DNA from: an uncultured archaeon | GTDB lineage: Archaea > Iainarchaeota > Iainarchaeia > Iainarchaeales > DATDZZ01 | Assembly: GCA_964373795.1 (NCBI GenBank) | Contig: CAYJVY010000005.1 | Coordinates: 37,813 to 69,812 of the forward strand | Direction of reading: 5' to 3' | DNA length: 32,000 nt | In this document: positions 1-32,000 of the stretch, piece by piece | How positions within the stretch are numbered: the stretch's first letter is position 1 | Layout of the letters: each line of letters starts with the position of its first letter | Notes under the pieces: model-generated | What the model was told of the DNA's origin: nothing | What the model saw: only the letters and a program-made list of their open reading frames with translations | Databases searched by the model: none | Translations under genes and position numbers: made by a program

Positions 1-3000
1 ATATTTTGCTTGGAACACGAATTAAAGCTGAAGCAGAATTAGAAGGGTTTCAAAAAATTTTAAGAGAACTTGAAGTAAAACAAGCTGATTTAAAGTTAGA
101 AGTTCAAATGCCTTCAACTGAAATTAAGAGAACTCAAATAATTAAATTAGTTCAAGGAGAAGATGAAAGTCTTTTAACTAAAAAAGCAACTTATAGTTTG
201 AGTTGCACTAATTCTGAAGGAAAAGTAGAGCCTTCAACTGGAAGTGTTTCAGATGGAGTAATTAAAGCTGTTTCAACAGAGAAATGTGGAAGCATTTTAT
301 TACAGGCTTCAGCAGATGGATTTATTTCAGTGCAATCATTTGAAGTGAAAAATGCTTCAGAAAAAGTTTTATTAAAAGAAGTAGAGGTTTCAACTGGAAA
401 AATTAAAGTAACAGTTAAAGACGATGAACAAAAATCTTTAGACGGAATTAGAATTCAAGTATTCAATGAAAGCGGAGTAGAAAAATTCACTGAATCAAGT
501 GTGCAAGGATTAAAAGTTATTCCTGAAGTGCAAACAGGAGAATACTATGTAAGTGTTTCAGATTCAAAAGATGTATTCGGTACACAGAAAAGCGTTGTAA
601 AAAGAGTGAACAAAAATCAAGAAACTCTTTTTGAATTTGTTTTAAGTAAAAGCATTAAAGGAAAAATTAATGTAAAAGCAATAGATGATTCAACTAAAGC
701 AGAATTAAGTAATGTAAAAATTCAGTTATTCAAGAAAGGAGAAAACACTCCAATTTCAGATGATTCAACTAAAGCAGGGGAAAAAGTTAGTTTTAGTATT
801 ACTGAAAAAGGGTTATACATTGTTAGAGGTTTATTGGAAGGATTTTTGTATGGAGAAGAAGAAGTTGATTTAAGTGAAGGAGAAAAAGATATTACTTTAA
901 AGCTAGTGAAAGCAACTCCAGAGAATAGTGGAAAAATAGTTGTAAGCATTAAAGATGAAGATAACAAGCCAATTGAATCAGCAGAAGTATTTGTATTTGA
1001 CGGAGTAACTGATTTCTTGTATCCATTTGAATCAAAGTTAAGTGATGCAAACGGAGAAACTAGATTTAGTGGATTAAAAGAAGGAACTTATTTCATGAAA
1101 GCAGTGAAAGGAAATTTGGAAGCAATTTCTTCAAAGAAAAAAATTGATATTAGAAAAGAATTTCCTTTTGAAATTAAAATGCAAAGAGGAAATGGAACTC
1201 TTTCAATTGAAGTAGTTGACTTGGATAACAAATCAATTCCTAATGCAAGAATTCAATTACATTTGGTTGGAGAAACAGATATAAAAGAAGCTTTAGGAAA
1301 CCCTGAAGGAAAATCAGAGATTTCTTTGAAAGGAGATTCAAGAGTTTATGTAAGGGTTTCAGCTGAAGGCTTTGCAGCATTTTTTTCTCAAGCAGTTCCA
1401 ATTGAAGCAGGAGAAGAAGCAAAAATTAAAGCAGTGTTAGAGAAAACAATTCCTGGAAGAGATCCAAAAATTAAGTTGCTTGGAATTTTTGTAGATGAAT
1501 CTTCCCAAATAGAGATAACTGAATTAAAGCCTGGAACAAATTATATTGCTAGACTGCAAGTAAAAATTCCTGAAAACGCTGATTACAGAAAAGTAGGAAT
1601 TCATTTTAGAACAGGAAAACTTCCTTTAATGGAGCAAGACAATATTTTAATTAAAGAAGTAATTGCTCCAAACGCAGATGTAAGAAAGGGAACAACATTT
1701 AATCCTCCATTAGGACAAGCAATTGATTTAAAGAATATTTCTTTTGCTGAAGCAAAATGGGCAAACGTTGTATTAAGAGATGTAGAAAAAGGAGTCTACA
1801 ATATTGCTGTAAGTTTAAGAGTTAAAACTCAAGTAGTGCAAGGAGATGACTTGCCTTTTTATTACAGGGTTTGGGCGGAAACTCCTTCAAAAGAATTTTT
1901 AAGAGATCCAATTGATTCAGAACTAGGAAATGCTAGAAGCACTTCAACTAAAGAAGAATTATATGCAGAAGCGTATAGTAAAAGACAGTCAGCTGGCTTG
2001 CCATCTGTTTGTGATGAAACATTTTGTTATTCAGGGGAAAGAATTCTAGATTTAGAGGATAAGAAATTCAAACTAGTTCCATATGATGTAAGCGTTTTTG
2101 GAGTGCATAAATTCTTTTTCGAAATAACAAATAATAGTGAAACAGTTCACGATCGCGCGGAGATTAGAATAAAGAATTTTGTTGAAGGAAAACTAGTGGA
2201 TGATGCATTAGAATTAATTGATTACAAAATAGTGAATGCAGATGCAAAAGAATTCAAGTCTTCAGGAATTTCATTAAACAAGTTGCCTGAAATAGAGTTA
2301 GGAAGTTATACTAGAAATAAAACAGTTAAAGGAGAAATAACTTTTATTCCAAAAAAAGTTGGAAGAACTAATTTACAGTTAGAAATTGTTAGCGGAATAA
2401 GAGTTGGATCAGATGTAGGAGGATCAAAGGTTTTTGAAAAAATTATTCCAATAAATGTTTTAGCAAATAAGAAATTAAAGCTTGAATTAAAGCCAAGCAT
2501 TTTACCTTCATTTATTGATAACAAGGTTGAAGTAAAAGTAACAGATGAAGAAAGCATTACTTTAAAGAATGTAAAATTAAGGGTTTCTAAAATCACTCCA
2601 GCAAATGTGAGAATAAAAATTGGAGAATTTTATTCCAATGCAAACGGAAATGCTTTTTTCACTTTGCCTTCTTCAAGTCCTGGATCGAAATTCATTGTTG
2701 AATCAGAGTTAACTGGATTTGAGTCACAGAAAACTGAGGTAAAAATTGCTTCAGAAATCGTTGCATTTGATCCATTGCCCCCAAATCCATTAAAATTAGA
2801 GTTGCAAACAATTGGAATAGATGAAGACACTGCAACAATTAAAGCAACTAATTTAATTGATGCTCCATTGAAATTAAAGAAAGCATTTGTTTCAGGGTAT
2901 TTTAAAAGCTATTTAGATGAAGCTGCAATGAATAGATTCTTGCAAGGATTTGTTGAAACAACTGAGTTAAAAAAAGACGAAGAACAAAATTTGAGTTTAT

Positions 3001-6000
3001 TGAAAGCAAAACTAGTTAATGCATTACAATTATTTGAACCAGATAAAGTTAAAGGAGAAATAAATTTAGTGTTTGAATCAGTGAAACTTGGAAAGACTTG
3101 GGCTTTCAGCATTCCATTTGAAGTAAGCGTTGAAATAGGAAAAGGTCCTTCAGCAGATAATTGCTTGGTTTTAGAACCAGTTCCATTGTCAAGCATTCCT
3201 AAATGGAATTCAGTTACTCAAGGGGAAAGAATTGCAAATGAATTCATTTTATATAATTCTTGTAAAATTAATGGCAAACCAGTTGAAGTAAGAAACTTGA
3301 AAGCAGGAATTGAATGGAAGGGAAACAAGATTGGAGATGTGCAGTTAACTTTAACTGATCAAGAAGAACATACAGCTGTTCCGCCTGAAACTTTAAGAGA
3401 AGGAGAATTCACTAATCCTTTTATTGAAATAGTTAAAGCACTTCAAAAAGGAAGTTCAGGCCCGCAATACACTGGAATTTTGTATTTCACTCCAAAAGCA
3501 GGACATGAAGGAGAGGATACTTCTTTCACTGTAAAAATTAGAGCAGAAATTGGAACAAATCAAGGCCCTAAAGAAATTTCCACTACTCAAGACATTACTG
3601 GAAACATTAAAGTAATTAATTTAAAGGACTGTTTAGAGTTAACCCCTACCCCAGAAGAAGGATTAAAGATTCCAGCTACTTCTTTAGAAGGAGAAGGATT
3701 TTTTGAAATTGATTCAACTAAATGCGGCCCTGCAACAATTCAAATAAGTATTTGCAGAGGAGACGATGGTTGTAGAGGAAACCCTCAAATAAAAGAAGGC
3801 GGATTAAGAGTTGAACCAAAAACATTTAATTTAAGTAAATCAAAGCAAAAGCAAAAAATTAAGTTAAAAAAAGAAGAAGGAATTCCAGGAATTTACGGAG
3901 TAACAATCTTTGCTTCTCCAGGTGGAAGTAATTTTGTTCCAGTGAAAACACTAGATGTATTAATAGAACCAAATTTAGATGAACATTATTTTTGGTTAGA
4001 CAAATATGAATTCAGCGTGATTGGAAGAGAAGGAAAAGATTCAACTGCGTTGTTTAACACTCAATACAAGGAAAATGTTTCAGTTGAAGCAAAAAGAAAA
4101 TATCATGGCCAAGCAGCAGGAAATAATGCAACAAAAGCTTTTTGGACTGGAGCAATTGCAGGAGTTGGAACAGGAGCTGCAACAGTTGGAGCATTAATTG
4201 CAGCAGAAGCAACTGTTCCAGTAATTGGATGGACAGCAGCAATTGTAACAATAGTTGTATGGGCAGCTGTTTCATTTTTAACTTATCAAAAAAATAAAGA
4301 TAAAGCAAACGAATTAATTACTAAAAACTTTGAAGACTATGTAATTGAATTAACTTCAGATAGAAGAGATGTATTAATTGAAGGATTAGATAATAAAATT
4401 AAAGCTGAATGGAATACAAAATACAATAATGTTTTCTCTGATTCAAGAACTGGAAAAGTAACCCAAATAAATGCATTAAAATTTTTAAACGATGGAAATC
4501 TTTCCAAGCCTCAACTAAGTTATGGAATACTAAACGTTAAAGCAATTGAACATATTCATGGAGATCCAACTCATAAAGCTGCAAGAGTTTTATGTGGAAA
4601 CAGCGATTTTTGGCATTTCAATATTCCAAGTTCTTGTAGCGGTGCAAGAGATGAATTAGTTTCAAAGAAATTCCATGTAAGATTTAAAACTCAAGAAGAA
4701 CCAGAGCCATTGCCTGAATTAAATTTTGAAACATTTGAATGCAAAGCAGGAGCTTTAAGAGGGGTTACAGGAAAAGGAGCTAATCCAAAAATTAAATTGG
4801 ATTGGGATTGGGATAAAATTAAAGTTGATTCATGTGATGCAAACAATCCTGAAACATTTTACTGTGATTCAACTCAGTTTTCAATTTCTTTAGTGAAAAG
4901 ATTAAATAAATTAAAAGAATTTTTCGAGAGAAACCAAGGAGTATTTGAATGCCCTCCTTCAATAAGCGATGCATACGATAAAGCTAACAATCAAGAATCA
5001 AGTAATGTAGTTAAAAAAGACTTTATTGGAATTTCAAAACTTGAAACAAAATTCTATTCAATTGAAAACGATGCAAACGCAATTGTATTCTTAGACAATA
5101 AAACAACTTCAGATCAATCAATTGATTTAACAGTAAATTTGAAAACACTAGACAATGAAGTAATTAAAGATGTTTGCGAGAAAAAAGCAATTGCATTAAA
5201 GCCTGGAACAAATAAAGTTGGATGTGAATTTAAAGCAATTCAAAAAGGAAATTACTTTATTGAAGCATTAATTACTAATAGTTCAACTCAAAACTTGGAT
5301 CCATTTGAACCAACTATTTCAATAATAGTTCAAGATGAGCCTTTAACTTCAACTGTAAATTCGACTTGTAAAGTAATTAAAACAACTGAAGACTTGCAAG
5401 GATCTCCAATAATAATGGCTTTCATTGAAGCACAAGAAAAAGCAGGAAAAAAAGTAGAATATTCAACTGATACTCCAACAGAGGATTGGATTAATAATAA
5501 AGAAGAATTATTGAATACAATTAAATTTGATGCATTTTTAATGAAGGACGGATATTCAAGTGATTTCAGAAAAGACTTCATTAGATTTTATACTACTCAA
5601 GCACTCCCTAAAGCTCCAGACTACTTTGATAACACTACTGCAGGAAAAGGAAGATTTAAAGATTTCTTTGAAGACAATGAAAAACTTGTTTTCACTCAAA
5701 AGTTTTTTGAAAGAAATTCAACTCTTGATTCGCCTGGAAGATATAGAGTTGAATTAATGGGTTACTTTAAAGATAAATGGGAATTCTTTGATTCTCAAGG
5801 AAAACCAAATGCATTAATGATTGTATCATTTTACAGGTTAAACGATCCACAACCAAACTCTCCATTCTATTCCATGCCAATAGATGGATTAGTGGGATTA
5901 GATGGAACAAGTCTTGAAAGACAAGGATATGGAACTCAATTCTTAAACAAAAGCGATCAAATAGCTTTCAATAAAACTCTTGCAACTCAAGCAGCTAAAA

Positions 6001-6794
6001 CTTATGCAGATGCTGGAAGCAATGCAATTGCAAGGGTTTCAACTCAGGTTGGCGCGGATTACAGAAAACTAAACTCTGATTTAGGTTTTAGAGGAAATTT
6101 ATTAAACATTATTAGAAGTCCAAGCGGAGAAATGGAATTAGATTATTCTCCAAATTATGCTACTCCAGTAATATTGAAAATGAGTCATGCAATTGATCCA
6201 AATAAATTCGGAGCATACTATGTATTAGAGGATTCAAGAAAAGGAGGAGTAGAAGTAGGAGGAACACTAAATTACTGGCAAGGATTAGGAGCATGCATTG
6301 ACTTTTCAGGCAAACCAGTATTTGAAGCATTTGATTTTGCTCCTGATAGATCTGCAAAAGCTGAAGACAGAATTCCAAACTGGGAACAATCTTATACAAC
6401 TCAATGGAATGAATCAATTAAGGAAGGAGATGTTTATTTAAGAACAGAGTTTTACACTCCTATTGGCTCTACTGCAACTCTAAGATTAATTCATCCAACA
6501 ACTAATGCAAAATTCATTTCCTCTAACACAAACGATAAAGGCGAAAGCACTGTAACACTTAACGGAATTAATGGAATGGAATTCAATAACCCAACTGCTG
6601 CAAACAGGATTTCCTCAATTCAAGACATTTTAAGTTTAGTTGAATCAGGAAATGTATGTGTAACAAATAATGGCTTGCAATCAAGGTATTGGTGGAATCC
6701 AAAAAAATTATTCAACCAAGGACAAACAAAACTAGAAGTAATTGCTACAGGACTTGGAAGAGATTCAAATGCTCAATATAGATGCATTGGGTAA
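1..6794 (+). CDS. Giant surface/secreted protein, 5'-truncated at the window edge (at least 2262 aa visible). It has an N-terminal array of roughly 90-aa CarboxypepD_reg/PEGA-like beta-sandwich repeats, Cys-paired middle and C-terminal regions, and an internal double hydrophobic segment.
   Basis: The frame stays open for 6.8 kb in roughly 30% GC DNA, and there is no stop between position 3 and the listed start, so the gene continues upstream. Repeats of the type 'GKIxVxVxDxxxxxLxxxxIxLF...G.Y.V' recur about every 90 aa, at roughly nt 396-1440. N-x-S/T sequons are abundant. The protein is colinear with the next ORF: CDANNPETFYCDSTQFS/CDANNEKAVYCDATQFS, LERQGYGTQF/LNRQGYGTQF, SPNYATPVILKM/SPNYATPVLMKF, LVESGNVCVTNNG/LVESGDVCVGNNG, ICRGDDGCRGN/ICGGDSDKCRGN. 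Alignment to that paralog suggests about 90 or more N-terminal residues lie outside the window. Confidence 0.9.
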   Translation, partial: ILLGTRIKAEAELEGFQKILRELEVKQADLKLEVQMPSTEIKRTQIIKLVQGEDESLLTKKATYSLSCTNSEGKVEPSTGSVSDGVIKAVSTEKCGSILLQASADGFISVQSFEVKNASEKVLLKEVEVSTGKIKVTVKDDEQKSLDGIRIQVFNESGVEKFTESSVQGLKVIPEVQTGEYYVSVSDSKDVFGTQKSVVKRVNKNQETLFEFVLSKSIKGKINVKAIDDSTKAELSNVKIQLFKKGENTPISDDSTKAGEKVSFSITEKGLYIVRGLLEGFLYGEEEVDLSEGEKDITLKLVKATPENSGKIVVSIKDEDNKPIESAEVFVFDGVTDFLYPFESKLSDANGETRFSGLKEGTYFMKAVKGNLEAISSKKKIDIRKEFPFEIKMQRGNGTLSIEVVDLDNKSIPNARIQLHLVGETDIKEALGNPEGKSEISLKGDSRVYVRVSAEGFAAFFSQAVPIEAGEEAKIKAVLEKTIPGRDPKIKLLGIFVDESSQIEITELKPGTNYIARLQVKIPENADYRKVGIHFRTGKLPLMEQDNILIKEVIAPNADVRKGTTFNPPLGQAIDLKNISFAEAKWANVVLRDVEKGVYNIAVSLRVKTQVVQGDDLPFYYRVWAETPSKEFLRDPIDSELGNARSTSTKEELYAEAYSKRQSAGLPSVCDETFCYSGERILDLEDKKFKLVPYDVSVFGVHKFFFEITNNSETVHDRAEIRIKNFVEGKLVDDALELIDYKIVNADAKEFKSSGISLNKLPEIELGSYTRNKTVKGEITFIPKKVGRTNLQLEIVSGIRVGSDVGGSKVFEKIIPINVLANKKLKLELKPSILPSFIDNKVEVKVTDEESITLKNVKLRVSKITPANVRIKIGEFYSNANGNAFFTLPSSSPGSKFIVESELTGFESQKTEVKIASEIVAFDPLPPNPLKLELQTIGIDEDTATIKATNLIDAPLKLKKAFVSGYFKSYLDEAAMNRFLQGFVETTELKKDEEQNLSLLKAKLVNALQLFEPDKVKGEINLVFESVKLGKTWAFSIPFEVSVEIGKGPSADNCLVLEPVPLSSIPKWNSVTQGERIANEFILYNSCKINGKPVEVRNLKAGIEWKGNKIGDVQLTLTDQEEHTAVPPETLREGEFTNPFIEIVKALQKGSSGPQYTGILYFTPKAGHEGEDTSFTVKIRAEIGTNQGPKEISTTQDITGNIKVINLKDCLELTPTPEEGLKIPATSLEGEGFFEIDSTKCGPATIQISICRGDDGCRGNPQIKEGGLRVEPKTFNLSKSKQKQKIKLKKEEGIPGIYGVTIFASPGGSNFVPVKTLDVLIEPNLDEHYFWLDKYEFSVIGREGKDSTALFNTQYKENVSVEAKRKYHGQAAGNNATKAFWTGAIAGVGTGAATVGALIAAEATVPVIGWTAAIVTIVVWAAVSFLTYQKNKDKANELITKNFEDYVIELTSDRRDVLIEGLDNKIKAEWNTKYNNVFSDSRTGKVTQINALKFLNDGNLSKPQLSYGILNVKAIEHIHGDPTHKAARVLCGNSDFWHFNIPSSCSGARDELVSKKFHVRFKTQEEPEPLPELNFETFECKAGALRGVTGKGANPKIKLDWDWDKIKVDSCDANNPETFYCDSTQFSISLVKRLNKLKEFFERNQGVFECPPSISDAYDKANNQESSNVVKKDFIGISKLETKFYSIENDANAIVFLDNKTTSDQSIDLTVNLKTLDNEVIKDVCEKKAIALKPGTNKVGCEFKAIQKGNYFIEALITNSSTQNLDPFEPTISIIVQDEPLTSTVNSTCKVIKTTEDLQGSPIIMAFIEAQEKAGKKVEYSTDTPTEDWINNKEELLNTIKFDAFLMKDGYSSDFRKDFIRFYTTQALPKAPDYFDNTTAGKGRFKDFFEDNEKLVFTQKFFERNSTLDSPGRYRVELMGYFKDKWEFFDSQGKPNALMIVSFYRLNDPQPNSPFYSMPIDGLVGLDGTSLERQGYGTQFLNKSDQIAFNKTLATQAAKTYADAGSNAIARVSTQVGADYRKLNSDLGFRGNLLNIIRSPSGEMELDYSPNYATPVILKMSHAIDPNKFGAYYVLEDSRKGGVEVGGTLNYWQGLGACIDFSGKPVFEAFDFAPDRSAKAEDRIPNWEQSYTTQWNESIKEGDVYLRTEFYTPIGSTATLRLIHPTTNAKFISSNTNDKGESTVTLNGINGMEFNNPTAANRISSIQDILSLVESGNVCVTNNGLQSRYWWNPKKLFNQGQTKLEVIATGLGRDSNAQYRCIG

Positions 6795-6816
6795 GAAATT
6801 AATGAGTGAAAACTAA

Positions 6817-9800
6817 ATGCCTTTAAACGAAGAATCTTTCATGGCTCCAGCTCCGGAAAATAAGTTACTTGAATTATTGAAAGAAAAAAAAATACTGATT
6901 GCAGGAGTAATAGCTGTAATTGTTTTAATTGCAGTAGCTTATTTTTTTGTCTTGCCTTTGCTTTCACAAAAAAATTCAAATGTAATTCTTTCATTAAAAG
7001 ATCAAGAAGGAACAATTCTTCCTTCAACAACTGTTTCAATTAAAGTTAATGAAACTGTAAAAAATTTTTCAAGCGATTTAAAAGGATTAATTCCTTTAAC
7101 TGTTCCATTGAATGCAAAAATAAGTGTTTCAGCTGAATTAGATGGATTTGAAAAAGTTAATCAAAGTTTGACTGCAAGCAATGCAGAAATGAGTAAAACA
7201 ATTACTTTTTACAAGATTTCAAAGCTTTTAAGTAAAACAATTGTTTTACAAAACCTTGCAGGAGAAATGATTAACAAGGAAGGGAAAATAAATTTTTCTT
7301 GCTCTAATTCAAAAATCACTGCACCTCAACCAATTGACACAACAACAAGTGGAGCAATTAGGGTTACGCCTCCAGAAGGATGTGGGGATTTAATTGCAGA
7401 AGTAATAGTGAAAGGATTTGCTTCAAAGGATTCAGTGAAAATAGTTAATGCAACTGAAGTAATAGAGTTAAGCGCTGAAAAACCTAAAACAGGAACTATA
7501 AAAATTTCAGTTAAAAACAAGGCTTCAGAAGCATTAAATGGAATTACTGTAAAACTTTTTGCAGACAGCGGAGTAATTAATTCAGTTATTTCAAACACAG
7601 GAATAGCAGAATTTAATGAAGTAGAAGTAGGAGAATACTTTGTTTTAACTGAATCAAATCCAGATTATGTTAGCGGGCGAACAGAAAAATTTCAAGTAAA
7701 AGAAAACGAAGTAACTGAAAAAAACTTAGTGTTAGAAAAAGAAAGAACTGCAACACTAGAATTTGAAGTAACAGATAAAAACAGTCAAGCAAAAATTTCA
7801 AACGCAAAAGTCAGAATTGAATTGCAAGAAAAAAAGTTTTTGGAAGAAAAAAATTCTGACAAAGACGGAAAAGTTGTATTCACTTTATTTGATGTAGGAA
7901 AATTTAAAGTAACTGTATTACATGAAGAATTTTTATTTGATGAAAAAGAAATTCAAGTCAACAAAGGCGAGAATAAGGAAAAAATTTCTTTAGAAAAGCT
8001 TTCCCCTGAAAACAGTGGAAGAGTCTTAGTTACAGTTAAAGATGAAGACAATGAAGTAGTGGAAAACGCTAGAGTAAATATTCTTGATGCGAAAACAAAG
8101 TTTTTGTATCCCTTGCCTAAGGTGTATTTCACTAATGCAGAAGGAAAAGTAGAGTTTTCAGGAGTAAAAGAAGGAAAATATTTTGTAAGAGTTTCAAAAG
8201 CAAGAACTGAAGCTGACTCAAAAGCATTAAATGTAAGCAAAAGAGGAATAACAGAATATGAAATAAAAATGGTTATAGGAGAAGGAGTTGTAAGCATTAA
8301 AGCAGTTGATGCAGATAAAGCTCCAGTGCCAAATGCTTCAGCTGAATTCTTTGATGAAAAAGGAAAATCTTTAGGAAAAATTGATTTAGGCCCAGAAGCT
8401 GAAAGAGATTTCACTACTAAAGCGGATAAAAAAGTTTTCATTCGAGTTTCTGCTTCAGGATATAGTAGTTATGTAACTTTATTACATGAAGTAATTCAAA
8501 ACAGAAAAATAAATGTTTTAGCTCAGTTAGAGAAAACAATTCAAGGAACAAAACCTTCAATTGATTTTATAGGATTATTTAATTCAACTGATTCAGATAA
8601 AAGAATTGAAAAACTTGAAGCAGGAAATGCTTATATTGCAAAATTCCAGTTAAAGATTCCAAAAGGATTAAAGCTAAAAAATGCAGGAGTCTTTGTTAAA
8701 ACAGGCGAGGATTCATTAGTTCAAAACGATAATATTTTCATTAAAGCAATTAATGCTCCAAACTCTTCAAAGATTAGGGGAACAACTTTTAACGAGCCAA
8801 AAGGATATGCAATTGATTCACAAAACTTAACTTCAGAAAACGCTAAATGGGTTCAAATAATTTTGCAAGACCCTGAAGAAGGAATTTACAATATTGCAGT
8901 AGAATTAAGTGTAAAAATTAGAACTGTTCCAGGGGAAAGACTTTCAATTAATTACAGAGCATTTGCTGAAAACGATGCAAGAGAAACTTTAAGAGATCCT
9001 GAAGACAAAGAATTAGGTTTAGCGGAAAACTCTGCAAACAAAGAAGGCTTGTATGCTAATGCAACTATTTTAACTTATTTAGAAGGACAAAAAGAGGAAT
9101 GCACTGAAGAATTTTGTTACGGAGGAGTAACATTAGAGGAATCAGTTTCAAGGCTTACTTTAAGACAACAGCCATTTGAAGTATTTGTTTTTTCAGAAAA
9201 CAAATTATTTTTCTATTTAATAAATAATTCTGCAAAAGATTATTTAGATCCAGAAATCAGGTTTAAAAGTTTGGATAAAGCAATTAAAATTACTTCATAT
9301 AAAATAACTGATGCTTCTGCAAAACAAGTAAGCAAAAACAATCAAGAATTATTTGAATTCAATGAAAAACTTGGAAACTTTTCCAAAAACAGAGCAATTA
9401 AAGGAGAAATTGATTTACAAGCACTTGACCCCGAAGAAAAAGAATTAAAGCTTCAAATAGTGAACAAAGGAAACATTGTTTTTGAAAGAGAAATAAAATT
9501 TAATGCAAAAGTTTCAAACAAATTAACTATTAAATCATCTCCAACATTTTTGCCTGCATTCAAGAAAAATGTTTTAAACGTTGAATTAATTGATGAACAA
9601 GAATTAGGTTTAAGTAATACTAAAGTGAAATTCAAATTAATTTCTCCTGAAAGAATTGAAAGATTCATTGGAAGTGAGTTAACAGACGGATTAGGAAAAG
9701 CTGTATTCAAAATAGGAAATTTAAGTCCTCAATCAAAACTCAAAATCGAAGTAGAAAAAGCAGGATATCAATTCACTCCAGTACTAGTTCCAGTGGAATT

Positions 9801-12800
9801 AGATTTAGTTGACATTACTCCTTCAGAGGTAAGCTTGGCTTTAGAGTCTTTAGGAATGAGAAGAAAAGAAAAAACAGTTGAAGCATTAAACAAAATTGAT
9901 TTACCTTTACAAATAACTGATGCAAGACTAATAGGAGTGTTTAGGCAAGTAGATGTAACTGCAATGGAAGGACATTTGAAAAACAATGTAGTAGGAAAAA
10001 TTCTCTCTCCAGGAATTCCAGAAAAAATCAAGCCATTAATTGAAGTAAGCATTTCAGAAGGATTACAAGAAGACTTAGAATCAGCTTCCTATGTTGGAGA
10101 AATTTTGTTAGTGTTTTCAAATAAAACAATTGGAAAGCAATGGCTGAAAAGAATTCCATTCAAATTAGATTTAGGTTTAGGAGGAGAAATAAATAATGCT
10201 CCATGTATTTTCTTTGATACTTCAGAAAAAATTGAAAAAACTATTTTACAGTCAAGCTTTGAAGAAAAATTCACTATAGTTAATAGATGTAAAAACACTG
10301 CAGGAAACAGTAAACTGCAAAACTTGAAAGCAAAAATTAATTGGACTGGAAAAGACGGGCCAATAGGAATAGTTTCATTAGAAGTAACTGAAACTGCAAC
10401 TCAAAACAAGGTATTCAATCCATTAATTGAAGGAGAAGAAATAATTTTTGCAGCTCCGTTTAGAAATGAAAGTGGATTAGATAGTTCAAGTTATTCAGCT
10501 ATTTTAAGTTTCACTCCAAATGAAGACACAATAAATAAAAAAGCAGAATTTCAAGTAGAGTTTTTCGGAGAAGCTTTAACAGATCAAGGAAAAGAAATTA
10601 TTAGATCAAAGCCAACTCCTTTAACAGTAAAGTTATTGAATACTAATTTACAGAACTGCATTAAATTTGATACAGAAGAACAAAGAGGAAGAGTTTTATT
10701 AAAACCAGATGCAAATGAAGCAATCTTTAAAGTCGATTCAAGTGAATGTAAAAACGTGGAATTAGAGTTAAAGATTTGTGGAGGAGACTCAGATAAATGC
10801 AGAGGAAACGCAGTAGATGGAGGAATAAAAGTTGCTCCATGGAGTTATGGAAAAATTTTAGAAAAAGAAGTTTCATTCAAGGTTTCCAGGCCAACAGTAG
10901 AATTTGTTCCAGGAATTTATGGAATTGAAGTATTTGCAAGACCTGTGCAAAAATCTGGCGGCACTCCTCCATGGCAATTAATAGGAGTAATTGATGCAAT
11001 TCTTGATGTAAAAAAAGAAGATACAGATAAATACCTGAATTTAGAAAAATATGAATTCACTTTAGTTAATCCAACGAAAAAAGATGAAACAGCTTTATTC
11101 AATGAAAGATTAATGGAAAATGTTGATGTAACAGCTGATTACTGTGCATGGGATAAAGCAAAAAGATATGCAAACACTTTTGTAAAAATAGGAGAATGGT
11201 TTGATGAATTAAACGAATCTCCTACTGGATGGATAATGTTTATTGCAGAAATAGGAATCGCAGCAATAGTAATCGATGTAGTTCTAGATTTATTAGATCA
11301 AATATTTGGAACTGATTGGGCTGACGGGTTTTCAAAAATCTTAGGAAAACTAGAAATATTAGATGACTGTGAAGACAGAGATCACACTGGAACACTTCAA
11401 GACTATGTATTAAATTTAGTGGAAAATGGAGGAAGTACAAAACTTGTTTCATTAGAGGGAAGAGTTAAATCAAAACCAGTTATAGGTCCAGCAGGAGAAG
11501 CAAGAATTTCAAGGCCAAATGATTTTCCATTAGAAAAACTTGGAATTGAATTGGAAAATAAATCTCTTGAAGAAGGATTAATTCATTACGATATTTTGGA
11601 AATAAGTGGAACAGAGCATGTAAGAGGAGCAAGGCCTTACAGTGGCGGTGCACATTTAAAGTGCAGAGATGGATTTGGTCCATTCAATGTTAGAGGAGCT
11701 TGTGGAGGTTATTCTACTCGCACTAAAACAGAAAAATTTCATGTAAGAATTAACACTATTTCTCCTACTCCAAAATTAAGAGAAATTAGATTAAATGAAA
11801 TTTCTTGTATTGGAGATGGAAAACAAGGAAAAACAGGAAAAGATGCTCTTCCAAAAGTAAAGTTAAACTGGAGCTGGGATGAAAAAACTCAAAACGGAAT
11901 TTCAATTAATGAATGCGATGCAAACAATGAAAAAGCAGTTTACTGTGATGCAACTCAGTTTTCAATAATGTTTGCAAAAAGATTGAATGCAATAAGTGAT
12001 TTTTTAGAGAAAAACAAAAATAATTTAACTTGCCCTACAGACAGTACTTCAAAAACTGAGGAAAAAAATAATTCAAAAAAAGAGTCAAAACCAGTATTTT
12101 TAACTAAAGAAAAATTCGGGGCAACAGAATTTGAAACAATCTTTAAAGGAGTGGAAAACAATTTAATTGTAAGAGTAAAATATGAAAACGATTTAAAACA
12201 AAAAATTGATTTAAATGCAGTTATAACTTTAAACAAATTAATTATTGAAGCAGGAGAAGAAAGAGAAGTAAGCAAGTGTAAAAAAGATTTAAGCGTTAAC
12301 TCAAAAGACTTTGGAGTAATTGAATGCCAATTCAATGACTTAGCAAAAGATGAATACTTTGTATCTCTTTCAACTGAATCGCAAAACAAAGCTGATTTAG
12401 ATGATTGGAATCCAAAAGAAAACATAATTGTAATAAGCGAGCCAACTAGATTGCAGGGATGCTGGCTTCCAAAAACAACTGCTCCTTTAGGAGGCGAACC
12501 AACTTTAATAAAATTCTTGGAAAACTCTTCAAACATTACTTATACTGCAGACATTAATTCAAAAGAACAATTAACTAACATGCTTCACTTTAATGCATTG
12601 CTAATGAGGGATGGCTTTTCAAGTGATTTCAGACAAGATTTTGTAAATTATTATAAAAACCAGTCTTTCATGAATGCCTATCCATGGTTTTTCAATAATA
12701 CTGGTGGAAGAAATATTGAAAAATATTTTTCAGATCAAGATAGAATGAGGTTTTCAAGAAAATACACTCCTTCAAATAAATTAGACAAGCCAGGAATTTA

Positions 12801-13839
12801 TGAAATTCAAATAAGCATATTATTTGACAATGAATGGAGTTTATTTACTAATTCAGGTAATCCAAATGCAAGAATTGGGGTTACATTTAATCACTTACAG
12901 TTACCAAAACCTAATTCAGTGCTTTACTCAATGCCTTTAAATGGATTTGTTGGAAAAGAAGGCCAAACATTGAATAGACAAGGATATGGAACTCAATTTG
13001 ATGTAGTGCAAGATGAAGTAAAATTATCTGAAGGATTTGAAATAGTGAAAACCTTGAAAGATTCTTCTAGTAGTGCGTTAACAAAAGTTAAAGTGGAAAG
13101 GAAAAACGATTTACAGTCTTTAAACACTAATCCAAAGTTTAGAGGAAACTTGTTAACAATAAATAAAGTAAATGAAAACGTGAATGAATTGCTTTTCTCT
13201 CCAAATTATGCTACTCCTGTTTTAATGAAGTTTAATCAAGACAAAACTGAAAAGCCTTTCACAATGCATTACGGAGTAACAGAAGGAACTCAATTAGTTA
13301 ACACTGGAGCAAATTTAACTTACTGGAATGCAGCAGTTAACTGCTTTGACTTTGGAGGAGAACCTTTAGTGAAAAGATTCAAAGTTGCTCCTGACAGAGC
13401 TTCAAAACCAGAAGATGGATTGCCAAACCATGAAAACATTTATGCATTGCAATGGTTGAAAGCAGTTAAAGGAGGAAATATTTTCTTGCAAACAATTTAC
13501 TTTGTTCCAACAATAGGAAATTATAATTTAAAAGCAGTTTCACCTCTTTCAAATATTTTATTTTACTCTCCAGAAAAACCTACTGGCTCGCAAACAATTG
13601 AGTTAAGCGGAATTAGTGGAATGAATTTAAACAGTAAAGGCAGAACAGAAGTAGTTGATTCCTTGCAAGACATTTTTTCATTAGTTGAATCAGGAGATGT
13701 ATGCGTTGGAAACAATGGTGAAAGCTTTTACTGGAATTCTCAAAAGCTTTACACTTTTAAAAACCCTCAAGCAAACATTATAGATATTAATTCAATTGCA
13801 TTCGAAAAAGAACAAAGAAAAGAATGCATTCTAAATTAA
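6817..13839 (+). CDS. Giant surface protein (2340 aa), paralog of the upstream ORF. It has an N-terminal signal-anchor helix, CarboxypepD_reg/PEGA-like repeats, conserved Cys pairs, and an internal hydrophobic segment.
   Basis: The ORF is a 7.0-kb open frame starting 22 nt after the previous stop. The N-terminus 'KKILIAGVIAVIVLIAVAYFFVLPLL' is a single hydrophobic anchor. At least four beta-sandwich repeats are visible (GTIKISVKNK..., ATLEFEVTDK..., GRVLVTVKDED..., GVVSIKAVDAD...). Conserved islands are shared with the first giant ORF (see that entry). Confidence 0.92.
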   Translation: MPLNEESFMAPAPENKLLELLKEKKILIAGVIAVIVLIAVAYFFVLPLLSQKNSNVILSLKDQEGTILPSTTVSIKVNETVKNFSSDLKGLIPLTVPLNAKISVSAELDGFEKVNQSLTASNAEMSKTITFYKISKLLSKTIVLQNLAGEMINKEGKINFSCSNSKITAPQPIDTTTSGAIRVTPPEGCGDLIAEVIVKGFASKDSVKIVNATEVIELSAEKPKTGTIKISVKNKASEALNGITVKLFADSGVINSVISNTGIAEFNEVEVGEYFVLTESNPDYVSGRTEKFQVKENEVTEKNLVLEKERTATLEFEVTDKNSQAKISNAKVRIELQEKKFLEEKNSDKDGKVVFTLFDVGKFKVTVLHEEFLFDEKEIQVNKGENKEKISLEKLSPENSGRVLVTVKDEDNEVVENARVNILDAKTKFLYPLPKVYFTNAEGKVEFSGVKEGKYFVRVSKARTEADSKALNVSKRGITEYEIKMVIGEGVVSIKAVDADKAPVPNASAEFFDEKGKSLGKIDLGPEAERDFTTKADKKVFIRVSASGYSSYVTLLHEVIQNRKINVLAQLEKTIQGTKPSIDFIGLFNSTDSDKRIEKLEAGNAYIAKFQLKIPKGLKLKNAGVFVKTGEDSLVQNDNIFIKAINAPNSSKIRGTTFNEPKGYAIDSQNLTSENAKWVQIILQDPEEGIYNIAVELSVKIRTVPGERLSINYRAFAENDARETLRDPEDKELGLAENSANKEGLYANATILTYLEGQKEECTEEFCYGGVTLEESVSRLTLRQQPFEVFVFSENKLFFYLINNSAKDYLDPEIRFKSLDKAIKITSYKITDASAKQVSKNNQELFEFNEKLGNFSKNRAIKGEIDLQALDPEEKELKLQIVNKGNIVFEREIKFNAKVSNKLTIKSSPTFLPAFKKNVLNVELIDEQELGLSNTKVKFKLISPERIERFIGSELTDGLGKAVFKIGNLSPQSKLKIEVEKAGYQFTPVLVPVELDLVDITPSEVSLALESLGMRRKEKTVEALNKIDLPLQITDARLIGVFRQVDVTAMEGHLKNNVVGKILSPGIPEKIKPLIEVSISEGLQEDLESASYVGEILLVFSNKTIGKQWLKRIPFKLDLGLGGEINNAPCIFFDTSEKIEKTILQSSFEEKFTIVNRCKNTAGNSKLQNLKAKINWTGKDGPIGIVSLEVTETATQNKVFNPLIEGEEIIFAAPFRNESGLDSSSYSAILSFTPNEDTINKKAEFQVEFFGEALTDQGKEIIRSKPTPLTVKLLNTNLQNCIKFDTEEQRGRVLLKPDANEAIFKVDSSECKNVELELKICGGDSDKCRGNAVDGGIKVAPWSYGKILEKEVSFKVSRPTVEFVPGIYGIEVFARPVQKSGGTPPWQLIGVIDAILDVKKEDTDKYLNLEKYEFTLVNPTKKDETALFNERLMENVDVTADYCAWDKAKRYANTFVKIGEWFDELNESPTGWIMFIAEIGIAAIVIDVVLDLLDQIFGTDWADGFSKILGKLEILDDCEDRDHTGTLQDYVLNLVENGGSTKLVSLEGRVKSKPVIGPAGEARISRPNDFPLEKLGIELENKSLEEGLIHYDILEISGTEHVRGARPYSGGAHLKCRDGFGPFNVRGACGGYSTRTKTEKFHVRINTISPTPKLREIRLNEISCIGDGKQGKTGKDALPKVKLNWSWDEKTQNGISINECDANNEKAVYCDATQFSIMFAKRLNAISDFLEKNKNNLTCPTDSTSKTEEKNNSKKESKPVFLTKEKFGATEFETIFKGVENNLIVRVKYENDLKQKIDLNAVITLNKLIIEAGEEREVSKCKKDLSVNSKDFGVIECQFNDLAKDEYFVSLSTESQNKADLDDWNPKENIIVISEPTRLQGCWLPKTTAPLGGEPTLIKFLENSSNITYTADINSKEQLTNMLHFNALLMRDGFSSDFRQDFVNYYKNQSFMNAYPWFFNNTGGRNIEKYFSDQDRMRFSRKYTPSNKLDKPGIYEIQISILFDNEWSLFTNSGNPNARIGVTFNHLQLPKPNSVLYSMPLNGFVGKEGQTLNRQGYGTQFDVVQDEVKLSEGFEIVKTLKDSSSSALTKVKVERKNDLQSLNTNPKFRGNLLTINKVNENVNELLFSPNYATPVLMKFNQDKTEKPFTMHYGVTEGTQLVNTGANLTYWNAAVNCFDFGGEPLVKRFKVAPDRASKPEDGLPNHENIYALQWLKAVKGGNIFLQTIYFVPTIGNYNLKAVSPLSNILFYSPEKPTGSQTIELSGISGMNLNSKGRTEVVDSLQDIFSLVESGDVCVGNNGESFYWNSQKLYTFKNPQANIIDINSIAFEKEQRKECILN

Positions 13840-13846
13840 ACTTTAC

Positions 13847-14242
13847 TCAAAACTTTATTCTTTTTATTTCAGAAACCCTATCAAAATCAGAGTCATCTGA
13901 AGCAATTTCTTTAATTTCACGTTCCTTCATTATTGCTACATGAAATGCATCTCTGGGTTTTAAGTTATATTTTTCAATAAAATCTAAAGCTGAAAAAGGA
14001 ATCATTGAATTTACTTCAATAATATCTGTATTAGGCAAAGAATAAATGTCTTGAATTGTTTCACGCAATAGAGAGTGTTTCTTGTTTTTAATGAGAACCC
14101 AAATTACTTCATCTAATACTAAAGCAGATGTTACTGCTTTTCTTCCTTGTATAATAGATTCTTGAAGTTTTCTTGCATTTCCACCTTTTTCAGTTAAATC
14201 AAAGTTTGCTAAAATAAAAAAATTTGCGTCTAAATAAATCAT
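13847..14242 (-). CDS. vapC: PIN-domain ribonuclease toxin (VapC family)
   Basis: The 131-aa product carries the PIN acidic signature: D5 in 'MIYLDAN', E in 'VLDEV', D in 'KPRDAFH', and 'SDDSDFD' near the C-terminus. It overlaps the upstream antitoxin gene by 4 nt, as is typical for toxin-antitoxin coupling. Confidence 0.85.
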   Translation of the reverse strand: MIYLDANFFILANFDLTEKGGNARKLQESIIQGRKAVTSALVLDEVIWVLIKNKKHSLLRETIQDIYSLPNTDIIEVNSMIPFSALDFIEKYNLKPRDAFHVAIMKEREIKEIASDDSDFDRVSEIKRIKF

Positions 14243-14490
14243 CTAAATTCCTCTTCATAAAGTTTGTCGCCATAAATCCATCCAAGTTTCTTAAGGTTTC
14301 CGCCATGCTTTTTTGCTCGTTCAGCCCATTTTTTAACTAAATCATCAGATACCAAAGGATGAATTTCAAGAATGTGTTCTTTAACTTCCATTAAAACATT
14401 TCCAGATTCTTTTATTCCAAGACTTTCTCTAATAATTTTTGGAATAACTACTTGCCCTTTTGGGCCAACTCTAGTTTTAAATCTAACCAT
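14239..14490 (-). CDS. vapB: AbrB/SpoVT-type antitoxin (VapB family)
   Basis: The 83-aa product has the N-terminal swapped-hairpin motif 'VGPKGQVVIPKIIRESLGIKESGNVLMEV'. It overlaps the PIN gene by 4 nt. A TATA-like 'tatatatagtgg' (minus-strand reading) lies about 20-30 nt upstream at 14511-14521. Two palindromic aacgtt hexamers at 14533-14538 and 14546-14551 could be an operator. Confidence 0.85.
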   Translation of the reverse strand: MVRFKTRVGPKGQVVIPKIIRESLGIKESGNVLMEVKEHILEIHPLVSDDLVKKWAERAKKHGGNLKKLGWIYGDKLYEEEFR

Positions 14491-14590
14491 AAGTATTACT
14501 TTGTAAAACCACTATATATACTTTTTGTGTTTAACGTTCTTAAAAAACGTTTAGAGGAAGATTTAAATAAAATAAGTGGAATAAATTAGT

Positions 14591-14956
14591 ATGCTTCAAT
14601 TAATGCCTTTATTATTTATTGGAGAATTTTTTTCAGATTTCACTTTAGTGTTAAAAATATTTGTTTTTCTTACAATTGTAAGCTTTGTTAAAAACCATGT
14701 AGGAAATAATGTTATTGCAATTGTAATAACTATTTTGTTTAGCTGGTATGCATTGTTTGTAGCATTTGCTTTTTTTGGAACAATTTACTTGCTTTACACG
14801 TTATTGTTGCTAGGAGTAAGCGGAATTGTAATTGATTTCTTTTTTGTTTCACAGTCAGCTGGACATCAAAACTTGCAAGATAATTCCCCTGTTTCAAGTG
14901 GATATGATATTGTTAAAAGACAAGTAGCATCTCGACAAGCAATGATGAGAAGGTAA
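14591..14956 (+). CDS. Small integral membrane protein (121 aa, about 3 predicted TM helices, basic C-terminal tail)
   Basis: Hydrophobic stretches include FTLVLKIFVFLTIVSFV, VIAIVITILFSWYALFVAFAFFGTIYLLYTLLLLGVSGIVIDFFFV. The TATA-like 'atttaaataaaa' lies at 14561-14572, about 20-30 nt upstream of the ATG. This is the first of five consecutive small membrane ORFs. Confidence 0.7.
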   Translation: MLQLMPLLFIGEFFSDFTLVLKIFVFLTIVSFVKNHVGNNVIAIVITILFSWYALFVAFAFFGTIYLLYTLLLLGVSGIVIDFFFVSQSAGHQNLQDNSPVSSGYDIVKRQVASRQAMMRR

Positions 14957-14963
14957 AAAAATT

Positions 14964-15308
14964 ATGAATGAAAAAGGTTTTGTTCCTCCAATGATTTTAT
15001 TAATTGTAGGCGCATTTTTAATAGTTTTAATTATTCCACCAATTTTGTTAACCTTGTTTCCCTTTGTTAGACTGATTTTCCAAATTGCAATGATTTTCAT
15101 GATTTACATTATGGTTAAAGGATATATTGGTGATGGCCCTTTAACTCTAATTATTTCAGGAATACTAATCTATTTTTTAGTTTTCAAATACACTTTGCTT
15201 ACTTCAACTTTGTGGGTTTTTCAAACACTTTTAATGTATTCATTTTTTTCAATGGTTATATGGGGAGTTGGAACTCAAACACCTCGTTTTTTTCAAAAAA
15301 GGGCTTGA
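14964..15308 (+). CDS. Small integral membrane protein (114 aa, about 3-4 TM helices)
   Basis: It starts 7 nt after the previous stop, which suggests an operon. The sequence is almost entirely hydrophobic (MILLIVGAFLIVLIIPPILLTLFPF..., LTLIISGILIYFLVF..., LLMYSFFSMVIWGVG). Confidence 0.7.
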   Translation: MNEKGFVPPMILLIVGAFLIVLIIPPILLTLFPFVRLIFQIAMIFMIYIMVKGYIGDGPLTLIISGILIYFLVFKYTLLTSTLWVFQTLLMYSFFSMVIWGVGTQTPRFFQKRA

Positions 15309-15400
15309 AAACAATTCAATTAATGCCTTTAACCATTTAACATAAGGATTATAAATGAAAAAAATAATGAATATATTATTGAATTAAATTAGATGATTAA

Positions 15401-15661
15401 ATGGCTTCAGCTGCATACATTGCTTCGTTTTTTGACAACATATACATTGCATTACTTTTATTTATTTTAATTTGGATTTTCAGTTGGGCTAAAGGAGCTT
15501 TAGGCAGCCCAAAACTAGCTATTTTATTTGCATTAATAATTGTGTACTTAACTGTATACCAATTCCCTGAATTAGTGTGGATTGGAGTGGGATTGTTTTT
15601 GTTTGCAACATTTGGAAAAGACTTGCTTGCAAATGTTAACTTTCATCAAGGAAGAAGATAA
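15401..15661 (+). CDS. Small integral membrane protein (86 aa, about 3 TM helices)
   Basis: Hydrophobic segments are IYIALLLFILIWIFSW, LAILFALIIVYLTVY, VWIGVGLFLFATF. A TATA-like 'attataaatg' lies upstream. The overlapping frame 15582..15926 is the less likely reading. Confidence 0.65.
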   Translation: MASAAYIASFFDNIYIALLLFILIWIFSWAKGALGSPKLAILFALIIVYLTVYQFPELVWIGVGLFLFATFGKDLLANVNFHQGRR

Positions 15662-15663
15662 TT

Positions 15664-15975
15664 ATGGATGCATTTACTTTTTTAATGGCAATTGTTTTAA
15701 TTATTTTAGGAGTATCCTTTGGAGAAAAATGGATTGTGTTTGGAATAATTTTATTACTAATTTTAACTCAAAGATCAATTATTTTAAGTGTGTTATTAAT
15801 TTTTGCTGGAGCATTGATTTACATTATTCAAGCATTTGGTTTAAGTTATTTATGGCCAGTAGTAATTTTTGGATTAATTATTTTAGGTTTAATGTTTGGA
15901 ATTCAACCTCAAGAACAAGCTCCTGAAATGTGGAGTCCAGAAGGAGGAGGCGGAGGATTACTTGGCGGGATTTAA
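15664..15975 (+). CDS. Small integral membrane protein (103 aa, about 3 TM helices, Gly-rich C-terminus)
   Basis: It starts 2 nt after the previous stop. Hydrophobic segments are FTFLMAIVLIILGVSF, WIVFGIILLLILT, IILSVLLIFAGALIYIIQAF, WPVVIFGLIILGLMFG, and the tail is PEGGGGGLLGGI. Confidence 0.65.
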   Translation: MDAFTFLMAIVLIILGVSFGEKWIVFGIILLLILTQRSIILSVLLIFAGALIYIIQAFGLSYLWPVVIFGLIILGLMFGIQPQEQAPEMWSPEGGGGGLLGGI

Positions 15976-16305
15976 TTGAATTTAGTAGTACTTCTATTAC
16001 TTTTTTTAGCATTTCTTTACTTGATTTCAGTCAATGAAGTTTTTCTGGCAATTGTTCTTGCAATATTGGGAATTGTATTAATTCTTTTCCCAAAAGGAGT
16101 TCAAGAAGAAATAAAACTAGTAAGTGAAGCAAAAGGAAGTTATCCAGACAAAGAAATCTTTTTAGAAGCCGCGCATAACTTAAACAAGCATTTAATGAAT
16201 ATTGGAACTCCAAAACAAAGATATGGAGAAAAAAGCAATTTAACTGAATTAATGCCTGACAACATTAACTATTTTTTCAAGCAATTAAGAAAATTATTCA
16301 AGTAA
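15976..16305 (+). CDS. Small membrane-anchored protein (109 aa, about 2 N-terminal TM helices plus a soluble basic C-terminal domain), with a TTG start abutting the previous stop
   Basis: The TTG at 15976 immediately follows the TAA at 15973-15975. There is no in-frame ATG until late in the ORF. The N-terminus is LVVLLLLFLAFLYLISV / FLAIVLAILGIVLILF. The start-codon assignment is uncertain. Confidence 0.55.
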   Translation: MNLVVLLLLFLAFLYLISVNEVFLAIVLAILGIVLILFPKGVQEEIKLVSEAKGSYPDKEIFLEAAHNLNKHLMNIGTPKQRYGEKSNLTELMPDNINYFFKQLRKLFK

Positions 16306-16340
16306 GCTTTTCTTCCGACGTTTCGCTCGTCGAACGCGAC
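16305..16340 (+). repeat. Short GC-rich repeat copy A: terminal 'agcttttctt' plus a hairpin, homologous to the left end of copy D
   Basis: 'agcttttcttccgacgtttcgctcgtcgaacgcgac' compares with 27705-27740 'agcttttctttcgacgtttcgcgcgtcgaacgcaac', differing at only 3 positions. The hairpin has arms 16314-16320 and 16328-16334. The copy sits exactly between the stops of two convergent genes. Confidence 0.8.
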
Positions 16341-16342
16341 AT

Positions 16343-16858
16343 TTACAACTTGTTTAAAATTTGTCTTTCAGTTTCAAGCAAGTCTTTTAAAAGTTTTTCA
16401 ATGGATTGATTTGTTCCCTTCATTTCAGACAACTTTGATTCTAGCTCTAATATTCTTGACTCGAATTGCTTTAAATCAGTTGAACTACTTTTAAGCAACA
16501 TGCTTCGCAATTCATTTAATTGCTCTGATAAATGGTCAAGCATTACTTGAGTAGCTGCATGCTTTGAATCATCTACATCTGAAAACCTTGTAGGCCCTAA
16601 AGATTCTGGTTCTTCAGATTCTGTTTCTGCTTCTTCTGATTCAGTTTCAGGTTCTGATTCTAGTTCAGGTTCAGGAGTTGCCTTTATTGCAGGAGATTTA
16701 ACTCTAGTTTTTCCTCCGCCTTTAATTTCGCTTAAAATAGTTCTAGCATCTTTTTCAGTTAACCCAGAATCGAGTAATTCTTTAACAATTTCTTCTTCAC
16801 TTAAACCTGCATCCAATAAAATTTTTGCTTGCTTTAAAAAAATTTCTTTTCCAGGCAT
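16343..16858 (-). CDS. Hypothetical protein (171 aa): small helical N-domain, acidic Glu/Ser/Pro low-complexity linker, C-terminal coiled coil
   Basis: It is an ATG-started ORF. The N-terminus reads 'AKILLDAGLSEEEIVKELLDSGLTEKDARTILSEI', the linker 'TPEPELESEPETESEEAETESEEPES', and the C-terminus is heptad-like. I recognise no family. Confidence 0.65.
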   Translation of the reverse strand: MPGKEIFLKQAKILLDAGLSEEEIVKELLDSGLTEKDARTILSEIKGGGKTRVKSPAIKATPEPELESEPETESEEAETESEEPESLGPTRFSDVDDSKHAATQVMLDHLSEQLNELRSMLLKSSSTDLKQFESRILELESKLSEMKGTNQSIEKLLKDLLETERQILNKL

Positions 16859-16953
16859 TTAACTCACTCAAAGCATAATTTTATGCCGGTATTTGACAAC
16901 GGCGAAAGCTTAATTATTTATATTATTAACACTATATATAGTTTACTTTTGAT

Positions 16954-17070
16954 TCAGCCTCGCGGTCACGCGCCTTGAACGCGCAAGGTCTCGTGCGTCG
17001 ACACGAGGGCCTGCATAGGCCTTCAGCTTCGCCGGCTGATCGCTTCAGCTTCGCCTGATGAACGGTGGTG
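16954..17070 (+). repeat. GC-rich mosaic repeat copy B, a chain of at least 4 short hairpins
   Basis: Hairpins are cgcg/gtca/cgcg (16961-16972), ccttg/aacgcg/caagg (16973-16988), ctcgtg/cgtcga/cacgag (16990-17007) and ggcct/gcat/aggcc (17008-17021). These are followed by a direct duplication of 'cttcagcttcgcc' at 17021 and 17043. Copy B shares 'gtctcgtgcgtcga' and the core 'cagcttcgccggctg' with copy D, and 'cgccttga.cgcg' with copy C. Confidence 0.8.
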
Positions 17071-17078
17071 GAAAAAAA

Positions 17079-18587
17079 ATGCATTTATTTAATTTAAGAA
17101 ACGGTCCTTGGGAAATTCTTTTCGAAGGAACTCTTCATAGCCTTGAAACAGGAATTTACACTAATTCAAGAAAAGATTTTTTAATAATTATTTTAGACAA
17201 AGAAGGGCATGCAATTAAAGGCGCGTTAACCCAGTTTTACACTGTTTTTTTAGTTGAAGGAGAAATAGATTCATTAATTCAGGAAAAGGAAAGCATTGCG
17301 TTAATTAGAAGTGAAGGATTTGAAAAACACAAATTTCTTTTAATTCCAAGTTCATCTGAATACATTGCTTGGAAGGAAAAAGAATTCATTGAAAAAACAA
17401 GTCAAATGTTTAAAGAATTAGAAGAATTAAAAGAAAAAACAAAGGAAACAGCAAAAAAATTAAAATTAAATGCTGTAAGCTTGAATGAATGCAAAACAGA
17501 AGTAAAAGAAGGATTCTTAAATCAACCATTGCTTGCTCCGTTAATTTCTTCTCAATTAAAAGAAAAAGAAACATCAAATGAAATTAAAATAGAGAAATCT
17601 TTAAGTGGAGAAGTAATTCTTGGCTTGAATAGAGAAAATATTTTAATTTCAGAACCTTTTTCATTATTTAAAAAAACAATTGCTTCAGGAAATGAGGACT
17701 TGAATAGAATTCATTTACTTCATGTATTAATTGAAGGACTATTGCTTTCAAACATTGACTGCATTGCATTTGAATTTGAAGAAAAATTTAAAGGATTAGA
17801 TACTCCTACAAGCAAGTTAAATGAATTAAAAGCAAGCAAAATTGAAATAGAGCCAATAGGTTTTCCAGTGAAAAAATTTCAAGCAAAACAAGAAATAAAA
17901 GTTGACTTGAATTTATTAAAAGCTGAATCTTTAATGGATTTATTTGGAGTAACAGATAAAGAATTAATTGAATTTCTTGAAGCAAGGTTAAGAGAAAAAG
18001 AACACACAGATTTACAAGAATTCATTCAAACACTGAAAGAAAGCTTGCCTTCAACTGAAGTAAACCAGTATCAAATAAACAAAGTTATTAGAATATTCAA
18101 GTTAATTGACTCTAAATATCCTAGAATGCTTGGAGGCGCAAACCCAATTCAAGAAATCACTAAAAGCTGGTTAAAAGAAATAGGCAAAATATCAATAATT
18201 GATTTACAAGAAGTAAAAGATGAAAAAGAAAAACTTTTATTTATAACAAACATAGTTAAAGGAATTCTTGAATCGCAAAAAGAGATTACAATTAAAAGCA
18301 AGTTAAAGTTAATGCTTTTTATTCCAAATTCATTTGAATTAATTGGAAAAGAAAAAAACAATGAAATGAGTAAAGAATTAATTGAATTATTAATGCAAGC
18401 AGAAAAACATGGAATTGGATTTGTATTAGAAACAAATCAAAAAACTGATTTAAAAGACGAAGTAGTTGAACAAATGGAATCAGAATTAACCCTTGTTAGC
18501 GGAATTGATTTAGGAGTAAGCCTTCCAGGAAAAACTCATTACAGAATAAAAGTAAGGCCAACTCTTTCAAAACAAGTAGACGAATAA
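17079..18587 (+). CDS. Hypothetical protein (about 502 aa). It may have a HerA/FtsK-type (DUF87-like) P-loop NTPase fold with degenerate Walker A/B motifs.
   Basis: I prefer the ATG at 17079 (MHLFNLRNG...) over the track start at 17058, because 17058-17078 lies inside the GC-rich repeat. The layout resembles HerA/DUF87. 'EVILGLNRENILISEPFSLFKKTIASGNEDLNRIHLLHVLIEGLL' sits where GxxGSGKS would be. 'GKISIIDLQEVKDEKEKLLF' and 'KLMLFIPNSFELI' sit where hhhhDEAH would be. 'AEKHGIGFVLETNQKTDLKDEVVEQMESELTL' sits where EGRKyGvgl..sQrPs.l...vlsq would be. This is pattern recognition only. Coding status is solid; the family call is tentative. Confidence 0.6.
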   Translation: MHLFNLRNGPWEILFEGTLHSLETGIYTNSRKDFLIIILDKEGHAIKGALTQFYTVFLVEGEIDSLIQEKESIALIRSEGFEKHKFLLIPSSSEYIAWKEKEFIEKTSQMFKELEELKEKTKETAKKLKLNAVSLNECKTEVKEGFLNQPLLAPLISSQLKEKETSNEIKIEKSLSGEVILGLNRENILISEPFSLFKKTIASGNEDLNRIHLLHVLIEGLLLSNIDCIAFEFEEKFKGLDTPTSKLNELKASKIEIEPIGFPVKKFQAKQEIKVDLNLLKAESLMDLFGVTDKELIEFLEARLREKEHTDLQEFIQTLKESLPSTEVNQYQINKVIRIFKLIDSKYPRMLGGANPIQEITKSWLKEIGKISIIDLQEVKDEKEKLLFITNIVKGILESQKEITIKSKLKLMLFIPNSFELIGKEKNNEMSKELIELLMQAEKHGIGFVLETNQKTDLKDEVVEQMESELTLVSGIDLGVSLPGKTHYRIKVRPTLSKQVDE

Positions 18588-18598
18588 TGCCAAATGAA

Positions 18599-19039
18599 TT
18601 ATTTTTTCTTTTTTACAGAAGAAGTTTTTCCGCTTCCCTCTTTAAGCATTTCATCAATGATTTCTTTCACATCTTCTCTTGTAACAAACTTGTTTGGCCC
18701 AATAAAGTCAACCAGTTTTTTGACTTCAACAAATTCATCTTTTTTAGTATAATTACTCCAAATCAATGCCAGTTTTTCATTAACCTCATTTAAAGAATTA
18801 TTAATTCTATCTAATTGAAGCTTTAAATCAGCTGGAACATCTTGCCTTCCACCTGAAAGCTGTCTATTCAAGTCATCCCTTAACTCAATTAATTTCTTGT
18901 TAAAGGCAAGGCTTTTAGTTAAAAGCAATTTATCGTTATAAGAAAAATGCCTAAGCCTTTGAGTAATTAAATCAATTGAAGTATTCAAATGCTCAATGTT
19001 TTGCCTTATTTGATCTAAAACATTTGGTTGAGTAGGCAT
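18599..19039 (-). CDS. Hypothetical coiled-coil protein (146 aa) with a Lys-rich C-terminal tail
   Basis: I prefer the ATG at 19039 (MPTQPNVLDQIRQNIEHL...). The track start at 19123 adds 28 codons (MPTWALSFAGCSAKES...) that merely translate the GC-rich repeat; the same peptide string appears from the repeat at 27778-27819. Confidence 0.65.
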   Translation of the reverse strand: MPTQPNVLDQIRQNIEHLNTSIDLITQRLRHFSYNDKLLLTKSLAFNKKLIELRDDLNRQLSGGRQDVPADLKLQLDRINNSLNEVNEKLALIWSNYTKKDEFVEVKKLVDFIGPNKFVTREDVKEIIDEMLKEGSGKTSSVKKKK

Positions 19040-19080
19040 AAAATCATAACTATAAAGGCAATTGAAACTTAAAAAACTTT

Positions 19081-19276
19081 CTTTCGCCGAGCAGCCGGCG
19101 AAGCTGAGTGCCCACGTGGGCATTGCGCTTGCCGCGCGAGAAGGTTCAAGGTTCAGCCCTTGAAGCGCCGAACAGCCGGCGAGGCTGAGTCGAAAGCCGG
19201 CGAAGCTGAGTGCTCAAGTGAGCATCGGCTCAACCGACCGAACGGTTCGCGCTCAAGGCGAGTAAGCGCACCGCGG
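19081..19276 (-). repeat. GC-rich mosaic repeat copy C, the largest copy. It contains three copies of the 17-nt core and two palindromes, and is inverted relative to copies B and D.
   Basis: The core 'cagccggcga[ag]gctgag' occurs at 19092-19108 and 19173-19189, with a partial copy at 19195-19210. Palindromes are tgcccacgtgggca (19109-19122) and tgctcaagtgagca (19211-19224). The reverse complement of 19081-19123 matches 27778-27820 with 1 mismatch over about 38 nt. The reverse complement of about 19141-19170 matches 27811-27835 ('cggcgcttcaagg.ctgaaccttg'). Confidence 0.85.
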
Positions 19277-19289
19277 TTTATAAAAATAT
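19276..19289 (+). promoter_or_regulatory. Putative TATA box/promoter of polB
   Basis: 'tttataaaaatatt' lies about 21-34 nt upstream of the ATG at 19310, immediately after the GC-rich element. The spacing suggests a leaderless or very short-leader mRNA. Confidence 0.4.
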
Positions 19290-19309
19290 TTGAATAATAA
19301 ATATTTAGC

Positions 19310-21739
19310 ATGAAAGAAAAAGGATTTTTATTAGATGTTCAGTATTATTCGAATTCTGAAAATAAGTCAGTAATTCAGTTATTTTTAAAAACAGTTAAAG
19401 GAATTCAAATATTTGAAGACAAATCTTTTTCACCTTATTTTTATGTAATCCTGGAAAAAGCGGGAGAAAAGCATTTAAAAGAATTAAAAAACGCGCAACT
19501 AGGAAGTGAAAAAATTAAGACATTAAATGCTTTTGTTGAAACAAAAAAAAGTGAAAAAAATGTTGTAAAACTTGAATTCAATAGCGTGAAGGATTTAACT
19601 ATTGCAAGAGAAGAAATAAAGAAATTGGAATTTGTTTTAGAGAAAAGAGAATACGATATTCCTTTCACTAAAAGATATTTAATTGATAAAGACTTAAGTC
19701 CACTGGAATTAATTGAAGTGGAATTCAAAGAAGAAAATGGAAAAAAAATAGTTGAAGAAATAAAAAAGCTTCCAGAAAAATCAATTGAATTAAATTTAGG
19801 AGCCTTTGATTTAGAAACTCATTCCCCTGGAAGGTTTTCAGATGCAACTAAAGACCCAATTCTAATGATTGCATACGTAGATGAAAAAGAAAAACAAATT
19901 CTTACATGGAAACACAAAGAATTAAGCAAAATAAGCTTTGTAAAAGTGTTTGAAACAGAAAAAGAAATGCTTGAATTTTTTGTAAAAAAATTAAAAGAAA
20001 AACAATTAGATGGAATAATAACTTATAATGGAGACTCGTTTGATTTTCCATACTTAAAAGAGCGAACAAGAATTTACAAAATTGAGTTTGACATAGGAAT
20101 TGATGGAAGCGAGCCAATCATTAAAAGAAAAGGAATGGAAAACGCAGTGCAAATTCATGGCACTCAACACATTGACGCATATCAAATGATTTTATTAATG
20201 AATAGATTTGGAACAATTAATTTAATTAAATTTGATTTGGAAACAGTTTATGAAAAGTTATTCGGCGAACCAAAGGAAAAACTTAAAGCAGAAGAAATTA
20301 ACTGGATTTGGAAAACAGGAAAAGAATTACAAAGATTAGTGAATTATAACTTGGAAGATGCTGTTGCAACATACAAAATTACTTTAAGGTATTTATCTTT
20401 ATTCATTGAATTAGGAAAACTAGTAAAACAACCATTATTTGATGTAGTGAGAACAGCTGCTTCAAACATGGTTGAAAACTTGTTAATAATTAAAGCATTT
20501 AAAGCAAAAGAATTAATTCCAAACAAACCAGAAGAAGGATTAGTAAAGCAAAGAATGCTTCAAACATTTAAAGGAGGCTATGTAAAAGAACCTCTTCCAG
20601 GATTGCATGAAAACATTGCAATAATGGATTTTCGAAGCCTGTATCCATCAATAATGATTTCACACAATATCTCTTCAGATACATTGGATTGTGAACATGA
20701 AAAATGCAAGACAGGAAAAAACTTGGCTCCAACAAAGCATTGGTTTTGTGAAAAAGAAAAAGGATTTTTAACAAGCATTTTAGAAGAAATTTTAACTAGA
20801 AGAATTGAATTAAAAAAACAATTCAAGGAAGAAAAAAATTCTGATTTAAAAAAAGTTTTAGAAGCAAAACAACACGCATTAAAAATAGTGTTAAACTCTT
20901 TTTACGGAACATTAGGATATGCAAGGTTTAGATGGTATTCAAGGGAAGCAGCAAGAGGAATTGCGGCATGGGCAAGACACTATGTAAAAGAAGTAATTCA
21001 TAAAGCAGAACAAGCAAATTTAACTCCAATTTACGGAGACAGCGATTCAGCATTTGTTTTAATTCCAAAAGAAAAATCACAGGAAAACGTGAAAGAATTT
21101 GTGAAAAAAATTAATGCAGAATTACCTGAAGCAATGGAGTTAGAGTTAGAAGGATTTTATAAAAGAGGAATTTTTGTAACAAAAAAAACAGGGGAAGGAG
21201 CTGCAAAGAAAAAATATGCATTAATTGATTTTAATGGAAATCTAAAAATAGTTGGATTTGAATATGTTAGAAGAGATTGGAGTCCAATAGCAAAAAAAAC
21301 TCAGAAAAAAACAATTGAATTAATTTTAGATAAAGGACATCCAGAAGAAGCAGTGCAATACGTGAAACAAGTAATAAAAGATTTAAAGAACGGCAAAGTA
21401 CCAAAAAAAGAATTAATTATTTTAAATCAAATAAAAAAACCAATTAAATCCTATGAATCAATTGGCCCACACGTTGCAGCAGCTAAAAAAGCAATTCAAA
21501 GAGGAAAAGAATTAGGCACAGGATCAATAGTTGGATATATTGTAACAAAGGGATCTGGAAAACAGGTTTCAGATAAAGCAGAATTAGAAGAATTCGTTGA
21601 AGAAGGAAACTATGACTCAGATTACTATATTCATAATCAAGTAATTCCTGCAATAATAAAAATAATTGGAGAACTAGGATACTCAGAACAAGACTTAATT
21701 CAAGGCGGCAAACAATCAAATTTAAGTGCATTCATGTAA
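19310..21739 (+). CDS. polB: Family B DNA polymerase (archaeal PolB)
   Basis: Exonuclease motifs are 'GAFDLET' (ExoI), 'YNGDSFDFPYL' (ExoII) and 'YNLEDA' (ExoIII). Polymerase motifs are 'DFRSLYPSI' (A), 'KIVLNSFYGTLGY' (B), 'IYGDSDSAF' (C, with Ser in place of the usual Thr) and 'KKKYA'. At 809 aa it has no intein. Confidence 0.95.
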   Translation: MKEKGFLLDVQYYSNSENKSVIQLFLKTVKGIQIFEDKSFSPYFYVILEKAGEKHLKELKNAQLGSEKIKTLNAFVETKKSEKNVVKLEFNSVKDLTIAREEIKKLEFVLEKREYDIPFTKRYLIDKDLSPLELIEVEFKEENGKKIVEEIKKLPEKSIELNLGAFDLETHSPGRFSDATKDPILMIAYVDEKEKQILTWKHKELSKISFVKVFETEKEMLEFFVKKLKEKQLDGIITYNGDSFDFPYLKERTRIYKIEFDIGIDGSEPIIKRKGMENAVQIHGTQHIDAYQMILLMNRFGTINLIKFDLETVYEKLFGEPKEKLKAEEINWIWKTGKELQRLVNYNLEDAVATYKITLRYLSLFIELGKLVKQPLFDVVRTAASNMVENLLIIKAFKAKELIPNKPEEGLVKQRMLQTFKGGYVKEPLPGLHENIAIMDFRSLYPSIMISHNISSDTLDCEHEKCKTGKNLAPTKHWFCEKEKGFLTSILEEILTRRIELKKQFKEEKNSDLKKVLEAKQHALKIVLNSFYGTLGYARFRWYSREAARGIAAWARHYVKEVIHKAEQANLTPIYGDSDSAFVLIPKEKSQENVKEFVKKINAELPEAMELELEGFYKRGIFVTKKTGEGAAKKKYALIDFNGNLKIVGFEYVRRDWSPIAKKTQKKTIELILDKGHPEEAVQYVKQVIKDLKNGKVPKKELIILNQIKKPIKSYESIGPHVAAAKKAIQRGKELGTGSIVGYIVTKGSGKQVSDKAELEEFVEEGNYDSDYYIHNQVIPAIIKIIGELGYSEQDLIQGGKQSNLSAFM

Positions 21740-21781
21740 GAGTTACTTTCTACATAACAGCTCTTGTTTGAATCATTTACC

Positions 21782-21792
21782 TATTTAAAATA
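21782..21792 (+). promoter_or_regulatory. Putative TATA box of map
   Basis: 'tatttaaaata' lies about 21-31 nt upstream of the ATG at 21813. Confidence 0.35.
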
Positions 21793-21812
21793 TTCCTATT
21801 TTAAGGATTAAT

Positions 21813-22733
21813 ATGGACAAAAAAATGAGAGAAAACCATCTTAAAGCAGGCAAAATATTGCACGAAGTTAGACAGAAAGCAATTAAAAGCATTAAACCAG
21901 GGCAAAAATTGCTTGAAATAGCTGAAAGCATTGAAAAAGACATTATTGATGCAACCGCAGCAACAGCAGATGGAGGAATTGGTTTTCCAGTGAACTTGTC
22001 AATGAATAATGTGGCTGCTCATTTTACTCCTGGAATTGCAGATGAAAGCGTTTTGGAAGAAAACTGTATTTTAAAACTTGATATTGGAGTGCAGGTAAAT
22101 GGCAGGCTAGCTGATTCAGCTGTAACACTTGATTTTTCTGGCGAATACGGAAAACTTTTAGAAGCTTCTTATACTGCTTTACAGAATGCTATAAGTGTTT
22201 TAAAAATTGGCTTGCCTATTTCAAAAATTGGAGCAGAAATCGAGAACACTATTAAAAAATATGGATTTAAACCTGTGAGAAATTTGTCGGGACATGGATT
22301 AGGAGAATATATTGGGCATGCTCCTCCAACTATTCCAAACATTGATAACAGGGATTCAAAAAAAATAGAGGAAGGAATGGCTTTTGCTATAGAGCCTTTT
22401 ACTTCAACTGGAGAAGGATTTGTAAGAGAAGGAAATTTAACTGAAATATTTGCATTAGATCATCCCAAACCTGTTAGAAATATTTATGCAAGACAAATTT
22501 TGAAAAACGTGGAAGAAAAATTTAAAACACTTGCTTTTGCTGAAAGACATGTAGCAAAAGATTTAAGTGAATTTAATAGAAAGGTTGCAATGCGAGAATT
22601 GCTTTCAAACAAATGCTTGCATGCATACCCTATTTTAAAAGAAAGCGAAGGAGTAATGATTGCTCAATTTGAAACAGATTTTCTTGTAGACGGAGAAGAA
22701 ATAATTCAAGCAGTTCCACTGCCAAAATTTTAA
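21813..22733 (+). CDS. map: Methionine aminopeptidase, type 2 (archaeal/eukaryotic class)
   Basis: The 306-aa product has metal-ligand motifs in order: 'NVAAHFTP', 'LDIGVQVNGRLADSA' (the two Asp), 'NLSGHGLG' (His), 'FAIEPF' (Glu) and 'IAQFETDFLV' (Glu). Size and inserted helical subdomain are typical of archaeal MetAP. Confidence 0.9.
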   Translation: MDKKMRENHLKAGKILHEVRQKAIKSIKPGQKLLEIAESIEKDIIDATAATADGGIGFPVNLSMNNVAAHFTPGIADESVLEENCILKLDIGVQVNGRLADSAVTLDFSGEYGKLLEASYTALQNAISVLKIGLPISKIGAEIENTIKKYGFKPVRNLSGHGLGEYIGHAPPTIPNIDNRDSKKIEEGMAFAIEPFTSTGEGFVREGNLTEIFALDHPKPVRNIYARQILKNVEEKFKTLAFAERHVAKDLSEFNRKVAMRELLSNKCLHAYPILKESEGVMIAQFETDFLVDGEEIIQAVPLPKF

Positions 22734-22782
22734 TTATTACAGAATGTAATAAAACTTCTTTTACTGCTTTAAATGATTTTAA

Positions 22783-22897
22783 ATTCTTTTGTCAACCAAA
22801 GAGTCTTTATAAACAAAGGCTTTTGTAAACAAAGATTCTTTATAAACAAAGATTCTTTTGTTTTTTATTCTTTTGTTTCCTTTATTCTTTTGTCAAC
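22783..22897. repeat. AT-rich tandem repeat array: about 16-17-nt units 'caaag(a)ttctttataaa' x4, bracketed by an identical 14-nt direct repeat 'attcttttgtcaac'
   Basis: Units lie at 22797-22813, 22814-22829, 22830-22846 and 22847-22865. 'attcttttgtcaac' occurs at 22783-22796 and 22884-22897. Each unit carries a TATA-like tttataaa or tttgtaaa. Confidence 0.7.
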
Positions 22898-22919
22898 TTT
22901 TCTTTTTAAGAAAAGTTGT

Positions 22920-22993
22920 GCCCCTATAGTATAGCCTGGATAGAATGCAAGCTTGCGGAGCTTGAGACCTGGGTTCAAATCCCAGTAGGGGCG
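22920..22993 (+). tRNA. tRNA-Arg (anticodon GCG)
   Basis: The acceptor gcccta../..taggggc forms 7 perfect bp (22920-26 with 22986-92). The anticodon stem caagc/gcttg closes the loop ttGCGga. The T arm is ctggg-ttcaaat-cccag. The D loop agcctggata is canonical, but the D stem is weak (gtat/gaat: 1 Watson-Crick pair, 2 G-U pairs and 1 mismatch). A T-run follows at 22994-22999. Confidence 0.8.
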
Positions 22994-23664
22994 TTTTTTA
23001 AATTCATTGCTTCCAATATTTGTTCAAACTCTTTTCTAGAAATTTCGCAGAGTTCTTCGTCTTTGAATAAAACAATTCCTTTTATTGGAATTTCAGGCCA
23101 GAATTCTTCAAATTCTTGCTCGCGCAAGGAATCAAAGTATTCAGCATTTTCCTTGAAATGCTTTTCTTGTTCTTCTTTCCAGCCTTCTTTGAATTTTCCT
23201 GTTTTTTGCAAGCCAACACAGAAAGGATAAATTTTTGAAAAATCTTTTACATCTTTAAGTGAAATAAATGGGAAAAGCTCGCATTGCTTTGGCCTTGCAG
23301 AATAAATCTTGCAAGCCTTGTTTGCTTCATCTAAGTGAATGCATGCTTTTTCATTTCTTTGCAAGGCAAGCATTGGTAAAACCTTTAAATGCTGTGGCAA
23401 AAAACCTGTTTTTGCTTGCAAGGCCGCAGCAACTGTTTTTGGAAGAAAAGAATTAAATAAAACATTTTTTTCTTCCTGAAACTCTGATGGAAATAATTGC
23501 AAGTAAATCACGCAAAATTTTTGAATGAACTCCTTTAAAGGGATTTGAAGAAAACTTGCTTGCTTTTTTGCTTCTGCAGGAGTTAAAGCAATCCAGTAAC
23601 GTTTACAGCATTCTAAACATCTCTGGCAAACAAATTTTTCTACCTGCATTAAAGAATTTGCCAT
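22975..23664 (-). CDS. Putative zinc/iron-chelating CxxCxxCC protein (YkgJ/UPF0153-like)
   Basis: The 229-aa product has the N-terminal motif 'CQRCLECCKRYW' (C-x2-C-x2-CC) plus later Cys residues (CIHLDEANKACKIY, CELFPF, PFCVG), as in the UPF0153 family. The last 6 codons overlap the 3' end of tRNA-Arg on the opposite strand. Confidence 0.7.
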   Translation of the reverse strand: MANSLMQVEKFVCQRCLECCKRYWIALTPAEAKKQASFLQIPLKEFIQKFCVIYLQLFPSEFQEEKNVLFNSFLPKTVAAALQAKTGFLPQHLKVLPMLALQRNEKACIHLDEANKACKIYSARPKQCELFPFISLKDVKDFSKIYPFCVGLQKTGKFKEGWKEEQEKHFKENAEYFDSLREQEFEEFWPEIPIKGIVLFKDEELCEISRKEFEQILEAMNLKNAPTGI

Positions 23665-23701
23665 AGCAAGGTTTTAAATTATTCTTAAAGCCAAAATTAT
23701 T

Positions 23702-24565
23702 ATGCAACTCTCATTTTCTGAAATGGTTAAGTTTTTTCTTGACAGGCTTAGACAACTTGAAACAGCTTCTGGGGAAGGAGTTAAAAAAATTAAAGCAGAA
23801 GTATTGGAGAGATATAAAAGGGAAACTTCGGAAAATAAAAGAATTATTGTAAGCCATTTAGTTGCTGCAATGAAAAACCTTAGGCAAAGCAGGCATTCAA
23901 GTGAATTATTAATTGAAATCTCTAAAACAGATCCACAACTGGTTGTAGAGTTTTTAAGAAATGCTTTAGCAGAGAAAAAAACCCATGCAAGAGCAGAGTT
24001 AATGCTTCACTTGGAAACAATTGCAAATGCTTTAACCGAGCAATTAAAAATTCCTAGTCAAAGAATTAATGCAGAAAAAGAATTAATTGAATTAATTGCA
24101 TTACACCCACAAGAATTAACTGAAGCATTAGTTAAAAGATTGAAAGAAAGACAAATAACTCAAGTCATTCAAGAATTATTAGTTCATGCAATTAAGCTTA
24201 GAACAGAACAAAGAAGAACTGCTCCAACTGCAAAAAGCATAATTGCTGAAAGAAATTTGGAAGACTTAATGAGAACAGTAGTTGTCGAATGTGAAAGACT
24301 TTCAAGAGAAGGAGAAGAAACAAAAAAAACTGGAATTGAATTACTTAGAAAAGTTAGTGCAATAAGCCATGCACACGGAGCAAAAGTAATGACATCAATT
24401 AAAATAAAAATTCTTGATAGACACAGATTCATAGATTTTTTAATGGATTTAAACACACTAGAAGCAAAAAAAGAAATCACAAGCATTATGGCTGCAAGAC
24501 AACAAGCACCTGCAAAAGAACCTCCAAAAAAACCTGGAAGAGAAAAACCTAAAAGAAGGCCTTAA
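23702..24565 (+). CDS. Hypothetical all-helical protein (287 aa) with a basic Pro/Lys C-terminal tail
   Basis: It is an ATG-started ORF, divergent from the previous gene with only a 37-nt spacer. The sequence is rich in helix-forming residues and the tail is 'KEPPKKPGREKPKRRP'. I recognise no family. Confidence 0.6.
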   Translation: MQLSFSEMVKFFLDRLRQLETASGEGVKKIKAEVLERYKRETSENKRIIVSHLVAAMKNLRQSRHSSELLIEISKTDPQLVVEFLRNALAEKKTHARAELMLHLETIANALTEQLKIPSQRINAEKELIELIALHPQELTEALVKRLKERQITQVIQELLVHAIKLRTEQRRTAPTAKSIIAERNLEDLMRTVVVECERLSREGEETKKTGIELLRKVSAISHAHGAKVMTSIKIKILDRHRFIDFLMDLNTLEAKKEITSIMAARQQAPAKEPPKKPGREKPKRRP

Positions 24566-24617
24566 AACAAAACAAATAAATACTACTTTAGAGTTTATTA
24601 ATCCAACTGGGCCTACC

Positions 24618-24656
24618 AAGAGAGTGAATTCTTTCATTGAAAGAATTTACTCTCTT
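24618..24656. other. Long perfect-like hairpin: 17-bp stem including one G-U, 5-nt loop
   Basis: aagagagtgaattcttt (24618-24634), loop cattg, then aaagaatttactctctt (24640-24656). It lies in the intergenic region between two + strand genes. Confidence 0.6.
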
Positions 24657-24754
24657 ACACATTAACTAGGCTTGCAAACAGCAAACTATTTCTAAAAAAC
24701 TTTTTAAGAGAAATATTTAATTCTTTCGGTAAAGAAAAATATAAGTGATCAACA

Positions 24755-25630
24755 TTGAATAGAAAAGCCGAATTAGAAAGAGAACTTCAATCACTTGAAA
24801 AACAATTAAATTTAAAGCAAAAAGATTTAAGTGATACAAATAAAAAAAAAGAAAAAGCTGAAGAAGAATTAACGCAACAGTTAAGTAAGCTGGAAAAAAT
24901 GGTTGTAGATGCAAACGCTGCAAGAGAAGAAGTAGAACAATTAGAAACAGAAATATTTGATTTAGAACATCAATTAAAAAAGGTTTCAAAATCTCTGGAA
25001 AAATTAGATGAAAGAGAAAAAGCTGAAAGAAAAAATGAAAGACTTGAAAAAAACTTGGCAAGAGTAAGAGAACTAATTTCAGGATTTGAAGTAAAAGAAG
25101 AAGAGCCAACTGAAAAAGAAGAAACAGAAGAAAAACCTGTAAAAAAAGTCGAAGTAAAAGAAGACAGGCATTCAACTATTGTAACTTCAAAACCTGTTAC
25201 ACAAAAAAAACCTTTAGAAGGATTTTTCTTATTTGAAAGAGGAGGGTTTTCACTTGAATACCCTGCTACTTGGGAATTAACTCCAAATGAATCAGAATCA
25301 TCTGTTTTATCTTTATCCAACAATAAAGGAGTTGCATTAGATATTTCAATTGAATCCAAAGACTCTGAACTTTCATTTCAAGAACTAGTAGAACAAATTG
25401 TTACAGGAATGAAGGAAAGCTTGAATGCAGAAATTACTTCAAAAAACATTGAAGAAGAAAAAGCTGAACTAACTTTTTCAATAACTCAAGGAGATTCAAA
25501 ATTATTATATAGATTTCAATTAGTGGAAAAAAATGAAAAAATTTATTCTGTTTTAATTAAAGCGCCTGCAACTGAATACATGAATTCTCGCGAGGAAACA
25601 ACCCACATTTTTAAATCAATTAAATACTAA
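24755..25630 (+). CDS. Hypothetical protein: N-terminal coiled coil plus a C-terminal globular mixed alpha/beta domain
   Basis: The TTG at 24755 is the first possible start after an in-frame TGA at 24746, and an alternative ATG lies at 24899. The N-terminal half is heptad-rich and charged (ELERELQSLEKQL...), and the C-terminal roughly 130 aa is non-repetitive. The Leu-rich antisense ORF 24717..25175 is rejected. Confidence 0.6.
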   Translation: MNRKAELERELQSLEKQLNLKQKDLSDTNKKKEKAEEELTQQLSKLEKMVVDANAAREEVEQLETEIFDLEHQLKKVSKSLEKLDEREKAERKNERLEKNLARVRELISGFEVKEEEPTEKEETEEKPVKKVEVKEDRHSTIVTSKPVTQKKPLEGFFLFERGGFSLEYPATWELTPNESESSVLSLSNNKGVALDISIESKDSELSFQELVEQIVTGMKESLNAEITSKNIEEEKAELTFSITQGDSKLLYRFQLVEKNEKIYSVLIKAPATEYMNSREETTHIFKSIKY

Positions 25631-25793
25631 CAAGTATGAAAGAGCCAATATCTAGAATATCGCAAAGCACACTGCCAGTATTGTGACAATATGCAAGTCA
25701 GACTGCAAGCCAACTGATATAGAGTTTGGAAAATTCCATAGAGTTTCTAAATAATTATCCAAAATAATCTACTCTACAACTCATAATGTGTTG

Positions 25794-25823
25794 TCCCACC
25801 AAATATTTAAATACTTTTAAAAC
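25794..25823 (+). promoter_or_regulatory. Copy 1 of a duplicated 30-nt promoter-like block (TATA-like 'aaatatttaaata')
   Basis: 'tcccaccaaatatttaaatacttttaaaac' is identical at 29 of 30 positions to 26567-26596. Both blocks precede antitoxin-type genes, and both are preceded by 'aaaataatct'. Confidence 0.55.
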
Positions 25824-25844
25824 TAATTCATCAAAATCTATAAA

Positions 25845-25860
25845 TATGTGTTGACACATA
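25845..25860. promoter_or_regulatory. Inverted-repeat operator candidate (7-bp arms) upstream of the RHH antitoxin gene
   Basis: 'tatgtgt tg acacata' overlaps or follows a TATA-like 'ctataaatat' (25838-25847). It lies about 20 nt upstream of the ATG at 25880. Confidence 0.45.
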
Positions 25861-25879
25861 AGTGTATTTGGTGGTTTTT

Positions 25880-26113
25880 ATGCCGAATATGACTTTGTCA
25901 ATTCCAGACCAAGTGCAGAAAAAAATGTCAAAACATTCTGAGGTCAAATGGAGCAATGTTGCTAGGGAAGCAATTGAGAAAAAGGTTGAAGAACTTGAAT
26001 GGATGGATAAAATTTTGAGCAAAAGCAAGCTTACTGAAGAAGATGCTGAAAGAATTGGCCATGAAATAAAAGCAATTATTTCAAAGCGCTGGGCAAAAAG
26101 GTTTGGAGAATGA
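25880..26113 (+). CDS. Ribbon-helix-helix (CopG-like) antitoxin
   Basis: I prefer the ATG at 25880 (MPNMTLSIPDQVQKKMSKHSEVKWSNVAREAIEKKVEELE) over the GTG at 25862. 'TLSIPD...' forms the beta strand and is followed by two helices, as expected for RHH. The gene overlaps the downstream PIN gene with a 4-nt ATGA. Confidence 0.75.
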   Translation: MPNMTLSIPDQVQKKMSKHSEVKWSNVAREAIEKKVEELEWMDKILSKSKLTEEDAERIGHEIKAIISKRWAKRFGE

Positions 26114-26523
26114 AGCTTACAATTGACACATCAATAATAATGGCCGCAATTATTAAGAATTCAACTACAAGAAAGCTTGTTGTTAGTTCAATGTTTGAGT
26201 TGTATACTCCTGATGCATTAAGTGAAGAAATTGGGAAATATAAAAACTATATAATGAAAAAAGCAAATCTTGATGAAAGCAAATTTATTGAACTTCTCCA
26301 GAAGCTTTCCAAGAATATACTTATACTAGATAAGTTTAGTGTTTCTCCTAAGAATTATGAAAAAGCTTTCAAGGCATTGAGTAAAATTGATTTAGGTTAT
26401 GTTCCAATGCTGGCAGTGGCACTTGAAACAGGCTCAAGTATTTGGAGCAACGACAACCATTTCAAAAAACAAAAATTAGTAAAAGTTTTCACTACTTCAC
26501 AATTGACAAGAATCTATTTTTAG
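26110..26523 (+). CDS. PIN-domain protein (VapC-like toxin)
   Basis: The 137-aa product has 'KLTIDTSIIMAAI' (the first acidic residue), 'LSEEI', and the C-terminal 'IWSNDNHF', typical of PIN nucleases. It is translationally coupled to the RHH gene. Confidence 0.75.
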   Translation: MKLTIDTSIIMAAIIKNSTTRKLVVSSMFELYTPDALSEEIGKYKNYIMKKANLDESKFIELLQKLSKNILILDKFSVSPKNYEKAFKALSKIDLGYVPMLAVALETGSSIWSNDNHFKKQKLVKVFTTSQLTRIYF

Positions 26524-26566
26524 ATACCTTGTCTCATTAAAGAGGTTTGAAAAATAATCTTTTTCA

Positions 26567-26596
26567 TCCCACCAAATATTTAAATACTTTGAAAAC
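26567..26596 (+). promoter_or_regulatory. Copy 2 of the duplicated 30-nt promoter-like block
   Basis: 'tcccaccaaatatttaaatactttgaaaac' is the second copy. It is followed by a Shine-Dalgarno-like 'ggagg' at 26621-26625 and an ATG at 26633. Confidence 0.55.
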
Positions 26597-26632
26597 AGAA
26601 TTATTTTAATGATTAATTTGGAGGCGAAAAAA

Positions 26633-26899
26633 ATGAATCAAAAATTAATTAATTCAAGACTAGTTACAAATCTAAAAAGTGATTCATTAGTTCATCGCCC
26701 AAAAAACTAATTCCGGAAACGAACTAATTGCACGAGTTGATTCGAAAGGCAGAATTTCAATTCCTTCCAGCATCCGCAAAACATTTGGAATTCTCCCAGG
26801 CCAGAAAATAAAATTCCGGTTTGACTTGAACGGCTTGATTTGGATTGAACTAATTCCTTATGAACTAAAAGGAAGGGAATCCTATGAAGACTTCGTTTA
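26633..26899 (+). pseudogene. AbrB/SpoVT-type antitoxin gene interrupted by a +1 frameshift in an A6 run. It could be a pseudogene, a sequencing error, or a recoding site.
   Basis: The ATG frame reads MNQKLINSRLVTNLKSDSLVHRPKN and stops at 26708-26710. The +1 frame is open from 26691 to the TAA at 26897-26899. It encodes '...GNELIARVDSKGRISIPSSIRKTFGILPGQKIKFRFDLNGLIWIELIPY', a clear AbrB-type swapped-hairpin motif, but has no start codon of its own. The two frames meet at 'cccaaaaaac' (26698-26707). No partner toxin gene follows; the next gene is a racemase, which it overlaps by 16 nt. Confidence 0.55.
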
Positions 26900-27579
26900 A
26901 AAAAATTGGAGTTCTTGGAGGAATGGGACCAGAATCAACAGCAGAATTTTACAAGGAACTAATAAGACAGTGTCAATTACAATTTGGTTCTCAAAAAGAT
27001 GAGGATTATCCAGAAATAGTTATCTATAATCTTCCAATTCCCGATGTTCTAAACACATTAGATTGGGGGTTAACAAAAACAGCATTAGTTGTTGGACTAA
27101 AAAAACTTGAGTCTATTGGAGTGGATTTTATCGTGATTCCTTGCAATACTGTTCAAGTTTTTTTCCAAGAAATGCAGCAAAGTATTTCAGTTCCTTTGTT
27201 GAACATTATTGAAGAAACAGCAAAAAAAGTCAAGGAAAAAAACTATTCAAAAATTGGTTTGCTGGCAACAAAAACTTCAATTGATAGAAAACTTTTTGAT
27301 AAAGTTTTTGAAAAATATTCTATTGAGTTAATTAAGCCAACTAGTCAGTTGAAAATTGATAATATTATTTTGAATATTTTGTCAGGAAAAAAGAAATTTT
27401 CCGACAAAAAAGTTTTGTTGGAAAAAATTCTAGAATTGCAGAATAAAGGGGCTGACGCAATAGTTTTGGGCTGTACTGATCTGCCACCATTATTCGAACA
27501 AAACAATAAATTCAAGGTTGTTAATAGTATAAAAGTTTTGGCAGAAGCTACAATTAAGTTTGCATCGAAAAATACCTAA
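26884..27579 (+). CDS. Aspartate/glutamate racemase family protein (aspartate racemase-like)
   Basis: The 231-aa product has 'IGVLGGMGPESTAEFY', 'FIVIPCNTV' (first catalytic Cys) and 'AIVLGCTDLP' (second catalytic Cys). The spacing is typical of the Asp/Glu/hydantoin racemase family. Confidence 0.85.
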   Translation: MKTSFKKIGVLGGMGPESTAEFYKELIRQCQLQFGSQKDEDYPEIVIYNLPIPDVLNTLDWGLTKTALVVGLKKLESIGVDFIVIPCNTVQVFFQEMQQSISVPLLNIIEETAKKVKEKNYSKIGLLATKTSIDRKLFDKVFEKYSIELIKPTSQLKIDNIILNILSGKKKFSDKKVLLEKILELQNKGADAIVLGCTDLPPLFEQNNKFKVVNSIKVLAEATIKFASKNT

Positions 27580-27629
27580 AGTAGGTTTAATAAGTTTAAT
27601 AAGTTTATTTTAATTAAATATATATTAAT

Positions 27630-27702
27630 GGCTAGTGTAGTGTAACGGTTAGCATATGAGGCTGTGGCCCTCCTGGACCGAGTCCGACTCTCGGCACTGG
27701 CC
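27630..27702 (+). tRNA. tRNA-His (anticodon GTG) with a genome-encoded G-1
   Basis: G-1 (27630) lies opposite the discriminator C73 (27702), which is the His identity pair. The acceptor gctagtg/cactggc forms 7 bp including one G-U. The D arm is gtgt-aacggtta-gcat. The anticodon loop is ctGTGgc on a 4-bp stem plus a mismatch. The T stem ccgag/ctcgg closes the loop tccgact, which has C instead of U at position 55. CCA is not encoded. Confidence 0.8.
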
Positions 27703-27862
27703 TCAGCTTTTCTTTCGACGTTTCGCGCGTCGAACGCAACAGCCTTGCCGGCTGCGACGTCTCGTGCGTCGAGCGCGATGCCCACGTGGGCACTCAGCCT
27801 CGCCGGCTGCTCGGCGCTTCAAGGACTGAACCTTGCGCGGCTGAACGGCGAAGAAAAGCTGG
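27703..27862 (+). repeat. GC-rich mosaic repeat copy D, closed by an 11-bp terminal inverted repeat and starting 1-2 nt after tRNA-His
   Basis: The terminal inverted repeat is cagcttttctt (27704-27714) with aagaaaagctg (27851-27861). The internal hairpin ttcgacg/cgtcgaa spans 27714-27734. Other elements are 'gtctcgtgcgtcga', the palindrome tgcccacgtgggca (27779-27792), the core ctcagcctcgccggctg (27793-27809) and caagg/ccttg. Hand counts give 40/60 and 42/60 G+C for lines 27721-27780 and 27781-27840. Confidence 0.85.
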
Positions 27863-27967
27863 CAAAAGAAAAAAGTAAAAAGTACAAGTTACAAAAATAA
27901 ATGAAATGCAAAGCATTTCATATGCTCAGCTTTATGCTGTGCACGTACTCAAGGGACGTGACCTTGT

Positions 27968-29206
27968 ATGGTTGAATTGAAAACTCCTAGAGGAATGAGA
28001 GATTTTTTGCCTGAAAAAGCAAGAAAAAAACAGTTCTTGCAAGACTTGATTAGACAAGAATTTGAATTATTTGGATTTGAACCATTAGAAACTCCAGTAG
28101 TAGAAGAATACTCTGTTTTAAGTGGAAAAGCAGGAGAAGAAATTAAAAAAGAAATTTATTATTTTAAAGATCAAGGCGAACGAGAACTAGGGTTAAGGTT
28201 TGATTTAACTGTTCCATTAGCAAGAGTTGTTGCTTCAAACCCTGATCTTATAAAGCCTTTCAAGCGCTACCAAATTGGAACAGTTTATAGATATGATAAA
28301 CCTCAAGCTCAGAGATACAGGGAATTCACTCAAGCAGATATTGACATTATTGGCCCAAATTCTGTGTATGTGGATTTTGAAATTTTGCAGTGTGCTTTGA
28401 ATATAATGAAAAAACTTGGAACTGAATTTTATATCAGGCTAAATAATAGAATGCTTTTAGAAGAAGTTGCAAAATCTTCTGGAATTAGCCAGGAAAAAGT
28501 TGTTGATGCTTTTAGGTCTATTGACAAATTGGACAAAATAGGCTGGGAAGGAGTTGAAAAAGAATTCAAACAGAAAAAAATTCCAGGCAAAATTTTGGAA
28601 CTAGTTAAAGAGAATGATTTAAAGAAAGTTGAAAAGCTTTTGAAAGAAAATAAAAACTTTAAACAATTGCAGGAATTGCTTGGATTGTTTGGCGAGGATG
28701 CAAAGTTTGTAAAAATTGATTTAGGCCTTGCCCGAGGTTTAGAGTATTATACAGGCAATGTATTTGAAGTAATTGTTTCTTCTGGAAAATGGACTGTTGC
28801 AGCAGGAGGAAGATATGATAATTTGGTTAGTGTTTTTGGTGGGCAAAAAACTCCTGGAATTGGAATAAGTTTTGGCGTCGACCGTTTATTGGATGTTTTG
28901 GATTCTGAGGGAAAGCTTTCCTTGCAAACTAAAACAAAGTTTTTTTTCCTGCCAATTGGAGAAAAAGTTTTGCAGGAAAGCCTTGAATTAGTTCAACAAA
29001 TTCGCGGCATTGGATTAAATTGTGAAATGGATTTAATGCAAAGAGGGATTTCAAAAAACCTTGAATATGCTTCAAAGAAAAAAATTCCTTTCGTGCTGAT
29101 TTTTGGAGACAATGAAGCAAAAGAAAAAATTCTCACACTACGAGACATGCAAACAGGGAAACAAGAAAAAATAAAATTAACAGAATTGGAGAAATTGAAA
29201 AAATAG
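27968..29206 (+). CDS. hisS: Histidyl-tRNA synthetase (class IIa)
   Basis: 'PRGMRDFLP' is at the N-terminus. Motif 2 is 'YRYDKPQAQRYREFTQADIDIIG'. Also present are 'GLEYYTG' and 'AAGGRYDNL', and motif 3 is 'GIGISFGVDRL'. A C-terminal anticodon-binding domain follows. Confidence 0.95.
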   Translation: MVELKTPRGMRDFLPEKARKKQFLQDLIRQEFELFGFEPLETPVVEEYSVLSGKAGEEIKKEIYYFKDQGERELGLRFDLTVPLARVVASNPDLIKPFKRYQIGTVYRYDKPQAQRYREFTQADIDIIGPNSVYVDFEILQCALNIMKKLGTEFYIRLNNRMLLEEVAKSSGISQEKVVDAFRSIDKLDKIGWEGVEKEFKQKKIPGKILELVKENDLKKVEKLLKENKNFKQLQELLGLFGEDAKFVKIDLGLARGLEYYTGNVFEVIVSSGKWTVAAGGRYDNLVSVFGGQKTPGIGISFGVDRLLDVLDSEGKLSLQTKTKFFFLPIGEKVLQESLELVQQIRGIGLNCEMDLMQRGISKNLEYASKKKIPFVLIFGDNEAKEKILTLRDMQTGKQEKIKLTELEKLKK

Positions 29207-29253
29207 CAGGAAAAGCTTTTTAATTCCGTAAAACAATTTATATTAGTGATTTA

Positions 29254-29580
29254 ATGCTTCCTAGAAAAAGGCCTTGGATTAGTGGACAAGTACGTAAAGC
29301 TGTAAAAAGTGTTGCGCGACGAATTGAAAGAACAGATGTTGGAAAACTTATTCGAAAATCTCTTATTGGTAGAACTGCTAGAAGAGTGAAAGCAGCTACA
29401 AGAGGCATAACTCTTTCTCAAAGAGTATTTCAAGCACTTGTAAGAGATATAGACATTAAAGGCGCGACTCGAGAACATATTAAGACAATTCAAACAATGA
29501 CTAAAAAACAAAGAAAAGATCTTTTATCAAAAATTCTTCTAGAAAGAAGAAACCACATTCAAGAATTACTTGAAAAGTAA
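29254..29580 (+). CDS. Hypothetical small basic protein (108 aa)
   Basis: It is an ATG-started ORF, very Arg/Lys-rich and helical-looking. The antisense ORF 29251..29511 is Ser/Cys/Phe-rich and looks like a shadow frame. I recognise no family. Confidence 0.5.
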   Translation: MLPRKRPWISGQVRKAVKSVARRIERTDVGKLIRKSLIGRTARRVKAATRGITLSQRVFQALVRDIDIKGATREHIKTIQTMTKKQRKDLLSKILLERRNHIQELLEK

Positions 29581-29695
29581 TTTCAATTCAAGCATACTTT
29601 TTCTTTAAATTCCCAATTTTTTATTAGTTCACTTAAAATGAAAGAATTTAAATTAAGAAGGCACTTATATTCAATGGAAAATGAAAAGTGATTAA

Positions 29696-29983
29696 ATGAA
29701 TGAAATGAGTGTAAAAGAAGTTGTTTGCATGAATTGCAAAAATGCTTTTAAAGTTCCATTCTATAAAAGCGTGGACGTAAATTTATTAAAGCCTAGAATG
29801 TATTTAACAGTTGACTTGCTTAGAGGAGGATTAAACGAATTTAAATGTCCTAGATGCGAGAAAAGGGTTTTAGTTAATGAAAAAGTTTTATTTAATTTTG
29901 GAAAAGAAAAAGTAAGCAATTATCCAAACAATTCAAAGCTCTTGAAAAGAGTTAGAAATTTTGTGGAACAAAGAAGCAAATAG
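29696..29983 (+). CDS. Small zinc-ribbon protein (95 aa)
   Basis: Two CxxC pairs are present: 'CMNCKNAF' and 'CPRCEKRV', about 37 residues apart. Confidence 0.55.
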   Translation: MNEMSVKEVVCMNCKNAFKVPFYKSVDVNLLKPRMYLTVDLLRGGLNEFKCPRCEKRVLVNEKVLFNFGKEKVSNYPNNSKLLKRVRNFVEQRSK

Positions 29984-30065
29984 TTAAACGAGATTTTTTA
30001 ATTCAAATTTGGCAAGCTAATTTTAACAAAAATTTAAATTAAAATAGTTAAAGAAATTATTTTAA

Positions 30066-30153
30066 GCCTCTGTAGCTTAGTGGTTGGAGCACGCCCTTGG
30101 TATGCAAATGCACTATAAGGGTGAGGCCGGGAGTTCAAATCTCCCCAGAGGCT
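30066..30153 (+). tRNA. tRNA-Thr (anticodon GGT) with a 15-nt intron at the canonical 37/38 position (30103-30117)
   Basis: The acceptor gcctctg/cagaggc forms 7 perfect bp. The D arm is gctt-agtggttg-gagc. The anticodon stem cgccc (30092-96) pairs with gggtg (30119-23). The 22 nt between them give the 7-nt loop ttGGTa+a plus the intron tgcaaatgcactata. The T arm is gggag-ttcaaat-ctccc. The mature length is 73 nt. I did not verify the bulge-helix-bulge geometry. Confidence 0.78.
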
Positions 30154-30174
30154 TTGACTTTAATTCAAGTCAAA
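30153..30174 (+). terminator. Hairpin immediately after tRNA-Thr (8-bp stem)
   Basis: tttgactt (30153-60), loop taattc, then aagtcaaa (30167-74). An A/T-rich tract follows. A terminator role is speculative for archaea. Confidence 0.3.
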
Positions 30175-30295
30175 CCAAAAATATTTATATATGCAAACCA
30201 TAGTCTTTGTTGTGAATCATTTGTTCCACAAGTAATTAATGGAATAATTGAATCAATTGAATTAAGTTAAATTTTTTATTTACCTAGGTGATTTC

Positions 30296-30612
30296 ATGGG
30301 CAACGAATTTCAAGTTCAAGGTTGTTTAAGATTGTCTTCAAAGCAAATTCCCAAACCATTAGAATTAGGAAAAAAATATTCCTTCTACAAAGAAGGGCAT
30401 AGGTTTACCAATTAAATGTTCCAATGGACTTGTGGACAGAGGACTGGAAAGCTTTAGGAAGATGTGTTATTACAGAGTACACTGTTGGCAAGGGAAGAAC
30501 TGAAGGAGTTTTTGTAATAGTTAAAATCTTTGACAAGCTTCAATCAGAGCAAGTAACTAATACATTTGTTTCTGATGAAGAAGTTGAAAAAGTATTAAAA
30601 AAATTAAAATAA
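30296..30612 (+). pseudogene. Small conserved-looking ORF split by a frameshift at a T-run (39-aa N-part plus 62-aa C-part)
   Basis: The frame from the ATG at 30296 reads MGNEFQVQGCLRLSSKQIPKPLELGKKYSFYKEGHRFTN*. The next frame is open from 30403 and reads VYQLNVPMDLWTEDWKALGRCVITEYTV.... Adding one T to the ttt at 30404-30406 gives a seamless '...YKEGHRFYQLNVPMDLWTEDW...'. Confidence 0.5.
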
Positions 30613-30671
30613 TCTCAACGCATTAAAAAACTATCTTCTGACTTCTTCAAATCTGTCAACTAGTTTACAGC

Positions 30672-31121
30672 CTATTTTAATTCGTATAAATCTGAAGCCC
30701 ATAAATATTGGCCATTTAAATGAGTGGATAAAGCGTAAAGAAACAACAAGCCATCTTTTGGTTTAAAGTTTCCAAATAAACGGAAAAGTCTTACTCCTTC
30801 TTCAGAAATTTCTTGAGCAAGTTTTTGATTTACTTCAGTTCTAGATTTAACTGAAACTTGTTTGCCATCAAAAATAAAGCTTGCAACATGTTCATGGTTA
30901 TGTTTTTCATTCACTTTAAAAACGTCTACAGCCATTACTGGTTTTCTTTTAGCTAAATAATATAGTATAAAATAAATTCGGAAATAAATAGAGAAAATTA
31001 ATCCAAAAAGTAAGTAAAATATTGAATGAATTACTCCTAAAAATAATTCTAAAATTGAGGAAACAAATTCCTTTAAAGAATCGATTAATTTTAAGGACTT
31101 CATAATACCCTTCAAAAACAA
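30672..31121 (-). CDS. Hypothetical membrane-anchored protein (149 aa; N-terminal hydrophobic region plus a soluble C-domain)
   Basis: The hydrophobic segment is 'ILELFLGVIHSIFYLLFGLIFSIYFRIYFILYYL', and a soluble domain of about 85 aa follows. I recognise no family. Confidence 0.55.
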   Translation of the reverse strand: MFLKGIMKSLKLIDSLKEFVSSILELFLGVIHSIFYLLFGLIFSIYFRIYFILYYLAKRKPVMAVDVFKVNEKHNHEHVASFIFDGKQVSVKSRTEVNQKLAQEISEEGVRLFRLFGNFKPKDGLLFLYALSTHLNGQYLWASDLYELK

Positions 31122-31187
31122 TGTATTGTAAAAAGTATATGAAAGGATAAATTTTTTAATTCCATTAATATAATCTAATAGAGCAAA

Positions 31188-31895
31188 ATGAATGAAAAAC
31201 TTGATTCAAGGATAAATAATGCTTTATTTGATTACATTGAAGACAATGAAATAGTTTCAGTTGGAGACTCTGTTTTAGGTGAACAATTTTTAATGAATTT
31301 AATTAATAAAATCAAAAAACAAAGGCTTGGAATTAAATTAATTCCTTCATCTAATAGGTTTCAAAAAATTATTTCTAAAAACAAAGTTCAATTAGCAAAC
31401 TTTGATGAAGATGAAATTGATTTAGCAATTGATTTTGTAGATTCAGTTGACAAGCAATTTGATTTTGTTAAACAAAACTCCAGTTCTTTAGTTAGAGACA
31501 AAATGATTGCCTTATCCGCTGTTGAATCAATTGTTGTAACAGAAGAAAAAAATTATTCAGAGGAATTAAACAGAGTTATTCCAGTTGAATCAATTGAATT
31601 TGGATTAAAAAAAACATTAATTCAATTAGAAAACTTTGGAAAAGCAAGCATTAGAATGTTTAATGGAAAAAAAGTTTCAACTGAAACAGGATTCATTGTA
31701 ATAGATGTTCAAATAGACGGAGTATACCAATTAGAGGATATTGAATTTGAATTAAAAAATGTTCCAGGAGTACTAGAAACAGGTTTATTCATTAAAATGG
31801 CTGACAGAGTAATACTTCAAGGAAAAAACATTTCAATTAAATCCAGAATTCAAGAAAACAAATTAGCAAAACTCATTCGTTCTCCACTTCATTAA
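31188..31895 (+). CDS. Ribose-5-phosphate isomerase A-like protein, highly divergent with substituted active-site motifs
   Basis: It is colinear with RpiA. 'IVSVGDSVLG' stands against GxGTGST, 'IDLAIDFVDSVD' against DxxxDGADE, and 'VKQNSSSLVRDKM' against IKGGGGALxREK. 'IPVESIEF' stands against lPvEv, 'STETGFIVIDV' against TDNGNxIlD, and 'VPGVLETGLF' against iPGVVetGLF. Confidence 0.6.
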   Translation: MNEKLDSRINNALFDYIEDNEIVSVGDSVLGEQFLMNLINKIKKQRLGIKLIPSSNRFQKIISKNKVQLANFDEDEIDLAIDFVDSVDKQFDFVKQNSSSLVRDKMIALSAVESIVVTEEKNYSEELNRVIPVESIEFGLKKTLIQLENFGKASIRMFNGKKVSTETGFIVIDVQIDGVYQLEDIEFELKNVPGVLETGLFIKMADRVILQGKNISIKSRIQENKLAKLIRSPLH

Positions 31896-32000
31896 ATAAA
31901 ATTCGTTCAGCGAACTAAACTGCATGCGGAAAGTATTTTTAATACTTATTCTACGAATTTTTTTATCAAGCAATTTTTTATATCCATGCAAGCATTCAGC

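Follow-up and report, generated by a model that had tools for sequence, protein, structure and literature searches.

Tandem giant surface proteins at a fixed locus of the Iainarchaeota, candidate components of the cell envelope

Two very large, adjacent genes open the 32,000-nucleotide stretch of archaeal DNA analysed here (the window), and raise the question of whether they encode variable proteins for contact with a host, as proposed by the first-pass annotation, or a standard part of the cell surface. To our knowledge, the Iainarchaeota have no cultured member and their cell surface is unstudied, and our literature searches found no description of the protein family.

Age and genomic setting of the gene pair

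ORF1 (positions 3 to 6794, forward strand) is open to the window's left edge and stops at 6794, so that 2263 of its 2344 residues are present; because the 2344-aa protein P0010 matches its start at 100% identity from residue 82 onward, just 81 residues are missing. ORF2 (6817 to 13839, forward strand) is complete, its 2340 residues corresponding to P0001. As first described, the two lie 22 nt apart, take up 43% of the window and are colinear paralogs, with 738 of 2304 positions identical (32%) over the entire length (BLASTP, E = 0). Judged by their sequences, they are real copies that diverged long ago. No DNA tract longer than 121 nt at 74% identity connects them, and this lack of near-identical tracts rules out recent duplication or gene conversion. 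Moreover, clustering places ORF1 nearer to the last-position genes of other species than to ORF2. Both proteins retain the family-invariant residues, the C-terminal region of ORF1 deviating at just 3 of 69 family-conserved columns.

The extent of the family emerged only from an exhaustive HMMER profile search: a word-indexed homology search returned 9 matches with the full-length protein as query and 3 with a profile of its C-terminal head, whereas the exhaustive search recovered 784 clusters sharing the architecture, with the head always C-terminal in proteins of 2200-3250 aa. Of the 246 genomic matches, almost all carry the label Ca. Iainarchaeum or Diapherotrites, I. andersonii and two complete genomes being among them; relatives and synteny thus bear out the assignment of the organism to the DPANN archaea. 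The giants stand in tandem, in 2-4 copies, at 74 Iainarchaeota (Diapherotrites) loci, and at about 50 loci the array is followed by four small membrane-protein genes (s1-s4), a HerA-like gene, PolB and an M24 gene (methionine aminopeptidase, MetAP). In a further subset of loci just a giant, s1 and s2 stay together while the remaining context differs. Position in the array is related to subfamily: cluster A takes in all 55 last-position genes, and cluster B most of those that stand second- or third-last. ORF1 and ORF2 both belong to subfamily A, the one that is always last, with ORF2 a divergent member. The family is therefore phylum-wide, in tandem, and at a fixed syntenic position in nearly every sampled genome.

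In the window, ORF2 is separated from the small membrane-protein genes by a VapBC-type toxin-antitoxin pair on the reverse strand (13847 to 14490; Pfam), consisting of a PIN toxin gene (13847 to 14242) and a MazE/AbrB-like gene (14239 to 14490), which is absent there in other loci and hence lies outside the conserved module. Five small membrane-protein genes follow on the forward strand (14591 to 16305): s1 (14591 to 14956), s2 (14964 to 15308), s3 (15401 to 15661), s4 (15664 to 15975) and s5 (15976 to 16305). Such genes are directly 3' of the last giant in 43-56 related loci; s1-s4 are paralogs of each other with 3-4 transmembrane helices apiece, and none of s1-s5 has a Pfam or NCBIfam match. 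Synteny further delineates two coiled-coil ORFs on the reverse strand (16343 to 16858 and 18599 to 19123), flanking the HerA-like gene (17058 to 18587, forward strand), and PolB (19310 to 21739). The HerA-like protein (509 aa) displays weak similarity to DUF87 (2.2e-6) and to HerA in the PDB. The Walker A signature GK[ST] is not conserved among its 34 orthologs, the equivalent position reading GGxxxxR, which excludes an active HerA ATPase and membership of the HerA/FtsK-type ATPases; the gene is also missing from some giant loci. The predicted arCOG01314-type secretion system of Makarova et al. (PMC5898192) was likewise considered and rejected, none of its components being present. A promoter and terminator scan built on bacterial consensus sequences returned fewer sites than shuffled sequence and was disregarded. 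The giants may be functionally tied to s1-s4 or the HerA-like protein; gene order alone is no proof of this, because the synteny runs on into the unrelated housekeeping genes PolB and MetAP.

Anchor, stalk, middle module and linker

Each giant follows one plan. Behind a membrane anchor at the N-terminus, the chain carries six transthyretin-like beta-sandwiches and a middle module with paired cysteines, and continues through a hydrophobic linker into a C-terminal head of about 820 aa. The anchor of ORF2, aa 20-53 (6874 to 6975, forward strand), is strongly hydrophobic (Kyte-Doolittle maximum 3.05), and a hydrophobic N-terminal anchor is common to 106 of 107 full-length relatives, full-length ORF1 among them, congruent with the signal anchor first noted. 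The claim of at least four CarboxypepD_reg repeats proved conservative. PF13620 scores 71.5 and 77.7 bits in the two ORFs, above the Pfam cut-off of 32.3, and matches in 19 of 19 relatives; with an iterated repeat HMM, ORF2 yields six copies and the truncated ORF1 five, the family median being six. In ORF1 these are four complete repeats, aa 119-513 (357 to 1541; PF13620 at 7.3e-20), and a further copy at aa 830-964 (2490 to 2894), all on the forward strand. The stalk of ORF2, aa 48-605 (6958 to 8631, forward strand), holds five repeats, matched by PF13620, PF17802, PF17210, PF02369 and the repeat HMM.

This stalk makes the giants true members of the CarboxypepD_reg superfamily, like NOMO (a BOS complex subunit, matched as NOMO2) and the stalks of bacterial SpaA, SdrD and Big_1 adhesins, from which they differ in that the six domains cover about 25% of the chain and the other ~1700 aa are unrelated. 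They also resemble bacterial alpha-2-macroglobulin-type MG proteins in being membrane-anchored, long beta-sandwich chains, and many members have weak bMG3/MG4 matches. The matches of the window proteins however stay below Pfam cut-offs (bMG3 at 18.7 bits against 34.9), neither a thioester domain nor a bait region was detected, and TED/A2M families are absent from 19 members. Bacterial-type giant repeat adhesins of the Bap/RTX and SiiE/LapA-like kind have Ig-like repeats in tandem by the dozen, end in an RTX/T1SS signal and are encoded beside T1SS genes; the giants have only six repeats, with no RTX/T1SS families in them or their neighbours.

The middle module of ORF2, aa 606-1442 (8632 to 11142, forward strand), has conserved Cys pairs at 762/767, 1130/1158, 1281/1311 and 1321/1328 and encloses the sixth beta-sandwich at aa 905-1037 (9529 to 9927, forward strand; repeat HMM), in line with a PDB profile search of the module whose matches are solely transthyretin-like, at about 942-1020. 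Three of the pairs, C762/C767, C1281/C1311 and C1321/C1328, are those quoted at the outset, and prove to be family-wide columns; C162/C189 and C1130/C1158 are further family-wide pairs.

An internal hydrophobic segment had also been reported, and is found at aa 1383-1429 of ORF1 and aa 1468-1499 of ORF2. The linker of ORF1, aa 1366-1437 (4098 to 4313, forward strand), includes a Gly/Ala-rich hydrophobic stretch of 47 aa (4149 to 4289) and lacks both bracket cysteines; that of ORF2, aa 1443-1521 (11143 to 11379, forward strand), runs from C1443-x-W through a hydrophobic to amphipathic core, in which acidic residues are present, to DDC1518ED. Across subfamily A the first and last linker cysteines co-occur (50 members with both, 19 with neither, 5 mixed; Fisher p = 8e-13, treating representatives at <=50% identity as independent, which they are not fully), and 69 of 74 members have an even number of cysteines in the linker. 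The loops of this subfamily are Gly/Ala-rich and hydrophobic or Trp/Phe-rich and amphipathic, some stretches comprising 45-60 strongly hydrophobic residues (Kyte-Doolittle up to 3.4), while about 40% of members are without a strongly hydrophobic loop. The flank behind the hydrophobic stretch is acidic (EDPCD).

Because the bracket cysteines co-vary, the linker Cys count is mostly even and the flank is acidic, sequence places both halves of the giants flanking the linker outside the cell, and the linker is predicted to form a stapled hairpin or loop that makes a second membrane contact. For ORF1 and ORF2 themselves the exact topology is a prediction, given the missing bracket cysteines of the former and the acidic core of the latter. 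A single-pass internal transmembrane helix with a cytoplasmic head was rejected on three grounds: about half of the family (49 of 107 relatives) is without any internal hydrophobic segment and keeps the same Cys-paired head, eight cysteines of the head are invariant, and those of the linker vary together and are mostly even in number. Collectively, the data support giants that are almost wholly extracellular and membrane-anchored.

These properties invite comparison with archaeal S-layer and surface glycoproteins (Haloferax csg, Sulfolobus SlaA/SlaB, MSTP/DUF1608-type), which are extracellular, membrane-tethered, beta-sandwich-rich and lineage-conserved, SlaA and SlaB moreover being paired subunits encoded side by side. 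All of this the giants share, including conservation at one locus across the lineage, and each carries 20-27 N-glycosylation sequons, at a density just 1.2 times the compositional expectation and hence uninformative. That they form the canonical S-layer lattice of the Iainarchaeota nevertheless appears improbable. No archaeal S-layer family (MSTP/DUF1608, S_layer_N/C, SlaA/SlaB, halobacterial csg) was matched at E <= 1 in Pfam/NCBIfam, in PDB sequence and profile searches or by Foldseek of the head, and the giants are two to three times larger; for an S-layer, two to four paralogs that each exceed 2300 aa would be atypical. Nor did we find the usual attachment, in which a signal peptide is combined with an anchor at the C-terminus (TM helix or PGF-CTERM) or a dedicated subunit does the anchoring: unlike the C-terminally anchored S-layer proteins, the giants combine an N-terminal anchor with the internal stapled loop, their hydrophobic segments being N-terminal and internal only and the chain ending in a conserved soluble C-I-G. 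Furthermore, a different protein, of 1039 aa, has been proposed as the S-layer protein of a Diapherotrites archaeon (supplement of bioRxiv 10.1101/2024.05.28.596244), and the giants are consequently more likely an additional layer or spike than the lattice itself.

The C-terminal head

The head of ORF1 (about 826 aa; 4314 to 6791, forward strand) is defined by alignments, and that of ORF2, aa 1522-2340 (11380 to 13836, forward strand), by relatives and an AF2 model (pLDDT 84.5, pTM 0.71), which supersedes an earlier one from 9 sequences (pLDDT 56) together with its Foldseek result. The model opens with a strand-rich portion, followed by a helical one rich in Cys (CDANN..YCDATQFS); next, an Ig-like beta-sandwich is inserted at aa ~1767-1854 (12115 to 12378, forward strand), ahead of an alpha/beta part and a beta-rich part. 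Foldseek against the PDB and viral structures gives no neighbour beyond one Ig-like domain, the viral hits being Ig-like or spurious long alignments with TM <= 0.12. The modelling once suggested as a route to a known family has thus, for the head, yielded only the Ig-like match. The earlier statement that the middle and C-terminal regions resist family assignment holds, with no match in Pfam, NCBIfam, PDB sequences or PDB profiles, the families matched by the giants all being beta-sandwich ones, and the head, as modelled, would have a fold unlike any solved structure.

The head is the most conserved part of the giants, with dozens of invariant residues; the islands first picked out from the pair (CDANN..YCDATQFS, RQGYG, ATPV, VCV..NG) are invariant or nearly so throughout the family. 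Many invariants are polar (D, H, R, Q, N, Y, W), and most heads have an E-H-I-H-G-D..H motif, as might be expected if the head were a new kind of hydrolase or lyase for extracellular polymers, with the stalk serving only to hold it at the surface; for Diapherotrites, the breakdown of proteins and polymers has been inferred (PMC6349945). We regard such a tethered enzyme as unlikely, since no enzyme family matches the head by sequence or structure, the motif is degenerate in ORF2 (E-H-V-R-G-A) with other invariants kept, and G, P, C and aromatics prevail among the invariants, as is typical of structural cores.

The disulfide-bracketed Gly/Ala-rich or Trp/Phe-rich loops recall fusion loops, and subfamily A always adjoins the small membrane-protein genes, near the HerA-like gene. 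The stapled loop could accordingly be imagined to enter the membrane of another cell, forming with s1-s4 and the HerA-like protein an apparatus for cell-cell contact or transfer. This is the least probable of the explanations weighed here: stretches as long and hydrophobic as those above would enter the producer's own membrane during export, many subfamily A members lack a strongly hydrophobic loop, the HerA-like protein has no Walker A and is missing at some loci, and the head model, the part compared, matches no fusogen fold in the PDB or BFVD. Similarly improbable, in our estimate, is the broader idea that the subfamily A loop acts on another or additional membrane and, with subfamily B, s1-s4, the HerA-like pseudo-ATPase and the new-fold head, builds an Iainarchaeota-specific envelope machine for contact or exchange.

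Envelope component or host attachment

The first-pass annotation had proposed the pair as a candidate for host attachment, and adhesins whose stalk projects the head to bind another cell, with paralogs diversifying specificity, would suit several observations. The organism belongs to the DPANN, the giants are large and surface-located, the CarboxypepD_reg, SpaA, Big_1 and MG-like domain types are typical of adhesins, and the head carries an optional Ig-like insert that varies between members. In addition, the giants share 28-31% identity with those of other species, against 50-53% for neighbouring housekeeping genes, evolving about twice as fast, which is also consistent with diversifying pressure. 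SPEARE proteins of Ca. Nanohaloarchaeum antarcticus and giants of nanohaloarchaea and Omnitrophota, for which cell-surface interactions have been proposed (PMC10266531, bioRxiv 10.1101/2023.11.21.568195), are likewise very large, surface-located, multi-domain proteins of small-genome lineages. The domains in common are however only generic beta-sandwiches. Searches of the Iainarchaeota giants detected no domain of the protease, nuclease or lectin kind, and these genes form a syntenic core of the whole phylum rather than a lineage-specific island.

Adhesion to a host or partner cell consequently strikes us as a minority possibility, if a better one than the other alternatives. The family occupies a single fixed locus throughout the phylum, not variable islands; the head is what is most conserved; neither a diversity-generating element nor a recent duplication was found; and no host is known. 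The episymbiotic premise is itself uncertain for this phylum, Ca. Iainarchaeum andersonii having been proposed as capable of an independent lifestyle (PMC6349945). DPANN affiliation and surface location thus stood, while the notion of a pair special to this genome did not: tandem arrangement is ordinary across the lineage, though placement in a known S-layer family, which would also have made the pair less unusual, did not materialise. Patchy conservation had furthermore been read as a diversified binding surface. The duplication is old, the patchiness family-wide, and the main variable patch maps onto the optional Ig-like insert and the linker, neither of them a demonstrated binding surface.

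We instead favour, at about even chances, constitutive giant envelope proteins as a standard part of the cell envelope, because the tandem arrays hold a fixed position next to PolB and MetAP phylum-wide, a pattern that suits such a role better than a variable host-interaction island. As such envelope components, the giants would be inserted into the membrane by the N-terminal signal anchor, uncleaved or late-cleaved, with nearly all of the chain past it outside the cell: first the five-sandwich stalk, then the disulfide-paired, beta-rich middle module with the sixth sandwich. In subfamily A, a disulfide would staple both ends of the hydrophobic or aromatic linker, giving a hairpin that dips into or spans the membrane, and the conserved head would come last. 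Tandem subfamily A and B paralogs may then assemble into a tall coat, or into spikes, rising above the S-layer or passing through it, perhaps on a membrane platform of the uncharacterised s1-s4 proteins encoded just downstream.

Being conserved in position across the phylum, the giants are probably a defining structure of Iainarchaeota cells, and cryo-ET, metaproteomics and enrichment of the phylum with antibodies could all be directed at them. The head offers a large (about 820 aa), confidently modelled domain without structural neighbour, and the Cys-stapled hydrophobic loop a topological motif open to testing. The findings also correct an expectation, as giant surface proteins of DPANN archaea are not necessarily variable host-interaction genes. 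With 2-4 genes of about 7 kb each per genome of about 1-1.2 Mb, the giants take up 1-3% of the coding capacity.

The tandem giant genes and their family

ORF1, the first of the two plus-strand giant genes, is an open frame already running at the start of the window and stopping at 6794, 22 nt ahead of the ATG of ORF2 at 6817 (end 13839). Exhaustive protein search recovered its full-length form (P0010, 2344 aa), which is encoded on the same 102,258-bp NCBI contig as ORF2 and is from residue 82 100% identical to the ORF1 start; thus only the first 81 residues are missing from the window. Colinear alignment of the two proteins spans 2304 columns with 32% identity, and together with the frames this bears out the closely spaced tandem, colinear paralogs of the first-pass annotation. 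All the elements it listed were likewise found: the N-terminal hydrophobic anchor, CarboxypepD_reg-type repeats, Cys pairs, an internal hydrophobic segment and C-terminal islands of near identity. GC content is even throughout the window, at 30-33%.

A word-indexed search returned nine relatives only, and an exhaustive profile search with the head, the conserved C-terminal region, gave 784 clusters (526 at E <= 1e-30). Almost all complete members measure 2200-3250 aa and end in the head; they are annotated as 'hypothetical protein' or 'carboxypeptidase regulatory-like domain-containing protein', under the source labels Ca. Diapherotrites, Iainarchaeum and, rarely, Micrarchaeota. Scanning GTDB species representatives produced 246 matches, from which 74 loci were kept, almost all from Ca. 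Iainarchaeum, including I. andersonii SCGC AAA011-E11, the complete AR10 genome and a second complete genome. Giant genes also occur on contigs labelled Thaumarchaeota, Chloroflexi or Micrarchaeota (L063, L071, L060 and L062), with the downstream synteny (small membrane-protein genes s1-s4, HerA-like gene, PolB) present too at L063 and L071; in these four cases the binning or the label is probably wrong.

The heads cluster into two subfamilies, of which A holds all 55 genes directly preceding s1, and B most second- and third-last array genes. ORF1 and ORF2 both fall in A, ORF2 as its most divergent member, and ORF1 is slightly closer to the last-position genes of other species (p-distance 0.61) than to ORF2 (0.65). 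No DNA tract shared by the pair exceeds 121 nt at 74% identity, and at 69 family-conserved columns the two copies deviate 3 and 5 times against a family median of 2. The lack of a long shared tract and the retention of family columns indicate at sequence level that the pair is an old duplication on which purifying selection acts.

Stalk, head and linker

A repeat HMM, derived by iteration on the giant family, detects six transthyretin-like beta-sandwiches in ORF2 (aa 48-605 and 905-1037) and five in the truncated ORF1, the family median being six per protein. When ORF1, ORF2 and 17 relatives were compared with Pfam, NCBIfam, PDB sequences and PDB profiles, the sole matches were to beta-sandwich families (CarboxypepD_reg, SpaA, Big_1, SdrD_B, bMG3/MG4, NOMO and transthyretin-like). 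Residues 606-904, 1038-1442 and 1522-2340 of ORF2 matched nothing in these collections, in line with the middle and C-terminal regions having been left unassigned in the first-pass annotation.

AlphaFold modelled the C-terminal 826 residues poorly with 9 sequences (pLDDT 56) and well with 39 (pLDDT 84.5, pTM 0.71). In the model a strand-rich start is followed by a Cys-rich helical part holding CDANN..YCDATQFS, a seven-stranded Ig-like sandwich, an alpha/beta part and a large beta-rich part. Foldseek, a check already suggested for this region, matched only the ~100-140-residue Ig-like sandwich among PDB and viral models (query-normalised TM-scores <=0.12), and the multi-domain query returned nothing for the other ~600 residues. 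As a genuine structural relative of these residues should outscore the Ig-like match, we regard the modelled head as having no detectable neighbour among the PDB and viral models, for a multi-domain query; that it is an enzyme is a minor possibility. The Ig-like insert coincides with the least conserved head stretch (ORF2 aa ~1750-1900) and is wholly absent from the P0005 head.

The N-terminal anchor is present in 106 of 107 complete relatives and a strongly hydrophobic internal segment in 58 of 107, the latter in 59% of subfamily A versus 13% of subfamily B. Because the head is homologous across all 107 and carries eight invariant cysteines, it would occupy the same oxidising membrane side throughout the family, which by this reasoning must be the outer one. 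The linker between middle module and head, with bounds set by flanking HMMs, starts in subfamily A with a conserved C-x-W and finishes with (E/D)DPC(D/E). Both bracket cysteines occur in 50 members, neither in 19 and a mixed state in 5 (Fisher p = 8e-13), and the linker Cys count is even in 69 of 74 (binomial p = 2e-15), both values overstating independence, since the sequences are related. Hydrophobic stretches are typically 45-60 residues, leaving room for two helices, and non-hydrophobic variants are Trp/Phe-rich amphipathic loops. The simplest reading is of a loop or hairpin whose two ends a disulfide would staple together on the outside, adding a second contact with the membrane; a trans-membrane-insertion device is a minor possibility. 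ORF2 keeps the bracket cysteines (C1443 and C1518) around a core containing acidic residues, and ORF1 has lost both and carries a 47-residue Gly/Ala-rich hydrophobic stretch. A CPxC lies at the linker mid-point, between two hydrophobic halves, in subfamily-A members P0004, P0013, P0015, P0016, P0027, P0041 and P0123, and in neither ORF1 nor ORF2.

In some paralogs, such as L003 1069-9990 (2973 aa) and other subfamily-B members, very long inserts, either rich in Cys or of coiled-coil type, take the place of the linker and reach 861 residues and 74 cysteines. Most members (e.g. P0002, P0003, P0011, P0053 and P0102) have a conserved ~45-aa cytoplasmic leader ahead of the anchor (..DLYYSLEDKYYxLLDKIxxxIPVYKIIDPIDKIVPSF), which may serve specifically for targeting or docking; ORF1 (P0010) and ORF2 (6817-6975) have short leaders without this sequence.

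A constant locus and the role of the giants

Synteny, assessed by tblastn of window proteins against related loci, is strikingly constant: 2-4 same-strand tandem giants, s1-s4, often a minus-strand coiled-coil ORF, a ~505-aa HerA-like gene, a second coiled-coil ORF, PolB and methionine aminopeptidase. The window carries five small membrane-protein genes, s1-s5 (14591-16305), of which s1-s4 follow the last giant directly and in the same order in 43-56 related loci. These four are mutually paralogous with 3-4 TM helices, can be aligned over three core helices and a '..LG..L..' loop that all of them have, and have no family in Pfam or NCBIfam. Some loci retain just the giant, s1 and s2 as a group while the rest of the surroundings differs, which is the strongest sign of a link between s1/s2 and the giants that goes beyond adjacency. 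The conserved HerA-like (DUF87) protein (509 aa, 17058-18587) has weak matches to DUF87 and to the profiles of four HerA structures; its Walker A is not conserved among 34 orthologs, the P-loop being degenerate (GGxxxxR, no GK[ST]), and the gene is missing from some loci. Conserved coiled-coil ORFs flank it on the minus strand (16343-16858 and 18599-19123). A minus-strand VapBC (PIN/MazE-like) pair between ORF2 and s1 (13847-14490) was found at this position in no related locus examined.

Aggregated, the data show a phylum-wide, N-terminally anchored and largely extracellular family at a fixed core-genome locus, so the tandem pair is not peculiar to this genome. A role as host adhesins, as first proposed, fits the kinds of domain present and the more rapid divergence of the giants (28-31% identity to other species, against 50-53% for PolB and MetAP and 37-54% for s1-s4), yet appears doubtful given the same synteny across the phylum, the conserved head and the uncertain symbiotic status of Iainarchaeota, an independent lifestyle having been proposed as possible for Ca. 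Iainarchaeum andersonii (PMC6349945). Canonical S-layer proteins are unlikely, considering the absence of homology to S-layer families, the wrong anchor polarity and a different, 1039-aa S-layer candidate proposed for a Diapherotrites archaeon (bioRxiv 10.1101/2024.05.28.596244). We instead favor constitutive envelope components, a coat or spikes probably built of A and B paralogs together, for which the small membrane proteins could form the base. Giant beta-sandwich surface proteins are already known in DPANN; the new elements are a head of novel-looking fold, a hydrophobic linker with stapled ends, the tandem arrangement of A and B members, and small membrane proteins as conserved partners. 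No description of the family was found in the searchable literature, nor a curated model for middle module, head or s1-s4.

Other features of the window

Rfam identifies an 88-nt tRNA at 30066-30153 (54.5 bits), not reported by ARAGORN, which may contain an intron or a long variable arm. An 83-aa ORF without a Pfam match (25862-26113) precedes and overlaps a second PIN-domain gene (PIN_2, 26110-26523), whose antitoxin it may encode. Finally, this small archaeal genome carries a gene of the Asp/Glu racemase family (26884-27579, E = 1.5e-34), which adjoins tRNA-His and histidyl-tRNA synthetase.

Follow-up and report, generated by a model that had tools for sequence, protein, structure and literature searches.

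The window, a stretch of 32,000 nucleotides from an uncultured archaeon, carries a gene block that is conserved in content and order among related genomes. In this block, five small membrane proteins (M1 to M5), some of them paralogous and none with a match to a known family, precede a HerA-fold protein (H) that has lost its catalytic motifs and that is flanked by two coiled-coil genes (CC1 and CC2). The block belongs to the Iainarchaeota (Diapherotrites), a phylum of ultra-small archaea, and their near relatives. Its composition points to an undescribed membrane-associated assembly rather than to a DNA pump of the Ced or conjugation type. Our best explanation, advanced tentatively and with slightly less than even confidence, is a lineage-specific, deeply conserved block for a membrane complex of M1–M5 in which a catalytically dead ring of the HerA fold serves as scaffold and CC1 and CC2 as adaptors, encoded beside two genes for giant surface proteins (G1 and G2). 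An earlier sequence-only reading of this DNA is partly supported.

Organization and conservation of the gene block

The five packed open reading frames of 86–121 aa with two to four transmembrane (TM) helices described in the sequence-only reading are confirmed (Table 1), as are the reverse-strand coiled-coil gene, the protein of about 500 aa and the second coiled-coil gene that follow them. The gaps between M1 and M5 measure 7, 92, 2 and 0 nt, respectively, which results in two packed units (M1-M2 and M3-M4-M5) with coupling of stop and start codons inside each, and the TTG start of M5 directly abuts the stop of M4. CC1 is transcribed toward M5 and away from H, and CC2 likewise toward H and away from the gene of the replicative family B DNA polymerase (PolB). 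H is its own transcription unit, with the opposite-strand CC1 located between H and M1–M5. Translation probably starts at ATG 17079 for H and at ATG 19042 for CC2. The GC-rich repeat element between CC1 and H has no Rfam match; it likely lies within the leader or promoter of H and probably does not belong to the system.

Table 1. Features of the window, with coordinates, strand and main characteristics.
Feature	Coordinates	Strand	Description
G1	6-6794	+	at least 2262 aa, 5' end beyond the window; paralog of G2
G2	6817-13839	+	2340 aa; N-terminal TM anchor, Ig-like/prealbumin-like domains
VapBC toxin-antitoxin pair	13847-14490	-	separates M1 from G2
M1	14591-14956	+	121 aa; 3 TM helices (Kyte-Doolittle scan), basic C-terminal tail
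M2	14964-15308	+	114 aa; 4 TM helices (Kyte-Doolittle scan)
M3	15401-15661	+	86 aa; 3 TM helices (Kyte-Doolittle scan)
M4	15664-15975	+	103 aa; 3 scored TM segments, Gly-rich C-terminal tail
M5	15976-16305	+	109 aa; TTG start, N-terminal 2-TM hairpin and basic soluble tail of ~70 aa
CC1	16343-16858	-	171 aa; small N-terminal helical module, acidic linker, C-terminal coiled coil
GC-rich repeat element	16941-17080		64-66% GC; CC1-H intergenic region
H	17079-18587 (ATG 17079: 502 aa; ATG 17058: 509 aa)	+	HerA-fold protein
CC2	18599-19042 (longest ORF call to 19123)	-	147 aa; coiled coil
PolB	19310-21739	+	family B DNA polymerase; adjoins H-CC2
MetAP	21813-22733	+	methionine aminopeptidase; in most loci, synteny extends no further than this gene

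The order giant gene(s)-M1-M2-M3-M4-M5-CC1(-)-H-CC2(-)-PolB recurs in 11 distinct loci of the Iainarchaeota (Diapherotrites) type, i.e., the window, L001, L011, L013 (the complete AR10 genome), L016, L020, L025, L026, L027, L030 and L031. Both the predicted synteny in relatives and the predicted conservation of the small reading frames at the protein level are thus borne out, with homologs in the same order in the other loci. The order even persists in L031, where H shares 23% identity with the window protein and the GC content is 53%, compared to 30% in the window. Synteny ends immediately after MetAP, so genome-wide collinearity does not explain the block. Across the 11 loci, inserted genes of at least 100 aa occur at the G|M1, M2|M3, H|CC2, CC2|PolB and PolB|MetAP junctions, and none occur within M3-M4-M5 or at M5|CC1|H.

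The two giant genes encode proteins with 32% identity over 2300 aa. Pfam domains in G1 are CarboxypepD_reg, SpaA and PPC; G1 contains a central hydrophobic hairpin, and in G2 a hydrophobic segment lies centrally, around residues 1468-1497. The cluster had been placed directly downstream of these genes, and it does lie nearby; since the VapBC pair separates M1 from G2, it is not strictly 'directly' downstream in the window. Giant homologs are found upstream of M1 in L001, L013, L016, L020, L026, L027 and L030, while L011 and L025 show the C-terminal part of a G2 homolog at this position. Adjacency to a giant gene supports the link with the cluster in 10 out of 11 loci.

The most persistent neighbors of H are CC2 and PolB rather than the membrane genes, and PolB adjoins H-CC2 wherever the sequence of a locus extends far enough to reveal it. 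The retention of PolB and MetAP, housekeeping genes that are functionally unrelated, implies that adjacency alone is no proof of joint function. Some observations run against a single assembly, namely the transcription of H separately from M1–M5 and three deviating arrangements: L028 (labelled Micrarchaeota) keeps H-CC2-PolB with no M or CC1 gene within 1.6 kb upstream, L010 has a transposase-like gene between H and the upstream region, and the L004/L014 clade has no CC1 within 230-390 nt upstream of H.

A HerA-like protein with degenerate ATPase motifs

H matches the Pfam profile DUF87, the central domain of HerA, with 28.4 bits (gathering cutoff 23.2). An AF2 model of H, built on a 6-sequence alignment (pLDDT 74.8), was compared with the PDB using Foldseek; the top matches are all HerA (4d2i, E = 3e-13). 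The profile of the H family also aligns to Sulfolobus HerA (4d2i) with an E-value of 1.5e-6 over profile positions 186-467, the ATPase-like core. The suggestion of a HerA/VirB4/FtsK-type ATPase therefore holds for the P-loop-NTPase fold of the HerA type; the protein is not VirB4-like and its Walker motifs are lost. In the profile alignment, the family segments 'viGGsekeR' and 'vlPEa' fall on 'aaTGSGKS' and 'viEEAH' of HerA, respectively. The P-loop GxxxxGK[ST] has become [VI][VI]xGGxExxR in the family, and H of the window carries ASGNEDLNR as degenerate Walker A and LFIPNS as degenerate Walker B. GK[ST] is kept in only 3 out of 131 family members (Walker A is absent in the other 128) and the Walker B pattern hhh[DE][DE] in 7 out of 131. 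The acidic pair of Walker B is replaced by Pro-x in around half of the family (Pro-Asn in H of the window). Because Walker A is absent throughout the family and Walker B is mostly gone, H is not an ATP-driven motor. Judged from its sequence, H is a HerA-like protein that has lost the nucleotide-binding P-loop and is not the motor of a Ced/VirB-type translocon.

In a set of 1.84 billion proteins, the lineage-restricted H family makes up 270 clusters at 50% identity. No relatives of H were found among phages, plasmids or IMG/VR, and PADLOC and PHROGs gave only weak, chance-level matches for CC1, H and CC2. The gene block is not mobile or defence-related.

Small membrane proteins and coiled-coil proteins

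Across the loci, identity to the window proteins amounts to about 29-54% for M1, 30-65% for M2, 35-65% for M3 and 30-47% for M4, and is weakest for M5 (17-31%). In the closer loci, M2 (38-65%) and M3 (45-63%) are more conserved than H (31-40%). Conservation is highest in M3, which carries the motifs WAKGxLGSxKLA and FGK and belongs to a family of at least 373 proteins of ~80-90 aa for which no Pfam match exists. Its AF2 model (pLDDT 84.8) consists of three helices and has no structural match in the PDB. M4 probably spans the membrane four times, the fourth helix being read from the sequence. The copy number of M5 differs among lineages, with four paralogs in L031. Comparison of the M1 and M2 profiles with hhalign yields a probability of 95.7% (E = 1e-8), which identifies both as paralogs that diverged from a single 3-TM unit; M3, with weak matches to either profile (probability 38-55%), is probably another diverged paralog of this unit. 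No relatives of M1–M5 were detected in Pfam, NCBIfam, PADLOC, PHROGs or the PDB. As for the coiled-coil proteins, CC2 has the conserved C-terminal motif ELKYVIDSINPLEFVT and adjoins H even in L028, and the N-terminal module of CC1 is duplicated in L031.

Relation to known systems

H resembles HerA, the translocase of HerA-NurA DNA end resection, in fold, profile core, DUF87 match and a length of ~500 aa. It differs by the missing P-loop and, in the window and around half of the family, the missing acidic pair of Walker B, by a small, lineage-restricted family and by its neighbors, which are membrane and coiled-coil proteins instead of NurA, Mre11 or Rad50. HerA-scaffolded assemblies (Sir2-HerA/Nezha, DUF4297-HerA, TdpAB, HerA-NurA) likewise combine a HerA-fold gene with adjacent lineage-specific partner genes, and their structures rank high among the fold matches of H. 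Those assemblies, however, consist of an active ATPase and soluble enzyme partners (nucleases, NADases), whereas the site of H is dead, the proteins that might partner it are of the coiled-coil or small membrane type, and the block has no PADLOC match.

Some membrane machines contain degenerate subunits of the RecA/ASCE fold, such as ArlH/FlaH of the archaellum and the degenerate ATPase domains of EccC in T7SS. They share with H the general concept of a catalytically impaired RecA-like part with a structural or regulatory role under a membrane complex, and the H family profile retrieves weak EccC matches. Nonetheless, homology to H is at the superfamily level only, and the block reveals no active ATPase that could be a partner.

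The Ced system consists of CedA, CedA1/A2 and CedB (PMC9905601). Like this T4SS-derived DNA import system and its Ted counterpart (PMC9905601), the block combines archaeal 2-TM hairpin genes with a nearby gene of the HerA/FtsK superfamily. Yet, H is HerA-like rather than VirB4-like and misses the Walker motifs, M5 has a basic tail of 60-100 aa that the pilins do not have, the host is a DPANN archaeon rather than a crenarchaeon, and there is no sequence similarity, in line with the earlier remark that none could be seen. The block also has no CedA/VirB6-like channel protein with 6-7 TM helices, and membership of Ced, Ted or T4SS fails for this reason.

Proposed assembly and alternative readings

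In the assembly that we favor, M1–M5 would associate physically, as subunits, in a single hetero-oligomeric complex integral to the membrane. In M1, M2 and probably M3, a K-G-x-h-G loop connects the first and second of the helices shared by the 3-TM unit; a positive-inside reading predicts it to be cytoplasmic. M4 would be an additional small polytopic subunit and M5 a 2-TM hairpin with a probably cytoplasmic basic tail. By analogy with HerA, H may form a ring, which would act as a passive scaffold, in the way that HerA hexamers dock NurA, Sir2 or DUF4297 partners, and not as a motor. CC1 and CC2 would be adaptors of this membrane-associated assembly, and its position beside genes for two giant envelope proteins suggests an envelope function.

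The most serious alternative, rather unlikely in our view, is that two unrelated modules are neighbors: an envelope complex of M1–M5, perhaps with the giants, and a replication or repair accessory of H and CC2, perhaps with CC1, in which H would be a ring without catalytic activity, descended from a DNA translocase, that works with the adjacent PolB. The persistence of H-CC2-PolB, also in L028, the separate transcription of H and the DNA translocase nature of the HerA homologs (PDB matches to HerA-NurA and TdpAB) argue for this reading. On the contrary, the ATPase motifs required for DNA translocation are gone from H, no nuclease or other DNA-processing partner is found nearby, CC2 and PolB are transcribed away from each other, and in L011, L016 and L026 other genes interrupt the H-CC2 or the CC2-PolB pair. 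Moreover, the M-CC1-H arrangement persists as deep (23% identity) as H-PolB, and MetAP is equally conserved beside PolB with no functional link.

M1–M5 could also be an ion-conducting or ion-coupled module, like the small Mrp subunits or stator-like complexes, with H, CC1 and CC2 regulatory or unrelated. This reading relies on the buried Asp residues of M1 (D16 and D82), invariant across the 11 loci, and on the basic residues (Lys/Arg) conserved at the helix ends of M2 and M3 in the same loci. Five small polytopic subunits, some paralogous, may indeed recall the accessory subunits of multi-subunit cation antiporters. We consider it improbable, as no match to MnhB/C/E/F/G, NuoK, SMR or other Pfam/NCBIfam membrane families was found for M1–M5 at E <= 1, nor one to PDB sequences for the M1, M2 and M3 profiles at E <= 10; M3 has no structural counterpart, and no large antiporter-like subunit is encoded nearby.

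An ATP-driven DNA or protein translocon of the Ced/Ted or minimal T4SS type, with H as VirB4/CedB-type motor and M1–M5 as channel and pilin-like parts, would follow the precedent drawn in the sequence-only reading. The likeness is superficial, resting on the 2-TM hairpin of M5 and its paralogs next to a HerA/FtsK-superfamily protein, and the reading is largely refuted and very improbable given the loss of the Walker motifs in H and a maximum of four TM helices per M protein. Furthermore, the fold matches are HerA proper, with a single weak conjugation-type match (BFVD rank 6), Pfam and NCBIfam contain no VirB, Trb or Ced component that matches, and the block encodes neither a relaxase nor a coupling protein, nor a second ATPase.

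Finally, the + strand is T-rich (AT skew of about -0.1 to -0.15 over 14001-17000), which biases its translation to Phe, Leu and Ile, but the idea that the small hydrophobic reading frames are mere chance is already refuted by conserved homologs with invariant residues for each of them in loci of 30% to 53% GC, by the size of the M3 family and by the stop-codon probability at local base composition (p = 0.086 per codon), at which open runs of 86 and 121 codons have chances of 4e-4 and 2e-5, respectively.

Conservation of the gene order

Gene contexts were collected from exact-protein look-ups, a scan of GTDB genomes and a metagenome scan. The order giant(s)-M1-M2-M3-M4-M5-CC1(-)-H-CC2(-)-PolB, usually with MetAP next, occurs in 11 distinct loci (the window, L001, L011, L013, L016, L020, L025, L026, L027, L030 and L031). 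Here, M1 to M5 are small membrane-protein genes, CC1 and CC2 encode coiled-coil proteins, H is a HerA-like protein, PolB is a family B DNA polymerase and MetAP is a type-2 methionine aminopeptidase. All eight genes from M1 to CC2 were found at the positions assigned to them in the sequence-only reading, and the synteny on which its proposal depended is indeed seen, with M1-M5-CC1-H-CC2-PolB present in the 11 loci. The named relatives are 'Candidatus Diapherotrites / Iainarchaeum' or unclassified archaeon MAGs, including the complete genome of archaeon GW2011_AR10, and one distant relative of the studied proteins is labelled Micrarchaeota. On this basis the window belongs to the chromosome of a DPANN archaeon of the Iainarchaeota type.

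Features of the window discussed in this section (alternative starts are separated by a slash)
Feature	Position	Strand	Size and remarks
G1 and G2 (giant surface-protein genes)	6-13839
VapBC-type pair	13847-14490	-
M1	14591-14956	+	121 aa
M2	14964-15308	+	114 aa
M3	15401-15661	+	86 aa
M4	15664-15975	+	103 aa
M5	15976-16305	+	109 aa, TTG start
CC1	16343-16858	-	171 aa
H	17058/17079-18587	+	509/502 aa
CC2	18599-19042/19123	-	147/174 aa
PolB	19310-21739		housekeeping gene
PIN_2 toxin with small upstream ORF	25862-26523	+
tRNA	30066-30153	+	88 nt

The block is retained over considerable distances. L030 (49% GC) keeps all of it, an additional 301-aa gene separating M2 from M3, and L031 (53% GC, with an H only 23% identical to that of the window) keeps M1-M4. 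A recognisable giant precedes M1 in 10 of the 11 loci, the upstream gene of L031 being without similarity. The membrane genes had been described as directly downstream of the giants; this association stands in 10 of the 11 loci, but in the window itself a VapBC-type pair (PIN + AbrB/MazE), missing from this junction in the other loci, lies between G2 and M1. Insertions are found at G|M1 (window, L011), M2|M3 (L030), H|CC2 (L011, L026), CC2|PolB (L016) and PolB|MetAP (L001, L016), while no recognisable inserted gene of 100 aa or more occurs at the M3|M4|M5|CC1|H junctions in the 11 loci. Synteny stops directly after MetAP, and homologs of the next three window genes (CxxCxxCC, a 287-aa ORF and a 291-aa ORF) are present in none of the loci. 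Because synteny ends at this point and the stretch from M3 to H is free of such insertions, the block appears to be specifically maintained.

Cultivation of Iainarchaeota and other DPANN archaea has hardly succeeded, if at all, and annotation is lacking for most genes specific to their lineages. This block is among the few cases in which around ten such genes keep a fixed arrangement down to 23% protein identity and across a 23-point shift in GC content. By surviving such divergence, the arrangement stands out as a core cell-biological feature of the lineage.

Small membrane proteins

Going from M1 to M5, the genes are spaced by 7, 92, 2 and 0 nt, and judged from the sequence M1-M2 and M3-M4-M5 form two coupled units on the forward strand. 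Hydropathy assigns three TM helices to M1, four to M2 and three to M3; M4 has three scored segments and a fourth read from the sequence by eye, and M5 consists of two TM helices followed by a basic tail of around 70 aa. At the base composition of the window, each of these open frames would arise by chance with a probability of 2e-5 to 4e-4. An origin as chance ORFs is rejected, as each is recovered in the same order in relatives. Profile HMMs, each made from three to six loci, recovered M1-M5 wherever a related locus extends far enough upstream, which bears out the expectation that the small ORFs are conserved as proteins; on this comparative evidence, M1-M5 are real genes. Identity to the window (BLAST/alignment) is around 29-54% for M1, 30-65% for M2, 35-65% for M3 and 30-47% for M4, and weaker for M5 (17-31%, where alignable at all). 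In the closer loci, the small ORFs exceed H (31-40%) in identity to the window. Residues D16 and D82 of M1, G5, G56, T61 and G101 of M2, and W29, S36, L39, A40, F71 and G72 of M3 are invariant in the 11 loci. The M3 family counts at least 373 members (90% clustering), all of around 80-90 aa and none with a Pfam domain.

M1 is homologous to M2 (hhalign probability 95.7%, E 1e-8, 71 columns), and M3 has a 'TM-K-G-x-h-G-TM' hairpin in common with both, at weaker scores (hhalign 38-55%). The positive-inside rule predicts a cytoplasmic position for the K-G-x-h-G loops and, in M1, M2, M3 and M5, for the basic C-terminal tails. In L031 (2522-4913), M5 is expanded to four tandem paralogs of 100-153 aa, each a 2-TM hairpin with a tail; a YPEK motif is present in two of the tails, and only a YP/FP-like remnant of it in the rest. 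The AlphaFold2 model of M3 is confident (pLDDT 84.8, three helices) and has no structural neighbour in the PDB, and the M1, M2 and M3 profiles gave no match to PDB sequences at E <= 10. Searches of Pfam, NCBIfam, PADLOC and PHROGs with all eight proteins returned just the DUF87 domain of H and coiled-coil noise. As far as sequence searches reach, no relatives are detectable for the M1-M5, CC1 and CC2 families.

H, a HerA-type protein with a lost nucleotide site

The sequence-only reading saw in H the layout of a HerA/VirB4/FtsK-type ATPase. Its fold is borne out: Foldseek, Pfam and a profile match to Sulfolobus HerA (4d2i) agree on a HerA-type RecA-like/ASCE core. PF01935 (DUF87/HerA central domain) reaches 28.4 bits (cutoff 23.2; E 2e-6), the match covering the C-terminal two thirds of the domain only. 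An AlphaFold2 model based on a 6-sequence alignment (pLDDT 74.8, pTM 0.62) has HerA proteins throughout its best 50 PDB matches, led by 4d2i (E 3e-13), with TM-scores of 0.47-0.51. The fold matches also include 9x1m, 7wrw, Sir2-HerA, DUF4297-HerA and TdpAB, and the best matches in a viral structure library are again HerA-like proteins. A 130-sequence profile of the H family matches 4d2i with E 1.5e-6.

When 1.84 billion representative proteins were searched exhaustively with a profile, 270 clusters were found at E <= 0.001, 170 of which reach E <= 1e-30, and most of the 150 matches listed are 470-520 aa long. Because just 270 clusters were found, the H family can be regarded as small and sharply separated from mainstream HerA. 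The metagenome scan with the 6-sequence alignment gave 4 loci, largely redundant, and a homolog search with a divergent H alignment gave 2 proteins. Two homologs labelled Micrarchaeota, in L028 (1664-3721, P0113) and L029 (P0277), carry a C-terminal extension of around 200-280 aa that is missing from the Iainarchaeota proteins; Pro, Lys and Gln abound in this extension, which is probably disordered. In the window, H most likely starts at the ATG at 17079, the database copy having 502 aa, and the longest-ORF call is probably overextended.

In the profile alignment, 'viGGsekeR' of the H family falls on the HerA Walker A motif 'aaTGSGKS', and 'alivlPEae' falls on 'iiaviEEAH' (Walker B). The window protein has TIASGNEDLNR instead of GxxxxGK[ST], and LMLFIPNSF instead of hhhh[DE][DE] (EEAH in Sulfolobus HerA). 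A GK[ST] in the Walker A segment is present in 3 out of 131 family members, hhh[DE][DE] is kept in 7 out of 131, and the first acidic position of Walker B is Pro in 68, Glu in 30 and Asp in 9 of the 131. The aligned family thus has the HerA fold, but its nucleotide site is, by these motifs, lost family-wide. H is a new, inactivated branch of the known FtsK-HerA superfamily and a clean case of a HerA-family protein become a pseudo-enzyme; with its nucleotide site lost, it cannot be a conventional ATP-driven motor. HerA-like proteins of DPANN archaea should have their P-loop checked before they are read as motors of Ced- or conjugation-type DNA import.

Coiled-coil proteins

The N-terminal part of CC1, of around 45 aa, is a helical module in which the repeat G-h-[ST/D]-[ED]-x-[ED]-h occurs twice; an acidic linker leads from it to a coiled coil at the C-terminus. 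The sole matches of the module are coiled-coil or de novo designed helical repeats and weak Topo V/RecX-type helix motifs. In L031 the module is duplicated, giving a CC1 of 297 aa. CC2 is a coiled coil with the conserved C-terminal motif ELKYVIDSINPLEFVT, and its searches yielded no informative match, the hits being confined to coiled-coil proteins and de novo designed repeats. Its most likely start is the ATG at 19042 (MPTQPN..., where homologs begin MPHER...); the longest-ORF call is probably overextended, its extra 27 codons sitting in a GC-rich repeat.

A possible assembly and its alternatives

One possibility is that M1-M5 assemble into a hetero-oligomeric complex in the membrane, composed for the most part of duplicated 3-TM units, and that H would be a HerA-like ring turned nucleotide-independent scaffold, by analogy with the HerA hexamers that dock NurA, Sir2 or DUF4297. 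CC1 and CC2 may serve as adaptors, and the adjoining giant proteins would suggest an envelope-related role. We tentatively prefer this single assembly, with somewhat less than even confidence. It is comparative genomics that points to one system, and such a system would fit no known kind. If the parts act together, the block, with its five membrane-protein families lacking detectable relatives, would represent a new type of membrane-associated assembly and give cryo-ET and proteomics of DPANN enrichments something concrete to look for.

Alternatively, H and CC2 may be a DNA- or PolB-associated module that merely lies beside a separate membrane module. The pairs M5/CC1 and H/CC2 are convergent, and the pairs CC1/H and CC2/PolB divergent; given these orientations, H stands outside any operon with the membrane genes. 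H-CC2(-)-PolB is kept in L028 (labelled Micrarchaeota), where H is around 20% identical and has the long Pro/Lys-rich tail, and where DUF2283 and a 199-aa soluble protein take the place of the M genes and CC1. In L010 (508-1545, -), from an Iainarchaeum MAG, the gene directly upstream of H is a transposase-like ORF of 345 aa, and the contigs of the L004/L014 clade end 90-390 nt upstream of H with no CC1 start. Because of these exceptions, CC2 and PolB are the most persistent neighbours of H. We regard two separate modules as the main rival, somewhat less likely than the single assembly. As a separate observation, four independent contigs (L004, L005, L006 and L014) all break 90-390 nt upstream of H, which suggests a repeat or mobile element at this junction.

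The single assembly could be extended to the whole block (giants, M1-M5, CC1, H and CC2, beside PolB) as one phylum-specific apparatus. A membrane complex would then anchor a nucleotide-free HerA-derived ring via coiled-coil adaptors and connect the giant envelope proteins at the exterior with the chromosome or replisome in the interior, as an envelope-to-nucleoid tether or as a DNA/nucleotide conduit around a pseudo-ATPase. This extension is speculative, and we regard it as improbable.

Comparison with known systems

An ATP-driven translocon, for which the HerA fold beside membrane proteins might speak, is highly improbable given the lost Walker motifs. The specific likeness to Ced/Ted or T4SS-like systems proposed earlier does not hold, as the block lacks a 6-7-TM protein and an active ATPase and shows no similarity in sequence. 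The Ced system comprises CedA with 6-7 TM helices, the 2-TM pilins CedA1/A2 and the VirB4/HerA-like ATPase CedB, which powers import (PMC9905601). Where Ced/Ted has a VirB4/CedB-like ATPase, H lacks Walker A/B and has its best structural matches in HerA, not VirB4. The VirB6-like CedA/TedA channel has 6-7 TM helices, whereas the largest membrane protein of the block has 4 in all loci. The VirB2-like CedA1/TedC is a 2-helix pilin; M5 and its paralogs have a 2-TM hairpin at the N-terminus and, in addition, a basic tail of 60-100 aa, and they gave no sequence match. HerA is a DNA-translocating hexameric ring whose partner nuclease, NurA, is encoded nearby; NurA, Mre11 and Rad50 are found neither in the window nor in the loci related to it.

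Mrp/Mnh antiporter subunits were considered and rejected: M1-M5 have no Pfam/NCBIfam match (E <= 1) beyond chance level and no match to MnhB/C/E/F/G or NuoK profiles, and the window holds no large antiporter subunit (MrpA/D). A defence system or mobile element was likewise dismissed. M1-M5 had no match in PADLOC and PHROGs, where CC1, H and CC2 matched only weakly, at chance level. No relative of H was returned by tblastn searches of phages and plasmids or by a scan of IMG/VR, and the block is flanked by housekeeping genes (PolB, MetAP, HisRS and tRNAs). Literature searches returned no description of this gene cluster.

Giant proteins, flanking genes and repeats

G1 and G2, paralogs in tandem that share 32% identity over 2300 aa, carry CarboxypepD_reg/SpaA/Big-type domains. 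G2 has an N-terminal TM anchor and no match among PDB sequences. Both contain a central hydrophobic segment or hairpin (around residues 1382-1422 of the G1 fragment and 1468-1497 of G2), followed by a Cys-containing C-terminal region of around 850 aa. Besides PolB, the housekeeping genes of the window comprise MetAP, histidyl-tRNA synthetase, ribose-5-phosphate isomerase and three tRNAs. The 88-nt tRNA (Rfam, 54.5 bits), not called by ARAGORN, probably contains an intron. A second toxin, of the PIN_2 type, is accompanied by a small upstream ORF.

The window has an overall GC content of 30%, and GC-rich (64-72% GC) repeated intergenic elements occur at 16941-17080, 19061-19280 and 27705-27870, with a short relative at 16305-16340. 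The segments 19085-19190 and 27760-27835 are copies in inverted orientation, with 91-95% complementarity, and 16989-17042 is a 70% relative. These elements bracket the H-CC2 pair, and one comes after tRNA-His; they match nothing in Rfam, and their fold z-scores are not significant. The element upstream of H was rejected as an ncRNA, with no Rfam match, fold z-scores of -0.3 and -1.7 and the character of a dispersed repeat; the GC-rich elements may be MITE/REP-like.

Follow-up and report, generated by a model that had tools for sequence, protein, structure and literature searches.

Four intergenic sites in the window, the 32,000-nucleotide stretch of archaeal DNA analyzed here, carry related G+C-rich blocks. 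The blocks are probably (at a probability of about 0.55) lineage-specific, non-coding interspersed palindromic repeats of a selfish kind, akin to REP/BIME elements, MITEs or GC clusters, and do not represent a new type of gene. Their repetition, the conservation of their hairpins, their exclusively intergenic location and their absence from orthologous sites were established directly.

Results

Four sites built from common hairpin modules

The window has a G+C content of 31.3%, and the four sites, all inside 12 kb of it, are 56-65% G+C and built from common hairpin modules. A sequence-only reading of this DNA had placed related G+C-rich sequence at four intergenic sites and in no coding region. 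Both claims hold: the sites are 16305-16340, 16954-17071, 19077-19276 and 27704-27861, and no related sequence was found in the coding DNA of the window. The G+C content of 67-70% given by that reading was too high, as the three long blocks measure 64-65% and the block at 16305-16340 measures 56%. With G+C measured over 40 nt at a time, the only non-tRNA stretches of the window with at least 60% G+C are 16945-17072, 19074-19282 and 27645-27863, the last of which takes in tRNA-His. The elements are 36-200 nt long, non-coding and intergenic, and contain no genuine ORF. They and their principal modules are as follows.

E1, 16305-16340, + strand: solo unit consisting of the left terminus AGCTTTTCTT and an HL hairpin (cgacg-TTTCGCT-cgtcg)
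E2, 16954-17071, + strand: X hairpin, V hairpin (ctcgtg/cacgag), P'' hairpin (ggcct/aggcc), core, degenerate core, TGAACGGTGGTGG end
E3, 19077-19276, - strand: X, P'-core, core-T, V''-P-core, CGGCGAAAGAAAG end (in - strand order)
E4, 27704-27861, + strand: left terminal repeat, HL, core', V, P, core, T, right terminal repeat
tRNA-His (GTG), 27630-27704, + strand: 3' end abuts E4; context, outside the repeat
Core hairpin CAGCC-TCGCC-GGCTG, 27793-27809, + strand: exact copy
Further core copies, + strand: 17022-17038, 17044-17060 (degenerate) and 27738-27754 (variant); pattern and model matches
Further core copies, - strand: 19092-19108, 19173-19189 and 19194-19210; pattern and model matches
P hairpin, 27779-27792, no strand assigned: perfect palindrome TGCCCACGTGGGCA
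P paralogues: 19109-19122 (identical), 19211-19224 (TGCTCAAGTGAGCA) and 17008-17021 (GGCCTGCATAGGCC)
Candidate decayed core-T unit, 27925-27966, + strand: ctcagctttatgctg...tcaagggacgtgaccttg, ending directly before the hisS start codon

E1 occupies the entire gap between two convergent stop codons. E2 extends from a TATA-like box (16933-16940) to the true start codon (17079) of a HerA-like gene, and E3 fits exactly between the TATA-like boxes of a divergent gene for a 146-aa protein (19068-19076) and of polB (19277-19288, - strand). E4, the most complete copy, sits between tRNA-His and hisS. The ORF call at 18599-19123 and a start called at 17058 extend into elements; the N-termini of orthologues give starts at 19039 and 17079, respectively, and an ATG within the element is the sole reason for these extensions (MPTWALSFAGCS...).

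Module sequence and order

The 17-nt core, proposed from the sequence to occur at least six times, was recovered with CTCAGCYTCGCCGGCTG in seven matches (up to 3 mismatches) versus 0.01 expected by chance. The other modules proposed to be shared were likewise found in more than one place: the 14-nt palindrome TGCCCACGTGGGCA at 19109 and 27779, GTCTCGTGCGTCGA at 16988 and 27759, CGGCGCTTCAAGGNCTGAACCTTG at 27812 (+) and 19147 (-), and the TTCGACG/CGTCGAA hairpin with its arms at 27714 and 27728 and CGTCGAA again at 16328. The core also contains a dyad-symmetric motif, GCCGGC, in each copy. Identity between sites is 93-96% over 33-45 nt, and E1 matches 27705-27737 at 33 of 36 positions. The closest match suggested earlier, between the reverse complement of 19081-19123 and 27778-27820, has a single mismatch as stated in its first 39 nt, after which the two diverge to give 5 mismatches across the 43 nt.

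The modules are not shuffled as had been thought. Their order is conserved and colinear (HL/V hairpin, P hairpin, core hairpin, T hairpin, A-rich end), the arrays are head-to-tail with one to three units, and the cores within each element all have the same orientation. The ends of E4 form a perfect 11-bp terminal inverted repeat, CAGCTTTTCTT/AAGAAAAGCTG, of about 20 bp if imperfect pairing is allowed, a feature that the sequence-only reading did not list. E1 has the left end only, and E2 and E3 have only the right end, in related forms. With the terminal inverted repeats of E4, the solo left end of E1 and the related right ends of E2 and E3, the anatomy of the elements is transposon-like.

One further site may belong to the family. 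The stretch 27925-27966 is the top match of the E2 X module in the masked window (score 27, with the second match at 22 and a background of 10.9 +/- 2.2), and it takes the joint top score with the core-T unit as query. It is probably an A+T-decayed core-T unit, an assignment held with low to moderate confidence.

Hairpin conservation and folding

The self-complementarity of the modules, also pointed out from the sequence, is evident in E2, E3 and E4: perfect stems of 5 bp or more take up 40-47% of their bases, compared with 9-14% after dinucleotide shuffling (p < 0.01). The stem content of E1 (37 nt) by itself is not significant against shuffles. The hairpins are 14-21 nt long with stems of 5-7 bp. 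In the P stem, three of the six pairs show compensatory double changes and every cell is paired; overall, 97.7% of cells are paired versus 23-43% with slid partners. The hairpins are maintained.

Folding energies for the two strands are -94.9 and -89.6 kcal/mol for E3, -81.1 and -84.3 kcal/mol for E4, and -47.1 and -47.2 kcal/mol for E2, the last no better than its own shuffles (z = -0.7 and -1.0). No strand asymmetry was found in the energies or z-scores of E2, E3 and E4. Such equal folding of both strands is expected for DNA palindromes and unexpected for an RNA made from one strand.

Integrity of the blocks

The source MAG and the Logan assemblies of ERR3478686, ERR4904390 and ERR4904391 all contain the blocks contiguous with their A+T-rich flanks. 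As they are present in four independent assemblies, they are not chimeras. It is thus hardly conceivable that foreign high-G+C DNA was joined to the contig by misassembly, an outcome named earlier as fatal to the idea of a repeat family and refuted by junctions that are identical in the MAG and the three Logan runs. A composition twice the genome average and the tendency of contigs to end inside the blocks would fit such an artifact; however, the modules occur at four separate sites, and the blocks have no extended counterpart in a high-G+C genome, none of the listed 20-mer matches described below continuing past the pattern.

Logan contig L001 begins within E3, at 19112. Three Logan contigs enter E2 and end at 17047 or 17055, and two enter E4 (L120 and L121), both ending at 27801. 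The best-covered Logan run yielded three contigs, each of which terminates at an element or a tRNA, and the end of the window and that of one Logan contig both read ...TTCAGC, the initial bases of the core. Contig ends at the elements are consistent with further copies elsewhere in the genome. Alternatively, the contigs could break because Illumina coverage or accuracy suffers at G+C-rich hairpins.

Empty sites in related archaea

Four archaeal contigs (L115, L116, L118 and L119) are syntenic relatives with conserved gene order, their PolB proteins being 57-59% identical to that of the window. The region upstream of polB is 76-110 bp long with 20-31% G+C in the relatives and 270 bp in the window, or 74 bp without the element. 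The convergent gap is 3-20 bp in the relatives versus 37 bp in the window, and the distance from tRNA-His to hisS is 6 bp in L116 versus 263 bp. No core-like motif or model match was found in the four relatives' contigs. Since the orthologous gaps are short, A+T-rich and free of elements, and the surplus length in the window approximates the length of the elements, the elements are lineage-specific insertions. The empty syntenic regions support the suggestion, made from the sequence, of a mobile or inserted element. Searches of the databases returned no close relatives, the best PolB identity being 59%; at such distances empty sites reflect lineage-specific gain, or loss elsewhere, and do not speak to recent mobility.

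Searches for copies, enzymes and known families

A search of genome contigs with the pattern TCAGCYTCGCCGGCTGNTCG gave at least 113 matches. Among the matches listed, all are in DNA above 56% G+C, each is the only one in its record and none extends past the 20-mer; several resemble lipobox (L-S-L-A-G-C-S) coding sequence. The core mimics such sequence and therefore gives false DNA matches in high-G+C bacteria, where the TCAGCYTCGCCGGCTGNTCG matches are due to chance. There were no matches to the patterns ACTCAGCYTCGCCGGCTGNTCGGCG and TTCTTYCGACGTTTCGCNCGTCGAA in JGI metagenomes or to four patterns in IMG/VR viral contigs, no blastn match of E4 to plasmids or of E3 to phages, and nothing at E <= 10 when the concatenated six-frame translations of the elements were compared with 5.8 billion proteins.

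The ORFs of the window, apart from two giant and several small ones, were searched against Pfam and NCBIfam. No transposase or nuclease candidate, RAYT included, and no cdc6/orc1 was found among them. In Rfam searches, both with the gathering score and with E-values up to 5 as cutoff, only tRNAs passed, and one noise match (E = 4.2) overlaps the elements. No terminator-like site was predicted near E1-E3 by a bacterial model, which makes this weak evidence for an archaeon. The four junctions, read directly, show no target-site duplication.

Several known classes were considered and rejected. RNase P, SRP and the known small-RNA families are without an Rfam match. A replication origin with ORB repeats by polB and the HerA-like gene does not fit four unrelated gaps, one of them between convergent stop codons, and neither an ORB-like motif nor, among the ORFs searched, a cdc6/orc1 gene was seen. 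A split-tRNA or trans-splicing leader as in Nanoarchaeum was set aside with tRNA-His being complete. CTGA and TGATGA motifs are present as in C/D-box small RNAs, with the wrong order and spacing and no Rfam support.

Discussion

A model for the origin of the elements

From the above we infer that the elements are mobile, that an enzyme acts on them, that some are transcribed and that old copies decay. The basic unit strings together short G+C-rich hairpins (HL/V, P and core, in some cases also T), and the fullest copy additionally carries T-rich and A-rich terminal inverted repeats. We propose that such units entered the very small A+T-rich gaps between genes of this DPANN archaeon as DNA, and that insertion of one unit beside another, unequal recombination or slippage then extended them into head-to-tail arrays. 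Propagation most likely relies on an enzyme encoded elsewhere in the genome, for instance a transposase or nuclease, that would recognize the hairpins as single-stranded or cruciform DNA, a scheme resembling that of REP/REPIN, MITE and mitochondrial GC-cluster elements. Only insertions sparing core promoters and ORFs would have survived. As a by-product, E2 is probably transcribed as a 5' leader of about 115 nt of the HerA-like gene, E4 as a spacer between tRNA-His and hisS, and E1 as a 3' trailer between the two convergent genes. Once transcribed, the elements may serve as passive RNA stabilizers or terminators.

Counting against the selfish-repeat reading are the lack of a target-site duplication, the lack of an enzyme in the window, the small number of sites (four), the absence of copies from the metagenome, viral, phage, plasmid and protein searches, the G+C content at odds with that of the host, and the co-orientation with downstream genes, which a functional leader would also predict.

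Alternative explanations

The blocks could instead be selected cis-acting structured RNAs (5' leaders, intercistronic spacers and 3' trailers) that would control the stability of mRNA or tRNA and the termination or translation of their neighbors, namely the HerA-like ATPase, the 146-aa protein and hisS. We regard this as possible but unlikely. The three long copies are co-oriented with the downstream gene, the core being read as CTCAGCYTCGCC, and each lies directly after a TATA-like box or a tRNA, suggesting from position that they are transcribed; however, co-orientation of all three has a chance probability of about 0.125. If the box at 16933-16940 is the sole promoter of the HerA-like gene, E2 lies within its mRNA, and the end of E2, GGTGGTGG, is Shine-Dalgarno-like and situated 7 nt ahead of the ATG. 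The left end AGCTTTTCTT is a T-tract found right behind tRNA-His and right behind a stop codon. Core variants with Y = T produce G-U pairs only on the gene-sense strand, on which the core reads as CTCAGCYTCGCC, and the compensatory changes in the P stem also fit an RNA. Against this role, the energies and z-scores are equal on both strands and E2 folds no better than its shuffles. The hairpin register of the V module differs from copy to copy, so that no single RNA structure is conserved. E3, between two divergent TATA-like boxes, is outside both predicted mRNAs, no Rfam match (E up to 5) or intrinsic-terminator-like site was found, and the orthologous genes on the four related contigs do without such a leader. 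It is also conceivable, though unlikely, that the elements are an archaeal counterpart of mitochondrial GC clusters, propagating without a dedicated transposase. Under that scenario, spread and array growth might proceed by, for example, hairpin-templated repair or biased gene conversion. An ultra-compact and largely leaderless DPANN genome may then have co-opted the modules as ready-made parts, namely T-tract terminators behind tRNAs and genes, structured 5' leaders that end in a Shine-Dalgarno-like sequence, and purine-rich BRE-like ends beside TATA boxes.

Two further proposals strike us as improbable. Arrays of DNA binding sites for a sequence-specific protein such as a nucleoid, insulator or partition protein or a transcription regulator would have a protein recognize palindromes like CACGTG or GCCGGC at the promoters of replication and repair genes. 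The perfect dyad-symmetric motifs (TGCCCACGTGGGCA, and GCCGGC in each core), the position of two blocks in divergent promoter regions beside polB and the HerA-like gene, and the strand-symmetric folding, compatible with recognition of double-stranded DNA, are all in keeping with this. Yet the sequence of the P palindrome varies and its symmetry stays, so it is structure that is conserved and not a fixed binding sequence. In addition, neither the copy between convergent stop codons nor the one behind a tRNA is in a regulatory position, relatives with the same gene order lack such sites, and no candidate binding protein can be named. A shade more doubtful still is that the blocks are independent, paralogous genes for small non-coding RNAs, high in G+C like tRNAs. 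Their G+C content (64-65%) is near that of the tRNAs in the window, and TATA-like boxes abut E2 and E3; the 5' and 3' ends are nevertheless inconsistent, no terminator is present, copies range from 36 to 200 nt with a varying number of units, no Rfam family matches, and relatives lack them.

Implications

DPANN genomes are tiny and gene-dense, with intergenic bases at a premium. A repeat with twice the genomic G+C content that more than triples some intergenic regions (the one ahead of polB grows from 74 to 270 bp) calls for an explanation. The unusual composition could reflect a recent invasion, a strong drive such as that of transposition or biased conversion, or selection favoring stable hairpins. 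Insertion of E2 seems to have given a structured leader of about 115 nt to a gene that was probably leaderless before. If mobile, the repeats described here would be an archaeal case of a REP- or GC-cluster-like parasite, offering a test of convergence among hairpin elements in A+T-rich genomes. They also bear on annotation and assembly, as the elements break short-read assemblies and their ATG makes gene callers lengthen the adjoining ORFs.

Comparison with known repeat systems

The sequence-only reading knew of no described equivalent in DPANN archaea, and we likewise found none in the DPANN literature. For MITEs in general, however, a catalog that includes DPANN genomes already exists (PMC11602168). 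Of the analogy drawn earlier with REP/BIME clusters and yeast-mitochondrial GC clusters, the mode of working stands (short G+C-rich intergenic hairpins, single and arrayed) and membership of the REP family does not, given the missing GTAG tag, the head-to-tail units and the absence of a RAYT in the window. Like REPs, BIMEs and REPINs, the elements are short G+C-rich imperfect palindromes, intergenic only and single or in composite clusters. Their stems, as in REPs, are kept through compensatory change; REPs are also frequently co-transcribed as 3' or 5' untranslated hairpins. Unlike in REPs, GTAG is absent from every element and from the 5 nt around it. In the elements CGTC is confined to the 3' arm within the HL/V hairpins, which have stems of 5-7 bp and 7-nt loops, whereas CGTC-type REPs have a terminal CGTC tag, stems of 8-9 bp and loops of 4-5 nt (PMC3733652). 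REP clusters alternate in orientation, in contrast to the head-to-tail units here. The host is also different, being an archaeon, and a survey of REPs names bacterial phyla alone as hosts (PMC3733652).

The elements resemble MITEs in being non-coding, intergenic and 36-200 nt long, in the terminal inverted repeats of E4 and in their presumed mobilization in trans. They differ in having no target-site duplication, ends that vary by copy and a variable array structure. The G+C content of prokaryotic MITEs normally correlates with that of the host genome (PMC11602168), whereas that of the elements is twice the host value. IS200/IS605-derived elements have a fixed 4-5 nt target and subterminal hairpins and lack terminal inverted repeats; the elements do not conform to this, as their left flanks differ (...AGTA, ...TTGAT, ...ATAAA and ...GCCTC) no common target sequence was found at the four left junctions, and E4 does have terminal inverted repeats.

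With GC clusters the elements share G+C-rich hairpins in a very A+T-rich genome, an intergenic location (almost entirely so in the clusters) and occurrence both singly and in tandem arrays. Other points in common with the yeast-mitochondrial GC clusters (e.g. GC42; PMC4478555) are the merging of palindromic modules, the constraint on the hairpin and the lack of a known dedicated transposase. GC42 generates an AG target-site duplication at insertion (PMC4478555), and such a duplication is absent at the element junctions. The two systems also belong to different domains of life, and the genome here is cellular and not organellar. The comparison is by description, sequence relationship being no part of the likeness.

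Pneumococcal BOX, Staphylococcus aureus STAR and the Rickettsia palindromic elements are hairpin-forming and lineage-restricted. Rickettsia palindromic elements also insert in-frame within genes, whereas the elements here are strictly intergenic in the window. BOX and STAR, both repeats of Gram-positive bacteria, are modular with a variable number of internal units, and STAR is G+C-rich in a low-G+C genome. The modular build, variable units, hairpins and lineage restriction of the elements are shared with these three systems, a likeness by description in which no sequence similarity is expected.

G+C-rich hairpin arrays in an A+T-rich window

Only six stretches of the window, which has an overall G+C content of 31.3%, reach at least 60% G+C in 40-nt windows. 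Three of the six are tRNA-associated or trivial, and the others lie at 16945-17072, 19074-19282 and 27645-27863, the last starting with tRNA-His. The 17-nt core CTCAGCYTCGCCGGCTG has seven matches in the window at up to three mismatches (0.01 expected from dinucleotide shuffles), and 40-47% of the bases of elements E2, E3 and E4 form perfect stems of at least 5 bp, a share that falls to 9-14% after shuffling (p < 0.01). The observation is genuine and stands well above chance level. With the copies oriented so that the core reads CTCAGCYTCGCCGGCTG and aligned with MAFFT, a single colinear module order is seen in all of them.

Modules in order along the element
First: left terminus, AGCTTTTCTTYCG
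Second: HL hairpin, ttcgacg-N7-cgtcgaa, or alternatively its paralogue V
Second: V, paralogue of HL, cgacg-TCTCGTG-cgtcg
Third: P hairpin, TGCCCA-CG-TGGGCA
Fourth: core hairpin, CAGCC-TCGCC-GGCTG
After the core, optional: T hairpin, CAAGG-ACTGAA-CCTTG
Last: right terminus, CGGCGAAGAAAAGCT

Copies in the window
16305-16340, E1: left terminus and HL alone (solo)
16954-17071, E2: X hairpin, V, variant P, one good and one degenerate core, related right end
19077-19276, minus strand, E3: X, three partial units, right end
27704-27861, E4: fullest copy, two units, with a perfect inverted repeat of 11 bp at its ends
27925-27966: candidate A+T-decayed core-T unit, from alignment scores over the masked window

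Given the colinear order and the differing module content of the copies, the elements are head-to-tail arrays of a hairpin-chain unit, not the shuffled modules proposed in an earlier sequence-only reading. That reading also gave 67-70% G+C, where the long blocks measure 64-65% and the 36-nt block 56%; its match with one mismatch between E3 and E4 holds over 39 nt, the full 43 nt having five mismatches, and the other common strings it listed were all found in place. The stretch at 27925-27966 is the top match to the X module in the whole masked window (score 27, background 10.9 +/- 2.2) and has the joint top score with the core-T unit as query; it is likely a decayed core-T unit. About 45 nt upstream of E2, CGGCGAAAGCTT (16900-16911) looks like the right terminus (p about 0.04) and could be what is left of a further insertion.

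Support from independent assemblies

The junctions between A+T-rich flank and G+C-rich block are identical in short-read assemblies of ERR3478686, ERR4904390 and ERR4904391. One assembled contig (L001) includes 165 nt of E3, the polB-upstream block; two (L120, L121) carry tRNA-His and the first 97 nt of E4 downstream of it; three (L122-L124) traverse the 36-nt E1 and run into E2. As the same junctions appear in three public runs, chimerism, which the sequence-only reading had named along with misassembly as what would undo its proposal, is excluded, and the chance that the blocks are an assembly artefact is negligible. Contigs do end inside elements, near the P/core module (17047 or 17055, 19112 and 27801, the last common to two runs), and all three contigs recovered from the best-covered run terminate at an element or at tRNA-Arg. 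Because no 31-mer is common to different copies within the window, these ends fit repeat-induced graph branching; alternatively, they may reflect systematic Illumina drop-out at G+C-rich hairpins.

Contig L126 (ERR4904391) stops at the exact final base of the window (1588-1593 = window 31995-32000), on ...CATTCAGC. The 6 nt visible there, TTCAGC, begin both the core and the left end of E2; possibly the source contig also ends here, a fifth copy having broken both assemblies. In ERR3478686, a gap of 24 nt (22914-22937) separates the ends of L001 and L120 and spans the 5' end of tRNA-Arg (22919-22994); the 3' end of a CxxCxxCC-domain ORF (22975-23664, minus strand) overlaps this tRNA.

Absence from orthologous sites

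PolB places the organism among DPANN archaea, with named matches in Candidatus Diapherotrites, Micrarchaeota and Iainarchaeum, the closest homologue having only 59% identity. Gene order is kept in four related contigs: giant surface protein, small genes, a 170-aa gene (minus strand), a HerA-like 500-aa gene, a 160-aa gene (minus strand), PolB and then an M24 peptidase.

Intergenic lengths in relatives and in the window
polB-upstream region: relatives 76-110 bp, 20-31% G+C; window 270 bp, 74 bp without E3
HerA-like-upstream region: relatives 133-164 bp; window 221 bp
Convergent gap: relatives 3-20 bp; window 37 bp, entirely E1
tRNA-His to hisS: related contig L116, 6 bp; window 263 bp

Neither motif searches (up to four mismatches) nor a P+core covariance model found an element in the relatives' contigs. 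Together with the longer gaps of the window, this indicates that the blocks are additions specific to this lineage; since the relatives are distant, the gain does not date the insertions.

The same neighbourhoods hold other features. The tRNA-His gene lies directly upstream of its cognate hisS in the window (27630-29206) and in L116 (17259-18610), which points to tRNA and synthetase being co-transcribed as a conserved unit across this archaeal clade. The order in L119 is tRNA, racemase, hisS. For L118 and L119, ARAGORN gives a 'tRNA-???' of 91 nt whose anticodon has four bases (gtgg); it is probably tRNA-His with an intron. An 88-nt tRNA at 30066-30153 (plus strand) matches Rfam (54.5 bits) but is not called by ARAGORN, which makes an intron probable. 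Two neighbouring giant ORFs (6-13839; >2262 aa and 2340 aa) contain Ig-like or CarboxypepD_reg-like segments as internal repeats, and five small genes, each of ~100 aa, come after them; this block, syntenic ahead of the HerA-like ATPase in relatives (L115 1-5406; L116 1-5408), may be a surface or adhesion apparatus. The window has two toxin-antitoxin pairs: PIN and a MazE-like antitoxin at 13847-14490 (minus strand), a pair that the relatives lack at the syntenic position, and RHH and PIN_2 at 25862-26523 (plus strand).

Selfish repeat or selected signal

We favour, with a probability of about 0.55, a selfish palindromic repeat, non-coding and interspersed, that propagates as DNA. Its copies repeat at high identity, lie strictly between genes, are missing at orthologous sites, form hairpins that are strand-symmetric and carry compensatory changes, and vary in unit number; further pointers are the terminal inverted repeats of E4, the solo end (E1) and the probable decayed copy. 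For mobilising mechanism, copy number and transcription, we rely on inference. Pairing in the hairpins is maintained. When the four P+core units were aligned and scored on the two-hairpin structure, 97.7% of cells were paired versus 23-43% with partners slid by 1-3 columns, and in three P-stem pairs out of six both bases have changed in a compensatory way (TA to GC, and CG to TA twice). The V region is a hairpin in every copy, each time in a different register: cgacg/cgtcg (E4), ctcgtg/cacgag (E2) and, read from sequence, gcgc/gcgc (E3).

It is unlikely that selection keeps the blocks as a cis-acting RNA leader, stabiliser or terminator. The two strands fold equally well as RNA in energy and z-score (-94.9 and -89.6 kcal/mol for E3, -81.1 and -84.3 for E4, -47.1 and -47.2 for E2), and E2 folds no better than its own shuffles, the mark of local DNA palindromy and not of one specific RNA fold; the sole strand-specific hint is that core T variants give G-U pairs on the core strand. 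Small RNA genes are very improbable, no Rfam family matching the elements, and a protein-binding array is likewise very unlikely.

Judged by orthologue N-termini, the HerA-like gene starts at 17079 and the 146-aa gene at 19039. ORF calls at 17058-18587 (plus strand) and 18599-19123 (minus strand) run into the repeat (MNGGGKK... and MPTWALSFAGCSAKESF...), an annotation trap that arises because the P module has an ATG and the G+C-rich DNA lacks stop codons. Set against expression signals predicted from the sequence, E3 exactly fills the space that separates two TATA-like boxes, one for each divergent gene (19068-19076 and 19277-19288); the polB ATG is 33 nt from the beginning of its box, and polB has probably remained leaderless and unaffected. 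The sole TATA-like box (16933-16940) and the HerA-like ATG flank E2, giving a predicted, element-made mRNA leader of ~115 nt that terminates in GGTGGTGG, 7 nt ahead of the ATG. E4 is directly 3' of tRNA-His, its first bases forming a T-tract, and E1, behind a stop codon, has this T-tract too. Promoters and ORFs appear spared at all tolerated positions, as would be expected of filtered random insertion; a leader or terminator role would also be compatible with these positions. It is unlikely that a transposase-independent, GC-cluster-like archaeal element has been co-opted as modular expression signals.

Comparison with known elements

No match was found in JGI metagenomes (two patterns), IMG/VR (four patterns), phages or plasmids, and searching the protein universe with six-frame translations gave nothing either. 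The matches to a 20-mer listed from a genome collection are chance hits in high-G+C bacteria, and none of those listed extends past the 20-mer. Several of the matches listed resemble lipobox-coding sequence, and the core with its flank (CTCAGCCTCGCCGGCTGCTCG) translates to L-S-L-A-G-C-S, like a lipoprotein lipobox, which probably explains many of these unrelated exact matches. Among the window ORFs scanned against Pfam/NCBIfam, none encodes a transposase, integrase or HUH protein, and we found no description of such elements for DPANN archaea in the literature. Counts of MITEs as a general class exist for DPANN genomes, and MITE G+C content normally follows that of the host (PMC11602168); the present elements are thus compositionally atypical.

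The likeness to REP/BIME and GC clusters drawn by the sequence-only reading is sound. Membership of the REP family as defined is not supported, as the elements lack GTAG or a terminal CGTC tag and their units do not alternate in orientation. Unlike MITEs, they show no target-site duplication, and unlike GC42, no AG target. They work like REP/BIME, MITEs and, above all, yeast-mitochondrial GC clusters. In these, hairpins rich in G+C lie in an A+T-rich genome, singly or in tandem arrays, with merging of palindromic modules and no dedicated transposase (PMC4478555). The family, with four sites seen so far, is a lineage-private form of this well-known kind of element.
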